From: Acidobacteriota bacterium | Lineage (GTDB): Archaea > Nanobdellota > Nanobdellia > Woesearchaeales > DATGWN01 | Length of the DNA: 31,370 nucleotides | NCBI GenBank assembly: GCA_035299465.1 | Contig: DATGWN010000075.1 | Location: 1 to 31,370 of the forward strand | Reading direction: 5' to 3' | In this document: positions 1-31,370 of the stretch, piece by piece | How positions within the stretch are numbered: the stretch's first letter is position 1 | How the letters are laid out: each line of letters opens with the position of its first letter | Program-made: the position numbers and the translations under genes | The notes under the pieces: generated by a model | Told to the model about the DNA's origin: nothing | The model's database searches: none | What the model saw: the letters and a program-made list of their open reading frames with translations, nothing else

Positions 1-2
1 AA

Positions 3-566
3 GAAATTAAGAAATACGATGGCAAAAAAGATATTGACATATTATTCGTTGGCAGACTTCATTTTCAAAAAAACGTCTTCCTGCTTCTTAATTCGATAGT
101 TGCCTTGCGAGAGAAACAACCTGACATTACCTGTACTATAATCGGGGACGGACCAGAATTGAAAAAGATTGAGAAGTTTATTCAGCAACATTCGCTATCA
201 AAAAATATAACGCTTAAGAAAAATACGAAGGATCACGACGAGCTATACCGCTATTACCAGCGGGCCAAGATTTTTGCATTCCCTTCACTTCTTGAAGGTT
301 TTGCCATCGTATCTTTGGAAGCAATGGCCTGCGGACTTCCTATTGTGACTATAGACGCACCTCAAAATCACGCAAAAGAGACAATAGGCAGCGGAGCTCT
401 ATACGCGAGTAACACGATCTCTGATTTTAGCCAGAAAATACAAATTCTTCTAAATGACAAAAAAATGTATCAAAGAATGAAGAATGAAAATTTGAAACGT
501 GCACAATCGTATTCTTGGACTAAAGCAACGAGACTATTGGAACGTTTATACTCGTCGCGGATTTAG
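3..566 (+). CDS. Glycosyltransferase family 1 (GT4-type), C-terminal portion; 5' end lies outside the window
   Basis: The frame is open from base 3 and the listed ORF starts at 105. It has the GT-B C-terminal hallmarks 'FVGRLHFQKN' and 'EGFAIVSLEAMACGLPIVTIDAP' (E-x7-E motif). Confidence 0.75.
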   Translation, partial: EIKKYDGKKDIDILFVGRLHFQKNVFLLLNSIVALREKQPDITCTIIGDGPELKKIEKFIQQHSLSKNITLKKNTKDHDELYRYYQRAKIFAFPSLLEGFAIVSLEAMACGLPIVTIDAPQNHAKETIGSGALYASNTISDFSQKIQILLNDKKMYQRMKNENLKRAQSYSWTKATRLLERLYSSRI

Positions 567-2006
567 ATAATATGCAGTGCTGTTCTCTAGCGAGCCATTA
601 CAGTTAAGTTCGGACAAAGCATCATCGCACAAATTCACCACTTCGCCATACTGTGCACAGGAGACGAGAGCTTTTTTGCAAGTTCCATTAACAATATAGA
701 TTGCCGTATTGAAGCAAACATTAGAAACACCGCCTTCACGCTTTAGTGTTCTTTCACAGAAAATTTCGTGAGTGGGATTATACATTTCTGGAAACACACC
801 TAACATTATCCTTGCCAAGGTGGTGTGAGACAAATAAGTTGAGTGACGAACATTCAAGTCAGAGATTCCAACAATGAATGCCTGAGATGCTATTATCACT
901 ATAAGAACGTAAGGAATGAATTTGATAGGCCGTAAGTATGAAATTTGTCTCACAATTATAAAAAAGAAAAACGGCATCAAAAGAACGGTATAACGACTTG
1001 GCCCAGCACTACCATGATTCCAATTTAGTTGCAATGCACAAAGTATTGCTATACAAAATACAACCACGATCAACGTATAATCCATAAGCCACTTGCGTTC
1101 TGCAATATAACTGTACCCAACAACAATGGGTACCAAGAGCATGCTAATTGGAATAAACGAGATCATACCTATATTCGCATCAAGGAACAATTCAATTACT
1201 TTGAGAAAGGACCAATATGCAATTGATATGTGGCCATCAATCACATTTATCTGCCCGAAATTCCAAAGATAAAAGAATGAAGGAATGAGTGCAAAAGCAA
1301 GAAAGAACACCTGATATAACTTCAGTCGCCAGTTTTGTCGATACATTGCGTTAATGCACACAAATAAAACATAAACCAATACTGCCTGATGTTGAAATGA
1401 GGCAAATATCGCGAATATAAGCGCTAGTGTTTGCCAGTTTTTGTGCAAGCAAACCAACGACATCACTAAAAAGGACGCGATGAATATTTCGACGTGGCTC
1501 CAGCGCAAATACAATAAAATAGGCGAAGTAAGTAGCAACAAACTATATGTAATTTTTTGACCAAAAGAAAATGTAGATAGAAAATGTATGAAAAATAATG
1601 CGGTTATAAGCAAAAGAGCGTTTGTTATTTGTAAAGCCTTGTATGGGTCAAAATGAGTGAGAATTAATAGTTTCATAACTCGAGCACTAATTAAAGAGTA
1701 CGCCCAAAAATGTGAACTATACAATTTTCCGTCACTTGTAGAAACGTAACCCGTGTAATTTGACAACGTACGCTGACCAAACGGATTAACTCCCTCCTTA
1801 TAGTATTCGGACAAATCTATTTCTTGCAAATCAGGCGAATCGTGATTTACAAATGACAAGGCCGTCAAATAATATTCATTACCATCACCTTGACGATAAG
1901 GAGAGAGGATCAGCATCGCACTCAGTAAAGCAACGCTTAACACAACAAACACAGTAATATTCAATCGATTTTCATTTTTTTGAAAAAAAGATTTGTGCAT
2001 ACTCAC
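546..2006 (-). CDS. Polytopic integral membrane protein, possible GT-C-type (PMT/ArnT-like) glycosyltransferase
   Basis: 486 aa with at least 10 hydrophobic helices. The first extracytoplasmic loop carries an acidic 'GDGNEYY' patch, and the C-terminal region is Cys-rich and soluble. The start overlaps the GT2 stop (ATGA at 2003-2006). Confidence 0.55.
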   Translation of the reverse strand: MSMHKSFFQKNENRLNITVFVVLSVALLSAMLILSPYRQGDGNEYYLTALSFVNHDSPDLQEIDLSEYYKEGVNPFGQRTLSNYTGYVSTSDGKLYSSHFWAYSLISARVMKLLILTHFDPYKALQITNALLLITALFFIHFLSTFSFGQKITYSLLLLTSPILLYLRWSHVEIFIASFLVMSLVCLHKNWQTLALIFAIFASFQHQAVLVYVLFVCINAMYRQNWRLKLYQVFFLAFALIPSFFYLWNFGQINVIDGHISIAYWSFLKVIELFLDANIGMISFIPISMLLVPIVVGYSYIAERKWLMDYTLIVVVFCIAILCALQLNWNHGSAGPSRYTVLLMPFFFFIIVRQISYLRPIKFIPYVLIVIIASQAFIVGISDLNVRHSTYLSHTTLARIMLGVFPEMYNPTHEIFCERTLKREGGVSNVCFNTAIYIVNGTCKKALVSCAQYGEVVNLCDDALSELNCNGSLENSTAYYLNPRRV

Positions 2007-3103
2007 TTTGTCTCAACCAGCAGAAAACTCACTAAGAACGCGCTCACAAACGCCTGAAAGGAGATCGTCGCGCCAGTCAACAAAAAGATGAGCAAGTTCG
2101 TATTCAACACCACCTGGTTAAACCACCAATCGTAAACGATCCAGCCCAGTGACGCGCTAAATCCAAGCAAAACCAAAACTGCAAACGACATAGCAATCTC
2201 AAACGGAATTTTAGCCATCGCCGTCAACAATTTCTCTTCAGCACCCAATCCACGTTGCTTCAAGACGATTTTCGCAATAAAACTCACTTGCAAAACGCTA
2301 AACCCAGTATAACACAAGAAGCTGGCAACTAATGCCGCAGAACGATAGAACGTGATAGATAGAAATTCTAATTGCCCGCCGATTGAGAACAGCAAAAGCG
2401 CTCCGCCCGTTAAGAAACTGATCATACCTATCAAGAAGAATAGGTTCAGAGGAATGTACGCAATCAAAAATCGAAGATGGCGCCAGCCATCGGCCCATGT
2501 CGATAATTTGGACTTACCGACCCGTACATGATATCGAATCGGCACTTCAACTATTTTAAAACGGTTCAGCAACGATTTAACAAGCATCTCTGACGCAAAC
2601 TCCATCCCTGTTGTTTTGCAAGAGAGAGCCTCAAAGTCTTTGCGATGTATCACTCGAAAGCCGGAATTATTATCGGTGATTCGCTGATGAAAAAGAATCG
2701 ACAAAAATCCTGAGAGAAGCGGAGTCCCGACGTATCGATGAAAAAACGGCATCGCGCCATGATCAACAACTGACCGTTTACCTATCACAAGCGTTCCTGC
2801 GCGCGATTTCTTGATAAGCGCAAGTGAATCACGAAAATCGTACGAACTATCGCAATCGGCGATCACAAATACAGAACCTGATGCGGCTGCAATGCCTTGC
2901 ATAATTGCCGCACCATAACCGATTTTATTATGTTTTACGACAGTCGCGCCATGCTGTTTTGCAATACGACCAGACGAATCAGAAGACGAATCAGACACAA
3001 TGATTTCGTACGAATGTCCCTTCATCGTATGGTGGATGGCGTCTACGCATCGTGCAACGGACTTCTCTTCATTACGACAAGGTAAAATGAAACTATACAT
3101 CAT
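2003..3103 (-). CDS. GT2 glycosyltransferase, dolichyl/polyprenyl-phosphate sugar synthase-like, with C-terminal 4-TM (GtrA-like) region
   Basis: The N-terminus 'ILPCRNEEKSV...IIVSDSSSD...' and 'VIADCDSSYD' (DXD) are typical GT2-A fold motifs. The C-terminal 120 aa are hydrophobic. Confidence 0.8.
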   Translation of the reverse strand: MMYSFILPCRNEEKSVARCVDAIHHTMKGHSYEIIVSDSSSDSSGRIAKQHGATVVKHNKIGYGAAIMQGIAAASGSVFVIADCDSSYDFRDSLALIKKSRAGTLVIGKRSVVDHGAMPFFHRYVGTPLLSGFLSILFHQRITDNNSGFRVIHRKDFEALSCKTTGMEFASEMLVKSLLNRFKIVEVPIRYHVRVGKSKLSTWADGWRHLRFLIAYIPLNLFFLIGMISFLTGGALLLFSIGGQLEFLSITFYRSAALVASFLCYTGFSVLQVSFIAKIVLKQRGLGAEEKLLTAMAKIPFEIAMSFAVLVLLGFSASLGWIVYDWWFNQVVLNTNLLIFLLTGATISFQAFVSAFLVSFLLVETK

Positions 3104-3135
3104 TATGAAAGTAGGGTAGATATCTAATTATATAG

Positions 3136-4524
3136 TTAGCTGAGAGCCGTGTCCTTCACTTTATATATAAATAAACCGTCCGTAGACAGCTCGGCCAAAA
3201 ACGAACATGTTTCAGGTTTTCTGTTTACAACATACTCAGCGCCCAATGAGCGTATAATTTCTTCTTTTTTTGCACATGTATCTGCATTGAAATACGATAG
3301 AACTGCATCTCTATTGCCTTCCTCCCATACACGCAAATACAGAGGCCTCTGCCCTGCACCTAAATACATGACATTATTCAACAATTCGTATGATAAAACT
3401 GGCGCTTGAGGTTGTGCACGAAGTACCGAAAGGGCATCAAATTCATTTTGCTTGACCATTTGACTCACGGTCTTAAATTCAATGAATTGATTATCGTAAT
3501 AACAGAATCCGACTATGAATAAAACACAGAGAACTACCACAAAAAAACTCGCACGAAGTCTAATTTTAGAGAGAAGTGTGTTTAGTTTTACCCCAGCGAA
3601 AATAATACCGATTGATCCCAACAATATGGTTGCAACCATAAGAAGGTAATAGTTTCGTTCAGCCGGCACTAATATGCTGAACTTGAAGAATATATACAAT
3701 AAAGCATTACAAGAAGTTATCAATGCAAGCCAAACTAAAACGATGAATGATTTAGCATGTGCGACCTTATTAAATTTTATTACATAAATAGCTAATATCG
3801 AAAAAATAAGTAGTGGAATACCACACAGGAAAAAAATATTGAACATTGAAATACTGTTTATGTCTGTATCTCCAAAGAATAGTAAGGATTGAATTGTGTA
3901 TCCAAACTTAAAATGTGCTACATATAATAAGGCTGCCCCGAAAAGAATACCCACAGCCAAAATGCGCTTGGACCTGTATACAATTAGACCTAAAATACCG
4001 ACAACAATCGCTGTGGGTGGATGAACAAAGCACGTAGCCACTAAAACTAACACATACTTCCATGTCACGGTCCTTGCCCGTAATGTAACTAGCGCAAGTA
4101 TGAGCAATGAAACGCCCAAAGACATTGGGACACCGTACAGAATCCCTAGAAGCTTAGCATTCGATGGCAGAGCGCCATACAAGCATAGGGCTACGATACT
4201 TATCCGCTTGTCGTCAAAGAGTTTCCACAAACCAATTCCTGCTAACACAATACAGGTCAACGTAACGATAAAATATCCCGACAGTGGAACCAATAACAGC
4301 CAGAATGCGACAAATATGATGAAACCCGCTTCCATATGAAAAAGTGCGGACCAATCGCCATCGAGGAACTGCTGAGCCAACGTAGCATGGCGCCATTCAT
4401 CGTTATGCCAAGGCAAAAAAAGAGTCGCTCGCTGTACGTAAAACGACACCAGAAGAATCAAAATAACGCATAAGTATAATCCAAACAATAATTTTTTTTC
4501 TTTATACTTATTTCGTAAAGACAT
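3136..4524 (-). CDS. Polytopic integral membrane protein with C-terminal soluble domain; second possible GT-C-type glycosyltransferase
   Basis: 462 aa with many TM helices. The first loop has an 'HNDEWRH' acidic motif. The C-terminal domain of about 110 aa is soluble. Confidence 0.55.
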   Translation of the reverse strand: MSLRNKYKEKKLLFGLYLCVILILLVSFYVQRATLFLPWHNDEWRHATLAQQFLDGDWSALFHMEAGFIIFVAFWLLLVPLSGYFIVTLTCIVLAGIGLWKLFDDKRISIVALCLYGALPSNAKLLGILYGVPMSLGVSLLILALVTLRARTVTWKYVLVLVATCFVHPPTAIVVGILGLIVYRSKRILAVGILFGAALLYVAHFKFGYTIQSLLFFGDTDINSISMFNIFFLCGIPLLIFSILAIYVIKFNKVAHAKSFIVLVWLALITSCNALLYIFFKFSILVPAERNYYLLMVATILLGSIGIIFAGVKLNTLLSKIRLRASFFVVVLCVLFIVGFCYYDNQFIEFKTVSQMVKQNEFDALSVLRAQPQAPVLSYELLNNVMYLGAGQRPLYLRVWEEGNRDAVLSYFNADTCAKKEEIIRSLGAEYVVNRKPETCSFLAELSTDGLFIYKVKDTALS

Positions 4525-4548
4525 TGCTTAAAGACGGAACAAAGGATT

Positions 4549-4555
4549 AAAAAAA
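4549..4555 (-). terminator. Oligo-T tract (T7 on the transcribed strand) 6 nt after the stop of the three-gene secreted-protein unit
   Basis: The plus strand reads 'ttaaaaaaag' immediately below the stop at 4562, which fits the archaeal oligo-T terminator pattern. Confidence 0.35.
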
Positions 4556-4561
4556 GTATCG

Positions 4562-5296
4562 CTAGCAGTAAGGACATAAATCGCCTGCGTTTGGTGCAGG
4601 ATCTGGGCAACATGCATATGGACAAATTACTTCACATTGAGCGCAATAAACACTCCATCCGCCTTCATCGAAAGGGCTATTATCGTTGTTATCACAAGTA
4701 CCGTCACAATTTTCATTTCCTCGGCAATTTCCACCACAAGCATCACAATTACATGGCGCATCAATAGGACCCGAAGGTGCAACCGAGCAATGATCCCAGG
4801 GATCGTGTTTGCCTGGTCCTTCTTCAATGATACCAGGAGCGTCATAGTGAGGCTCACCTGGCGAACAGCGCCCGTTACATGAAGATCCTAAACCTGGTAA
4901 GCTACCTGCAGCTGAAGCTGCATTACATGTACCATCGCAAGAAATTGTACCCCACTGTTCATCGTGTGCATGGCCATCAATACATGTATATTCGTTACGA
5001 CATTGGTTCACACCAGCATATCGGAAGCAAACAGCAGTTGAATAATTTGAGAAGGAATTAAATTCCCCGCGAGTAGCAGTACTTACAAAAATGCTTGTTG
5101 AACCGCTGTTATTAAAATAAAATTCACCAGTCGAAATTTCAGAAGCCCCATTCCAATATTCTGTCGAATAAGGAGTTGTGACTACAACATTCGTACCAGG
5201 TGGAACAATAATTCCACTTGAATTGTCATCAGCCTGTACAAGCATAATAAGTGAAAAAGAAAGCAAAATCCAGAGTATAAATTTGAGCTTCATCAT
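4562..5296 (-). CDS. Secreted cysteine-rich protein (signal peptide + beta-rich N-domain + C-terminal domain with about 30 Cys)
   Basis: The N-terminus 'MMKLKFILWILLSFSLIMLVQA' looks like a signal peptide. The C-terminal half is dense in C-x2-4-C spacing and ends '...CPDPAPNAGDLCPYC'. It starts 12 nt downstream of the 1095-aa gene. Confidence 0.7.
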   Translation of the reverse strand: MMKLKFILWILLSFSLIMLVQADDNSSGIIVPPGTNVVVTTPYSTEYWNGASEISTGEFYFNNSGSTSIFVSTATRGEFNSFSNYSTAVCFRYAGVNQCRNEYTCIDGHAHDEQWGTISCDGTCNAASAAGSLPGLGSSCNGRCSPGEPHYDAPGIIEEGPGKHDPWDHCSVAPSGPIDAPCNCDACGGNCRGNENCDGTCDNNDNSPFDEGGWSVYCAQCEVICPYACCPDPAPNAGDLCPYC

Positions 5297-5308
5297 AAAT
5301 TGTCCTTT

Positions 5309-8300
5309 CTAATCACTAAGTGCTGCAATTTGCGCTTTCAACTCATCGATTTGTTGCTGTTGAGCGTCAATCATGCGTTGTTGTTCTTGTACTGCTGCGA
5401 CAAGAGGAGCAACCATGTTGCCGTATTGGACTGACTTGAGTCCTGAAGCATCAGTATTTACAACTTGTGGAAGTACTTTCTCGACGTCCTGAGCGATGAA
5501 ACCGATTTGCGTGTTCATGTCAGCGGAATCTTTCCATTCAAACGTAACTGGCTTGAGTGCAAGTACCTTGGAAAGCATTGATTCGTCGTTGAGCTGTCGT
5601 ACGTTCTTCTTCAAACTTGCATCTGAAGTATACCAGTAAGCTGTTGCACCGACTGCGCCGTTGACTCGTAATTTGTATGTTGAAGGAGCGACACCAATAC
5701 CGACGTTTGTAGCGTCATCTTGGATGATTGAGTTTGTTAATGTCGTGCCTGCAGACCATTTCGGAATGTATGCAGCAGTACCGCTACCGCCGATACCACC
5801 AGCTGCTGCTGCCCAGTAACCTTCGTTTGTCCCGTCAGAAGTCCAAACTTGTCCGTTTGTACCTGCTGATGTGATGAAATATGCTCCATTCTGAACTTTT
5901 GCAGCTGTAAGTGTACCGTCTGCCAAGTCATCAAGATCCGCGTCGTATGCTTGGACGTTCGATCCGATTGCAAGACCCAAATTTGTTCGCGCAGTTGCAG
6001 CGTCGTTTGCGCCTGTACCACCGCGAGCGACTTCAATTGCACCTAGTGTAAAGAATGCAGTTGCTGAATCACCTGATAATGCGTTACCAGCTTCGCCGTC
6101 ACCAGCCGCATAGTTTCCAGTTGTATCAGTACCCAATGCAACACTATCTGCCGCAATTGTAGCGCCAACAACACCTGGACCAGTAGCAGTAACGTCACCA
6201 GTCAATTGACTGATACCGTTTCCGCCGCCGTCAGTACCACAAGTGAATGTGTTCGTACCAGTATCATAAAGAAGTTTGCTTGTTCCTGCAACATCACAAT
6301 CAGGGATAGTTTGTGCTTGCCAGCCGCTGCCGCCTGCACCAACCATGACTGCGTCTTCTGTTGCAGAAGTCAATCCAGTACCACCGCGAGTATATTCGAT
6401 TGCACCTGAACTGAAGAATGCCGTTGCTGAGTCACCAGTAAGTGCTGCACCAGCTTCTGCGTCACCAGCCGCGTAGTTACCCGTTGTTTCTGTACTGAGC
6501 GTAATAGCGCCATCAGACAAGGAAATCAAGTTGAAAGTTGGACTTGCCGCAGTGTGTATATCTTGAGGCAATGATAAAGTTGGAGCACCAGAGAGACCGT
6601 CACCATTAGAAACGGAAACTTGGTTTGCCGTACCTGTGATTGTTCTTGTCGTGAATGTATCCGCACCAGTTCGAACGACAATACCTGTCGAAGCGAGTTG
6701 GTGGATTGCTAGAGCCTGACCAGTAAGACCGATTGTTCCAGTCGTAGTGATTGGACCGCCTGTGACACCGTTGTTTGTTGCAATGTTAGTAACCGAACCA
6801 GCGATTGCTGAAATTGGAATACATTGTACACCGCTCGTCGTTGTATTTTCAACAACTGTGCCTGCCGCACATGTGCCAGGCACTGATTTTGCGTTTAATT
6901 GAGTTTGAATCGCTGACGTGACACCGTTGACATATCCAAGTTCTGTTGCAGTAGTAGTTGCAACTGCGACCTTACCTGAACCATCAGAAACGAGTGCGCG
7001 AGATGCAGTCAAATCTGAACTAGTGATAGATGTTGCACCACCAGTGATAGTTGCTTGCTTGCCGTTAAGTTGAGTTTGAATAGCTGATGTGACACCCGAT
7101 ACATAACCAAGTTCAGCAGCTGTTGTCGCTGAAACTGCGACTTTACCTGAACCATCTGATGCAAGTGCGCGGGATGCAGTCAAGTCCGAACCAGTGATAG
7201 ATGTTGCACCACCAGTGATAGTTGCTTGCTTGCCGTTAAGTTGAGTTTGGATCGCTGATGTGACACCTGAAACATAGCCGAGTTCTGTCGCTGTTGTTGC
7301 GGAAACGGATACAAGTCCTGAACCATCAGACGCAAGTGCGCGCGAAGTAGTCAAAGCAGGAAGTCGTGCAAATGGAACTGTACCAGATTGCATAGTGCCA
7401 GAAAGCCATAAGTCTGTCCATCGTGCACCCGTTGAACCAAGATTGAATGTCGCCGAAATGTTAGGCAAGAAGTCGCCGTTCACCGCAGTAGCTGCAGCAA
7501 GGTAGACATCGCCAGATTGTACGATGAGATCGCCGCCGAGGACGAGATTACCAGTAATTTGCGTTGCACCAGCAACGTTGAGCTTGAATGCACCTGGCGA
7601 GCTTGTACCGATACCGATGTTTCCACCAGTCTGATACATTTGCGAAGATGCAATCGTTGAACCGCCTGTGAAATATGATATATTGCCTGCGTCACCAGTA
7701 CCGTCGATACCACCTGCGCCTGCAATTGATGAACAAGTGTAAGAACTGTTAGTGATTGCTGTGAGAACTTGGCCACCGCCACATGTTCCGACTGCGCTCT
7801 TAGTCATCGCTAAATCATACGCCAGCTTAGCTGCGTTTGGTGTAGCGGATGTGTTTGTTGACGAAGATTGAACACCATCAGTAAGCATGACGACACCGAT
7901 CTGCGCCGTTGTACCAGGGCGAATCTGCTGATTTGATGCACCAGTTATACGACCTTGAGCGTCGATTGCGATTTGAGGACTTGAAATTGTGTCACCATAT
8001 GTTGCTGGAGTGACTGCTGTGTTCGCAAGGTTAAGTGTAATACCACCGGAAAGCGAACCACCGCCAGAAAGACCAGTACCTGCAGTAACTGATGGATTAC
8101 CTGAAATTCTTGCCCATGGAACTGAACCATTTTGAAGATCTCCAGACCAACCAACATCACCGTAGACGTGCAATCTATATAATGGGACGACTGGACCTAC
8201 ACCGATTTTGTCGCCAAAATCAATGATGATAGAATCGCCGATTTCACTTTCGTTGTTGAACTTAGGAACACGATTAGAATTACCTTTTGATGTAACGTTA

Positions 8301-8596
8301 CCTACGCCGCCGACACCGCCAGTTGGCCATGAACCACGGCAATCTGCACCGATGCATAGACCACTAGAACCACGAGCATAACCTGTGACATCAAGCGCTT
8401 GCGTTGGAGTGCCCGTTCCGATACCGACTTTACCCGAAGTACCGTTTACAACGAGATAATCGATAGATGGTGATGATGAATTCTCAATGACAAAATCTCG
8501 AGCATATGCTACTGGAGAAAATGCGAAGAGTAGTAATACCAAGATACTGATTAATTTAGTTGCTGATGTCATTCCCCCTATTCCCCCAGTTCTCAT
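5309..8596 (-). CDS. Giant secreted Gly/Thr/Ser-rich tail-fibre-like surface protein with C-terminal intramolecular-chaperone (peptidase S74-like) autoproteolytic domain
   Basis: Signal peptide. Repeated 'G-x-VGIGT-x-x-P-x-x-KL-x-V-x-G' motifs and three 57-aa tandem repeats. The C-terminal 105 aa, '[11 protein letters not shown]...[10 protein letters not shown]...[15 protein letters not shown]...' followed by a coiled coil, match the phage tail-spike chaperone domain. Confidence 0.8.
6880..7392 (-). repeat. Three tandem 171-bp (57-aa) repeats inside the 1095-aa gene
   Basis: 'ttgagtttgaat...' recurs at 6899, 7070 and 7241. The protein unit is '[12 protein letters not shown](K/L)V(A/S)VSATTA(T/A)[31 protein letters not shown](G/S)SDL'. 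Confidence 0.85.
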
Positions 8597-8616
8597 GTTT
8601 GTACTCTGTACTCTTT

Positions 8617-11600
8617 TTAAATCTTAATGTAAACGTCACCGTTCGAATTCAAACCGACTGAACCGCTGTTCGTCGTTGCTTGGAACGTACCCACAACATC
8701 AAGTTTGTTTGATGCCGTTGCTGTATTGATACCGATGTTTCCGCTGTTTTGGAAAATCTGTGATGATGCTACCGTTGAACCTGCTGTGAAGTATGTGATA
8801 TTTCCTGCGTTACCAGAACCGTCGATACCGCCTGCACCAGCGATTGATGTACATGTGTAAGTGCTGTTCGTGATTTGCTGCAAGACTTGTCCACCCGCAC
8901 ATGAGCCAACTGCTGCTTTCGTAGCTGCCAAGTCATACGCTAGTTTGACTGCGTTCGGAGTCGCAGATGTGTTTGTCGACGAAGATTGTACGCCGTCCGT
9001 TAACATCAAAACACCGATCTGTGATGTCGAACCAGATCTGAATTGGTTTGTGCCTGCCGCAGTCAATCGACCTTGAGCGTCTACAGTGAATGACGGAATT
9101 GCCGTATCAGAACCATATGATCCTGCGCCGACAGCCGTGTTTGCTAAATTGAGTGTGACTGAACCCGAAAGTGCTCCGCCACCAGACATACCTGTGCCTG
9201 CAAGAACTGATGGGTGACCAGACAATCGTGCCCATGGGACTTCACCTGATTGCATCGTGCCTGAAAGCCACAAATCATTCCATCGAGCTCCAGTGGAACC
9301 GAGATTGAAAGTCGCTGACACGTTTGGTAAGAAGTCGCCATTTATTGCAGTCGCTGCCGCAAGATAAACGTCGCCCGTCTGAAGTATGAGATCGCCACCT
9401 GTGATAACGAGATTTCCAGTCATCAAAGTATTTCCTGTGACTGATAATTTGTATGAACCAGGATTGTTATTTCCAATACCAACATTACCTTCGATGACTG
9501 CACCATCGGATGGCGGAGTTGTTGCAAGATAACTATTTCCTACACGAAGATCGTTCAAAGTTCCTCGGTAACCAACCATTTCTACATTGTTGCCAAGTCG
9601 CTTGAATCCGCCGTCAACTGCTGTTCCACTGACTTTCACAATATATGAACCATCAGAAACACCGGAGTGATTTACGCGAAGTGGACTGTCTGCGAGAGGA
9701 GTTCCAAGACCTGTGAAACCTTCGACAATAAGACCATTTGAAGCATTTCCAAGCGATGCGTAACTTGAACCAATCGAGACGTTACCTGAAACGGATAATT
9801 TGGAACCTGGTGATGAAGTGCTCAAACCGATTCGACCGCTCGTCTGGTATAATTGTGCGGATGCCAAGTTTGACGTACCAGTCCAGTATGAGATATTGCC
9901 TGCGTTACCAGTACCAATTGTTCCGCCGATCGCATCGATTGGAAGACATTGAACACCAGTCGTTGTTGTGTTTTGGACAAAGTATCCAGCTGCACAACTT
10001 CCTGCTGTCGCTTTGATGAGTGCAAGATCGTATGCAGTTTTGACTGCTCTGGATGACGCAACTGAATATGTTGAGTTATATGACACACTATCATTCATGA
10101 TAGCGATACCGAATTGTGAAGTATTTGAGTAGGGGACATCTGACAATCGAGCCCATGGGACTGTACCAGCTTGAAGAGTTCCCGTGAAACCGACATCGCC
10201 TTGTACATCCAACTTATACGAAGGAGTTGAAGTTCCAACGCCGACATAACCACTTGTTTTCAAAGACATGACTGGTCCGCCGTATCCTGTATTCGTAATC
10301 GTGAATGTATCTGGGTTGTTTCCGGACATACCTGCACCGATTCCCCATAGATAATTATTACTTGATGACGTCAAAGCGCCACCGATGCTGCCAGTAACGC
10401 CTGAACCGAATGCAATTGATGATTCGCCCACTGCCGTGTTGACGACTTGAATTTGTCCGTTGCTGCCAGAAGTTGTTTCGACAACAAGTTTACCGCCGTA
10501 CAAGTGAGCAAGAGCGCTTGGTGACGTTGTTCCGACACCCAATCTGCCCGCGTCAGTTAATACTGCTTTAGCAGTGCCTGACGTGACGAAAGTCATATTG
10601 TTTGAAGACGGAAGATAGATACCTGCGCCCGAACCTGAGAATGTGCTCGTCGGGGAAAATTGTAATTCGCGTGAAGTGCCGAGTGCGATCTGGCCGTTTA
10701 CCGTGAGTTCTTCGTTTGGCGAAGACGTACCGATACCGACAAGACCTGTATTTGTGATGACCATTCGGTTTGACGTAGAATCATAATCATAGAACTGAAG
10801 CAAGCCACTTCCTGTGTCCGCATATGTTACTTCCCATCGCTGGCTGCCTGAACTGTTGACGAACTTGAGTTGGCTTGAACCAGATGAAGTCTGTTGTAAT
10901 CGCAAATCACCGACGACATGTAATCGACCAGCCGGAGCTGTTACACCAATACCAACGTCACCGCTATTTTCAAACGTAACTCTGTCGTTGCCAGTTGAAT
11001 CGTAGAATCGTAAGTCGTCGCTCGATGCAGGAACGTATGCTAACCATTTGTTTGTGCCTGCTTTCTTGAAGTAGAGTGTTGCTGCCGTAGCCGCGCTCGA
11101 ATCGATTGCTGCAGATGCCGCAGCAGTGCCTGCGCCGACGTGTAAATTACTTGTTGGAGCTGCGGTGCCGATACCGACATTGCCTGAAGTATCTATAGTA
11201 AGAGCAGTATTAGTGCCTAGATCTGCCATTGAGCGGCCGATTTTGAATTTGTCTAAATCGCTATTGTCCGATCCAATCATCCAAGCGACACCGCCTGACG
11301 AGAAACCAAGAGTTGCATCGCCTGCGCCAGCTTGTTCTACTCTGATTATATCAGAAGTAGTTGCATCGTTCTTGTATGCGCGAATGATTTCGCTGCCTGA
11401 AGCAGCAGTCGTACCTACAGCAAGATTTGTTGAAACATACGCATCGCCAGAAACGGAAAGTCGCGTAGTCGGACTTACGCCAATACCGACGTTACCACCG
11501 TCGACGATTCTGATTGCGCTCGTAGAAGTACCGTCTGAAATGTCGACACCACCAAGCCAACCTGCCGATGCACTTGTACCGTAACCGATTCGAAGGACAT

Positions 11601-12021
11601 TCGATGTCGTGTTATCGATCAAAGCGCCTTTTCCATTAAATGAGAGATTATTACCTGCAGAAATCTGGATAGCACCTGCCACATCCAACTTTTGTGCTGG
11701 AGTTGCAGTACCTATACCGACATTAGATGTCAAGTAATATACATAATTAGTAGTAGTATTTCTTCGCCATGGACCGATATATGATTGGTTGATCGCACGG
11801 TTTAGCGTCGTTTCACCAATTCCCGGAATGTCGGGGACTTTGACGACGATCTGGTTTGCATTGTGACCGTTTAAGATGCTGCTTTGGAATGTATGGTTAC
11901 CGACAGATAATAATGTGTCAGAAATGAGCTCGTCTGCAACAGAAAACGGCAACACCAACAGTGTAATGATTGTAAACAGAGCGTAACAGATAATACTTTT
12001 TGAACGTTTCCCTACAGGCAT
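8617..12021 (-). CDS. Giant secreted Gly/Thr/Ser-rich tail-fibre-like surface protein, paralogue of 5309..8596 without the chaperone domain
   Basis: Signal peptide '[20 protein letters not shown]'. At least 10 copies of the GxVGIGTxxPxxKLxVxG motif. The C-terminal 300 aa are about 70-80% identical to an internal segment of the neighbouring gene, in permuted order. Confidence 0.8.
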
Positions 12022-12138
12022 CCCATAAACCCCTTTTTATACAGTCCCGAAAAACACGATTTAAATACTTTGTGGCGGGAATCAAGAACAATGTCTAATT
12101 CCTAGGTCGGAGAAAGCAAATCGCCGTTTTTTCCTGCA

Positions 12139-14712
12139 ATGTTGAATTTTAAGAAGAAAGTTTATAAAAAAACTCCCGTCCCACCAACTTGCATGTCACA
12201 AGAAAAAACAACCGAAGCTGGACGAGAGCAATCACCCGCGCAAACTAATGCGCAATCTGACAAAACGCAAGCAAAGTACTCTGCAGCAACGGACGAACCG
12301 AATCTTCTGACATACTGGAAAACACATAAGACATTCAAGTTCAACCAATCGTCTAAGAAACCAGTCTTCTCAATCGACACGCCGCCACCGACAATGTCCG
12401 GTAAAATGCACATCGGTCACGCGTGCTCATACTCACAACAAGACTTCATCGCTCGCTACAAACGTATGAACGGTTTTGAAGTCCTCTATCCATTTGGTAC
12501 TGACGACAACGGTCTTCCGACTGAAAAACTCGTCCAGAAAGTCAAAAACGTTCTCGCTACAAAAATGGAACGAGAAGCCTTTGTCAAACTCGTACTCGAC
12601 TATCTAAAAGAAGAAAGACCAAAATTCATCAGCGATTGGCAACGCATCGGTATCTCCTGTGATTTTGATATCATGTACTCGACAATTGATCCATTGTGTC
12701 GACGCATCAGCCAATTATCCTTCCTCAATCTCGCAAAGAAAGGCCTCGTCTACCAAAAAGAAGCACCTGTTATCTGGGACACTGTGTTTCAGACAGCAAT
12801 CGCGCAAGCCGAACTTGTCGACGTAGAAAAGCAGTCTTTCTTCAACAACATCGTATTCAAATTGGAATCCGGCGAAAACCTCATCATCGCAACAACACGA
12901 CCCGAATTACTTGGAGGCTGCGTTGCAATTTTCGCACACCCTGAAGATAAAAGATACAATCACCTTTTCGGCAAATTCGCAATCTCGCCATTATATAATG
13001 CAAAAGTTCCGATTATGCCTGACGAAAAAGTCGCTATCGACAAAGGAACAGGCATCGTCATGTGTTGCACATTTGGCGACCAGACAGACATCGAGTGGTA
13101 CAAAAAATATAATCTACCGCTCAAGATGGTCATCGACCGAGACGGTAAGATGAATGAAGCGTCGGGCAAATACGCTCGACTGAAAATTGAAGATGCAAGA
13201 AAAGCAATCATCGACGACCTCAAAGCAGCAAACCTTCTCATCGGTCAAAAACCAATCACGCATACAGTCAACGTTGGTGAACGAAGCGGCGTAGCAGTTG
13301 AAATCCTCAATTCAAAACAATGGTATGTAAAATACCTTGACAAAAAAGAAGATTTCCTCAAATACTCAGAACAATTGGAATGGCACCCGCAACATATGAA
13401 GCACCGCCTTGACAATTGGATCAAAGGTCTCAACTGGGACTGGTCGATTTCACGACAGAGAAAATACGGCGTACCTATTCCAGCTTGGCACGGCAGCGAC
13501 GGAAAAATATATTTTGCAGACGAATCTCAATTACCTGTTGACCCTCTTGTCGACAAACCAAAGAACTTGCCTCACGGCGTCACAGTCACACCGGAGACTG
13601 ACGTATTCGATACATGGTTTACATCAGCATCCACACCATTTATTGTGAAGGAGTTGCTCAAAGGAACACCGATTCACGATAAACTCATACCCTTCTCGAT
13701 CAGACCGCAAGGGCAAGACATCATCAACTTCTGGCTCTTCTATACTTTGATCAAGACCGAACTCACCACACATCAACTTCCTTGGAAAAAGGCACTTATC
13801 TCTGGCTACGTCTTGGACCCGCACGGCGAGAAAATGTCAAAATCAAAAGGAAATACTATCTCTCCGCAAGAAATCCTCAAAAAGCATCCTGCAGACGCCA
13901 TGCGTTTCTGGGCAGCTACTGGAAAACTGGGCGAAGATATGCCGTATCAAGAAAAGGATCTCGTCACTGGCGCAAAACTCATCAATAAACTCTGGAACGC
14001 AGGCAAATTCGTCTGGATGTTCACACAAAGTTGGGACGGGAAAAAACCAAATCACATTTTCACAAACGATGAATGGTTGCTCTCTGAATTAAACGCAACA
14101 GTCCAAAAGACTACTGACGCCTTCGAAGAATTCGAATACGCACGCGCAAAAGCCGCATCAGAAGACTTCTTCTGGACTATATTCTGCGACCAATATTTAG
14201 AATCTATCAAGAAAATCCACTACGCGCCAGATCAATTCCCGAAAGGTTCATTGCAAAGTGCGCAGTACACGGTGCATACCGCATTCGTATCTGCACTCAA
14301 ACTGTTCGCACCAATCTTGCCATTCATAACAGAAGCTGTGTACACGAACTTCTTCGACACCAAAGAAGGCGCAAGTATCCACACGTCGCAATGGCCTACG
14401 CAACATGAAATCAAAGACAAGCACGCCCATGAAAATGGAGCGATCCTGCAAAACTTCCTTTCAACCGCTCGACGCTATAAAGCTGACAGCAACGTTGCTT
14501 TGAACACGCCGATGATAATCAACGGCATCGCATGCGACGCTCAGACAGCAAAACTTCTGCTTGAAAACAAGGAAATCATTATCGGCACATTGTGTGTAGA
14601 GAGAGTCGACGAAGACATGTTCAAAGCGTCAGCAAGTCCGTCCTTCACTGTCGCCACAAAAGTTCCGATTACCGTTTCTTGCGAACTAAAACCAGTCGAA
14701 AAGAAGCTCTAA
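12139..14712 (+). CDS. valS: Class Ia aminoacyl-tRNA synthetase, most likely valyl-tRNA synthetase
   Basis: 'PPPTMSGKMHIGHA' (HIGH), 'ATTRPELLGG...HPEDKRY' (ValRS-like CP1 editing motif), 'WDWSISRQRKYGVPIPAW', 'KMSKSKGN'. At 857 aa it is too short for IleRS. LeuRS or IleRS are not fully excluded. The true start may be 12193. Confidence 0.6.
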   Translation: MLNFKKKVYKKTPVPPTCMSQEKTTEAGREQSPAQTNAQSDKTQAKYSAATDEPNLLTYWKTHKTFKFNQSSKKPVFSIDTPPPTMSGKMHIGHACSYSQQDFIARYKRMNGFEVLYPFGTDDNGLPTEKLVQKVKNVLATKMEREAFVKLVLDYLKEERPKFISDWQRIGISCDFDIMYSTIDPLCRRISQLSFLNLAKKGLVYQKEAPVIWDTVFQTAIAQAELVDVEKQSFFNNIVFKLESGENLIIATTRPELLGGCVAIFAHPEDKRYNHLFGKFAISPLYNAKVPIMPDEKVAIDKGTGIVMCCTFGDQTDIEWYKKYNLPLKMVIDRDGKMNEASGKYARLKIEDARKAIIDDLKAANLLIGQKPITHTVNVGERSGVAVEILNSKQWYVKYLDKKEDFLKYSEQLEWHPQHMKHRLDNWIKGLNWDWSISRQRKYGVPIPAWHGSDGKIYFADESQLPVDPLVDKPKNLPHGVTVTPETDVFDTWFTSASTPFIVKELLKGTPIHDKLIPFSIRPQGQDIINFWLFYTLIKTELTTHQLPWKKALISGYVLDPHGEKMSKSKGNTISPQEILKKHPADAMRFWAATGKLGEDMPYQEKDLVTGAKLINKLWNAGKFVWMFTQSWDGKKPNHIFTNDEWLLSELNATVQKTTDAFEEFEYARAKAASEDFFWTIFCDQYLESIKKIHYAPDQFPKGSLQSAQYTVHTAFVSALKLFAPILPFITEAVYTNFFDTKEGASIHTSQWPTQHEIKDKHAHENGAILQNFLSTARRYKADSNVALNTPMIINGIACDAQTAKLLLENKEIIIGTLCVERVDEDMFKASASPSFTVATKVPITVSCELKPVEKKL

Positions 14713-14729
14713 TTTCTTTCTTTTTAAAC
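14713..14729 (+). terminator. T-rich tract after valS stop
   Basis: 'tttctttctttttaaac' lies directly after TAA at 14710-14712. Confidence 0.3.
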
Positions 14730-14771
14730 AAAAGATGGAACCTTTTTATTATCCGACGTTCTCCCTAGAGT

Positions 14772-15095
14772 ATGCCACATCTCACGGATTTCTGCGTCGA
14801 AGAAATTGAAGGAAAGAAATTCTATGTCTTTCGTGACATCGGACACAGTCTTGATATTTTTGTAGCAAAAGCCAGCGAAAAAGAATTCGATTACACTCCC
14901 GCAAGAATTCAAGTCCATTCATTCCCCGAAACAGGAATCTTCGTTGAAGTGTTGACAAAACAAAGCCGCACGAATATCAAAACAACGGCATATATCGCAA
15001 ACATTCTCAAGACGAACCAGACAGGCATAGAAGCGCTCGTATACAATACACATATTCTCGCGCTACGAACACCTATCCCAAAGTATGCGCTGTAG
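14772..15095 (+). CDS. Hypothetical protein (107 aa)
   Basis: An ORF with coding-like composition and no motif I recognise. Confidence 0.45.
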   Translation: MPHLTDFCVEEIEGKKFYVFRDIGHSLDIFVAKASEKEFDYTPARIQVHSFPETGIFVEVLTKQSRTNIKTTAYIANILKTNQTGIEALVYNTHILALRTPIPKYAL

Positions 15096-15097
15096 AA

Positions 15098-15586
15098 TTA
15101 TTTCTTCATCTTCTGAGCAATCATATCGCCCAAAGTAAATGAACTTGGACCAGTGCGACGAGGTTCATTCATCAATTCCGCAGGCGATGCTTCTTTTCGT
15201 TTTCCAATCAACTTGATGGAAAGTCCTGCTTGGATTTTCTTGACAACGTCAAGCGTAGGCACAGTGCTCTTTGATTCAAACTGATGTAAAATAGATTCTT
15301 TCAGATTTAGCATTCGCGACATATCCACTTGTCGCAAACCACGGCGCTCTCGCTCAGCCTTTAACAAATCGCCAGCATTAGGCAAAACGAATTCGGCTGC
15401 TTCTTCTTCTCGCGGCGCCCATGAACGTGAACGTGTAGGACTTGAGAATCGTCGAGATTCTGATGATGGCGCAGCTTGCCCACCAGTACCAAAGCGTGCA
15501 CATTTAGAACACACTTTCATTGAAACACCTTCTACTGTCGTTGGACTGACCGGACCATCCGCTCCGCAAAGTTCACATTGTGGCAT
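15098..15586 (-). CDS. Archaeal MBF1-type transcription factor (N-terminal Zn ribbon + C-terminal XRE-type HTH)
   Basis: 'CELCG...CSKCARFG' forms a C4 Zn ribbon, and 'LLKAERERRGLRQVDMSRMLNLKESILHQFESK' is an HTH_3. A low-complexity S/R/P linker lies between them. Confidence 0.7.
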   Translation of the reverse strand: MPQCELCGADGPVSPTTVEGVSMKVCSKCARFGTGGQAAPSSESRRFSSPTRSRSWAPREEEAAEFVLPNAGDLLKAERERRGLRQVDMSRMLNLKESILHQFESKSTVPTLDVVKKIQAGLSIKLIGKRKEASPAELMNEPRRTGPSSFTLGDMIAQKMKK

Positions 15587-15691
15587 AACAAAAAGTCACA
15601 AGAGTGTGTATATAAACGTTATGGCAATCAATATAAATGAAATATGCCCAAATCGCAATATTGGTAACTATATGTTACTGGAGAATTTAAT

Positions 15692-16102
15692 ATGGTTGAA
15701 TCAGATTTAGTTGGTGGTGCAATCGCCGGTGGCGCTATTGCAGGCATCCTAGGTGCTTTCTTCTTAGTATTCATCATTTGTGCTTTGGCTGCATACATTT
15801 ACAGCGCAATCGCATATATGACGATCGCTAAAAAACTCAAAGTCGAAAACGGCTGGTTGGCATTTATCCCAATCGCAAATATCTATCTACTTTGCAAGAT
15901 GGCTAAAGTAAACCCACTTTGGACACTCGCAGTCTTGATTGCATGGATTCCAGTCATCAATTTAGCAGCATTAGCAGGATTTGTATATCTGCACTACTCC
16001 ATATTCGAGCAGCGCAAGTATAATGGCTGGCTATCACTTTTGATGCTTGTTCCACTTGCAAACCTTATCATTCTAGGCATTGTCGCTTGGAAAGATAATT
16101 AA
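15692..16102 (+). CDS. Small integral membrane protein (4 predicted TM)
   Basis: Gly/Ala-rich N-terminus followed by hydrophobic helices. Confidence 0.5.
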   Translation: MVESDLVGGAIAGGAIAGILGAFFLVFIICALAAYIYSAIAYMTIAKKLKVENGWLAFIPIANIYLLCKMAKVNPLWTLAVLIAWIPVINLAALAGFVYLHYSIFEQRKYNGWLSLLMLVPLANLIILGIVAWKDN

Positions 16103-16125
16103 ATTTTTTATTTTACTTTTTACAC

Positions 16126-16485
16126 ATGAACACAAAACCGCTACTTGCAGCATCATTGGTCATTCTCATAATTCTACTCGTAACAGGTTGCGTTGATCAG
16201 TCAAAGAAAAATGTAACGCAAGATCCACAAGAACTCTGTGCAACTAACGGCGGTGAGTGGAAGAACATTAATGTCTACACTCCGACAGAACAATTTGCAT
16301 GCGTATACACGTACGACGACGCAAACAAAGAGTGCACGGACGCATCACAATGCAAATCTAACTATTGTAAAGCAAGCAGCCAATCCAATCCAACATCTGG
16401 AACTTGTTATCCATATTCTGTGAATACAGACGACTGCCAGTACCCGATGATTAACGGCGCATTAGGCATGGCTTTGTGTAAATAA
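16126..16485 (+). CDS. Small secreted or lipoprotein-like Cys-containing protein
   Basis: Signal peptide with a lipobox-like 'LLVTGC'. The mature part has 8 Cys. Confidence 0.5.
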   Translation: MNTKPLLAASLVILIILLVTGCVDQSKKNVTQDPQELCATNGGEWKNINVYTPTEQFACVYTYDDANKECTDASQCKSNYCKASSQSNPTSGTCYPYSVNTDDCQYPMINGALGMALCK

Positions 16486-16522
16486 AGAAACTAATCCGAG
16501 TAAGAGACTTTCAAAATTAAAA

Positions 16523-17956
16523 TTATTTCTTTGTTACAGTTTGTCCAGTTTTGGAGTCCTTGACTATATATCCATGCGCAAGAATTTCGTCTCGTAAATC
16601 ATCGGATTTCTTGAAATCCTTCTCTGAACGCGCAACTGCTCGCTTATCAAGAAGCGCTTGGACAACCGCGGGAACTTCGACTTTTTCTGTAGCCAAATAT
16701 TTTGACGCATGGATAAAATCAAGTCCGAATACAACATCAAACGTTGATAGCAACTTCCATTTTTCGCCATCTGAGAGCGTTGGATCTGAGACGACTTTAT
16801 GCATGACTGCAACAGCTTGAGGCGTATTCAAATCATCCGTAATCGCACCAACGAATTCTTCTTCGTATATTGCGCCTTGTTCAGACAACGAGTCAACCGA
16901 AGGCGCTTTTTGAAACAGCACAATTTGTCCATATAATTTTTTGAGGGATGTCTGCGCAGCGTCAAGTGCGTCGAAATTAAACGCTAATTGCTTGCGATAG
17001 TGCGCCTGCAAAAGGAAGTAACGGTATGATAACGGCCAGTAATTTTTCTTCTTTAATACAGAGATTGTCAAAAAATTATCGCCAGATTTTGCCATTTTCT
17101 CGTCGCCAGAATCTGATTTGACGCTCAAAAATTCGCCGTGCAACCAGAATTTGACCCACGGTTTTACGCTAAGCGCAGCCTCTGCTTGCGCAATCTCGTT
17201 GGTGTGATGGACTTGTACGTGATCGATGCCACCGCAGTGTATATCAAATTGATTTCCAAGATATTTGACAGCCATTGCAGAACACTCAATGTGCCAGCCT
17301 GGGAAGCCAACGCCCCATGGACTGTCCCATTCCATAGCTCGCTTTGCGCCATCTTTTGGCGAGAATTTCCATAAGGCAAAGTCAGTAGGATTCTTTTTTC
17401 CTTTGGCAATTTCTACGCGAATACCTGCTTTCAGATTTGCAATATCAAGCTTGGCCATTTTACCATAATCTGAGAATTTTGAAGTATCAAAGTATACACC
17501 GTCCTCAATCGTGTATGTGAAACCCTTCGCTTCAAGTTGTTGAATTTGCGCTATCTGCTCCGCAATATGATCGGTAGCTTTGCAGATGACATCAGGCTTG
17601 AGTATGTGAAGTTCGTCTAGATCCGTGAAAAACGCATCAGTATAATATTTTGCGATATCCCAAACCGATTTTCCTTCTCGGCGCGCGCCCTTCTCCATTT
17701 TATCTTCGCCAGAATCTGCATCGCTAGTCAAATGTCCGACATCGGTGATGTTCATCACGTGATACGTAGGTATGCCTTGGAAAACTAGTACACGTTTGAG
17801 CACATCTTCAAAGACATATGTTCGAAGATTTCCGATATGAGCAAAATGATAGACTGTTGGACCACATGTATACATTCGACATTTCTTGCCATCCAATGGA
17901 GTGAATGGCTGTTTTGTCCGTGTCAATGTATTGTATAAGTATACGCGCGGTTTCAT
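16523..17956 (-). CDS. cysS: Cysteinyl-tRNA synthetase
   Basis: 'YTCGPTVYHFAHIGNLRTYVFEDVLKR', a 'KMAKSGDN' (KMSKS) motif, and the C-terminal 'DDLRDEILAHGYIVKDSKTGQT' helix typical of CysRS. Confidence 0.9.
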   Translation of the reverse strand: MKPRVYLYNTLTRTKQPFTPLDGKKCRMYTCGPTVYHFAHIGNLRTYVFEDVLKRVLVFQGIPTYHVMNITDVGHLTSDADSGEDKMEKGARREGKSVWDIAKYYTDAFFTDLDELHILKPDVICKATDHIAEQIAQIQQLEAKGFTYTIEDGVYFDTSKFSDYGKMAKLDIANLKAGIRVEIAKGKKNPTDFALWKFSPKDGAKRAMEWDSPWGVGFPGWHIECSAMAVKYLGNQFDIHCGGIDHVQVHHTNEIAQAEAALSVKPWVKFWLHGEFLSVKSDSGDEKMAKSGDNFLTISVLKKKNYWPLSYRYFLLQAHYRKQLAFNFDALDAAQTSLKKLYGQIVLFQKAPSVDSLSEQGAIYEEEFVGAITDDLNTPQAVAVMHKVVSDPTLSDGEKWKLLSTFDVVFGLDFIHASKYLATEKVEVPAVVQALLDKRAVARSEKDFKKSDDLRDEILAHGYIVKDSKTGQTVTKK

Positions 17957-18007
17957 AAGAGAAGAAATGAATGCAGTATATATAAAGATTAGTAGAAAAT
18001 CTTGCTT

Positions 18008-18457
18008 TTATTTTTTCGCATGATTGGTAAAATACGAGTCAATGTATCCAGATAAATCCATTTTCTCTACAGTAAAGATGCCATTTTTATTAGCAATCTG
18101 ACAAAGCGCATCATTACCAGTAGATGCCACAAATTTGGCTCGACCTGACTTAACAAGCGGTTCCACAAGTGCATAACATTGCTGCGCAGGTTCAATCGTT
18201 AATCCATTACGCGTACCCAAATTGACATCCATTGCATAAAAGTCATATTGTGTATGGCGTGCATGATCAAGCATTGCCGCCGGAGTTGATGCCAACGTGA
18301 CCTCAACAGAGTATCTCGCAAACTTCATGGCGACCATTCTTGCGATCATATCGTCGTGAAATCCAATAAGTGCTTTCATTACCACAAAAATCAATCGTCG
18401 GTTTATAAAATCAATTAATGAACTAAAAAAAGAAAATTGGACTAAAGAAGAAAACAA
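18008..18457 (-). CDS. Possible stand-alone CheY-like receiver-domain protein (probable true start at 18382, 'MKALIGFHDD')
   Basis: The pattern beta1 'ALIGFHDD', 'YDFYAMDVNLG', 'FVASTGND', 'TVEKMD' resembles the REC fold (DD, D, T, K positions). The first 25 codons of the ORF are low-complexity and are probably not translated. Confidence 0.4.
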   Translation of the reverse strand: MFSSLVQFSFFSSLIDFINRRLIFVVMKALIGFHDDMIARMVAMKFARYSVEVTLASTPAAMLDHARHTQYDFYAMDVNLGTRNGLTIEPAQQCYALVEPLVKSGRAKFVASTGNDALCQIANKNGIFTVEKMDLSGYIDSYFTNHAKK

Positions 18458-18488
18458 AAAATGTAGAACGCCTATGCAGGCGACGCAA

Positions 18489-19241
18489 CTATTTCTTTTT
18501 GCCTCTGAACTTGCTGAAGAATTCCATCACTTCAACAGGCAACGCCATGACTACCGTATTACTGGCAGTAGGGCCTAAGCCATCCAGCGTCTGAAGAGTT
18601 CGAAGTTGCATTGCGCCCGTCGAACTTCCCATGATCTGTGCCGCAGCAGCAAGATTCTTTGCCGCTTCCTTATCACCTTCTGATTTGATGATATTTGCGC
18701 GCTTTTCTCGCTCAGCAGCTGCTTGTCGCGACATGATGCGCTTTAAGTCATCTGGAACTTCGATGTCTTGAAGTTTGATTGAATTTACGTCAAGGCCCCA
18801 TGCCTCAGTCTCTTTGTCGACGATTGCACGGATTTCATCGCCAATTTTTTGACGCTCAGTAAGAACACTGTCTAAAGTCATACCGGACAACACATCACGA
18901 AGCGCAGTCTGGGCGTACATTGTAATTGCGTACTGATAATCTTGGATTTTAATGATTGCATCTTCAGATTTGACGACCTTGTAAAAGACCACGCCGTTCG
19001 CATGAATCGGAACGTTATCTTTTGTCATAATCTGTTGCTTTGGAATGTCCACTGCAAGTAATCGCATGTCCACAACAGTCATATGTTGGATGACTGGAAT
19101 AATCCAAGTAAGACCTGCTTCGCGCTTACCGCTATATTTTCCCAGCGTGAATACAAGTCCTGATTCATACTGTTGGACAATTCGAATACCTAGTAGAACT
19201 ATGATAATGCCTGCGATATACAACCAAATAAATGAAATCAT
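18489..19241 (-). CDS. SPFH-family (stomatin/prohibitin-like) membrane protein
   Basis: An N-terminal TM helix, then 'RIVQQYESGLVFTLGKYSGKREAGLTWIIPVIQHMTVVDMR...' and 'RQAAAEREKRANIIKSEGDKEAAKNLAAAA', which form the canonical SPFH core and coiled-coil tail. Confidence 0.9.
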   Translation of the reverse strand: MISFIWLYIAGIIIVLLGIRIVQQYESGLVFTLGKYSGKREAGLTWIIPVIQHMTVVDMRLLAVDIPKQQIMTKDNVPIHANGVVFYKVVKSEDAIIKIQDYQYAITMYAQTALRDVLSGMTLDSVLTERQKIGDEIRAIVDKETEAWGLDVNSIKLQDIEVPDDLKRIMSRQAAAEREKRANIIKSEGDKEAAKNLAAAAQIMGSSTGAMQLRTLQTLDGLGPTASNTVVMALPVEVMEFFSKFRGKKK

Positions 19242-19319
19242 GTGAGCCCCCTTTTGGCATACGCCATGACGACAAAATCGTCATCATCATTTATAAAATA
19301 TGTGACTGAAAATTACCGT

Positions 19320-19964
19320 TTATTGCGAATGCCCACCGCGCACAAGCGTACCTATAAGTGTAACCACTTGCGAATCTGTGACCTCGCTAAAATCCTCATA
19401 ACTCATACCCACGTATGCAACAGGTTCCTCAATAACTTGCACCGCCACTATTTCGTCAACGGATTTCGATAACTCACCGCGCATATCTTTAGATATCACC
19501 GGCACCGCGACGATAATTTTTTGTGGCTTTTGTTTGCGTAACGAAAGAAGCGCGGCTCGCAACGTCAATCCCGTAGCAATACCATCATCCACAACTACCG
19601 CAATCTTTGCGTGAGCACTCACAGATTTACCGTTGCAATACACATCTCTACGGCGCTTAGCTTCAACCAACTGTTTTTTTCCTGCAGAAGCCAACCACAC
19701 CGGATCGACTGGCTCTTTTTTGTTAACGACAACATCGCCATGTTCGCTGATCGCAGCAATCGCATATTCAGAGTCAGCCGGATGCGAAATTTTACGAGCA
19801 ATAACACAATCTAGGGGAGCGTGCAATGTACGTGCAATCTCATAACCTAAGACTACGCCTCCTCGCGGCAATGCATACACAACGACATCTTGCCCTTTGA
19901 AGCGTTCCAACAAATTCGCAAGTTGTCTGCCTGCATCGGCCCTGTCTTTGAACTTCATGAGCAT
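19320..19964 (-). CDS. Type I phosphoribosyltransferase-domain protein (COG1926-like)
   Basis: The PRPP-binding loop 'IAVVVDDGIATGLT' and an N-terminal 'VVVYALPRGGVVLGYEIA'. A TATA-like 'TTTATATA' at 19981-19988 suggests a leaderless start near M3 (19958). Confidence 0.75.
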   Translation of the reverse strand: MLMKFKDRADAGRQLANLLERFKGQDVVVYALPRGGVVLGYEIARTLHAPLDCVIARKISHPADSEYAIAAISEHGDVVVNKKEPVDPVWLASAGKKQLVEAKRRRDVYCNGKSVSAHAKIAVVVDDGIATGLTLRAALLSLRKQKPQKIIVAVPVISKDMRGELSKSVDEIVAVQVIEEPVAYVGMSYEDFSEVTDSQVVTLIGTLVRGGHSQ

Positions 19965-20036
19965 ACAAATTGTTTTTTGAATATATAAAATGAAAGAATT
20001 AAGAAAAGCAGAACAAATATATAATCTTTGAAATCA

Positions 20037-22490
20037 TTACTTATATGTCGCTTTCAAGAAATCCTTGATCTGCTGCGCTTTCTGCTTGCCAATTCCGTCG
20101 ACAAATGCCAACGCTTCAACAGAACATATCAGGATATTTTGGACACAACCAAAATGTTCCAGTAATTTTTTTGCTGTGGACATGCCAACGTGCGGAATGG
20201 AACTAATCACGTATTCTTGTTGTTCACGAAGCGACGCAGGTTTATTTGACGCATGCGGCGAAAATGAACTCGTCGAACCTTGCTGTTCTCGACGTGCAAT
20301 CATAAAAAGCAAACTTGCTGTCTCTTTTTCGTTACGCGTGAATAAAATCGGAATCTGATAGCTCACCGCAACGGTTGAAAGCATGCCGTAAATTGAATTT
20401 GGATGAATATTTCGTACAGAGAATAGACTTTCCTCGCCCTCAATTATGACAACTGGTTTGAGAACGGATTCTCGTAAGATCTTAAGCTGCGTCAACAGTC
20501 TTCCGTCCAAAATGGAATCGATAAAGTCAGGCACTCGCTTGTATTCAACAACGACATCTTTAGATAATGTGAAATCGCCTACCGCTAATTGTTCGAGCTT
20601 GAGGGCGATAGGTAGTTCAAATAATTGCTTTAACACACCGCTGCCCTTTTCGCGGTGATCAGCGAATATTACTATTGAATTTTCAGTTTTAGGCACTTTT
20701 TGTTCGGCAACCGGCACGGATGGTTTCTCGACGGCGATAGAAGTCATTGTCTTTTTTTCAAGTTTAATTTCTGTCATTTGAGATTCAATAGTTGCAGACT
20801 CAGTTTGAGGTGTAACGGATTCAACAGTGTGTGTCGCGACTGTCTGTGATGCAACTGTCGTAAGCGGTTCCAACGGCAACGTGTGCGACATTGTTGCAGT
20901 CTTTGCCAAAACAAAATCTGCGCGTAGTGTTTGTTGTGCACCAGAACGTTGCGCTTTGACTTTCTTAAGAATTTCGTACATATTTTTTTCTTTGCGTTGC
21001 GCAACGTATCGAAACGCCATATCTCGCGTATTTCGTGCACAAAGGATAACGACGCGACCTTCATCGTGACGTCCAGTTCGTCCTTTTCGCTGGATAGTTC
21101 GAATCGCGCTTGGAATCGGCTCGAAGAAAATAACAGTATCCACCGACGGGATATCGAGTCCTTCTTCGCCGACAGAAGACATACAGATGACGTTGAAGTC
21201 ACCGTCTTTGAAATCGGCAAGCATTGCTAGTTGCTCTTTTTGAGACATGCCGGTACCTTGCTTCTTTGCTTGGCCGACGAATAATTTTGCATTTACTTTT
21301 GGATGCGTGTTTAATTGCTCCACGATAGATACCAAAGAATCACGATATTGACTAAACAAGATAATCTTTGCATCGGCGGATTTGCGCAAGGTCGCGTCAA
21401 CGATATTGAGCAACGCTTTCATTTTTGGATGCACGATCTCTGACGAGATTAATTCCTTAGTCTTCTGCATAGATAATCGTATATGTGGATCAGCACAGAT
21501 TGATACAACTGCTTTCGATTTCTTTTGCGCAGCTTGTTCATACATCGACTGCAAATATGTATAGAGACTTTGCACGCCTTGACTTTCGATAAGTTCGACG
21601 GCGTGTGAAATTTTAAGCGCTTGAGCTGCAAGAGAAATTCCCGACGCAACTGCAGGATCAAATTGTTGTTGTGCCATGCGCTGTTGCAAAGCGCCTACGA
21701 ATTTTAGAAGATCCGTTTTCAAAAGCGCGGAAGGATTTTTTCCTTCAAGAAAACCAAGACTTTTGATTTGACTTATACGTTGCGAATATGCTTTTTTCAA
21801 AAGCGTCGCTATATCAACGAATTCCGGCGGAAGATCAACTTCCACATAATCCACTTTTGTTTTTTGTATATATGGCTCGACATCAGGAGACGTCATTTCA
21901 CGATATTCGATTTGCGAGATAGAAAGATTTTGACAAATCTCCGTTATCGATTCCAGATCAGAACCTGGAGATGCAGTCAATGCAAGAATAAGCGGATTCT
22001 TTGCCTGTTTCATATATTGTTCTGCGACCCACACGTAACTATAATCACCTGTCGCGCGATGAGCTTCGTCAAATACGAGTAACGATATATCCGAGAGTTT
22101 GATGCGAGATGCAAGAATATCATTTTCAAGGCCTTGCGGAGTACTAAATATGATATCTGAGGCGACAAACAAGTCTGCACGTTTTTCAGGCGAAATCTGT
22201 CCGGTAAACACTGCCATCGAGGATTCATCTGCTTCCACCATGTCTTTGAACGTCTGCAGATGTTGGTTTACCAGCGGTCGCGTAGGTGCAAGTATGAGCA
22301 CTTTTGATCCTGGATATAATTTGGTGCGATGAAGCGCCATTAACAAGGAGATCAGCGTTTTACCCAAACCTGTCGGCAAAACGACCAGAGTGTTTGCCTT
22401 TACAGCCGTCGCAGTGATGAGCTCTTGATACAATCGAGGTTTCACATGCGGTTTGAGTTTGAACATAGTAGCCAGGATTGATTGCTGCAT
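20037..22490 (-). CDS. hef: Hef: SF2 helicase + ERCC4/XPF nuclease + HhH2 (fork-structure helicase/endonuclease)
   Basis: Helicase motifs 'LPTGLGKT', 'DEAH', 'TASP', 'QRKGRTGR'. Nuclease 'IFADHREKGSGV...LAVGDFTLS...VVEYKRVPDFIDSI'. A C-terminal HhH pair 'SIPHVGMSTAKKLLEHFG...VDGIGKQKAQQI'. Confidence 0.9.
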   Translation of the reverse strand: MQQSILATMFKLKPHVKPRLYQELITATAVKANTLVVLPTGLGKTLISLLMALHRTKLYPGSKVLILAPTRPLVNQHLQTFKDMVEADESSMAVFTGQISPEKRADLFVASDIIFSTPQGLENDILASRIKLSDISLLVFDEAHRATGDYSYVWVAEQYMKQAKNPLILALTASPGSDLESITEICQNLSISQIEYREMTSPDVEPYIQKTKVDYVEVDLPPEFVDIATLLKKAYSQRISQIKSLGFLEGKNPSALLKTDLLKFVGALQQRMAQQQFDPAVASGISLAAQALKISHAVELIESQGVQSLYTYLQSMYEQAAQKKSKAVVSICADPHIRLSMQKTKELISSEIVHPKMKALLNIVDATLRKSADAKIILFSQYRDSLVSIVEQLNTHPKVNAKLFVGQAKKQGTGMSQKEQLAMLADFKDGDFNVICMSSVGEEGLDIPSVDTVIFFEPIPSAIRTIQRKGRTGRHDEGRVVILCARNTRDMAFRYVAQRKEKNMYEILKKVKAQRSGAQQTLRADFVLAKTATMSHTLPLEPLTTVASQTVATHTVESVTPQTESATIESQMTEIKLEKKTMTSIAVEKPSVPVAEQKVPKTENSIVIFADHREKGSGVLKQLFELPIALKLEQLAVGDFTLSKDVVVEYKRVPDFIDSILDGRLLTQLKILRESVLKPVVIIEGEESLFSVRNIHPNSIYGMLSTVAVSYQIPILFTRNEKETASLLFMIARREQQGSTSSFSPHASNKPASLREQQEYVISSIPHVGMSTAKKLLEHFGCVQNILICSVEALAFVDGIGKQKAQQIKDFLKATYK

Positions 22491-22514
22491 ATTAAAAAGA
22501 TGTGTCTAAGGTCT

Positions 22515-22522
22515 TTTATAAA
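22515..22522 (-). promoter_or_regulatory. TATA-box-like 'TTTATAAA' about 28 nt upstream of the hef start codon
   Basis: An A/T octamer at the spacing expected for a leaderless or short-leader archaeal promoter. Confidence 0.3.
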
Positions 22523-22585
22523 CAAAGTTCGACTGTTTGTCTAGCTGTCGAGTGGATATTCGTGCCATATTCGTGGACGCGCGCC

Positions 22586-23425
22586 CTACAGAATGTCAAT
22601 ATAATCTTCCATCGATTCAATACAAATCGAACCATCATCACACACACTCCCTCGGACACGCACGATATCACCCTCTTTGACACACGATTGATAACACCAT
22701 AACAACGTCCACACGTTTGTCAAACCTTCTGCGGCACCTACTGAAAACGAACGAGGCATAAAGTCGGAACGGTTGCAACCAACAACGCCACAAATTTCTC
22801 TTTTCTCGGACAATATACGAGCACAAATAACAGGCATCTTTTTTGGCAAAAAGCGAATTGTCATTGCAACGCCGTCTGAAAACACCAACGTCGACCACCG
22901 TCTCAAAAGAATCTTTTCTGCGCAAAATTTTGAGGAAAAACTCGCGAATTTGTGTGTACGTGACATTGCGTACGCCTCATCTACAGCATGCGCATCCAAA
23001 AGCACTCTCAGCGCAACAATATGCGATCGTACAAGCGCATGTGCCTCCTCCCCATACACACAAAAATCAACATCCTTCGCAGGAGAAAGCTCTAGCATGA
23101 ATGAACCAAAGATACCTATATCGCATTGTGCAATTCCAATATACTCGAGAAATTCACCGATCATTCGAAATTGCGGCGGCATAGAATGTTTCATACACGC
23201 GTAAGCGCTTCTTGCATGAATCACGAACCCCTCAGGAATTTTCTCAAGAACACTGTCGGACCGAATTACTTTTTTGAATCGGCGACCACTTGCGTCAACC
23301 TTATCACCTTGTTCGTTCAGAACATATACTTTTCTGCCGTACACTGCACCATCCAAGCTATGCGTGACGATATAGTAATTGAACGCCATATCGCGAACAT
23401 AATCACACGCGCTAAGGACTCTCAT
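22586..23425 (-). CDS. Pol-beta-superfamily nucleotidyltransferase-fold protein with C-terminal OB-like beta domain (start reassigned to Met59 of the listed ORF)
   Basis: 'GIFGSFMLELSPAKDVDFCVYG' fits the hG[GS]x9-13[DE]h[DE]h pattern. The ATG at 23425 forms an ATGA overlap with the upstream methyltransferase stop, whereas the listed start (23599) would overlap that gene by 178 nt. Confidence 0.5.
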   Translation of the reverse strand: MRVLSACDYVRDMAFNYYIVTHSLDGAVYGRKVYVLNEQGDKVDASGRRFKKVIRSDSVLEKIPEGFVIHARSAYACMKHSMPPQFRMIGEFLEYIGIAQCDIGIFGSFMLELSPAKDVDFCVYGEEAHALVRSHIVALRVLLDAHAVDEAYAMSRTHKFASFSSKFCAEKILLRRWSTLVFSDGVAMTIRFLPKKMPVICARILSEKREICGVVGCNRSDFMPRSFSVGAAEGLTNVWTLLWCYQSCVKEGDIVRVRGSVCDDGSICIESMEDYIDIL

Positions 23426-24111
23426 AACGGTCTCATCGCATGAATATTTATGTACGTATTTTTTCCAGCGACTTCCTTTGGTATCGTTCGCACATGTGAA
23501 ATAATGAACCCAGCGTCGCAAACAATTTGTCGCAATCCCGTCGGCGTATCTCGGAATCGATACCGAGGTAATGCATACTTCTTGTCGGCGGGCAGCCAAC
23601 CCTCGTCTCGCCCCATCCCTTCAATAAAACCGAAAAATAATGCTCCCGTCGGCTTAGTGATGCGATACAATTCTGAAAGCACTACCCGTATCTGTGCAAG
23701 TGGCGTCGTCGTCAAAGAGCAATTAGTCCACACTCCGTCAAAATAGCCGTCAGAAAAAACGCGTAAATCTTTTTCATAATTCATTTGTCGAGTTTCAATA
23801 CCCTTATCTGCCGCACGCATCAGCGCATATGCAGACAAATCAACACCCAGTACTGACAAACCACGCAAAGAAAGTTGCTGTGCATCGCGACCTGGACCGC
23901 AACCAAGATCCAACACTCGGCCGTCGACACTCATTCGAAAAAAGTCATAATCTTTCTCATACAGATGTGCACAATATTTTGTTCTACCTTCGTACTGAGC
24001 AGAATATGCATTGTATAGTTCTTGTTTGATAAGAATTCTATCTGATTCGCAAACATCCGCAGTAAGCGGAGCACAACCAGTCGCAAACTCACGAATTTTG
24101 TCGATATGCAT
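23422..24111 (-). CDS. Class I SAM-dependent methyltransferase
   Basis: Motif I 'VLDLGCGPGRDAQQL', motif II 'GVDLS' and a post-II acidic residue, in a Rossmann-like layout. Confidence 0.8.
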   Translation of the reverse strand: MHIDKIREFATGCAPLTADVCESDRILIKQELYNAYSAQYEGRTKYCAHLYEKDYDFFRMSVDGRVLDLGCGPGRDAQQLSLRGLSVLGVDLSAYALMRAADKGIETRQMNYEKDLRVFSDGYFDGVWTNCSLTTTPLAQIRVVLSELYRITKPTGALFFGFIEGMGRDEGWLPADKKYALPRYRFRDTPTGLRQIVCDAGFIISHVRTIPKEVAGKNTYINIHAMRPL

Positions 24112-24658
24112 CTTTAATCATCTCCACCATTTCTCCCTTGCTTCGGCAGCGACACAGATTATCAACCGCAATCATACCGTATTGTGACGTTTGTTGTAGC
24201 AAATGTCGATCCAAAGAACATATTGTGTCAAAATGTTCAAGCCATAACGGTTTTGCACCAGTGCGCTTGTACATCTTCTGTTGTAGTCGCTCTCGTCGTA
24301 AAACAGGAGGACATGTCAAATAAAAGCCAATTTTTTTGCCCGGCAGCGAATCGTACAAAGCTGGGCTGCATTGCACGCCCTCAATCAATATTTTTTTATC
24401 ACACGAGTACTGAGCAATTTCATTAAACAACAATCCATACGCAGTACTGTGCACAGCGTAACCTGCAAAGTCATCGACACCAAGCACCCGTCCTGCCGAG
24501 TGCGAAGGAGCTACAGACACATCTGCGACACCAGCTACTTTTCGTAACGTCTTTAGCGTATCAGTATGTATTAACTCTTCAATACCCAAAGCACACGCAA
24601 TATCTTGGCCTATCGTCGACTTACCACTACCCGGCATTCCGCCAATCATCACTATCAT
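24089..24658 (-). CDS. P-loop kinase, 2-phosphoglycerate-kinase-like
   Basis: The N-terminus 'MIVMIGGMPGSGKSTIGQDIACALGIEELIHTDTLKTLRK' closely resembles the 2PGK family N-terminus, including its Walker A motif. It overlaps its neighbours at both ends (23 nt and 4 nt). Confidence 0.6.
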   Translation of the reverse strand: MIVMIGGMPGSGKSTIGQDIACALGIEELIHTDTLKTLRKVAGVADVSVAPSHSAGRVLGVDDFAGYAVHSTAYGLLFNEIAQYSCDKKILIEGVQCSPALYDSLPGKKIGFYLTCPPVLRRERLQQKMYKRTGAKPLWLEHFDTICSLDRHLLQQTSQYGMIAVDNLCRCRSKGEMVEMIKDAYRQNS

Positions 24659-25479
24659 TGTGCCCGGTACGCCAACTTGCTAAAGTCTTGCTTAGTCATG
24701 CGAGTGAACTTCATATCATTATGATTTCGAATGATATCCGCCAATCTATGCACGCCTGCAACGACTTGTGCTTCGTCACCATATTTGAAAGTCCGAGGAT
24801 ACGCGTAGAAACCCGGAATAAATCCGTGATACTCGATTTCCACCTGACGTAAATATCGATCACTGCCGGTCGGATTGCACGTTGAGACCGAAACATCATA
24901 GACTCGACCGTCATCCCTATCCAAGAATGTCAAAGATGCTACAACTTTATCCATATCGCCGACATATCGATAACCCTCAGACGCCAACGATTGCGATTGT
25001 GTAAATACCTCATCCAGCGACGAGACGGGTTGTATTTTTTCCGAGCGTTTGAGAACATACGCGCAAAAAGGATTTCGGTTAGGTAGATTCTTTTTCTGCT
25101 TCAGACTAAAACCATTCTCGCGTTGTGCAAATGTTGCCGTGTTTGTACCTTTCACAAAATACGACTCCTGAGATCTTTTCTCGTCCGACAATTCTCCTTC
25201 CAGATACTTCGCGGCACGTTGCCCGTAAATGATTTCAGCCAAATCTCTCGTTGACATTTCTAACTGTTGTGGAATTGTCGGTGTGAGTTTTGCTTCGAAC
25301 TCCACATTTGGAAATTCTGTGGGCAGTGCGTCAAATCCTTCAGATTCGTACATGTTTTTTATGTAATTCATTGTGTTCCCCCGTTCATTGTGTTGTTGAT
25401 TGTCTTGCTTGCGTTGTTCATTTCGAGTGTGTATTGAGCGTTTTGTCCAGCACGAATTCGAGTCGAGGTATTTTGTCAA
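24655..25479 (-). CDS. Candidate CYTH-like (triphosphate tunnel) domain protein; probable true start Met37 (25371)
   Basis: From Met37 it has an N-terminal 'NVEFEAKL' (ExExK), 'QESYFVKG', 'SLKQK' and a C-terminal 'RQVEIEYHG' (ExExE-like). Spacing is compatible with an 8-strand CYTH tunnel. This is a motif-level call only. Confidence 0.35.
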   Translation of the reverse strand: MTKYLDSNSCWTKRSIHTRNEQRKQDNQQHNERGNTMNYIKNMYESEGFDALPTEFPNVEFEAKLTPTIPQQLEMSTRDLAEIIYGQRAAKYLEGELSDEKRSQESYFVKGTNTATFAQRENGFSLKQKKNLPNRNPFCAYVLKRSEKIQPVSSLDEVFTQSQSLASEGYRYVGDMDKVVASLTFLDRDDGRVYDVSVSTCNPTGSDRYLRQVEIEYHGFIPGFYAYPRTFKYGDEAQVVAGVHRLADIIRNHNDMKFTRMTKQDFSKLAYRAQ

Positions 25480-26038
25480 GTGCTGGTACCCTCAGCGGTT
25501 CGTAGCCGACTCGCCGATAGGCCGCGTGTAGCTGCTTGTGGATTTCGCGCATCATCTCTTCGCCTTCTTTGCGTTGGCCGTCAGTTTGGTAGATTGAGAG
25601 TGGATCAAGAATCAGAACACCGGCGTAGCGTCGTTTGCTGACCGCATCCACGATGTGTTCAGGCACTTTTTTTCCTTCTCGTACTTCGCGTTCCAGATAA
25701 TATCCTAGCGTATCCGGAAGACCCCTGTCGAGATACACCGGTCCGTTGAGTTGAGAGATTGTTGCTTCAAGACCGTTTTGCACTTGCATAATCTTTTGCT
25801 GGAATTCGACGAAGTCTGTCCAGGGAAGCGGACCATTGCTTTCCATGTTCGCGCGTATCAGTGGCCGAGCGATTTCTGGCATCGTATAGTATCCTTTGTC
25901 TGATAAACCGTTGCAAAGTGTTGTTTTTCCGCATCCGGGAGGCCCTGTAATCACATAGAGTCGGTTCCCGTTGTGGCTGAGAGGAGATTCTATCATGTGG
26001 CACCGATATGTATATATACTTGTACTGAAAATAACCAT
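25418..26038 (-). CDS. P-loop NTPase, AAA_28/COG3911-like predicted ATPase/kinase (alternative start Met15 at 25996)
   Basis: Walker A 'ITGPPGCGKTTL' and Walker B-like 'GVLILDPL'. It is the first gene of the five-gene minus-strand operon. Confidence 0.6.
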   Translation of the reverse strand: MVIFSTSIYTYRCHMIESPLSHNGNRLYVITGPPGCGKTTLCNGLSDKGYYTMPEIARPLIRANMESNGPLPWTDFVEFQQKIMQVQNGLEATISQLNGPVYLDRGLPDTLGYYLEREVREGKKVPEHIVDAVSKRRYAGVLILDPLSIYQTDGQRKEGEEMMREIHKQLHAAYRRVGYEPLRVPALDKIPRLEFVLDKTLNTHSK

Positions 26039-26119
26039 TTCGTACTAAAAAGTAGGCATAGTGTTGTACATTTCGCAGATAATGCGGTACAGCACGTGCC
26101 CTATTTTTTCCAATTACAG

Positions 26120-26162
26120 ACTAATCAAATAATACAAACTAATTTTCATAAAAACTAATTAT
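26120..26162 (+). promoter_or_regulatory. Three direct ACTAAT(T/C) repeats (16-18 bp spacing) overlapping a TATA-like 'CATAAAAAC' about 30 nt upstream of the regulator start; candidate operator in the divergent promoter
   Basis: ACTAAT occurs at 26120, 26138 and 26154. 'aaactaatttt' and 'aaactaattat' are near-identical 11-mers. Confidence 0.35.
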
Positions 26163-26182
26163 CAGATTCGAGAGATGTTTGA

Positions 26183-27052
26183 ATGCTTACCAAAGAAGTG
26201 CGATTGCAGATAGAAGAGATTGTGCGAAACAAACCGTGTTCTGTACAAGAAATCGCGCAGACAATCGACAAAAATTGGCGAACAGCTGACAGATATGTTC
26301 AGCAAATCCAAGAAGAGCATGGCACAATCGCCACAAGAATTTTTCGCGAAGGATCCAGAGGCGCATTAAAAATCGTATTCTGGAATGCGCTCTCCGACAA
26401 AAAAGGCACGGCATATCAAGACCGTCTAAAGACGCTCATTGAAACAGGAAAAACAAAGTTCGATTTCTCCCCGATGCACATCTATCAATTTGCCGATTCA
26501 CAAAAACGCCAAGCACAAATCACCAAGGAGTTTATTTCGTCGGAGTTTCGTAAGTTAGTCGAGTCCGCACAACAGCAAGTATGTTTCTTTTCAGGCAATC
26601 TAAGTTGGCTCAAAGACGAAAAAGACATGATCAACCTCATAGAATCGCTCATCAAACGAAGCGTCAAAGTGAAATTTCTCACCCGAATCGATATCACGTC
26701 GCAAACCATGGCGGCAAATATTCTCAAGCTTAATTTACGCTACGGCGACGACATGGTCGCAATCAAACACTGCGAACAACCACTGCGTGCATTCATCGTA
26801 GACGACAAAATCATCAGTCTCAAAGAAGTGTACTCGCCATCACATCAAAAGGAAATCAAAGAAACCACATTCATCTATTATAGAATAAAAGACATCGTTT
26901 GGGTAAGTTGGCTTCAGAAAGTGTTCTGGCATCTATGGGAACAATCCATAGATGCTCAGTCACGAATCGACGCGCTGCTCACTATAGAAAACATCGATTC
27001 ACATATCACTACACATATAAGTAAGCAGAAAACACCTAAAAAGATATCATGA
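26183..27052 (+). CDS. Winged-helix transcriptional regulator (possibly TrmB-like) with C-terminal effector domain
   Basis: The N-terminus 'IEEIVRNKPCSVQEIAQTIDKNWRTADRYVQQIQEEHG' looks like a wHTH. It is transcribed divergently from the five-gene operon, and its stop overlaps the trmY start (ATGA). Confidence 0.5.
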   Translation: MLTKEVRLQIEEIVRNKPCSVQEIAQTIDKNWRTADRYVQQIQEEHGTIATRIFREGSRGALKIVFWNALSDKKGTAYQDRLKTLIETGKTKFDFSPMHIYQFADSQKRQAQITKEFISSEFRKLVESAQQQVCFFSGNLSWLKDEKDMINLIESLIKRSVKVKFLTRIDITSQTMAANILKLNLRYGDDMVAIKHCEQPLRAFIVDDKIISLKEVYSPSHQKEIKETTFIYYRIKDIVWVSWLQKVFWHLWEQSIDAQSRIDALLTIENIDSHITTHISKQKTPKKIS

Positions 27053-27621
27053 GAAATTTCATCCTCGTATCGGCAAAAGGAAGAACGCGCGCAGACTGGT
27101 CAGACTTAATGCACGCAGGCAGATTAGACATCGTTTGCCACGCCGTGATCTCAGCGCTGTACACTAGTAATGCCGTCAGAGATGACGTACAAATAGATAT
27201 CTCACTCAACGGACCGCCGATACCGCCATTACTGATTACGATTCAAAATCACCCAGAAGCAACACTCTCAAAAAAAGATATCGGTACGCTCATTAAAATC
27301 GCACAAAGAAAATTTCGTGAAGGCGAGCGACGCGAAGCACACCCTGGTGTCTTTGTAGAGAAGAAGTCTTGGCAAGCACTTGTAAACGAAGCAAACGATA
27401 CAGGAAAAAAAGTATTCTATCTAGATAGTGATGGTGAAGACGTCGCCACAGCAGACATTCCGGCAGACGCTACCTTCGTTATCGGCGATCACGACGGATT
27501 TGAAAAACATGATGTAAAATTCCTCAAGTCCCGTGCAACACCGATTAGCATCGGAAAACGAGTGTATTTCACATCCCAAGTAATTTCCTTCCTCAACATC
27601 TGGATGGACAGAAAAGCTTGA
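27049..27621 (+). CDS. trmY: tRNA (pseudouridine54-N1)-methyltransferase TrmY (SPOUT, COG1901)
   Basis: 'MRNFILVSAKGRTRADWSDLMHAGRLDIVCHAV...LNGPPIPPL' and 'FVIGDHDGF' match the TrmY N-terminal and C-terminal signatures. Confidence 0.7.
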   Translation: MRNFILVSAKGRTRADWSDLMHAGRLDIVCHAVISALYTSNAVRDDVQIDISLNGPPIPPLLITIQNHPEATLSKKDIGTLIKIAQRKFREGERREAHPGVFVEKKSWQALVNEANDTGKKVFYLDSDGEDVATADIPADATFVIGDHDGFEKHDVKFLKSRATPISIGKRVYFTSQVISFLNIWMDRKA

Positions 27622-27676
27622 CGTTATATAACGAATAGACCCAACATACAAATATTCTCAGATCAATATATGTGTC

Positions 27677-28027
27677 ATGAACCCACTAGACACCCTCAAG
27701 TACGAGAAAGGAAACCATTTAGAAGCATTGCTCAAAGAATGCATCACTGACAATAGGGCCCATGCGTACATCGTGAATGAAAAGGACAAAGATCATTTAT
27801 TCTTCAGCGGATATGGAACGTGGAAGGACAGAAGTTTAGAAAATCAATTCATTTACGGCGTCATGGAGAATACCATAACAAAGCGAACATATCATTGCAG
27901 AGTGCAAAGCCCCTTATCATGGCCGCACATGATGGATAGAATCTGGGGCATGGATATCGAGGATCTTGGTGCGTACCAGCTCATGATGGATAGACTCGCA
28001 CAAGAGACAAATGAGTTTACGCAATAG
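27677..28027 (+). CDS. Hypothetical protein (116 aa)
   Basis: An ORF with no motif I recognise. Confidence 0.4.
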   Translation: MNPLDTLKYEKGNHLEALLKECITDNRAHAYIVNEKDKDHLFFSGYGTWKDRSLENQFIYGVMENTITKRTYHCRVQSPLSWPHMMDRIWGMDIEDLGAYQLMMDRLAQETNEFTQ

Positions 28028-28075
28028 TTTTTTCCAATGGGAATTTTTTCAGAATGTCGACCATTTGCCAAATAA

Positions 28076-28390
28076 TTAACCAATACTCACTAAACTCAAA
28101 CTTTGAGTGGAAATTTGGGTCAATATTATTAAAAAAATGACTAACAAAAGAAATTGAAAGATGAGGCCGACAATACCCATTGAAAGGCCAGCAATAGCCA
28201 AACCTGTTACGCCACTCTTTCGTTGAACATAGAAAAATACGATTGCCAGTATACCAAAAATAATTCCTATAAAGGGAATGAACGACAAAAGTCCCATAAC
28301 AAATGCTGCTATCCCAAAACCAATAGATTGAACTGTCTTAATCGAACCCTTATGAGATGTGGTCTGTTTTTCGGCAGCTTGGATACTCAT
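28076..28390 (-). CDS. Small membrane protein (2-3 TM)
   Basis: Highly hydrophobic with Gly/Ile-rich helices. Confidence 0.45.
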   Translation of the reverse strand: MSIQAAEKQTTSHKGSIKTVQSIGFGIAAFVMGLLSFIPFIGIIFGILAIVFFYVQRKSGVTGLAIAGLSMGIVGLIFQFLLLVIFLIILTQISTQSLSLVSIG

Positions 28391-28437
28391 ACAGTATATT
28401 TTTTTAAACTATTTAATAAGTGTATTATTACATAACT

Positions 28438-29472
28438 TTAGCCAAAAAACGCGTTCAACCCTTTCTGGGCGCTCGTAGAAGTTTTCTTTTTTACATCAGC
28501 AAGCGTCGATTTGACACGATCGGCATTGAATTCAAACTTGCCAACCAACAAATCAATAATAGCAGCTTCATTTACCGGTTTCCACTCAAGTTTGTAATCC
28601 GTGACTGCAGGCATATTTTCAAATAAGTCATACACGTCATGCCAAGAATGTGTAAAGAATTTTTCCCATCCGGCCTGGGCGAACATGACATCATAATCCG
28701 TCGTTGATTTTACCATTTTTAGTGCAGTCTTTGGACCGATGCCCTTAATTCCGCCTACATTAAAATCCGTTCCGACAAGAATTGACAATACAATAAGTTG
28801 CTTTCTGTCAATGCCCAATTCGTTGAGCACGTCTGACAATGTTACAACCTGAGGGCTGACGTATTCGAAAGTGACTTTGGAGACTTTTTTGCGCCGACCT
28901 AATATGGACAGATTCCGCACGACTTTAGGCGCGCCAAATAATAACGCGTCAGTGTCCTGCGACGCAATAAAATCGACATCGCCGCGTTTTGCCATGATTG
29001 CCGCTTGAGCTTCTCCTTCACTAGGAGCTTGGATAACCGGTACGCCCAACGCAACCAACAATGCCTTTGCGTCAACAACCATCTCTGGTGTCAATCGCAT
29101 CGTACGTGACGCGAATTTCTTCATGCCGTCAATATCTTCTCGCTCTTTGGCAATATTATATTCTTTTTGTGCAGCCGCTTTGAGAGCGCTTCGACGCTCA
29201 ATTTCTTTTGATTTTAATTCAGGATGCTCACCATCAAAAACATACACGCACTTGATACCTGCTTGCATTAATTTCGTCGTTCGAGCAAACAATCCAACAA
29301 GATGGCTAGTGACATTTCCTTTCGAATCTGTAAGAAGTGAACCATCAGGACCTCGCATCACCGCAAGAAATTGATATAAGAAATTAAACGCGTCAATCGC
29401 TATAGTCTTTCCGGACAATTCGTCTAATGTGATTGCCTTTCCTTCGACAAAATCTGTTAACGCTACTCCCAT
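28438..29472 (-). CDS. fen: Flap endonuclease 1 (FEN-1) with C-terminal PIP box
   Basis: 'MGVALTDFV...IAIDAFNFLYQFLA', 'VYVFDGEHPELK', H3TH 'GTDFNVGGIKGIGPKTALKMVK', and a C-terminal 'QKGLNAFFG' (QxxLxxFF). Confidence 0.9.
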   Translation of the reverse strand: MGVALTDFVEGKAITLDELSGKTIAIDAFNFLYQFLAVMRGPDGSLLTDSKGNVTSHLVGLFARTTKLMQAGIKCVYVFDGEHPELKSKEIERRSALKAAAQKEYNIAKEREDIDGMKKFASRTMRLTPEMVVDAKALLVALGVPVIQAPSEGEAQAAIMAKRGDVDFIASQDTDALLFGAPKVVRNLSILGRRKKVSKVTFEYVSPQVVTLSDVLNELGIDRKQLIVLSILVGTDFNVGGIKGIGPKTALKMVKSTTDYDVMFAQAGWEKFFTHSWHDVYDLFENMPAVTDYKLEWKPVNEAAIIDLLVGKFEFNADRVKSTLADVKKKTSTSAQKGLNAFFG

Positions 29473-29512
29473 ACGAGAAAAAAGACCCTGGAGGTATAAA
29501 AGACTTACGAAC

Positions 29513-29917
29513 TTAAGCGACGTTTTGAATAGCGTCAGTATCTACTTTGCTAGGTTTGTAATGACCAAGAATTCTGTGCATTTCATCAGGACGGCGTACC
29601 GCCATAATTTCTAATGGCGATGGCTTCTTTTCTCGATAAGCCAGGCGATATCCGACATTATATCCGCGGTCAAAGAAATCTTGCATCGCATCACCTACTG
29701 GTATAGGTTTACCGAATTTGACATAGTGATGCCAAGGGTGCGTTGTATCCTTTTCTGCTCGTTCAGTCTCATACCAGCGGTGGTTGAAGACTTCAATCAT
29801 CTGTCCGTAGAGAAAAACTGCTAAAGGATAATCTTCAGAATCTGATGTGAGCGACTGTATCTTACGCATCATCCCCGTAAGCATTTTATCGTGTTCTACA
29901 AAATAATTGTCAATCAT
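29513..29917 (-). CDS. Hypothetical protein (134 aa)
   Basis: An ORF preceded by a TATA-like 'TTTTTAAA' (29947-29954) about 33 nt upstream. Confidence 0.45.
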   Translation of the reverse strand: MIDNYFVEHDKMLTGMMRKIQSLTSDSEDYPLAVFLYGQMIEVFNHRWYETERAEKDTTHPWHHYVKFGKPIPVGDAMQDFFDRGYNVGYRLAYREKKPSPLEIMAVRRPDEMHRILGHYKPSKVDTDAIQNVA

Positions 29918-29970
29918 TTGTTAAGGAGTACCCAGTAACATCTTGCATTTTTAAACATACGGGTCATTTT

Positions 29971-29986
29971 TTGGTATGTTTATACC
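29971..29986 (-). terminator. Hairpin (TGGTAT-gttt-ATACCA) flanked by T-runs downstream of the 30015 gene
   Basis: A perfect 6-bp inverted repeat. On the minus-strand RNA, 'TTTTT' lies just after the stop and 'AAAAAA' after the hairpin. Confidence 0.3.
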
Positions 29987-30014
29987 AAATTGACCCAAAA
30001 ACGAGGTAAAGCGC

Positions 30015-31127
30015 CTATAATTGTACGACGATAAGGCCGGCGAAGTCTGTTTTAAGCATCTCATTTGCTTTCTTATTCAGTTCGCCATATGATATATAAA
30101 CAGCAGGAAGACGTACGAGTTGACCCTTGACTACCGCCTGACTCAAATCAGCTTCGGTGGATTTCTTTTTTTTCTTCGCTTTTGCGTAATACGTCACATT
30201 GCCTAAAGCCGTCGGCACAACGATTCGCAAATCAAGCTCGGATTTTTTCTTAACGATGTCAGCAGAAATAACCACAATATCTTTCTCTGCCAATTTTCCT
30301 TTGAGTTCGTCTAAGAATTCGTCAACAGGAAGAGGATGAGCATATCCAGGCATCGGCGATTGGTGGGATTGCATGTGATTTTGCGTCTGCATATGTGATG
30401 TCTGAGTAGGCGAAATAGGCGAAACTACTTTTTTTGCAGGCTTTTGTGCAACCGGCGCAGGCGTTTGTGGACGAGAATCAGAAGTCATCTTTTGCTGCAA
30501 CGATTTCGCTTCTGGCATTACCTGAGTCTCTTTTTTAGGTGCAGCAGTTTCTTTCACCGTCTCCTTCACAGAAGCTTCCTTTACAGAAGCTGTCTCATTC
30601 TTCGCATATCGCGGCGCAAGAATATTAGTGATCAATTGTTGTGAAGCAGCATCAGGAGTCAAATACCATTTCCAGAATAAAACCGTGGAGTCCGGCGTTG
30701 TTACGTTTAACGGAATTGCAAAATCCTTGAGTGATCGTAAACACGCGCGTACAAGCGGCGTCTGCTCGACATCTTCCAAAACCTGAGCAGCTTTCAATAA
30801 ATCGAAAGCACGACGGTCTTTTTCGTTGAGATGCGGATAGATTTTTTGGATTAGTTCAGTCTGTTCTTCAGTATAATATAATGGCGAACCGCCCCATTTT
30901 GCATTCGTATACTTGAGCTTTTTTTCTGCAATAAGTGTACTCAGCATCGCACCGATGATCATAGAATTCTGACCCGTACGTGAAGTAAGATCAGTAGGAA
31001 GCACAGGGCCATATTCGCGGACGAGTGCGAGCAATTGGTCTTGCGTGATAACAGGCATGAATAGAGTTATCAAAGATGCGTTTAAATACGTTTGGATAGG
31101 TTTAAAGCCACGACCAAATTCCCTCAT
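30015..31127 (-). CDS. Hypothetical protein with N-terminal winged-helix-like domain, K/E-rich repetitive linker and conserved-looking C-terminal domain; probable true start Met24 (31058)
   Basis: A TATA-like 'TTTAAATA' (31081-31088) sits 26 nt upstream of the ATG at 31058. The linker is 'KEASVKETVKETAAPKKETQ', and there is a poly-K 'AKAKKKKKS'. Confidence 0.5.
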   Translation of the reverse strand: MREFGRGFKPIQTYLNASLITLFMPVITQDQLLALVREYGPVLPTDLTSRTGQNSMIIGAMLSTLIAEKKLKYTNAKWGGSPLYYTEEQTELIQKIYPHLNEKDRRAFDLLKAAQVLEDVEQTPLVRACLRSLKDFAIPLNVTTPDSTVLFWKWYLTPDAASQQLITNILAPRYAKNETASVKEASVKETVKETAAPKKETQVMPEAKSLQQKMTSDSRPQTPAPVAQKPAKKVVSPISPTQTSHMQTQNHMQSHQSPMPGYAHPLPVDEFLDELKGKLAEKDIVVISADIVKKKSELDLRIVVPTALGNVTYYAKAKKKKKSTEADLSQAVVKGQLVRLPAVYISYGELNKKANEMLKTDFAGLIVVQL

Positions 31128-31166
31128 GCGATGTGGCCTGAAGAAATCGCATTATCCTGTAGACTC

Positions 31167-31370
31167 TTAGAACGATTTACCATTCGGACCTGCTTGAATA
31201 TCGGCAGCGAAGGAAAGAATTACAGGCACAATCGCCAGCCATGGAATAAGAATCTTGATGATTTTCTCGAACAACGAAACGTCAGAGTTCATACACTCGA
31301 TATCGACCCGCAAGCATCGCCCACGTACGTAGCCGACATAAGCGAAGCAAACGCAGGCCTCAATATCGCA
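31167..31370 (-). CDS. Possible 3' end of a membrane-protein gene running off the window (no start in window)
   Basis: The minus frame is open from the window edge to TAA at 31167-31169 and ends '...KIIKILIPWLAIVPVILSFAADIQAGPNGKSF'. Confidence 0.25.
   Translation of the reverse strand, partial: CDIEACVCFAYVGYVRGRCLRVDIECMNSDVSLFEKIIKILIPWLAIVPVILSFAADIQAGPNGKSF

Follow-up and report, generated by a model that had tools for sequence, protein, structure and literature searches.

The window, the whole 31,370-nt stretch of DNA that was analysed, displays three consecutive minus-strand open reading frames at positions 8617-12021 (1134 aa, F1134), 5309-8596 (1095 aa, F1095), and 4562-5296 (244 aa, C244), in that order, separated by gaps of 20 and then 12 nt. 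A run of seven T residues (T7; 4549..4555, minus strand) lies past the C244 stop, and the co-directional arrangement, the short gaps and the trailing oligo-T described in the first-pass annotation are thereby placed at exact coordinates. The T7 run may represent an archaeal oligo-T terminator and/or, because it is located at -31 to -25 of the ATG of the following gene, M462, part of a TATA-like box. At the opposite end, the 117-nt divergent intergenic region common to F1134 and ValRS holds a putative TATA/BRE-like element, GTATTTAAATCG (12057..12068, minus strand), read from the sequence 36-47 nt upstream of the F1134 ATG. From position 12021 down to 546, six genes run co-directionally with gaps of at most 37 nt.

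In all three proteins a hydrophobic stretch of 15-20 aa lies between a positively charged n-region and a small-x-small site, with AYA/RD, SVA/DE, and VQA/DD as cleavage-site candidates, in agreement with the signal peptides originally proposed for all three; these predictions, made by hydropathy and the -3/-1 rule, are heuristic. Hydropathy discloses no TM-like segments beyond the signal region in F1134, F1095, or C244, and no C-terminal TM segment, sorting signal or other anchor is detectable in the three proteins, so the fibres could be released instead of displayed.

F1134 (8617..12021, minus strand, as are all its features), named 'phage tail protein' by NCBI, is a predicted secreted fibre protein of the non-S74 type with matches to PHROG tail-fibre families and to Pfam Phage_fiber_2 (8914-9030). 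It comprises (i) a predicted signal peptide (aa 1-29, ...PFSVA/DE; 11935..12021; hydropathy and -3/-1 rule); (ii) a shaft (9742..11727) of repeat units of 66-138 aa, each opening with a capping-loop-like 'GxVGIGTxxPxxxLxVxG' motif, according to a motif map that counts nine such motifs in the whole protein; (iii) modules B and A (8743..9489), containing a Cys-x15-Cys hairpin and paralogous to F1095 aa 145-412 by BLASTP, DNA repeats and Pfam; and (iv) a C-terminal terminating module, '...GNIGINT..KLDVVG...NGDVYIKI' up to the stop (8620..8742), recognised by family comparison, the ending of which recurs in the archaeal-family non-S74 chains P0163, L065, L064, and L052. Peptidase_S74 is absent from F1134, and the capping motif is the sole strongly conserved feature of the 37-sequence family alignment. 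Structure prediction, suggested earlier as a check for fibre folds, is in keeping with such a fold: the AF2 model is all-beta, with a pLDDT of 70-86 around the motifs and a low-confidence 52 overall, and its best 14 Foldseek matches in the PDB are all mosaic adhesive trimer (MAT) fibres of Bdellovibrio, alongside 219 viral fibre matches. TM-scores to the MAT chains are low and the model is of low confidence, which leaves sequence similarity as the main basis of the fold match.

F1095 (5309..8596, minus strand throughout), the 'tail fiber domain-containing protein' of NCBI, is the S74-type counterpart, assigned by its ORF, PHROG tail-fibre families and Pfam, which detects Peptidase_S74 (3.9e-16) and Phage_fiber_2 (7799-7912). 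The protein displays, from the N-terminus, a predicted signal peptide (aa 1-32, ...VAYA/RD; 8501..8596; hydropathy and -3/-1 rule), a mature head of ~25 residues, 'RDFVIENSS...' (8426..8500), modules A and B (7361..8164), paralogous to the F1134 C-terminal region by BLASTP, DNA repeats and Pfam, three tandem 171-nt (57-aa) repeats (repeat D1, 6863..7375), a duplicated segment of about 80 aa (repeat D6, 5954..6562), and a C-terminal intramolecular chaperone/S74 autoprotease domain (5312..5626; PF13884, aa 991-1046). The SDxxxK motif of this last domain is intact, with a predicted S991/K996 dyad in 'TSDASLKK' that remains in register when F1095 is aligned to 8JOV, 6F45, 7Y5S, 4UW8, and MYRF 7DC3, and the predicted released fragment comprises 105 aa, including a coiled-coil-like C-terminal tail. 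Phage_fiber_2 in both proteins, Peptidase_S74 in F1095 and the multiple PHROG families bear out the tail-fibre-like character first attributed to the pair, as their lengths and a Gly+Thr+Ser content of 35-37% do for their description as Gly/Thr/Ser-rich proteins of over 1000 aa. Their designation as paralogues holds in part: BLASTP aligns F1095 145-366 with F1134 914-1132 at 64% identity and F1095 325-412 with F1134 845-933 at 78% identity, and the DNA repeats of the modules are 74-79% identical, with further, weaker matches elsewhere. The claim that both are rich in N-x-S/T sequons is not sustained; the two proteins hold 10 and 19 sequons, equal to the expectation from composition (11.2±2.8 and 17.6±3.4), so the apparent enrichment simply follows from an abundance of N, S, and T.

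The third protein, C244 (4562..5296, minus strand), comprises a predicted signal peptide (aa 1-22), a Cys-poor N-terminal half (23-89) and a C-terminal half (90-244) with 21 Cys, 8.6% of the protein, as befits the Cys-rich partner initially described. Profile searches, Pfam, PHROG and NCBIfam among them, returned no family match for C244, and no homologue was found in 5.8e9 indexed proteins or by exhaustive phmmer of 1.84e9 representatives.

The F1095 head is common to at least 28 other giant metagenomic proteins, and the head family is present at 26 metagenomic loci. Alignment A3, which comprises F1095 and 25 sequences (23 of the 26 metagenomic loci, P0224, and the second gene of L050), discloses two positionally conserved N-x-S/T sequons in the head (F1095 N39 and N51), the first in 26/26 and the second in 25/26 sequences, preceded by an h-region that varies in sequence and is fixed in position, with Ala at -1 in 24/26. 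Glycosylation of these proteins thus finds some support in the two conserved head sequons, not in sequon density. Head-family loci adjoin archaeal markers, including aRF1, aIF2-gamma, or the archaeal ThrRS editing domain, and the head is absent from the 2.9 million viral contigs of IMG/VR. Family genes often stand in tandem within one cassette and are translationally coupled through an ATGA stop/start overlap, and other members bear Laminin_G_3 lectin and YadA_stalk adhesin domains, the latter in L067.

Downstream of C244 by 37 nt, and co-directional with it, M462 (3136..4524, minus strand) is a polytopic membrane protein with about 10 TM-like segments by hydropathy and a soluble C-terminal tail; it has no Pfam, NCBIfam, or PDB match, and its single-sequence AF2 model, at a pLDDT of 48, is unusable. 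It is followed by a GT2 glycosyltransferase with C-terminal TM segments (2003..3103, minus strand; Pfam Glycos_transf_2, 1.6e-17) and by a second polytopic protein, M486 (546..2006, minus strand; ORF and hydropathy), which displays about 9 TM-like segments, a C-terminal tail holding Cys and sequons, and a gene overlapping GT2 by 4 nt; M486 has no family match in profile searches and is not a detectable paralogue of M462. The C-terminal half of a GT1/GT4-type glycosyltransferase (1..566, plus strand; Pfam Glycos_transf_1, 1.9e-30), open in frame from base 3 and cut by the contig end, is convergent with the cluster. Both glycosyltransferases of the first-pass annotation are thus recovered by Pfam, with GT1 on the opposite strand and truncated. 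GT2 is AglJ/dolichyl-phosphate hexose transferase-like, consistent with the proposed Dol-P-sugar synthase, with NCBIfam scores for AglJ (1.5e-32) and DPhHxTase (2.5e-29) that lie below the equivalog cut-offs; the two membrane proteins are polytopic as stated, and no family match backs the 'GT-C-like' label. No such glycosylation cluster adjoins head-family members at other loci and the cassette is unconserved beside ValRS, so the existence of a dedicated apparatus equipped with glycosylation genes of its own is not established.

The contig, filed by NCBI under an Acidobacteriota MAG, is archaeal DPANN, with Hef (874 bits) and archaeal FEN1 (394 bits) both above equivalog cut-offs and a ValRS whose best-scoring matches are mostly Woesearchaeota/Nanoarchaeota MAGs (57-68% identity), some carrying vague or placeholder taxonomic labels. 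By its gene content the organism is a DPANN archaeon of the Woesearchaeota, placed within Nanobdellati; it would be a tiny and probably host-dependent one, the episymbiotic lifestyle being assumed from lineage. The GC content is raised across 5-12 kb, owing to codon positions 1 and 2 (Gly/Ala/Thr content) and not to GC3, which amounts to 0.33 in F1095 and 0.27 in C244 compared with 0.40-0.49 in core genes; the codon usage of the fibre genes falls inside the spread of the other genes in the window. A synteny comparison, another of the checks suggested at the outset, placed the cassette next to ValRS in none of 45 related genomes, and a search for exact or strain-level relatives found none; the cassette is therefore accessory.

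The MAT superfamily, characterised in Bdellovibrio in 2024 (Caulton et al., PMC10769870), is defined by a signal peptide, S74 and non-S74 subfamilies, a capping-loop motif, surface display and glycan binding; the fibres studied by experiment bind surface glycans of other cells, predatory Bdellovibrio displays them for prey recognition, and the listed holders, bacteria only in the paper and its supplementary list, are enriched for predators and symbionts (PMC10769870). F1134 matches the PDB sequences of Bd2133 (phmmer, E=2.5e-10) and Bd3182 (7e-7), and the profile of the 37-member family matches Bd2133 (1e-31), Bd1334 (2.5e-15), Bd3182 (2.7e-14), and Bd2439 (7.6e-10). Shared features comprise (i) proteins of ~1,000 aa with an N-terminal signal peptide; (ii) a beta-helix repeat shaft with the capping-loop motif, 'VGIGTxxPxxxL' here, one residue longer than the V-G-G/N-pi-x-x-P-x-x-x-L of MAT; (iii) S74 (SDxxxK) and non-S74 members in one genome; (iv) mosaic distal modules; and (v) a life at the expense of other cells, assumed from lineage for the archaeon. 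The archaeal proteins differ in their host, in a ~25-aa two-sequon head after the signal peptide where Bdellovibrio has a ~130-aa domain that is not evident here, in a layout of tandem cassettes whose genes are often coupled in translation, in a C-terminal cap specific to the family, and in the Cys-rich orphan partner. Moreover, the archaeon is devoid of outer membrane and periplasm, so anchoring must differ from that of the Bdellovibrio fibres.

The best reading of this wholly in silico evidence, with a probability of about 0.6 for the explanation as a whole, is that F1134 and F1095 represent an archaeal variant of MAT-type surface adhesin fibres within the MAT/phage-tail-fibre superfamily, encoded with a lineage-specific Cys-rich secreted protein, C244, in an operon-like cassette of a Woesearchaeota (DPANN) chromosome; the surface-adhesin role is preferred because the shaft is homologous to experimentally characterised Bdellovibrio MAT fibres. 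All three proteins would be exported by Sec, with the signal peptide cut after Ala. F1095 would then trimerise outside the cell, guided by its C-terminal S74 intramolecular chaperone, which would self-cleave at or beside S991, with K996 as the base, to leave a mature trimeric fibre; domain and motif are present, and the activity is that expected from the family. F1134, of the non-S74 type, would form a long beta-helical shaft of capping-loop repeats closed by the family-specific C-terminal cap. The ~25-residue head of F1095 probably anchors the fibre at the cell envelope, whereas the mosaic distal modules, possibly with C244, would recognise a ligand carried by another cell or another surface, the most plausible bearer being the host of the episymbiont, by analogy with prey recognition in Bdellovibrio. 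Glycosylation of the fibre proteins outside the membrane may be the task of the GT2 and the two polytopic proteins, although this link is weak. The observation of the first-pass annotation is therefore confirmed and its interpretation, a surface attachment apparatus, partly supported, the dedicated glycosylation not being established; its alternative, that the homologues are ordinary S-layer proteins, can be set aside, as no match to an S-layer family was obtained. What had been called uncharacterised is so for the archaeal branch of the superfamily, which is undescribed, the Bdellovibrio branch being already known. The fibres are concrete candidates for partner-cell recognition by such archaea.

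A rather unlikely alternative keeps the MAT-like exported fibres and gives them a general envelope or matrix role, such as cell-cell aggregation, mineral or biofilm attachment, or S-layer spacing, instead of specific host recognition. The generic Laminin_G_3 and YadA_stalk modules of the family, the accessory cassette, unconserved among the 45 relatives, and the secreted S74 fibre proteins of many non-predatory bacteria, including Elusimicrobiota and Bacteroidetes, are compatible with it; however, the experimentally studied relatives bind other cells' surface glycans, the listed MAT holders are enriched for predators and symbionts (PMC10769870), and mosaic, fast-changing tips with an orphan partner are what diversifying pressure on receptor-binding proteins would typically produce. 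Release of the fibres to act at a distance, as a virus-soaking decoy or as a toxin/bacteriocin-like binding module with C244 as effector, appears very unlikely. It would account for the missing anchor and for C244, many toxins likewise being small secreted orphans rich in Cys, but no toxin, immunity, or enzymatic domain was matched in the three proteins, and the conservation of the head throughout a large family is better accounted for by a shared role in attachment or processing.

On sequence evidence the locus is cellular, not viral, and there is a slim chance at best that the genes derive from an integrated virus or a tailocin/eCIS, as remnants or cargo, and encode true virion tail fibres. 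The Phage_fiber_2 repeat, the 57-aa repeat and the 'GNVGIGT' shaft are shared with phage fibres, and the Ser-Lys pair is in register with Peptidase_S74-bearing fibres (K1F endosialidase, T5 pb1 4UW8, S16 gp37 6F45, cyanophage). The best single-module matches are phage proteins: the 57-aa repeat segment is 60-80% identical to phage fibre proteins, including 72% for Phage NCTB and the product P0012 of a phage contig, which adjoins genes for terminase, portal, and capsid; modules recur in 126 deposited phages, the homologue P0182, with a hydrophobic N-terminus, lies on a contig with a portal gene, and the GC3 of F1095 and C244 is somewhat below that of core genes. Nevertheless, phage matches reach at most about 35% of the protein length, with no phage record spanning ≥80%; phage homologues lie amid virion genes and are devoid of the signal peptides predicted for all three chromosomally encoded archaeal proteins, and among the best 120 F1095 matches only the window's own two proteins display a hydrophobic N-terminus. 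The 31 kb contain no capsid, portal, terminase, or contractile-system gene, no integrase and no tRNA, the flanks being housekeeping genes, and the head adjoins archaeal housekeeping genes at several loci and never occurs on IMG/VR contigs. A chimera of an archaeal contig with bacterial or phage DNA, produced in assembly, which the Acidobacteriota label and the raised GC might suggest, is scarcely credible: the GC rise stems from codon positions 1 and 2, F1095 carries the archaeal-family head and F1134 the archaeal-family cap, the ValRS side carries archaeal-type genes, and on the other side the co-directional run of genes is unbroken.

Beyond MAT and phage fibres, the SPEARE proteins of Nanohaloarchaeum antarcticus are reportedly giant DPANN surface proteins and, like the trimeric autotransporter adhesins (YadA), are very large and exported, with attachment to other cells proposed or shown; no homology to either was detected, the domain content differs (YadA_stalk in L067 excepted), and we know of no S74 or phage-fibre modules reported for them. 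The long tail fibres of T4, T2, and S16 comprise several gene products, with gp38, a small adhesin at the tip, encoded after gp37, and share with the archaeal cassette the order of consecutive fibre-segment genes and then a ~250-aa protein after the S74-bearing distal fibre. F1095 and S16 gp37 can be aligned over their chaperone domains and T4 gp34 is among the weaker Foldseek matches, whereas C244 has no sequence or family similarity to gp38, and phage fibres are assembled in the cytoplasm while the archaeal proteins are predicted to be exported; a T4-style end-to-end docking of F1134 and F1095 would be pure conjecture. The ICA domain of MYRF (7DC3), a weak match (E=0.17 with F1095, 3.6e-6 with the family profile) from a eukaryotic membrane-bound transcription factor unrelated beyond the S74 region, represents a cellular, non-viral S74 chaperone/autoprotease that likewise serves to make a trimer and then to cut it.

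The three secreted-protein genes lie consecutively on the minus strand and encode, in transcription order, F1134 (1134 aa, positions 8617-12021), F1095 (1095 aa, 5309-8596), and the small partner C244 (244 aa, 4562-5296), coordinates exactly as claimed in the first-pass annotation. They are spaced by 20 and then 12 nt, the two gap lengths already reported, and the oligo-T described after the last gene corresponds to seven T at 4549-4555, beyond the C244 stop codon. The signal peptides proposed for all three are borne out by a heuristic reading, each N-terminus comprising (i) a basic n-region, (ii) a hydrophobic segment 15-20 residues long, and (iii) a small-x-small site, with predicted cleavage (arrow) at SVA↓DE in F1134, AYA↓RD in F1095, and VQA↓DD in C244. 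Gly, Thr, and Ser together account for 35-37% of both large proteins, which confirms the richness noted earlier, and their paralogy holds in partial form: F1095 145-366 matches F1134 914-1132 at 64% identity and F1095 325-412 matches F1134 845-933 at 78%, with weaker repeat-level similarity elsewhere and DNA copies that are 74-79% identical. The partner C244 contains 21 Cys, matches no Pfam, PHROG, or NCBIfam profile, and retrieves only itself from 5.8 billion indexed proteins and from an exhaustive phmmer search of 1.84 billion representatives.

The six genes running from 12021 to 546 are all co-directional, with gaps of 20, 12, 37, 32, and -4 nt. The T7 run downstream of C244 occupies -31 to -25 of the start codon of M462, the next gene, and 'TTTTTTTAAT' covers -31 to -22 (window 4525-4561). 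In leaderless archaeal mRNAs a TATA box is expected at about that distance from the start codon; the run may be a terminator, a promoter element, or both, so that the operon may end at C244 or continue beyond it. The cysteines of both fibres are nearly all paired, 16-19 residues apart ('GxC..G.............C'; F1134 aa 676/692 and 1041/1057; F1095 aa 272/288, 576/592, and 767/786; window about 5.3-12 kb), and most of these pairs enclose an N-x-S/T sequon, a pattern that hints at hairpin modules closed by disulfides, such as typify extracellular proteins.

F1134 consists mostly of nine units, each opening with 'GxVGIGTxxPxxxLxVxG', the sole strongly conserved feature in an alignment of 37 homologues; it contains a single Phage_fiber_2 repeat and lacks an S74 domain. 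The AlphaFold2 model of residues 1-850, computed from this alignment, is all-β with a pLDDT of 52, reaching 70-86 in the motif-flanking units, the low value being as expected for a monomer model of what would be an obligate trimer. In a Foldseek comparison with the PDB, the top 14 matches of this model are all mosaic adhesive trimer (MAT) fibres of Bdellovibrio (Bd2133, Bd3182 at 35% identity, Bd1334, and Bd2439), with T4 gp34 next. Because the structure model is weak, the relationship was checked by sequence: phmmer with F1134 against the PDB sequences retrieves Bd2133 (2.5e-10) and Bd3182 (7e-7), in an alignment that includes a 22-letter stretch against 'MRIDTSGNLGLGTAAPTSALHV', and the family profile reaches Bd2133 (1e-31), Bd1334 (2.5e-15), Bd3182 (2.7e-14), and Bd2439 (7.6e-10). 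Phage fibre proteins, too, commonly contain a shaft of the F1134 type (219 BFVD matches).

The tail-fibre likeness proposed for F1095 stands, the protein matching a Phage_fiber_2 repeat (aa 229-266), Peptidase_S74, and a dozen PHROG tail-fibre families; it further comprises three tandem repeats of 57 aa, two copies of a repeat of ~80 aa, and two capping-loop motifs. The C-terminal Peptidase_S74 'chaperone of endosialidase' domain (PF13884) spans aa 991-1046 (E=3.9e-16, 59.5 bits against a cut-off of 22), with 'TSDASLKK' in register with the SDxxxK of 8JOV, S16 gp37 (6F45), 7Y5S, and T5 pb1 (4UW8), while MYRF (7DC3) displays a weaker alignment to this region. The predicted catalytic dyad is S991/K996, and the fragment predicted to be released from F1095 comprises 105 aa.

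The Bdellovibrio MAT proteins display signal peptides, comprise S74 and non-S74 subfamilies, and, located at the surface of the predator, bind glycans of its prey; other holders, for which only bacteria are named, are listed under 'predator-associated lifestyles' (PMC10769870). The window fibres form a close analogy: (i) a signal peptide is also read, heuristically, in F1134 and F1095; (ii) the capping-loop β-helix/prism shaft is also present, its motif one residue off the published consensus; and (iii) the MAT C-terminus, either S74 (SDxxxK) or non-S74, is paralleled by the S74 of F1095 ('SDASLK') and by the non-S74 end of F1134, a family-specific module hereafter called the cap. The difference lies at the N-terminus, where the MAT proteins carry a conserved β-rich domain of ~130 aa after the signal peptide, itself not in the PDB, whereas the archaeal family keeps ~25 residues, the so-called head, and then diverges; the F1134 N-terminus in turn differs from the head of the F1095-type members. 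As the three other MAT features are shared and the ~130-aa N-terminal domain is not shown, the window fibres are filed as an archaeal variant of the MAT/phage-fibre adhesin kind rather than as a new category, with the trimer and the surface display predicted. To our knowledge, the Bdellovibrio MAT fibres are the only experimentally studied cell-displayed phage-fibre adhesin system, and direct sequence homology to them stretches that system across the bacteria/archaea divide.

Homologues of the F1134 N-terminal region with signal peptides occur on cellular contigs: P0163 (locus L050) adjoins Elp3 and a ThrRS with an archaeal editing domain, and P0224 (locus L047) adjoins GatCAB and toxin-antitoxin genes. 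P0163 ends in '...NGDMIFRI', compared with '...NGDVYIKI' in F1134, and its gene shares 4 nt with a second one that also encodes a signal peptide and, after it, a mature N-terminus similar to that of F1095; the mature N-terminus of P0224, 'KDFIVENKT...IINGTTG', is likewise similar to 'RDFVIENSS...VVNGTSG' of F1095. A scan with the N-terminal alignment discloses 26 head-family loci in JGI metagenomes and zero in 2.9 million viral contigs. The proteins range from 832 to more than 2,700 aa and display a signal peptide that leads into 'A↓[KR]DF[IV]IxNx[ST]...QNYF[VI]VNGT[ST]G', conservation being limited to about 25 residues; in an alignment of 26 family members the h-region is fixed in position and variable in sequence, and Ala occupies -1 in 24. 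The head sequons N39-x-[ST] and N51-G-T are present in 26 and 25 of these 26 aligned members, respectively, counts to be read with care, since the motifs were part of the retrieval patterns; against this, a single pattern sufficed per locus, and some 16 sequences that the first pattern would have missed nevertheless bear its sequon. Neighbouring genes for aRF1 and a DPANN-like ValRS (L070) and for aIF2-γ (L062) show the hosts to be archaeal.

Tandem cassettes are found at L062, L064, L065 (three genes), and L050, where the upstream chain ends in the common cap '...GNVGIxTxxPxxxLxVVG...[DN]G[DN]VxIxI' and stops, and an ATGA stop/start overlap opens the next gene at four of the five junctions; the corresponding gap in the window is 20 nt. 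None of the six complete family members scanned contains S74, which makes F1095 a mosaic of an archaeal head and an S74-type phage-like fibre. Among members in archaeal context, a YadA_stalk motif (L067 5397-10103) and a Laminin_G_3 lectin domain (L064 1748-6454) were also observed, the former known from trimeric autotransporter adhesins, so that the mosaic draws on bacterial adhesin modules besides phage ones. At L047 (9619-15525), P0224 (1451 aa) and a downstream 434-aa protein finish in the same ~40-aa motif, 'SSK[AS]GY.M.C....C...G.AM.NQKQS.D.I.VMV[RK]', which is, as read from sequence, a shared C-terminal tip domain. Toxin-antitoxin-like small genes (RHH, PIN, DUF3368, DUF433) directly adjoin the fibre genes at L047, L061, and L066 and suggest that the latter lie in variable genomic islands.

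The genomic context of the window is archaeal. Two of its products exceed their profile cut-offs, a Hef helicase-nuclease at 874 bits (cut-off 610) and an archaeal FEN1 at 394 bits (cut-off 352); the window further encodes ValRS, CysRS, an SPFH protein, and methyltransferases, and contains no tRNA genes or Rfam RNAs. The best-scoring relatives of the ValRS adjoining the locus are mostly MAGs of Woesearchaeota and Nanoarchaeota (57-68% identity), including archaeon GW2011_AR15, and Woesearchaeota are placed within Nanobdellati, that is, DPANN. At NCBI the contig is assigned to a MAG named 'Acidobacteriota bacterium' (locus tag VK158_...); Hef, FEN1, and the ValRS relatives place it in Woesearchaeota, so that it was probably mis-binned. 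The synteny comparison called for earlier did not find the cassette kept next to ValRS: no homologues of the fibres, of the membrane proteins M462 and M486, or of the intervening GT2 occur within ±10 kb of this gene in 45 relatives. This absence, together with that of a Cys-rich partner and of a glycosyltransferase cluster at the other family loci, indicates that the cassette is accessory and variable. A look-up for exact copies of F1095 among assemblies gave no match.

Downstream of C244, the minus-strand GT2 gene (2003-3103) encodes a GT2 domain (PF00535) at 64 bits, above the cut-off, followed by C-terminal TM segments. Its description as Dol-P-sugar synthase-like holds at the family level, the best NCBIfam matches, AglJ (1.5e-32) and dolichyl-phosphate hexose transferase (2.5e-29), both lying far below the equivalog cut-offs. 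The flanking polytopic proteins M462 (3136-4524) and M486 (546-2006), both on the minus strand, display ~10 and ~9 TM-like segments by hydropathy and acidic motifs after TM1 ('HNDEW' at M462 aa 40-44, 'GDGNEYY' in M486) that are compatible with GT-C and not specific to it; neither has a Pfam match at E≤10, an NCBIfam match at E≤0.1, or a PDB sequence match, and the single-sequence AF2 model of M462 (pLDDT 48) is unusable. A paralogous relationship between M462 and M486 was rejected, as they share no mutual similarity. Extracytoplasmic glycosylation systems (ArnC/ArnT, GtrB/Gtr, AglD/AglS) usually pair a polyprenyl-phosphate sugar synthase with polytopic proteins encoded next to it, and by this analogy GT2, M462, and M486 are candidates for such a module. 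A GT1/GT4 glycosyltransferase gene (1-566, plus strand) is convergent with M486, the 3' ends overlapping by 21 nt; its reading frame runs open from base 3 onward, and it is the contig end, not a truncation, that cuts the gene. The glycosylation cluster does not extend to the family as a partner, being absent beside the other loci, and the sequon richness claimed for the large proteins dissolves on comparison with composition-matched shuffles (10 and 19 sequons against 11.2±2.8 and 17.6±3.4), so that sequon enrichment was dropped as evidence of glycosylation.

Several explanations of the fibres have to be weighed. The best-scoring homologues of F1095 cover 14-35% of its length, mainly through the 57-aa repeats at 60-80% identity, have no hydrophobic N-terminus, and often start with 'MANVKITDL...'; one of them, P0012, adjoins terminase, portal, and capsid genes, and among deposited phages 126 records match single modules and none covers at least 80% of the protein. 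Parts of F1095 are thus phage-like in that single modules are common with phage proteins, as a provirus or tailocin remnant would have it; such a remnant is nevertheless quite improbable, as the window ORFs scanned contain no capsid, portal, terminase, integrase, sheath, tube, baseplate, or contractile-tail families and the signal peptides set the window fibres apart from their phage homologues. On the same two grounds, a provirus, a tailocin, and an eCIS were rejected as identities of the locus. Misassembly is very improbable indeed: the raised G+C of the fibre genes arises at codon positions 1 and 2 (Gly/Ala/Thr content), their GC3 is slightly below that of the core genes, and their codon usage falls inside the spread of the other window genes. 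As the rise is compositional and the codon usage unremarkable, neither a recent foreign insert nor a chimeric join is indicated, and a recent foreign origin was rejected.

A general envelope or matrix role is unlikely though by no means negligible. Hydropathy discloses neither a second TM-like segment nor a C-terminal anchor in F1134, F1095, or C244, as would suit fibres released from the cell with C244 as effector; this option is improbable given the conserved head, through which the fibres would be held. Two further candidates were set aside, an S-layer protein (no Pfam or NCBIfam S-layer match, genes absent at the equivalent position in 45 relatives) and a DGR target (no reverse-transcriptase family among the ORFs scanned). 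As a separate observation, P0182 (1372 aa, L048 9790-13908) displays the signal-peptide-like N-terminus 'MKKLTIILLLLVVSMIMVSA↓EP'; on its contig a phage portal gene is accompanied by numerous small ORFs that lack annotation, which points either to a viral fibre whose N-terminus is hydrophobic or to a virus of an unusual host.

A more speculative and rather improbable reading, to which we assign a probability of about 12%, is that DPANN archaea possess their own MAT/phage-fibre branch in translationally coupled multi-gene cassettes, in which the cap ('...NGDVxIxI') of one chain would dock on the conserved N-glycosylated head ('DFxIxNxS...VNGTTG') of the next, yielding long composite fibres that resemble the T4 long tail fibre but are assembled outside the cell; orphan tips such as C244 would set the host cell to which the episymbiont can attach. 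Of the most likely mechanism, the elements supported directly by sequence comprise the gene order, N-termini of signal-peptide type, an S74 domain whose dyad is intact, the MAT shaft homology, and the archaeal family termini. By family knowledge (PMC10769870 and the S74 literature cited in it), the chains would be exported by Sec and cleaved after Ala; they would trimerise outside the cell, F1095 undergoing S74-assisted folding and then self-cleavage at or next to S991, and would be displayed on the envelope through the conserved, probably N-glycosylated head, and the mosaic distal modules would bind a ligand that another cell presents, C244 perhaps lying at the tip.

The means by which DPANN archaea find and hold their hosts are largely unknown, and we know of no cultured representative of Woesearchaeota; the fibres provide concrete, testable candidates for host recognition in these uncultured archaea. 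The signature, in which a signal peptide leads into 'A↓KDF[IV]IxNx[ST]...NGT[ST]G', picks giant archaeal surface proteins from metagenomes and makes the host-range determinants of uncultured episymbionts searchable, and the family would offer a clean case of phage receptor-binding hardware domesticated by cells of parasitic lifestyle. The first-pass annotation had largely taken the right direction, overreaching on the sequons, on GT-C, and in the word 'uncharacterised'. At NCBI, F1095 already bears the name 'tail fiber domain-containing protein' and F1134 that of 'phage tail protein', so that bare tail-fibre homology is not new. In the searchable literature, no earlier account that connects tail fibres, S74, or MAT with DPANN or Woesearchaeota was found, and to that extent the cross-domain MAT link, the archaeal N-head/C-cap family, the conserved sequons, and the coupled cassettes are new. 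The one mention met with concerns a Micrarchaeota co-culture, in which cryo-ET showed thin 'antennae' that end in a bulb and were described as 'reminiscent of bacteriophage tail fibers'; these are located on the host (AS-7) cells and not on the DPANN cell, and no gene is assigned to them (PMC11329633).

Three points concern the annotation of the window itself. The public record, as a side result, probably mislabels the contig as Acidobacteriota. The ValRS displays an N-terminal low-complexity extension of ~45 aa without match (window 12139-12275, plus strand), its relatives aligning from residue ~46, and either the true start lies downstream or the extension is a lineage-specific addition. Finally, two minus-strand ORFs, 22586-23599 (TTG start, no family match) and 23422-24111 (methyltransferase), overlap by 178 nt, and the start of the downstream ORF of this pair is probably mis-called.

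Follow-up and report, generated by a model that had tools for sequence, protein, structure and literature searches.

An S74-terminated fibre protein of a DPANN archaeon and its predicted export, trimerisation and self-cleavage

We analysed a 31,370-nt stretch of DNA (hereafter the window) whose source organism is a DPANN archaeon related to Woesearchaeota (GTDB Nanoarchaeota), and found in it two neighbouring genes for large fibre proteins, p1 and p2, of which p1 ends in a Peptidase_S74 domain. On balance, we regard p1 as probably a cellular, exported, mosaic trimeric fibre, the S74 domain of which templates folding and then cuts the chain between T990 and S991. Most likely, p1 and p2 would serve to attach to or recognise another cell or a surface, and together they may represent an archaeal counterpart of the MAT fibres of Bdellovibrio. 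The S74 assignment by itself is nothing new, as this is a well-known kind of domain that the annotation pipeline already had. Coordinates below are positions in the window, and all features so located lie on the reverse strand.

In the proposed mechanism, the Sec signal peptide would lead to export of p1 in an unfolded state. Outside the cell, the C-terminal S74 modules would align three p1 chains, the last 37 or so residues of which are predicted to form a three-stranded coiled coil. The S74 trimer would then nucleate the folding of the fibre that precedes it, an intertwined trimer that would combine β-helix units bearing capping-loop motifs with 57-aa repeats and a tip region. In a correctly formed trimer, K996 may activate S991 and the chain would be cut between T990 and S991, which would free the 11.5-kDa chaperone fragment, leave mature fibre chains of about 94 kDa each and expose a new tip.

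Two exported fibre proteins and their gene neighbourhood

The p1 gene (1095 aa; NCBI HLP79900.1; 5309–8596) was delimited as an ORF and is supported by Pfam (PF13884 and PF03406), by PHROG tail-fibre families matching aa 795–1094 and by the public record, in which it was previously annotated as a ‘tail fiber domain-containing protein’. The p2 gene (1134 aa; NCBI HLP79901.1; 8617–12021) encodes a fibre protein with a signal peptide and two PF03406 matches, and is likewise matched by PHROG tail-fibre families. About 42 nt upstream of its start codon, a candidate archaeal TATA box, TATTTAAAT, was read from the sequence at 12059–12067.

The Sec-type signal peptide of p1 (aa 1–32, followed by RD; 8501–8596) coincides with the sole hydrophobic segment of the protein, with a 19-aa Kyte-Doolittle mean of 2.08 at aa 12 against 1.26 for the next best segment, and its cleavage position was read by eye. 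In p1 and p2 alike, a single hydrophobic segment with a small-x-small site stands at the N-terminus, and no cell anchor was evident besides the signal peptide. Downstream in p1, aa 145–412 (7361–8164) form a module that is 63–77% identical by BLASTP to aa 845–1132 at the C-terminal end of p2 and includes a Pfam Phage_fiber_2 match at aa 229–266. Hundreds of fibre proteins from metagenomes and phages share the three tandem 57-aa repeats at aa 418–588 (6833–7345) at 60–80% identity. The protein also carries GGTGA-x-DAA-x-AR-x-NLGL motifs, which are typical of phage fibres, and its pre-S74 region (aa 780–990) matches the phage tail fibre 7z47. A capping-loop-like unit at aa 964–977 (5666–5707), 27 residues upstream of S991, is a recurring one, with two instances in p1 and seven in p2. 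The N-proximal segment of aa 33–420 had no match in the PDB, aa 1–160 had no relative among 171 collected proteins, and Pfam recognised no enzymatic domain in p1, sialidase included.

An earlier note on this DNA had called the two proteins paralogues and stated that only one of them has an S74 domain. The two proteins share modules, but BLASTP found these shuffled rather than collinear, which makes the term a loose one; the N-termini are alike only across one 52-aa unit. The second statement holds: Pfam reported no S74 match in p2, and neither did an S74 HMM made for this purpose when the window was scanned in all six frames. The p2 chain ends 13 residues past the position equivalent to the S74 junction, without a distinct folded tip domain.

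At 12 nt downstream of p1, a third gene (4562–5296) encodes p3, a presumably secreted, Cys-rich (8.6% Cys) orphan of 244 aa with a Sec-type signal peptide like those of p1 and p2. It had no match in Pfam, NCBIfam, PHROG or the PDB, and a search of a 5.8-billion-cluster database returned only p3 itself. In Salmonella phage S16, the gene downstream of gp37 presumably encodes the tip adhesin gp38; a corresponding role for p3 is unsupported by these searches, the PDB comparison including 6F45. Three further tightly spaced genes follow on the same strand (546–4524; gaps of 37, 32 and −4 nt), encoding a polytopic membrane protein (3136–4524), a GT2 glycosyltransferase (2003–3103; Pfam Glycos_transf_2) that resembles AglJ / dolichyl-phosphate hexose transferase, with matches to NCBIfam TIGR04182 and NF041391 that are both under the cut-off, and another polytopic membrane protein (546–2006). 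We infer that the fibre genes are co-transcribed with the glycosyltransferase genes. A glycoprotein signature in the fibres themselves was considered and dropped, since the numbers of N-x-S/T sequons equal the expectation from composition (10 versus 11.3 in p1 and 19 versus 17.6 in p2); it is thus gene order that would link the operon to fibre glycosylation.

Given this phage-like architecture, p1 and p2 could instead be the virion tail fibres of an archaeal tailed virus that has integrated or decayed, or belong to a tailocin/contractile-injection particle, with S74 acting in the cytoplasm in its usual phage role. The PHROG matches and Phage_fiber_2 repeats are in line with such an origin, and the 57-aa repeats are also present in a genuine structural module of a phage, the terminase/portal/capsid module that surrounds the repeat-sharing homologue P0007. 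The S74 modules nearest to that of p1 are those of cyanophage fibres and of marine contigs rich in Mtd_N fibre genes. The tetranucleotide signature of the fibre genes resembles that of the host only moderately (r about 0.5), and in 45 related loci anchored on ValRS, mostly from DPANN, no S74 or fibre gene was present at the syntenic position within 10 kb (0/45), which means that the genes have no conserved neighbourhood and are not a conserved feature of the lineage. Against this, each of p1, p2 and p3 carries a Sec-type signal peptide, for which fibres of virions assembled in the cytoplasm have no need. Signal peptides are rare among the relatives of this set, a hydrophobic N-terminus being found in only 3 of 117 repeat-sharing homologues and missing from the other 114. 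Across the 31 kb, Pfam and PHROG searches detected no capsid, portal, terminase, sheath, tube, baseplate or integrase gene, and tRNA and Rfam scans of the window gave no match and hence no hint of an integration site. While a virion tail fibre would be surrounded by a structural module, the direct neighbours of the fibre genes are ValRS and glycosyltransferase genes with a host signature; S74 is also present on some eCIS fibres, and no sheath, tube and baseplate locus of that kind was found in the window by these searches either. The codon usage of the fibre genes is host-like (r of 0.75 and 0.82 with housekeeping genes) and their GC3 is not elevated. We therefore consider a virion origin unlikely and read p1 as a cellular protein rather than as part of a virion; the annotation ‘tail fiber domain-containing protein’ in a cellular genome need not mean a prophage.

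The search for homologues of full-length p1 was dominated by the 57-aa repeats, with about 14% coverage, and did not inform on the S74 end, while a search with the C-terminal part returned short unnamed proteins only. Besides the phage module around P0007, the homologue loci comprised an uncharacterised locus with two S74 giants, a locus with GST/VIT1/2C_adapt, a giant ORF adjoining toxin-antitoxin genes and the marine fibre-rich contigs, and none of the loci examined had a demonstrably archaeal context. We found no paper tying S74, intramolecular chaperones or MAT fibres to DPANN or other archaeal cells.

The S74 module and its predicted self-cleavage

A C-terminal S74-type intramolecular chaperone domain in the last 105 aa of p1 had been proposed in the earlier note together with a PF13884 search as a check, and profile, conserved residues and fold now all agree with it. 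The 105 aa and all of the motifs quoted for them are present, and 5312–5626 corresponds exactly to S991–D1095, with SDASLKKNV starting at S991 (codon at 5624–5626). It is this whole fragment, of 11.5 kDa, that is predicted to be released. PF13884 matched aa 991–1046 with an E-value of 3.9e-16 and 59.5 bits, far above chance, where the gathering score is 22 bits, and the match spans positions 1–57 of the 58 in the profile. The S74 core so defined (5459–5626), a small α/β unit, is also recovered by AlphaFold and Foldseek. The AlphaFold model of the module as a monomer has pLDDT values of 87–98, and the only significant Foldseek matches to it are intramolecular chaperones (7dc3, 3gw6 and 3gud), led by myelin regulatory factor (MyRF, 7dc3; E=3.6e-7, TM 0.63); none of these solved structural relatives exceeds about 25% identity. 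By sequence, the PDB entries and cultured-phage proteins most similar to the module are tail fibres, at 35–47% identity.

The heptad-like tail described in the earlier note was recovered as a single long helix in the model (H106–142; pLDDT 93–98), corresponding to aa 1058–1094 of p1 (5315–5425). Its best register places V, V, I, I and I at the a positions and L, Q, Q, L and L at the d positions, and the helix is predicted to form a trimeric coiled coil; the equivalent triple coiled coil of MyRF drives trimerisation.

The putative catalytic Ser-x4-Lys dyad of p1 is S991-D-A-S-L-K996. S991, a conserved serine at the first residue of both the domain and the profile, is the predicted nucleophile and places the predicted scissile bond at 5624–5629, and K996 (5609–5611) is the predicted general base from its conservation and its spacing of five residues from the serine, the same as in MyRF (S587/K592) and endoNF (S911/K916). 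Among 44 relatives, both residues are retained in at least 90% and G1032 in all 44, and the SDxxLK motif aligns with those of the solved tail fibres 8jov, 6f45, 7y5s and 4uw8. In addition, F1019 and W1021 are at +28 and +30 from S991, as are Y615 and Y617 of MyRF, which line its cleavage site. The MyRF cut has been mapped experimentally between P586 and S587, with a dyad equivalent to that of endoNF, and the MAT fibre protein Bd3182 is cleaved at S782 in an SDxxxK motif, which is blocked by S782A (PMC10769870). The cut between YT and SD predicted for p1 agrees in position with both of these mapped sites, and we infer that p1 is cleaved there.

The S74 domain might alternatively be non-cleaving and kept as a permanent C-terminal trimerisation knob, given that correct folding of the stalk helps to trigger cleavage in phage proteins while the region upstream of S74 in p1 is divergent, and that the solved relatives are all at or below about 25% identity. 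This appears improbable, as p1 keeps the dyad, the invariant Gly and, close to the cut, the aromatic pair. MyRF no longer cleaves once S587 or K592 is lost, whereas most other nearby substitutions merely reduce cleavage, and all of the tested S74 proteins with an intact SDxxxK motif cleave, be they from phages, Bdellovibrio or mammals.

The host of the contig and a possible role in host recognition

The organism label of this contig at NCBI is Acidobacteriota. The earlier note had spoken of an archaeal protein, and its view prevails over the public label: the contig encodes the archaeal-type proteins Hef (a helicase-nuclease fusion), FEN-1 and TrmY, and its ValRS is nearest to those of Woesearchaeota/Nanoarchaeota MAGs and AR15 (DPANN), with 57–68% identity. 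The left flank, which the fibre genes separate from the archaeal right-hand part, correlates with the latter in tetranucleotide signature at r=0.79. Fewer than 1% of foreign DPANN pieces attain this value, and two junctions would accordingly be required to explain the contig as a chimera. The GC content is 37–49%; most Acidobacteriota have a high GC content above this range. That the contig is bacterial or an assembly chimera with a fibre operon from a bacterium, for which the NCBI label and the description of MAT-like fibres so far only in bacteria could be cited, is very improbable in view of these archaeal-type genes, the DPANN-nearest ValRS, the matching codon usage and the GC content. In practical terms, a contig filed under Acidobacteriota turns out to be archaeal.

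The molecular basis of how DPANN archaea find and attach to their hosts is largely unknown, and a cryo-tomography study also noted that the details of host recognition remain unknown. With its phage-like, receptor-binding type of fibre, its predicted secretion and its own module for folding and quality control, p1 is a concrete candidate for such attachment. More speculatively, DPANN archaea, small symbiotic-type organisms that spend their lives attached to other cells, may have recruited phage-type self-chaperoning trimeric fibres into their own host-recognition apparatus, with p1 and p2 as the equivalent of the MAT fibres of Bdellovibrio; p3 would then perhaps be a tip or accessory factor, and the glycosylation encoded in the operon would perhaps be involved. 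We treat this only as a possibility. If it were true, cell-on-cell lifestyles would have arrived at the same solution across domains, and an ATP-independent intramolecular chaperone would solve the problem of folding a fibre outside the cell.

Comparison with known systems

Among phage proteins, the distal subunits of long or L-shaped tail fibres, such as T5 pb1 (4UW8), S16 gp37 (6F45) and those of cyanophages and vibriophages, have S74 ends like that of p1, but are encoded inside virion modules and lack signal peptides. The endosialidase endoNF of phage K1F (3GW6) and the neck appendage of phage GA-1 (3GUD) share with p1 the Pfam family, the fold, the Ser-Lys spacing and the C-terminal position of the domain, the release of which follows trimer folding, as is predicted for p1. 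They differ in being virion proteins folded in the bacterial cytoplasm, and their structural match to p1 (TM 0.4–0.5, 12–16% identity) is weaker than that of MyRF. The ICA domain of MyRF (7DC3) is a non-viral S74 that resembles p1 in the Ser/Lys dyad, the +28/+30 aromatic pair and the C-terminal coiled coil; MyRF itself, however, is a eukaryotic ER-membrane transcription factor without a fibre or adhesin role, in which the ICA domain is internal and cleavage frees a DNA-binding trimer.

A close parallel to p1 and p2 is seen in the MAT (mosaic adhesive trimeric) fibres with which the predatory bacterium Bdellovibrio bacteriovorus recognises its prey, and which include Bd3182 of the S74 type and Bd2133 of the non-S74 type (Caulton et al. 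2024; PMC10769870). In the PDB, p2 matches Bd2133 (8ond; E=1.4e-9) and Bd3182 (8ojn; E=3e-7), and its capping-loop-like units align with the capping-loop units of these two proteins. A two-sequence profile of p1 and p2 matches three MAT structures (8ojn, 8ond and 8ol4), while p1 alone matches none of the MAT structures, so that the link to MAT runs via p2 and the joint profile. The systems differ in several respects. The host of p1 and p2 is an archaeon without an outer membrane or periplasm, and its locus has 2 fibre genes, where Bdellovibrio has 21 MAT genes. A conserved β-rich domain of ∼130 aa directly after the signal peptide defines the MAT proteins, and the N-termini of p1 and p2 share a single 52-aa unit. 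The non-S74 MAT members have another folded tip domain, which p2 lacks. On the other hand, the MAT fibres, like p1 and p2 in the present reading, are cellular rather than viral, about 1,000 aa long, equipped with a signal peptide and mosaic in build, with β-helix units and a recurring G-x-G-T-x-x-P-x-x-x-L capping loop. One such loop is located shortly upstream of the S74 serine, as is the capping-loop-like unit of p1. Moreover, SDxxxK-bearing S74 members stand beside non-S74 members in the MAT family as they do in the p1/p2 pair, which gives a precedent for the presence of S74 in only one of the two archaeal proteins and ties this archaeal system to fibres that have been characterised experimentally.

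The C-terminal domain of the fibre protein p1

The 1095-aa ORF p1 (5309..8596, minus strand), already public as HLP79900.1 ("tail fiber domain-containing protein") on a 31,370-bp contig that constitutes the whole window, had been assigned a C-terminal domain of the Peptidase_S74 (S74) type in an earlier note, and this was borne out by a clear match in the proposed HMM check against PF13884 (residues 991-1046, profile positions 1-57 of 58, E=3.9e-16, 59.5 bits), for which the curated Pfam cut-off is 22 bits. The motifs quoted in that note were all found in the p1 sequence. SDASLKKNV begins at residue 991 (codon 5624..5626), and the interval 5312..5626 is therefore exactly S991-D1095, a segment of 105 residues and 11.5 kDa. 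The neighboring 1134-aa fibre protein p2 (8617..12021, minus strand; public as HLP79901.1, "phage tail protein") carries Phage_fiber_2 repeats and had no S74 match by Pfam; a custom S74 HMM, built from 40 relatives and applied to the six reading frames of the window, likewise detected no S74 in p2, in accordance with the claim that only one of the two related proteins bears the domain. Taken alone, the S74 domain of p1 is ordinary, since it is a typical representative of a known family and the public annotation had flagged it beforehand.

In an alignment of this domain with 43 relatives (27-48% identical), G1032 was invariant and S991 and K996 were kept in at least 90% of the sequences. SDASLK of p1 was aligned by HMMER with SDERLK, SDRRIK, SDARLK and ADARLK of the solved tail fibres 8jov, 6f45, 7y5s and 4uw8, and its Ser-Lys spacing of five residues (S991/K996) was that of experimentally mapped relatives. 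MyRF is cut at P586|S587 and loses cleavage in S587A or K592A, residues that correspond to S911 and K916 of endoNF (PMC8326128), while Bd3182 of Bdellovibrio is cut at S782 inside an SDxxxK motif, where S782A stops cleavage (PMC10769870). The cut predicted in the earlier note, before the Ser of SDASLKKNV, agrees with the mapped MyRF and Bd3182 sites, and judging from the sequence p1 would cleave itself at T990|S991. Counting from S991, F1019 (+28) and W1021 (+30) stand at the offsets of Y615 and Y617, which line the cleavage centre of MyRF (PMC8326128), and from this match we infer that the two pairs are likely equivalent.

The AlphaFold model of p1 aa 953-1095 was confident over the S74 module (pLDDT 87-98). 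Its best Foldseek match in the PDB was the MyRF ICA 7dc3 (E=3.6e-7, TM 0.63), followed by endosialidase 3gw6 and GA-1 3gud; the significant matches were intramolecular chaperone domains only, and all remaining matches had E>0.8. The final 37 residues form a single helix with clean heptads (V, V, I, I, I at a and L, Q, Q, L, L at d), a regular register for the tail previously described as "heptad-like". The corresponding triple coiled coil is the main trimerisation driver of MyRF (PMC8326128).

In L059, one of the relatives' loci retrieved for comparison, an ORF of >3,557 aa (23..10696, plus strand) that runs off the locus carries S74 internally rather than terminally, as in MyRF: the match spans about aa 3035-3138, and some 400 residues come after it. 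Its neighbors are NYN, HEPN/nucleotidyltransferase, Fic and AbiEii genes. Another multi-fibre locus, on the high-GC3 contig L046, encodes a pair of large S74-terminated proteins of 1514 and 1732 aa that lie divergently side by side (5352..15199).

Host of the contig

The contig was deposited in NCBI as 'Acidobacteriota bacterium' (TPA MAG), but the gene content of the window is not bacterial. It includes a fusion of a Hef-type helicase, an ERCC4 nuclease and HhH, a FEN-1 (XPG_N/XPG_I), a TrmY-type methyltransferase, an MBF1-like HTH protein, and class-I ValRS and CysRS. The ValRS was closest (57-68% identity) to those of MAGs whose titles read Woesearchaeota, Nanoarchaeota or "archaeon", together with that of Archaeon GW2011_AR15. 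From this archaeal gene set and the ValRS affinities, we therefore concluded that the organism is a DPANN archaeon, and the term "archaeal" in the earlier note is upheld by Hef, FEN-1, TrmY and the Woesearchaeota-like ValRS. We regard it as almost certain that the window is an archaeal contig of DPANN origin placed in the wrong bin, a binning error being the simplest account of the NCBI label.

A chimeric contig with the fibre genes on a bacterial half was considered and is very unlikely. In tetranucleotide z-scores, the left flank beyond the fibre genes (1-5300) and the archaeal part to the right were correlated (r=0.79); of the pieces used for comparison, less than 1% of the 133 from foreign DPANN and none of the remaining 97 attained this value. 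The relative synonymous codon usage of p1 (r=0.75) and p2 (r=0.82) correlated with that of the window's housekeeping genes at the level seen among those genes themselves. GC3 of the fibre genes was not elevated, so their higher GC reflects a composition rich in Gly, Ala and Thr. Their own tetranucleotide signature was only moderately host-like (r about 0.5), which is expected for repetitive genes and is also compatible with an older horizontal origin.

Three other retrieved loci (L013, L035 and L027), from MAGs titled Moranbacteria/Moraniibacteriota (CPR) and 'Rickettsiales endosymbiont', encode a ValRS 44-48% identical to the archaeal-type ValRS of the window, and represent either more mislabelled contigs or an archaeal-type ValRS in CPR bacteria. 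Elsewhere in the window, five overlapping or abutting genes (337, 229, 189, 274 and 206 aa; 22586..26038, minus strand) were mostly without a family, with weak nucleotide-kinase-like PHROG matches for the 206-aa gene only.

Gene string, shared modules and probable cellular setting

Six co-oriented genes follow in the order p2, p1, p3, membrane protein, GT2 and membrane protein, with gaps of 20, 12, 37, 32 and -4 nt. The GT2 was nearest to AglJ and dolichyl-phosphate hexose transferases, under the curated cut-offs, and its presence hints at surface glycosylation; no sequon enrichment was seen. For the two polytopic membrane proteins flanking it (486 and 462 aa; 546..2006 and 3136..4524, minus strand), Pfam and NCBIfam yielded nothing even at E=1; they may belong to an undescribed family of glycan-handling enzymes. 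The 244-aa secreted protein p3 (VK158_04650; 4562..5296, minus strand), encoded 12 nt downstream of p1, contains 21 cysteines clustered mainly in its C-terminal two-thirds; a search of 5.8 billion protein clusters returned no homologue of it, and no protein family or PDB entry matched it. Its placement is reminiscent of the adhesin gene following S74-ended phage fibres, a parallel that no result supports. In the divergent p2/ValRS intergenic region, TATTTAAAT (12059..12067, minus strand), which precedes the p2 start codon by about 42 nt, and a G-rich stretch downstream of it, immediately before the ATG, are plausibly an archaeal TATA box and a ribosome-binding site.

Sequence comparison revealed that p1 contains three tandem repeats of 57 aa, nearly identical to one another (aa 418-588; 6833..7345, minus strand). 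They shared 60-80% identity with repeats of hundreds of metagenomic proteins, and up to 70-82% with those of many metagenomic and phage fibre proteins, an unusually high conservation across presumably very different hosts. The C-terminal ~290 aa of p2 (aa 845-1132; 8620..9487, minus strand) corresponded at 63-77% identity to the N-proximal aa 145-412 of p1 (7361..8164, minus strand), in permuted rather than collinear order; this shared module might be where the two fibres join or co-assemble, or might reflect plain module shuffling. The last 73 residues of p2 (aa 1062-1134; 8617..8838, minus strand) parallel p1 aa 931-990 (5627..5806, minus strand) and end 13 residues past the S74 junction. 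With no alternative tip domain at its C-terminus, p2 resembles a fibre of the S74 type that lacks its chaperone. The N-termini of p1 and p2 are not alike.

Both proteins were placed in tail-fibre families (PHROGs), one metagenomic protein sharing the p1 repeats is encoded in a terminase/portal/capsid module, and the nearest S74 modules were those of cyanophage fibres and of marine contigs dense in Mtd_N fibre genes; the building blocks of p1 and p2 thus derive from the shared pool of phage fibres. That p1 and p2 are themselves virion fibres, however, is argued against by their setting, since the 31-kb window contained no other viral gene, no tRNA and no integrase, and the fibre genes adjoin ValRS and glycosyltransferase genes. 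Moreover, p1, p2 and p3 each begin with a typical Sec signal (basic n-region, 12-15-residue hydrophobic core and small-x-small site), which is the sole hydrophobic segment of p1 and of p2, whereas only 3 of 117 full-length homologues sharing the repeats had a hydrophobic N-terminus. Such a signal peptide makes sense for extracellular folding, not for cytoplasmic assembly onto virions.

Predicted maturation and likeness to Bdellovibrio fibres

Given the signal peptide, unfolded p1 chains would be exported via Sec and, by analogy with MyRF, endoNF and Bd3182, would trimerise through the heptad-bearing helix of the S74 domain, from which the fibre would be templated C-to-N as in other members of the family. 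Once the trimer had formed, S991, assisted by K996, would attack the T990-S991 bond, freeing the 11.5-kDa fragment and exposing the fibre tip; in S74 fibres, ligand binding needs tip exposure (PMC10769870). An ATP-independent chaperone carried in cis would be a sensible way to fold a long trimer extracellularly. Attachment of the mature fibre to the cell, and folding of p2, might involve an uncleaved signal anchor, binding of the envelope by the N-terminal region, or an interaction between p1 and p2 via the shared module.

The mosaic adhesive trimeric (MAT) fibres of Bdellovibrio are cellular proteins of ~1,000 aa with signal peptides, built as intertwined trimeric beta-helices with recurrent capping loops and a conserved N-terminal domain, and are displayed on the predator with a role in prey recognition and handling (PMC10769870). 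Sequence searches with p2 matched the solved fragments of Bd2133 (8ond, E=1.4e-9) and Bd3182 (8ojn/8onb/8onc, E=3e-7). The p2 units SG-N/D-VGIGT-xx-P-xx-KL-x-V aligned with the units SGNLGLGTAAPTSALHV, AGNVGIGATAPTAKLEV and SGFFGINTAAPAYNIHV of these proteins, sharing the motif G-x-G-T-x-x-P-x-x-x-L, named the capping loop (PMC10769870). p1 alone matched no MAT structure, and a profile from homologous p1 and p2 segments found Bd3182, Bd2133 and, weakly, Bd2439.

The interest of the domain lies in its setting: a DPANN archaeon mislabelled as bacterial, secretory signals, an orphan Cys-rich secreted partner, and an S74/non-S74 pair homologous, via p2 and the joint profile, to prey-recognition fibres. 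In the searchable literature, MAT fibres were discussed only for Bdellovibrio-like predators, and no account of S74 domains or of intramolecular chaperones in DPANN was found. That p1 and p2 form a DPANN host-attachment device is a tentative reading that we consider rather unlikely, and it would be notably more interesting if true.

In p1, a capping-loop-like unit (N964-L976) lies 27 residues ahead of S991, paralleling the arrangement of Bd3182, in which the distal capping loop F752-H765 precedes S782 (PMC10769870). Among MAT fibres, 13 members end in S74 (SDxxxK) and 8 NS74 members in other tips (PMC10769870), and p2 differs from the latter in lacking an alternative tip. The Bdellovibrio family thus has both S74 and NS74 members, and the presence of S74 in only one "paralogue" is a known property of such families.

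Follow-up and report, generated by a model that had tools for sequence, protein, structure and literature searches.

Two adjacent genes, here called A and B, have in common a module block of about 270 aa in which the order of the modules differs between the two. The contig is archaeal, belonging to a Woesearchaeota-like member of the DPANN, small archaea of symbiotic type; the shared block is an old paralogous module under purifying selection. We consider it probable that the tandem pair represents old paralogous fibre modules, arranged in cyclic order and retained by that selection in a DPANN archaeon. In the explanation we propose, A and B would be adjacent paralogues, each built as a string of short modules whose cyclic order is fixed, and the shared block would comprise one body (Y) and one linker (X). 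In A the X linker would precede the body; in B a short linker would precede it, with X in the linker that follows and thus in the next unit of the array. The two alignments of A with B would therefore be two frames on one periodic array that had been read as a circular permutation, and the block would be a conserved structural unit of the fibre, not a live recombination cassette. Positions below and in Table 1 are those of the window, the whole 31,370-nucleotide stretch of DNA that was analyzed; residue numbers are those of the proteins.

Genes A and B lie in the same orientation with 20 nt between the stop codon of A and the start of B, and about 800 nt of related sequence is common to both. 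Both N-termini resemble signal peptides, showing a basic n-region and a hydrophobic core as judged by eye only. The two proteins are present as singletons in the protein collection; exact searching of the gene-position index returned no record for either. N-glycosylation sequons were not enriched in either protein. The terminal 'GDVYIKI' of A was first read as a truncated X, a reading that was weakened by the C-terminus of the nearest outside homologue, P0136 ('...NGNGDMIFRI'), which is of the same type. Because P0136 ends alike, the C-terminus of A looks, by its sequence, like a natural end and not a cut-down X.

Table 1. Features of genes A and B within the window.
Feature	Position	Strand	Residues and remarks
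Gene A	8617-12021	minus	1134 aa; fibre protein without S74 domain; NCBI HLP79901.1 'phage tail protein' (ORF)
Signal-peptide-like N-terminus of A	11935-12021	minus	29 residues, ending SVA|DE; by inspection of translation
Older, shorter unit in A	9781-10245	minus	aa 593-747; G, short linker, W, Yb, Yc (Cys loop type 2), Yd, G
Block X in A	9244-9435	minus	aa 863-926; long G-to-W linker; aligned to B 342-409
Block Y in A	8686-9243	minus	aa 927-1112; aligned to B 158-343
C-terminal end of A	8620-8685	minus	aa 1113-1134
Gene B	5309-8596	minus	1095 aa; S74-ending fibre protein; NCBI HLP79900.1 'tail fiber domain-containing protein' (ORF)
Signal-peptide-like N-terminus of B	8501-8596	minus	32 residues, ending AYA|RD; by inspection of translation
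Short G-to-W linker before Y in B	8105-8206	minus	aa 131-164; 58% identical to A 593-630
Block Y in B	7568-8125	minus	aa 158-343; alignments and dot-plot
Block X in B	7361-7567	minus	aa 344-412; after Y body, ends 'VPFARL'
Three tandem 171-nt (57-aa) repeats in B	6863-7375	minus	aa 408-578; repeat search
Cys loop type 2 in B	6791-6886	minus	aa 571-602; follows the three 57-aa repeats
S74 intramolecular chaperone/self-cleaving domain of B	5312-5626	minus	aa 991-1095; Pfam PF13884, E 3.9e-16

On the evidence of their sequences, A and B resemble phage tail fibres and the MAT fibres of Bdellovibrio, and appear to be exported proteins of about 1100 aa. In B, a Peptidase_S74 match (aa 991-1046; 59.5 bits against a cut-off of 22) begins exactly at the SDxxxK catalytic Ser-Lys motif, 'SDASLK' at aa 991-996, and B is predicted to cleave itself at Ser991. 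Protein A has no S74 match and is therefore not a Peptidase_S74 member. Phage_fiber_2 (PF03406, cut-off 22) is matched by both proteins inside the Y block, with 36.5 bits in A (aa 998-1036) and 27.6 bits in B, and both match PHROG tail-fibre families. Among solved structures, the shaft of A (aa 272-613) matches those of two Bdellovibrio MAT fibres, 8OND (bd2133, E 2.5e-10) and 8OJN (E 7e-7), whose solved chains are C-terminal fragments; B gave no such match, and the shaft homology thus holds for A only. The S74 end of B weakly matches the solved tip of a long tail fibre (6F45). When A and B were compared by sequence with the solved structures, the shared X-Y block matched none of them. An AlphaFold2 monomer of A 863-1134, built on an alignment of eight sequences, had a mean pLDDT of 40 and a pTM of 0.17, too low for the model to be used. 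A capping-loop motif recurs along A, at aa 101, 356, 593 and 731 by the strict pattern and additionally at 282, 428, 847 and 1096 by module models; in B there is one strict match, at aa 327, and one from the model, at aa 57, and aa 131 and 965 were recognized by reading. These proteins would be trimeric and located at the cell surface, with a putative role in adhesion or host recognition.

The initial annotation had proposed that the C-terminal 300 or so residues of A realign to residues of about 150-410 in B with their sub-blocks swapped. Its coordinates proved right within a few bases and the swap is real, with X before Y in A and after it in B; identity is 73% once the blocks of B are re-ordered as in A. 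An ungapped dot-plot, the check it had suggested, displays two extended diagonals (A 863-943 with B 342-422 and A 910-1107 with B 141-338), each 65% identical, and A 910-943 aligns to both junctions in B. In block X (A 863-930, B 342-409) the two copies agree in 84% of amino acids and 75% of nucleotides, and in 90% of amino acids over the core (aa 876-926 of A); the whole X linker of B is 74% identical to A 848-937. Over the whole of block Y (A 927-1134, B 158-368) they agree in 65% of amino acids and 65.5% of nucleotides. BLASTP aligned A 914-1132 with B 145-366 (63.5% over 222 aa, E 3e-82). The match was also found at the DNA level, where nt 2781-3300 of A pair with nt 474-993 of B (72.4%, E 2e-75) and a second diagonal pairs nt 2599-2796 with nt 1039-1233 (76.8%, E 1e-38). 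In window coordinates these relations appear at an offset of +1862 (7357-7537 with 9219-9399, 77% of nucleotides) and at an offset of +1118 (7604-7757 with 8722-8875, 79%; 7767-7917 with 8885-9035, 74%).

Both proteins follow one directional order of modules: G ('VGIGTxxPxxKLxV'), an optional X, W ('VPWARL'), Ya, Yb (Phage_fiber_2), Yc (a Cys loop), Yd and again G. Block Y of A accordingly reads W 'VPWARL', Ya (SGGG...DAQGRLT), Yb, Yc (Cys loop type 1), Yd (AGNITYFT) and the G core. The same directional adjacencies recur in distant homologues. Among the 150 best representative homologues, Ya is followed by Yb 34 times and W by Ya 16 times; the other counts are Yb>Yc 9, G>W 8, X>Ya 8, Yc>G 7, X>W 3, Yc>Yd 3, Yd>G 3 and G>X 2. 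Individual proteins read X-W-Ya-Yb-Yc (P0136), X-Ya-Yb-Yc-G (P0179), X-Ya-Yb-Yc (P0254) and twice W-Ya-Yb-Yc (P0126); the source of P0126, GCA_047603125.1, is the assembly of the Woesearchaeota metagenome-assembled genome that carries locus L004. The order G-[X]-W-Ya-Yb-Yc-Yd offers a practical scheme for parsing such giant genes. A is itself repetitive: within its older, shorter unit, aa 643-748 are 46% identical to aa 1008-1113, and the Cys loop of that unit (A 671-702) is closest to B 571-602 (59%). The three 57-aa repeats of B are 77-81% identical in amino acids, with dS of 0.65-0.74.

This order bears on the circular permutation that the initial annotation had read from the swapped blocks. 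The modules do stand in different linear order, which follows from the cyclic order and not from a rearranged pair of cassettes. In a circular permutation one domain has its halves exchanged; here X and Y are separate and self-contained modules that occur independently in other proteins, and the swap lies between adjoining units of a repeat array, not inside a domain, with one directional order kept. A single true permutation, in which an ancestral X-Y was duplicated into X-Y-X-Y and trimmed at both ends to leave Y-X in B, is in our judgment unlikely. It would predict the double alignment of A 910-943 to the junctions of B as the footprint of permutation by duplication, and B does retain the remnant of a W ('VPWARI') ahead of Y and a complete X-W beyond it. 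However, the linker before the Y of B is a distinct, conserved short type that is also found in P0126 and P0230, not a decayed X; the X of B precedes a different body, made of three 57-aa repeats and Cys loop type 2, instead of a second Y; and the periodic module order of the family as a whole explains the pattern without a dedicated event.

The picture of two frames on a cyclic array nevertheless leaves part of the order unexplained. The best cross-gene matches follow one another in A as short linker, Cys loop type 2, X and Y body (1-2-3-4), and in B as short linker, Y body, X and Cys loop type 2 (1-4-3-2). This mismatch therefore calls for one or more real events at a module junction, be they rearrangement, differential loss or exchange. 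If the G core and 'VPWARL' had served as joints for re-assortment over evolutionary time, these two orders would be accounted for.

We then considered the age of the shared DNA. The initial annotation had described long nucleotide stretches as near-identical; between A and B, however, no perfectly identical run exceeds 15 nt, the best 60-nt window is 85% identical, no patches of raised identity occur, and identity over the shared blocks is 66-77%. The example given for such stretches, 7660-7900, is 75% identical to its counterpart at the true offset of +1118 and 22% at the offset that had been implied. Synonymous sites are saturated (dS 1.4-1.8). For the X core (aa 876-926) we obtained a dS of 1.84 and a dN of 0.06, a dN/dS of about 0.03, with 23 identical codons, close to the 20.5 expected at saturation; for Y the dS was 1.38 and the dN 0.29, a dN/dS of about 0.2, with 71 identical codons, moderately above the 57.5 expected. 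The event is old, because synonymous sites are saturated and the likeness is maintained by purifying selection on the protein. In amino acids X is the better conserved block (84-90%, against 65% for Y), which could reflect a later exchange instead of stronger constraint, but the dS values do not support later exchange.

These values speak against an active exchange of cassettes, in which the blocks of A and B would recombine or undergo gene conversion in the living population and so yield surface variants. The genes are adjacent and co-oriented and have the 800 nt of related sequence in common, and such variation is classically found in genes for fibres and adhesins. Nevertheless, with this level of identity, saturated synonymous sites and codon identity near saturation in X and only moderately above it in Y, the repeats are poor substrates for recombination today, contrary to what had been suggested. 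Nor does anything in the window suggest programmed surface variation: Pfam and PHROG searches of the 31 kb found no recombinase, invertase or reverse transcriptase; inverted repeats in the window are at most 31 nt long and 71-86% complementary; and the spectrum of mismatches between A and B is unbiased. There are no silent cassettes, because each copy forms part of a full-length gene that has a signal-peptide-like N-terminus of its own. Two particular mechanisms were ruled out, a diversity-generating retroelement by the flat mismatch spectrum without adenine bias and the lack of a reverse transcriptase, and a shufflon or invertible cassette by the lack of significant inverted repeats and of a recombinase. 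We regard active exchange as extremely unlikely. Of the earlier proposal of module shuffling, the sharing of modules in different linear order stands and active shuffling is unsupported; taken literally, the proposal would have directed attention to a variation mechanism apparently absent here. The shared DNA diverged long ago, so the pair is better described as ordinary mosaicism of fibre genes than as active cassette swapping.

The relatives of the block and the genes around it place its origin. Among 1.84 billion representative proteins, the top non-self match to A 863-1134 is B (348 bits); for X as for Y, A and B are mutually closest, and identity falls to 43.6% with the next colinear match, P0136. 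Because the two copies are each other's closest relatives, X and Y would have arisen by duplication or exchange inside this lineage, long ago. A homologue search with B 128-411 returned only proteins of less than 500 aa covering the Ya motif (B 158-235), and A and B were not among them. The possibility that each gene acquired X and Y separately from phages or other cells draws on the wide occurrence of Ya and Yb in phage-type fibre proteins. Moreover, no homologue of A or B was found beside ValRS in 10-kb flanks from 45 related genomes, so the whole locus may have been acquired. We judge independent acquisition of the blocks very unlikely, given the mutual closeness of A and B and the outcome of scans with the X motifs, which gave one weak relative (24 aa) among 241 million metagenome contigs and no match among 2.9 million viral contigs. 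The scans brought up no variants from the population. No close orthologue of the locus emerged, so the history of A and B is read from a single genome.

The surrounding genes are housekeeping and glycosylation genes, with archaeal members that include a Hef nuclease (874 bits), an archaeal FEN-1 (394 bits), a Woesearchaeota-like ValRS and an AglJ-like glycosyltransferase. The window contains no tRNA gene or Rfam match. The source of the contig is a metagenome-assembled genome, in which it appears mis-binned, and this might raise the suspicion that the block was produced by mis-joined strain variants. This we find scarcely credible: the copies differ at 25-35% of nucleotides, and strain collapse does not yield such pairs; in addition, they lie in frame in two long intact ORFs, with separate N-termini and different module contexts.

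Old, selectively maintained modules in cyclic order remain our preferred explanation. We also put forward, tentatively and as a rather doubtful extension, that A and B might be an archaeal counterpart of the MAT system, namely the S74-matured and non-S74 trimeric host-recognition fibres of a DPANN episymbiont, with the G core and 'VPWARL' as joints of re-assortment. The pair provides concrete candidates for the means by which DPANN archaea recognize their hosts and attach to them; a limited literature search brought up no account of S74- or MAT-like fibres in these archaea. The interest of the pair lies in tandem exported fibres with and without S74, and in a shaft homologous to the prey-recognition fibres of Bdellovibrio.

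Programmed surface variation is known from silent-cassette gene conversion (pilE/pilS, vlsE), from shufflons and from diversity-generating retroelements. A and B are like these systems in that repeated sequence is common to adjoining genes for putative surface proteins, but differ in having no near-identical tracts, silent partial copies, recombinase or reverse transcriptase, inverted repeats or adenine-specific mismatches. Among phage fibres and tailspikes, those of the K1F endosialidase and T5 L-shaped fibre type carry a C-terminal S74 intramolecular chaperone, and mosaicism of tail-fibre genes is classical in P2, Mu, lambda and the T-even phages. Like them, A and B match Peptidase_S74, Phage_fiber_2 and PHROG families and are modular and repeat-rich, with blocks reused in different contexts. 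Unlike them, A and B have signal-peptide-like N-termini in place of a virion-attachment domain and lie among housekeeping and glycosylation genes, where Pfam and PHROG searches found no other phage gene in 31 kb.

The 'mosaic adhesive trimeric' (MAT) fibres of Bdellovibrio bacteriovorus are proteins of about 1000 aa with a signal peptide, and they form subfamilies with and without S74 (Caulton et al. 2024, PMC10769870). [quoted passage not shown] Two of them, Bd1334 and Bd2133, have fibre regions that are 75% identical (PMC10769870). A and B differ from this system in their host, an archaeon and not a predatory bacterium, in forming two tandem genes as against 21 dispersed in Bdellovibrio, and in a shared X-Y block (Phage_fiber_2 and Cys loop) that matched no solved structure by sequence. 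They are like it in their length of about 1000 aa, in their signal-peptide-like N-termini and in a repeated loop motif, here 'VGIGTxxPxxKL'. As in the MAT family, one member (B) carries S74 with SDxxxK and the other (A) does not, the shaft of A matches the solved chains, and the paralogues are alike in their fibre regions and then diverge.

The two neighbouring giant fibre genes, A and B, are co-oriented and 20 nt apart, and both N-termini, read by eye from the sequence, have a basic n-region, a hydrophobic core and an AxA-type site. Because B begins with a start codon and a signal-peptide-like N-terminus of its own, A and B are two genes rather than one gene split by a stop codon. The initial annotation had proposed that they share blocks in swapped order, and these blocks proved real, where they had been placed and well above chance. 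BLASTP aligned A 914-1132 with B 145-366 (63.5% over 222 aa, E 3e-82), BLASTN returned two diagonals (A nt 2781-3300 with B nt 474-993, 72.4%; A nt 2599-2796 with B nt 1039-1233, 76.8%), and an ungapped protein dot-plot of A against B also gave two extended diagonals (A 863-943/B 342-422 and A 910-1107/B 141-338, 65% identity each), the offsets in window coordinates being +1118 and +1862. In guided alignments block X (A 863-930/B 342-409) is 84% identical in amino acids and 75% in nucleotides, and block Y (A 927-1134/B 158-368) 65% and 65.5%; identity is 73% over 253 columns once the B blocks are put in A order. The long near-identical nucleotide stretches that had also been described were not borne out: the example offered is 75% identical in its true register, the best 60-nt window reaches 85%, and the longest run identical between A and B is 15 nt.

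Fibre genes, the neighbouring cluster and the modules of the fibre proteins
Feature	Position	Strand	Description
Gene A	8617-12021	minus	ORF, 1134 aa
Gene B	5309-8596	minus	ORF, 1095 aa
Surface-glycosylation-type cluster	105-4524		downstream of the fibre genes
GT4	within 105-4524		fragment
Two polytopic membrane proteins	within 105-4524		486 and 462 aa, without family match
GT2	within 105-4524		like AglJ/dolichyl-phosphate hexose transferase, score under cut-off
Module G			'VGIGTxxPxxKLxV'
Module W			'VPWARL'
Module Ya			'SGGGxL...DAQGRLT'
Module Yb			Phage_fiber_2 match
Module Yc			Cys loop
Module Yd			'AGNISYFT'
Layout of A			G593-W-Yb-Yc(type 2)-Yd-G731 ... G847-X-W-Ya-Yb-Yc(type 1)-Yd-G1096-end
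Layout of B			G131-W-Ya-Yb-Yc(type 1)-Yd-G327-X-W395-[3 x 57 aa]-Yc(type 2) ... S74
Homologue P0136			X-W-Ya-Yb-Yc
Homologue P0179			X-Ya-Yb-Yc-G
Homologue P0254			X-Ya-Yb-Yc
Homologue P0126			[W-Ya-Yb-Yc]x2

The layouts of A and B, obtained by motif and HMM mapping, place X as an optional insert of ~55 aa between modules G and W; where X is missing, G and W are joined by a short conserved linker (58% identity between A 593-630 and B 131-168). Among the 150 best representative homologues, iterated module HMMs counted the adjacencies G>W 8, W>Ya 16, X>Ya 8, X>W 3, Ya>Yb 34, Yb>Yc 9, Yc>G 7, Yc>Yd 3, Yd>G 3 and G>X 2, so that the direction seen in A and B is kept. Together, the two layouts and these shared adjacencies indicate that module order is cyclic, and X-Y in A reads as Y-X in B because B's X is part of the next unit. 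A cyclic order predicts a double match, and A 910-943 indeed pairs with each of B's two W junctions. Beyond this, some true mosaicism is left: when segments are paired by best match across the genes, their order is short linker, Cys loop type 2, X and Y body in A, and short linker, Y body, X and Cys loop type 2 in B, a difference that requires one or more old events of exchange or differential loss at module junctions. The terminus of A ('...[10 protein letters not shown]') is similar to that of P0136, and A is therefore probably not truncated inside an X. In B, aa 408-578 (window 6863-7375) consist of three tandem repeats of 171 nt or 57 aa ('[54 protein letters not shown]'), in the position where other units have Ya-Yb. 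A second internal duplication in B (aa 688-750/809-871, window 6375-6495 and 6012-6132, '[31 protein letters not shown]') shows 54% amino acid and 78% nucleotide identity.

Nei-Gojobori estimates between the two genes are dS 1.84 and dN 0.06 for the X core, and dS 1.38 and dN 0.29 for Y. Identical codons at identical residues number 23 in X, near the 20.5 expected at saturation, and 71 in Y, moderately above the expected 57.5. Taken together, these values argue that X and Y are of equal age at silent sites, with X under stronger constraint. B's three 57-aa repeats (dS 0.65-0.74) are younger than the A/B block, yet not recent. The A/B mismatch spectrum is flat, without the adenine bias that was looked for, no long inverted repeats were found, and neither a recombinase nor a reverse transcriptase was found within the 31-kb window; these results give no sign of ongoing conversion or of programmed variation. 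The initial observation was thus confirmed in part, and its interpretation as module shuffling supported in part: A and B are mosaic genes, but active shuffling does not stand, given the saturated dS, the shortness of the longest identical run and the lack of a recombinase.

When 1.84 billion representative proteins were searched exhaustively by HMMER with A 863-1134 as the query, A itself ranked first and B second (348 bits), followed mostly by giant proteins built of Ya arrays; the next colinear relative was P0136 (43.6% identity). Among these proteins, the copies of the block in A and B are more closely related to each other than to any other, and an origin by duplication or exchange inside the lineage is favoured over separate acquisitions. 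A word-indexed protein search returned only proteins of <500 aa and failed to recover A and B, which its collection contains; its negatives for giant proteins are unreliable. A scan for the X motifs gave one weak relative in metagenome contigs and none in viral contigs, and a homologue of A or B lay beside ValRS in 0 of 45 related genomes; from these results we read the locus as lineage-specific, as far as could be tested. GC content is 44-49% in the fibre genes (5001-12000), 36-45% in the low-coordinate flank (5 kb) and 43-45% in the other flank. A lineage-specific insertion is one possible reading of the locus; the other is that the GC difference only mirrors a Gly/Ala/Ser/Thr-rich composition. 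P0126, the outside protein nearest to the Y body, belongs to the assembly of one Woesearchaeota genome among the ValRS relatives. On its contig (Woesearchaeota MAG.56, JBLKOU010000052.1) it is followed by an 853-aa secreted protein (2144-4705), beta-helix-like as judged by eye only, with no BLASTP match to A or B at E <= 1e-3; large surface proteins are paired in this related archaeon as well.

Outside the fibre genes, the window encodes a Hef nuclease (874 bits) and an archaeal FEN-1 (394 bits), together with ValRS, CysRS and an AglJ-like glycosyltransferase, and phage genes were not found there; by its gene content this remainder is cellular and archaeal. ValRS is nearest to Woesearchaeota and Nanoarchaeota genomes (identity up to 68%). 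NCBI places the contig in a genome labelled 'Acidobacteriota bacterium', yet its genes (Hef, FEN-1, ValRS) are archaeal, and the contig is probably mis-binned. A 244-aa minus-strand ORF (4562-5296) begins 12 nt after B; its start resembles a signal peptide and its C-terminal half is very rich in Cys. It has no match in Pfam, NCBIfam or PHROGs and may belong to the fibre operon, e.g. as a tip protein or assembly factor. Neither A nor B is enriched in sequons.

Pfam detects Phage_fiber_2 in A and B (within Y) and a terminal Peptidase_S74 in B, where 'SDASLK' starts the match, and PHROGs assigns both proteins to tail-fibre families. The AlphaFold monomer model is uninformative, with a pLDDT of 40, which might be what an obligate trimer would give and proves nothing. 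We propose that A and B would be Sec-exported and would form intertwined trimers, with B maturing through S74 self-cleavage at Ser991; the X-Y unit would form a conserved structural segment, distal in A and proximal in B, and the fibres would serve adhesion, plausibly host contact of a DPANN cell. A and B are an ordinary instance of modular, repeat-built fibre genes, and they are of moderate interest for their DPANN setting rather than for the repeat itself. Residues 1-600 of A (window 10222-12021) carry a run of G-core repeats at aa 101, 282, 356, 428 and 593. The shaft at aa 272-613 matches solved Bdellovibrio fibres (8OND, bd2133, E 2.5e-10; 8OJN, E 7e-7) through the repeats 'IDTSGNxGxGTAAPTSxLHV', and the G-core repeats of this N-terminal half are homologous to the beta-helix shaft of the 'mosaic adhesive trimeric' (MAT) fibres; a region like this shaft is absent from B. 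MAT proteins are ~1000 aa long with a signal peptide, fall into S74 and non-S74 subfamilies, carry the loop motif V-G-G/N-pi-x-x-P-x-x-x-L, and have paralogues with fibre regions in common and divergence beyond (PMC10769870). In these respects the description of the Bdellovibrio proteins fits A and B.

Follow-up and report, generated by a model that had tools for sequence, protein, structure and literature searches.

A conserved, widely scattered gene cluster joining a kinase, a SAM enzyme and a nucleotidyltransferase-OB protein: a possible nucleotide-modification module

The window, which is the whole stretch of 31,370 nucleotides that was analysed, probably derives from a DPANN archaeon and contains an operon of five minus-strand genes opposite a divergent partner. 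All five open reading frames are present at the coordinates given in an earlier note, which had described the operon from the letters alone. The features are as follows:

G1, ORF 25418-26038, more likely 25418-25996, minus strand: AAA_28 P-loop NTPase or kinase (NadR ribosylnicotinamide-kinase-like family)
G2, ORF 24655-25479, more likely 24655-25371, minus strand: orphan protein of 238 aa
G3, 24089-24658, minus strand: 2-phosphoglycerate-kinase-like (2PGK-like) P-loop kinase, invariant member of the core trio
G4, 23422-24111, minus strand: class-I SAM-dependent methyltransferase
G5, ORF 22586-23599, more likely 22586-23425, minus strand: signature protein, nucleotidyltransferase (NTase) plus OB fold
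Shared control region, 26039-26182, no strand assigned: between G1 and G6
G6, 26183-27052, plus strand: divergent conserved partner, putative regulator with winged-helix and PLD-like domains

The ATGA junctions at 24655-24658 and 23422-23425 and the 23-nt overlap between G3 and G4 (24089-24111) were reproduced, and the chain of overlaps that had been drawn through all five genes stands at G2/G3, G3/G4 and G4/G5. It breaks at G1/G2 if G2 begins at the ATG at 25371, which is preceded by GGGGGAA and is most likely the true start; G1 and G2 would then be separated by a 46-nt spacer. G5 most likely starts at the ATG at 23425, and G1 probably at the ATG at 25996 rather than at 26038, because the promoter region then aligns with those of related loci.

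The signature protein G5 consists of an N-terminal beta domain (residues ~1-70), a Pol-beta NTase core (~71-203) and a C-terminal OB fold (~204-279). The core carries the Pol-beta signature, hG[GS] followed by [DE]x[DE] on the next strand, as GS at 107-108 with D118 and D120, which are invariant or nearly so in 58 sequences; no third catalytic carboxylate was found in the core, where D118 and D120 alone are acidic in at least 80% of the sequences. The five-stranded barrel at the C-terminus superposes on the OB folds of SSB, RPA or aaRS anticodon-binding domains. G5 itself has no match in Pfam; among 46 members of its family, 11 match NTP_transf_2 (best 1.4e-6), 8 the MTPAP-like palm and 5 Polbeta. 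Word-index homologue searches with G5 and G2 were nearly empty, and the G5 family surfaced only in an exhaustive profile search. One family member is fused to a polyprenyl synthetase. No full-length structural match to G5 was found in the PDB or BFVD, and ligase-like structural matches had a probability of at most 0.3. The best PDB sequence matches of G5, though non-significant, are the non-canonical poly(A)/poly(U) polymerases Trf4, TUT4 and Cid1, the CCA-adding enzyme and minimal NTases of the MNT/MenT type. Like these, G5 shows hGS...DxD after a helix in its Pol-beta core; unlike them, it lacks the PAP-associated or tRNA-nucleotidyltransferase body domains and carries a C-terminal OB fold as well as an N-terminal beta domain that is unique to it. 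This family, for which neither Pfam nor NCBIfam has a model, is apparently a new one.

The kinase G3 matches AAA_18 (2e-8) and, over its N-terminal part only, the 2PGK model NF003259 (2e-11, 43.8 bits); its orthologue in locus L006 matches the same model over the whole kinase domain (8e-33, 114 bits, model positions 94-297 of 306). Since both fall far under the equivalog cut-off of 343 bits, G3 is a relative of the 2PGK family and not a 2PGK. It is 42% identical to the kinase of locus L001, and its closest characterised relatives are 2PGK and mevalonate-3-phosphate 5-kinase. G4 passes two Pfam models, Methyltransf_11 (3.3e-15, 56.9 bits, gathering score 21.2) and Methyltransf_25 (2e-14, 54.5 bits, gathering score 27), and is 58% identical to its orthologue in L001. 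The slot that it fills is occupied by a class-I methyltransferase in 11 loci and by a radical-SAM enzyme in 12, with no locus encoding both, and the swap between the two occurred repeatedly. The radical-SAM partner, which belongs to related loci and not to this window, shares UPF0004, a radical-SAM core and six invariant cysteines with the methylthiotransferases (MTTases) MiaB, MtaB, e-MtaB and RimO. It scores 230-252 bits on TIGR00089 but remains under every clade-specific model of the four described MTTase clades. Because its alignment to TIGR00089 ends at about 365 of 429 and its length is only 388-400 aa, it lacks the C-terminal TRAM domain of those enzymes; it also differs from them in always being linked to the kinase and the NTase-OB protein, and in being interchangeable with a class-I methyltransferase, the form found in the window.

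G1 matches Pfam AAA_28 (PF13521; 1e-32, 114.1 bits, cut-off 27) and has homologues within the cluster in L009, L016, L025, L032, L034 and L055. PDB sequence searches with G1, G3, G4 and G6 returned generic or non-significant matches only. The assignments proposed in the earlier note for G1 (AAA_28), G3 (2PGK-like kinase), G4 (SAM methyltransferase) and G5 (Pol-beta NTase with OB tail) are supported. The CYTH (PF01928) assignment of G2, however, failed every profile test. G2 has no match in Pfam or NCBIfam at E<=0.1, a PDB sequence search gave no support for CYTH, a homologue search of 5.8 billion clusters recovered G2 alone, and a single-sequence AF2 model is unusable (pLDDT 35.6). In the corresponding place, L010, L016, L025 and L055 encode Pfam CYTH proteins, yet G2 aligns to five such positional CYTH proteins with an hhalign probability of 0.2 and does not match an ad hoc HMM of them at E<=10. 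Position and two motifs recognised by eye, EFEAK (residues 23-27) for the ExExK expected near the N-terminus and VEIE (176-179) for the acidic strand expected near the C-terminus, speak for CYTH, with several basic motif residues missing, and G2 is possibly a very divergent triphosphate-tunnel protein. An unannotated gene of 236 aa at a similar position in L055 was considered as a relative of G2 and is unrelated.

The divergent pairing of the operon with the gene at 26183-27052 (+), and the repeated motif in the promoter they share, were seen as described earlier: TACARACTAAT occurs three times at 26115-26163 with a spacing of 16-18 nt. A second element, the 13-mer GTACAACACTATG at 26057-26069 on the minus strand, followed by ...TAGTAC, has an exact copy in L010 and copies with one mismatch in L016 and L025, without exception immediately upstream of the first cluster gene; by estimate, about 0.013 exact copies would be expected by chance in the ~0.9 Mb searched. 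G6 overlaps trmY (27049-27621) by 4 nt, and its homologues (E 1e-50 to 1e-75) lie divergent and upstream of the cluster in ten loci (L006, L009, L010, L011, L012, L025, L029, L032, L034 and L055). For the earlier description of G6 as a winged-helix regulator there are weak domain matches only: PLDc_2 (0.0034), HTH_11 (3e-4, one member), DUF7342 (three members) and TBPIP across the family, and MkoB (1.4e-5) and DrmC (6e-4) in PADLOC, with no relative of G6 in the PDB. The conserved divergent position and the operator-like 13-mer favour a regulatory role, perhaps that of a TrmB-like or winged-helix transcription regulator.

Of 24 well-flanked, non-redundant loci, which come from archaea, Firmicutes and a soil bacterium, 23 contain the core trio of kinase, SAM enzyme and NTase-OB protein, in shuffled gene order and orientation. 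That the same gene set is found in these loci of unrelated organisms puts the arrangement far beyond chance and upholds the claim that the genes form one functional unit. One might still suppose that these are housekeeping genes with no relation to one another, brought together by accident or by lineage-specific synteny, since every one of the domain families is common on its own and some archaeal loci share a topoisomerase, SerRS and DHQS-II as neighbours. However, the genes overlap, the trio orthologues of the window and a bacterial contig are still 42%, 58% and 41% identical, and the neighbourhood analysis effectively refutes this explanation, to which we give next to no credence.

The cluster appears to be rare and widely scattered and, as the earlier note had suspected, undescribed: no match to the gene combination was found in Pfam, NCBIfam, PADLOC or the searched literature, and the literature held nothing relevant on TRAM-less MTTases. 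Against PADLOC-DB 2.0, G5 and G2 had no match and G1, G3 and G4 only generic P-loop or methyltransferase matches; no assignment to a known anti-phage defence system resulted. A phage origin was rejected because the sole "viral" contig match, L051, looks cellular, with FtsH and choline-binding proteins. No Rfam family was found in the window, and the cluster has no tRNA or other RNA gene as a constant neighbour. The polyprenyl-synthetase fusion, together with a CDP-alcohol transferase encoded nearby, had suggested a role in lipid salvage; this idea was abandoned because both are single cases and because inspection of G1-G5 by eye showed no obvious membrane segments.

The earlier note had likened the operon to Pnkp/Hen1 RNA repair and to mRNA capping. 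In an RNA end-healing or cap-like system, the kinase would phosphorylate a 5'-OH or 5'-P, while the phosphohydrolase would either tidy the 3' end or take off the gamma-phosphate. Adding a nucleotide or cap would fall to the NTase-OB protein, and protecting the end to the methyltransferase. The likeness holds in outline: Pnkp/Hen1 likewise encodes a kinase, phosphoesterase, nucleotidyltransferase and SAM methyltransferase together, and capping combines a triphosphatase-like enzyme, an NTase followed by an OB fold (an order also seen in ligases) and a methyltransferase. Moreover, the enzymes nearest to G5 in sequence, though without significance, act on RNA 3' ends, and phosphoesterases of several folds recur among the loci, including a kinase-metallophosphoesterase fusion reminiscent of Pnkp. 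In detail the likeness weakens. The NTase is of the Pol-beta and not the ligase or guanylyltransferase fold and has no KxDG lysine, the obligatory kinase is 2PGK-like and not Pnk-like, G2 is not a demonstrable triphosphate-tunnel enzyme, and the cluster is prokaryotic. Ligase, Hen1 and Pnkp profiles are absent from the matches listed for G1-G5 (for G4, the best 25 of 32 NCBIfam families), and G4, whose matches are generic, shows no Hen1, N7 or other cap-methyltransferase signature. In 12 of 23 loci its place is taken, after repeated swaps, by a MiaB-type methylthiotransferase, which can methylate neither ribose nor N7. The accessory enzymes, which belong to the free-nucleotide or nucleotide-sugar type, weaken the analogy further. 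We regard end healing or capping as improbable.

These accessory enzymes are NT5C, NUDIX, His_Phos, UDP-sugar dehydrogenase and GFO/IDH/MocA. An alternative explanation is that the cluster serves a small-molecule pathway only, leading to a nucleotide sugar, cofactor or secondary metabolite. In such a pathway the NTase would activate a phospho-intermediate supplied by the kinase as an NMP or NDP conjugate, for the SAM enzyme to decorate and hydrolases to trim, and the OB fold would bind a partner other than nucleic acid. The closest relatives of the kinase, the resemblance of G4 to small-molecule methyltransferases and that of G6 to ligand-sensing regulators fit this explanation, as do the GFO/IDH/MocA oxidoreductase that is the first gene of the Firmicute version (6 loci), the UDP-sugar dehydrogenase in one locus, the polyprenyl-synthetase fusion, and a distant subfamily whose neighbours are glycosyltransferases, a GAPDH-family dehydrogenase and a PPDK-like enzyme. 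However, the OB fold is of the type that binds ssDNA, ssRNA or anticodons and is well conserved: the proteins of the window and L001 share 58% identity within it and 42% elsewhere. Metabolites are seldom activated by a Pol-beta NTase with an RNA-polymerase-like palm, and the known MTTases all act on macromolecules (PMC10702137). On balance a purely small-molecule role seems rather unlikely.

The reading we prefer, though tentatively and as something short of probable, is that the operon represents a conserved, mobile type of multi-enzyme module by which a modified nucleotide is made and installed. Among the closest known systems are pathways for nucleotide analogues: viperin with CMPK2, oxetanocin OxsB with OxsA, and cordycepin Cns1-3 each cluster a radical-SAM or other modifying enzyme with a free-nucleotide kinase and phosphohydrolase. 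The radical-SAM families of viperin and oxetanocin differ from that of the cluster, being viperin-like or B12-dependent, and none of the three pathways is known to include an NTase-OB protein or to use a class-I methyltransferase as an alternative. Observed here are the genes and how they are conserved, together with their folds and catalytic motifs; the substrates, the order of steps and the role of G6 as regulator we infer. G5 would be the committed enzyme, moving a nucleotide onto a nucleic-acid acceptor whose single strand, most likely a stretch of RNA or tRNA or else a 3' end, is held by the OB fold. The adjoining SAM enzyme, G4 here and the TRAM-less MiaB/RimO-type MTTase in about half of the relatives, would decorate the nucleotide, either free before transfer or on the nucleic acid afterwards. 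How far the nucleotide or intermediate is phosphorylated would depend on G3, aided here by G1, and on a phosphohydrolase. The phosphohydrolase would be G2 in the CYTH position here and a CYTH, HD, NUDIX/His_Phos, NT5C or metallophosphoesterase protein elsewhere. In archaea, G6 probably controls the operon through the conserved 13-mer operator.

Several observations weigh against the installation of a modified nucleotide. MiaB-family enzymes are known to act on tRNA A37 and ribosomal protein S12 (PMC10702137), and none is known to act on a free nucleotide. The kinase relatives phosphorylate small acids and not nucleotides, and the nearest solved relatives of G4 are generic small-molecule methyltransferases. 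The NTase core lacks a third conserved acidic residue, the OB domain of G5 is acidic (pI 4.4), a consistently linked tRNA or RNA gene is absent, and the role of G2 is without profile-level support. If RNA were instead modified directly, for example in the tRNA anticodon loop, then the NTase-OB protein could be the RNA-targeting subunit, its aaRS-like OB fold replacing the missing TRAM of the MTTase or guiding the methyltransferase, while the kinase and the NTase would use TiaS-like chemistry to activate or mark the base or ribose concerned. We consider this unlikely, though less so than the other alternatives.

If the cluster is what it seems to be, then the NTase with its OB tail would represent a new protein family without a Pfam or NCBIfam model or a full-length structural relative, and the radical-SAM partner a fifth, TRAM-less branch of the MiaB/RimO methylthiotransferases. 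It would also imply a new multi-enzyme logic, one that can use either a class-I methyltransferase or a radical-SAM methylthiotransferase in the same slot, and a novel modified nucleotide or RNA or DNA end modification in DPANN archaea and in gut or rumen Firmicutes. A bolder and doubtful proposal is that the trio is a conflict or niche-adaptation system, carried by mobile elements in Firmicutes and fixed in the reduced genomes of DPANN archaea. It would make a non-canonical nucleotide, 2-methylthio-type or methylated, which the OB-guided Pol-beta enzyme would attach to nucleic-acid 3' ends as a cap that blocks or marks them. If this were the case, then the TRAM-less enzyme would be the first MiaB-family MTTase to act beyond tRNA A37 and S12, and G5 would found a new class of enzymes that modify nucleic-acid ends. 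Because the host genomes are reduced, every operon they retain is informative, and this one would provide a tractable three-protein system for biochemistry.

The five cluster genes on the minus strand (G1-G5; the coordinates are those of the open reading frames) and the divergent gene G6 are laid out as follows.

25418-26038, minus strand: G1, AAA_28 protein; likelier start ATG at 25996
24655-25479, minus strand: G2, orphan protein; likeliest start ATG at 25371, behind a GGGGGAA element
24089-24658, minus strand: G3, kinase
23422-24111, minus strand: G4, methyltransferase
22586-23599, minus strand: G5, nucleotidyltransferase (NTase)-OB signature protein
26183-27052, plus strand: G6, diverging from G1-G5 across a 144-nt intergenic region

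The gene junctions reported in the earlier note are as described there: ATGA at 24655-24658 combines the stop of G2 with the start of G3, ATGA at 23422-23425 combines the stop of G4 with the start of G5, and G3 and G4 overlap by 23 nt (24089-24111). G1 probably starts at the ATG at 25996, because the stretch from 26038 to 25996 aligns with the promoter elements of related loci. The start of G2 is most likely the ATG at 25371, which leaves a 46-nt spacer after G1. Neither an Rfam family nor a tRNA gene was found within the window, and no RNA gene was consistently linked to the cluster across loci.

Loci fetched through G5 relatives and mapped by phmmer against the window proteins comprise 51 non-redundant loci; in 24 of these the NTase gene is flanked by 2 kb or more on each side. 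A G3-type kinase and a SAM enzyme lie within 4.5 kb of the NTase gene in 23 of these 24 well-flanked loci. This conservation bears out the functional unit proposed in the earlier note, and a juxtaposition of the cluster genes by chance is excluded. The trio of kinase, SAM enzyme and NTase occurs in the orders kinase-SAM-NTase, kinase-NTase-SAM and SAM-kinase-NTase, and with the NTase gene convergent with SAM-kinase; the shuffled order and orientation argue for a functional rather than a historical linkage. The three trio proteins of the window are 42%, 58% and 41% identical to those of a soil bacterial contig, where an ECF sigma factor adjoins. The lone exception among the 24 loci, L005, encodes a distant NTase-OB subfamily without the kinase. 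Its neighbours (2717-11414) are a PPDK_N enzyme, a GAPDH-family dehydrogenase, two glycosyltransferases, an HD protein, a CysRS-like protein and a methyltransferase, a set that looks like a different, thiol-glycoside-type pathway. The fullest archaeal version, L055, has two additional genes within the cluster (4178-4888 and 5394-6260), which encode a 236-aa protein that has no Pfam match and is not related to G2, and a weak radical-SAM protein of 288 aa.

The assignment of G1 to AAA_28 was confirmed (Pfam, 1e-32), and the gene is present in seven loci, the window included. G4 is a class-I SAM methyltransferase, as had been proposed (Methyltransf_11, 3e-15; Methyltransf_25, 2e-14). G3 matches AAA_18 (Pfam, 2e-8) and the 2-phosphoglycerate kinase (2PGK) model NF003259 (2e-11), the latter far under the model's cut-off; the supposed 2PGK-like kinase is therefore a relative of 2PGK but not 2PGK itself. 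Its orthologue in L006 matches NF003259 across the whole kinase domain (8e-33), the next match being mevalonate-3-phosphate 5-kinase. PDB sequence searches with G1, G3, G4 and G6 were uninformative, the solved structures nearest to G4 being generic small-molecule methyltransferases.

A CYTH enzyme, suggested earlier for the second gene, does belong to the system, but G2 itself is unproven as such. The genes at G2's position in L010, L016, L025 and L055 encode bona fide CYTH proteins (Pfam E-values 3e-11, 8e-14 and 2e-7 for the first three), and in the Bacilli locus L004 an HTH-CYTH fusion directly follows the NTase gene. A search of 5.8 billion clusters gave no homologue of G2, and Pfam and NCBIfam gave no match; the assignment is unproven since similarity to CYTH profiles is absent and the predicted structure is unusable. 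An N-terminal EFEAK and a C-terminal VEIE motif can be read in G2 by eye. Elsewhere in the window, a small ORF (14772-15095, plus strand) weakly matches an ad hoc HMM of the positional CYTH proteins (E 0.0044, 11.8 bits).

The signature protein G5 has no match in Pfam or NCBIfam, and word-index searches returned only G5 itself and one relative. An exhaustive profile search of 1.84 billion representatives yielded a family of 93 proteins, 61 of them at E<=1e-10 and mostly 277-320 aa long. Across an alignment of 58 family sequences there is no variation at G107, D118 and D120 and almost none at G104, S108, K52, G125, W177, F192, G213, P224 and R225; the conserved residues correspond to the hGS...DxD signature of Pol-beta nucleotidyltransferases, the class to which G5 had been assigned. 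A third conserved acidic residue was looked for in the same alignment and not found. NTP_transf_2 is reached by 11 of 46 family members (best 1.4e-6), an MTPAP-like palm by 8 and Polbeta by 5, and in the PDB the family profile gives no significant sequence match, the best (TUT4, Trf4 and an MNT antitoxin) being aligned on hGS...DxD. The AlphaFold2 model built from the family alignment is confident (pLDDT 94.7, pTM 0.91) and has three parts: a beta domain at the N-terminus (about residues 1-70), the NTase core, and a beta barrel at the C-terminus (about 204-279); it has no full-length structural match in the PDB or BFVD.

In the soil bacterial locus L001 (3297-4123) the G5 homologue is broken by a frameshift between 3923 and 3947, and the OB domain runs on in a different frame, 58% identical to G5 residues 221-279. 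The break recurs identically in three independent assemblies (see also L002, L003 and L007); a pseudogene, a programmed frameshift and a split gene are the possible explanations. A distant family member of 640 aa, P0068 (L052, 857-2779), is fused to a polyprenyl synthetase and, on its short contig, adjoins a PIN-MazE pair and an SHMT-like gene. The single 'viral' contig among the matches looks cellular, and a phage origin was rejected.

Of the well-flanked loci, 11 fill the SAM slot with a G4-type methyltransferase, in some cases with two methyltransferases in tandem, and 12 with a radical-SAM protein; no locus has both. NTases linked to either enzyme are interspersed on a neighbour-joining tree, so the swap occurred several times. 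The earlier note had drawn an analogy to RNA end-healing or capping, and the enzyme classes fit; however, a methylthiotransferase has repeatedly taken the place of the methyltransferase and a ligase-fold enzyme is absent, neither of which fits. This analogy is quite improbable, and the cluster does not have the defining features of Pnkp/Hen1 or of capping enzymes. The radical-SAM partners belong to the MiaB/RimO family of methylthiotransferases (MTTases; TIGR00089, 230-252 bits), and all 18 full-length copies retain three auxiliary-cluster cysteines and CxxxCxxC. Since they are 388-400 aa long and their alignment covers just positions 17-365 or so of the model's 429, they lack the TRAM domain. 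MTTases are described as three-domain enzymes in four clades, with tRNA A37 and S12 Asp88 as the sole known substrates (PMC10702137). The branch seen here, which has no TRAM domain and is linked with a kinase and an NTase, falls outside that description and is undescribed; the defining features of canonical MTTases are likewise not those of the cluster. Direct modification of a tRNA or RNA loop, with the OB fold standing in for TRAM, seems unlikely; it accounts poorly for the kinase, the hydrolases and the sugar enzymes.

These hydrolases recur across loci, and their fold differs from locus to locus: CYTH in archaeal loci and L004, HD in L013 and L051, a CobC-like His_Phos_1 domain fused to NUDIX in L006 and L012, an NT5C 5'-nucleotidase in L054, and a metallophosphoesterase in seven archaeal loci. 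The metallophosphoesterase has a longer form of about 380-394 aa in L021 and L034, the latter with a CMP-kinase-like domain at the N-terminus. A GFO/IDH/MocA oxidoreductase is encoded by the first gene of six Firmicute versions (L004, L020, L023, L027, L054 and L056), and a UDP-sugar dehydrogenase is added in one Firmicute version. Together with the kinase family, G4 and the polyprenyl-synthetase fusion, the oxidoreductase and the dehydrogenase would fit a purely small-molecule pathway. We consider such a pathway quite unlikely; it leaves unexplained the conserved OB fold, in which the window and L001 share 58% identity, compared with 42% over the remainder of G5.

The contig is labelled Acidobacteriota, yet it encodes the following archaeal markers.

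20037-22490: Hef (874 bits, Hef equivalog)
27049-27621: TrmY
28438-29472: FEN1-type XPG nuclease

A Candidatus Nanoarchaeia MAG is the source of the nearest named relative of G5; from this and the marker genes, the window is probably DPANN DNA that was mis-binned. The trio of Firmicute loci has as neighbours a tRNA gene together with a large serine recombinase (L004, 2603-4370; L022, 3865-5409) or lies among PcfJ, SIR2, PIN (PIN7) and NAD-ligase genes (L053, 1-16849), surroundings which suggest carriage on mobile (integrative or conjugative) elements. Two adjacent giant ORFs of the window (5309-8596 and 8617-12021, minus strand; 1095 and 1134 aa) contain phage tail-fibre repeats, one also a Peptidase_S74 intramolecular chaperone domain, and may be surface/adhesion proteins or viral remnants. 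Just beyond Hef, also on the minus strand, are genes for an SPFH/Band-7 protein, which has a small partner ORF upstream of it, and for a phosphoribosyltransferase (18008-19241 and 19320-19964); L037 has a similar phosphoribosyltransferase near the NTase.

Ten other archaeal loci have a G6 homologue (E 1e-50 to 1e-75) that is upstream of the cluster and divergent from it. The divergent placement of the proposed winged-helix regulator is thus conserved. Domain matches in the G6 group are weak (HTH_11, DUF7342, TBPIP winged helix, PLDc_2, and PADLOC DrmC and MkoB), and a sequence search found no PDB relative. The repeated motif noticed earlier in the G1/G6 intergenic region is TACARACTAAT, present three times at 16-18 nt spacing. 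In addition, GTACAACACTATG occurs exactly at 26057-26069 of the window's minus strand and in L010, and with one mismatch in L016 and L025, always immediately upstream of the first cluster gene and followed after about 10-15 nt by a (T)GTAC(A)-like half-site; we estimate the chance expectation of an exact shared 13-mer at ~0.013 in the roughly 0.9 Mb searched. The conserved divergent position and the shared element make it plausible that G6 regulates the cluster. G6 overlaps trmY, the gene for tRNA pseudouridine-54 N1-methyltransferase, by 4 nt (27049-27052), so that in the window this putative regulator shares its transcript with a tRNA methyltransferase gene; in related loci G6 adjoins a topoisomerase instead.

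The components of the cluster fall in known superfamilies, and its signature protein G5 lacks both a family model and a structural relative. The loci show an invariant pair of kinase and nucleic-acid-type OB-NTase, an adjoining interchangeable methyl- or methylthio-donor enzyme, a replaceable phosphohydrolase, and nucleotide or nucleotide-sugar accessory enzymes. One reading, which we put forward tentatively, uses all of these features: the cluster may encode a pathway for synthesis of a modified nucleotide and for its installation. The hydrolase and kinase(s) would set the phosphate state, the SAM enzyme would methylate or methylthiolate the nucleotide, and G5, its OB fold anchored on single-stranded nucleic acid, would transfer it, with the decoration occurring either before or after transfer. 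The trio matched no PADLOC system and was not found in the open-access literature searched, in keeping with the earlier view that the combination is undescribed. Within that literature the trio is categorically new as a system, one whose function we infer.
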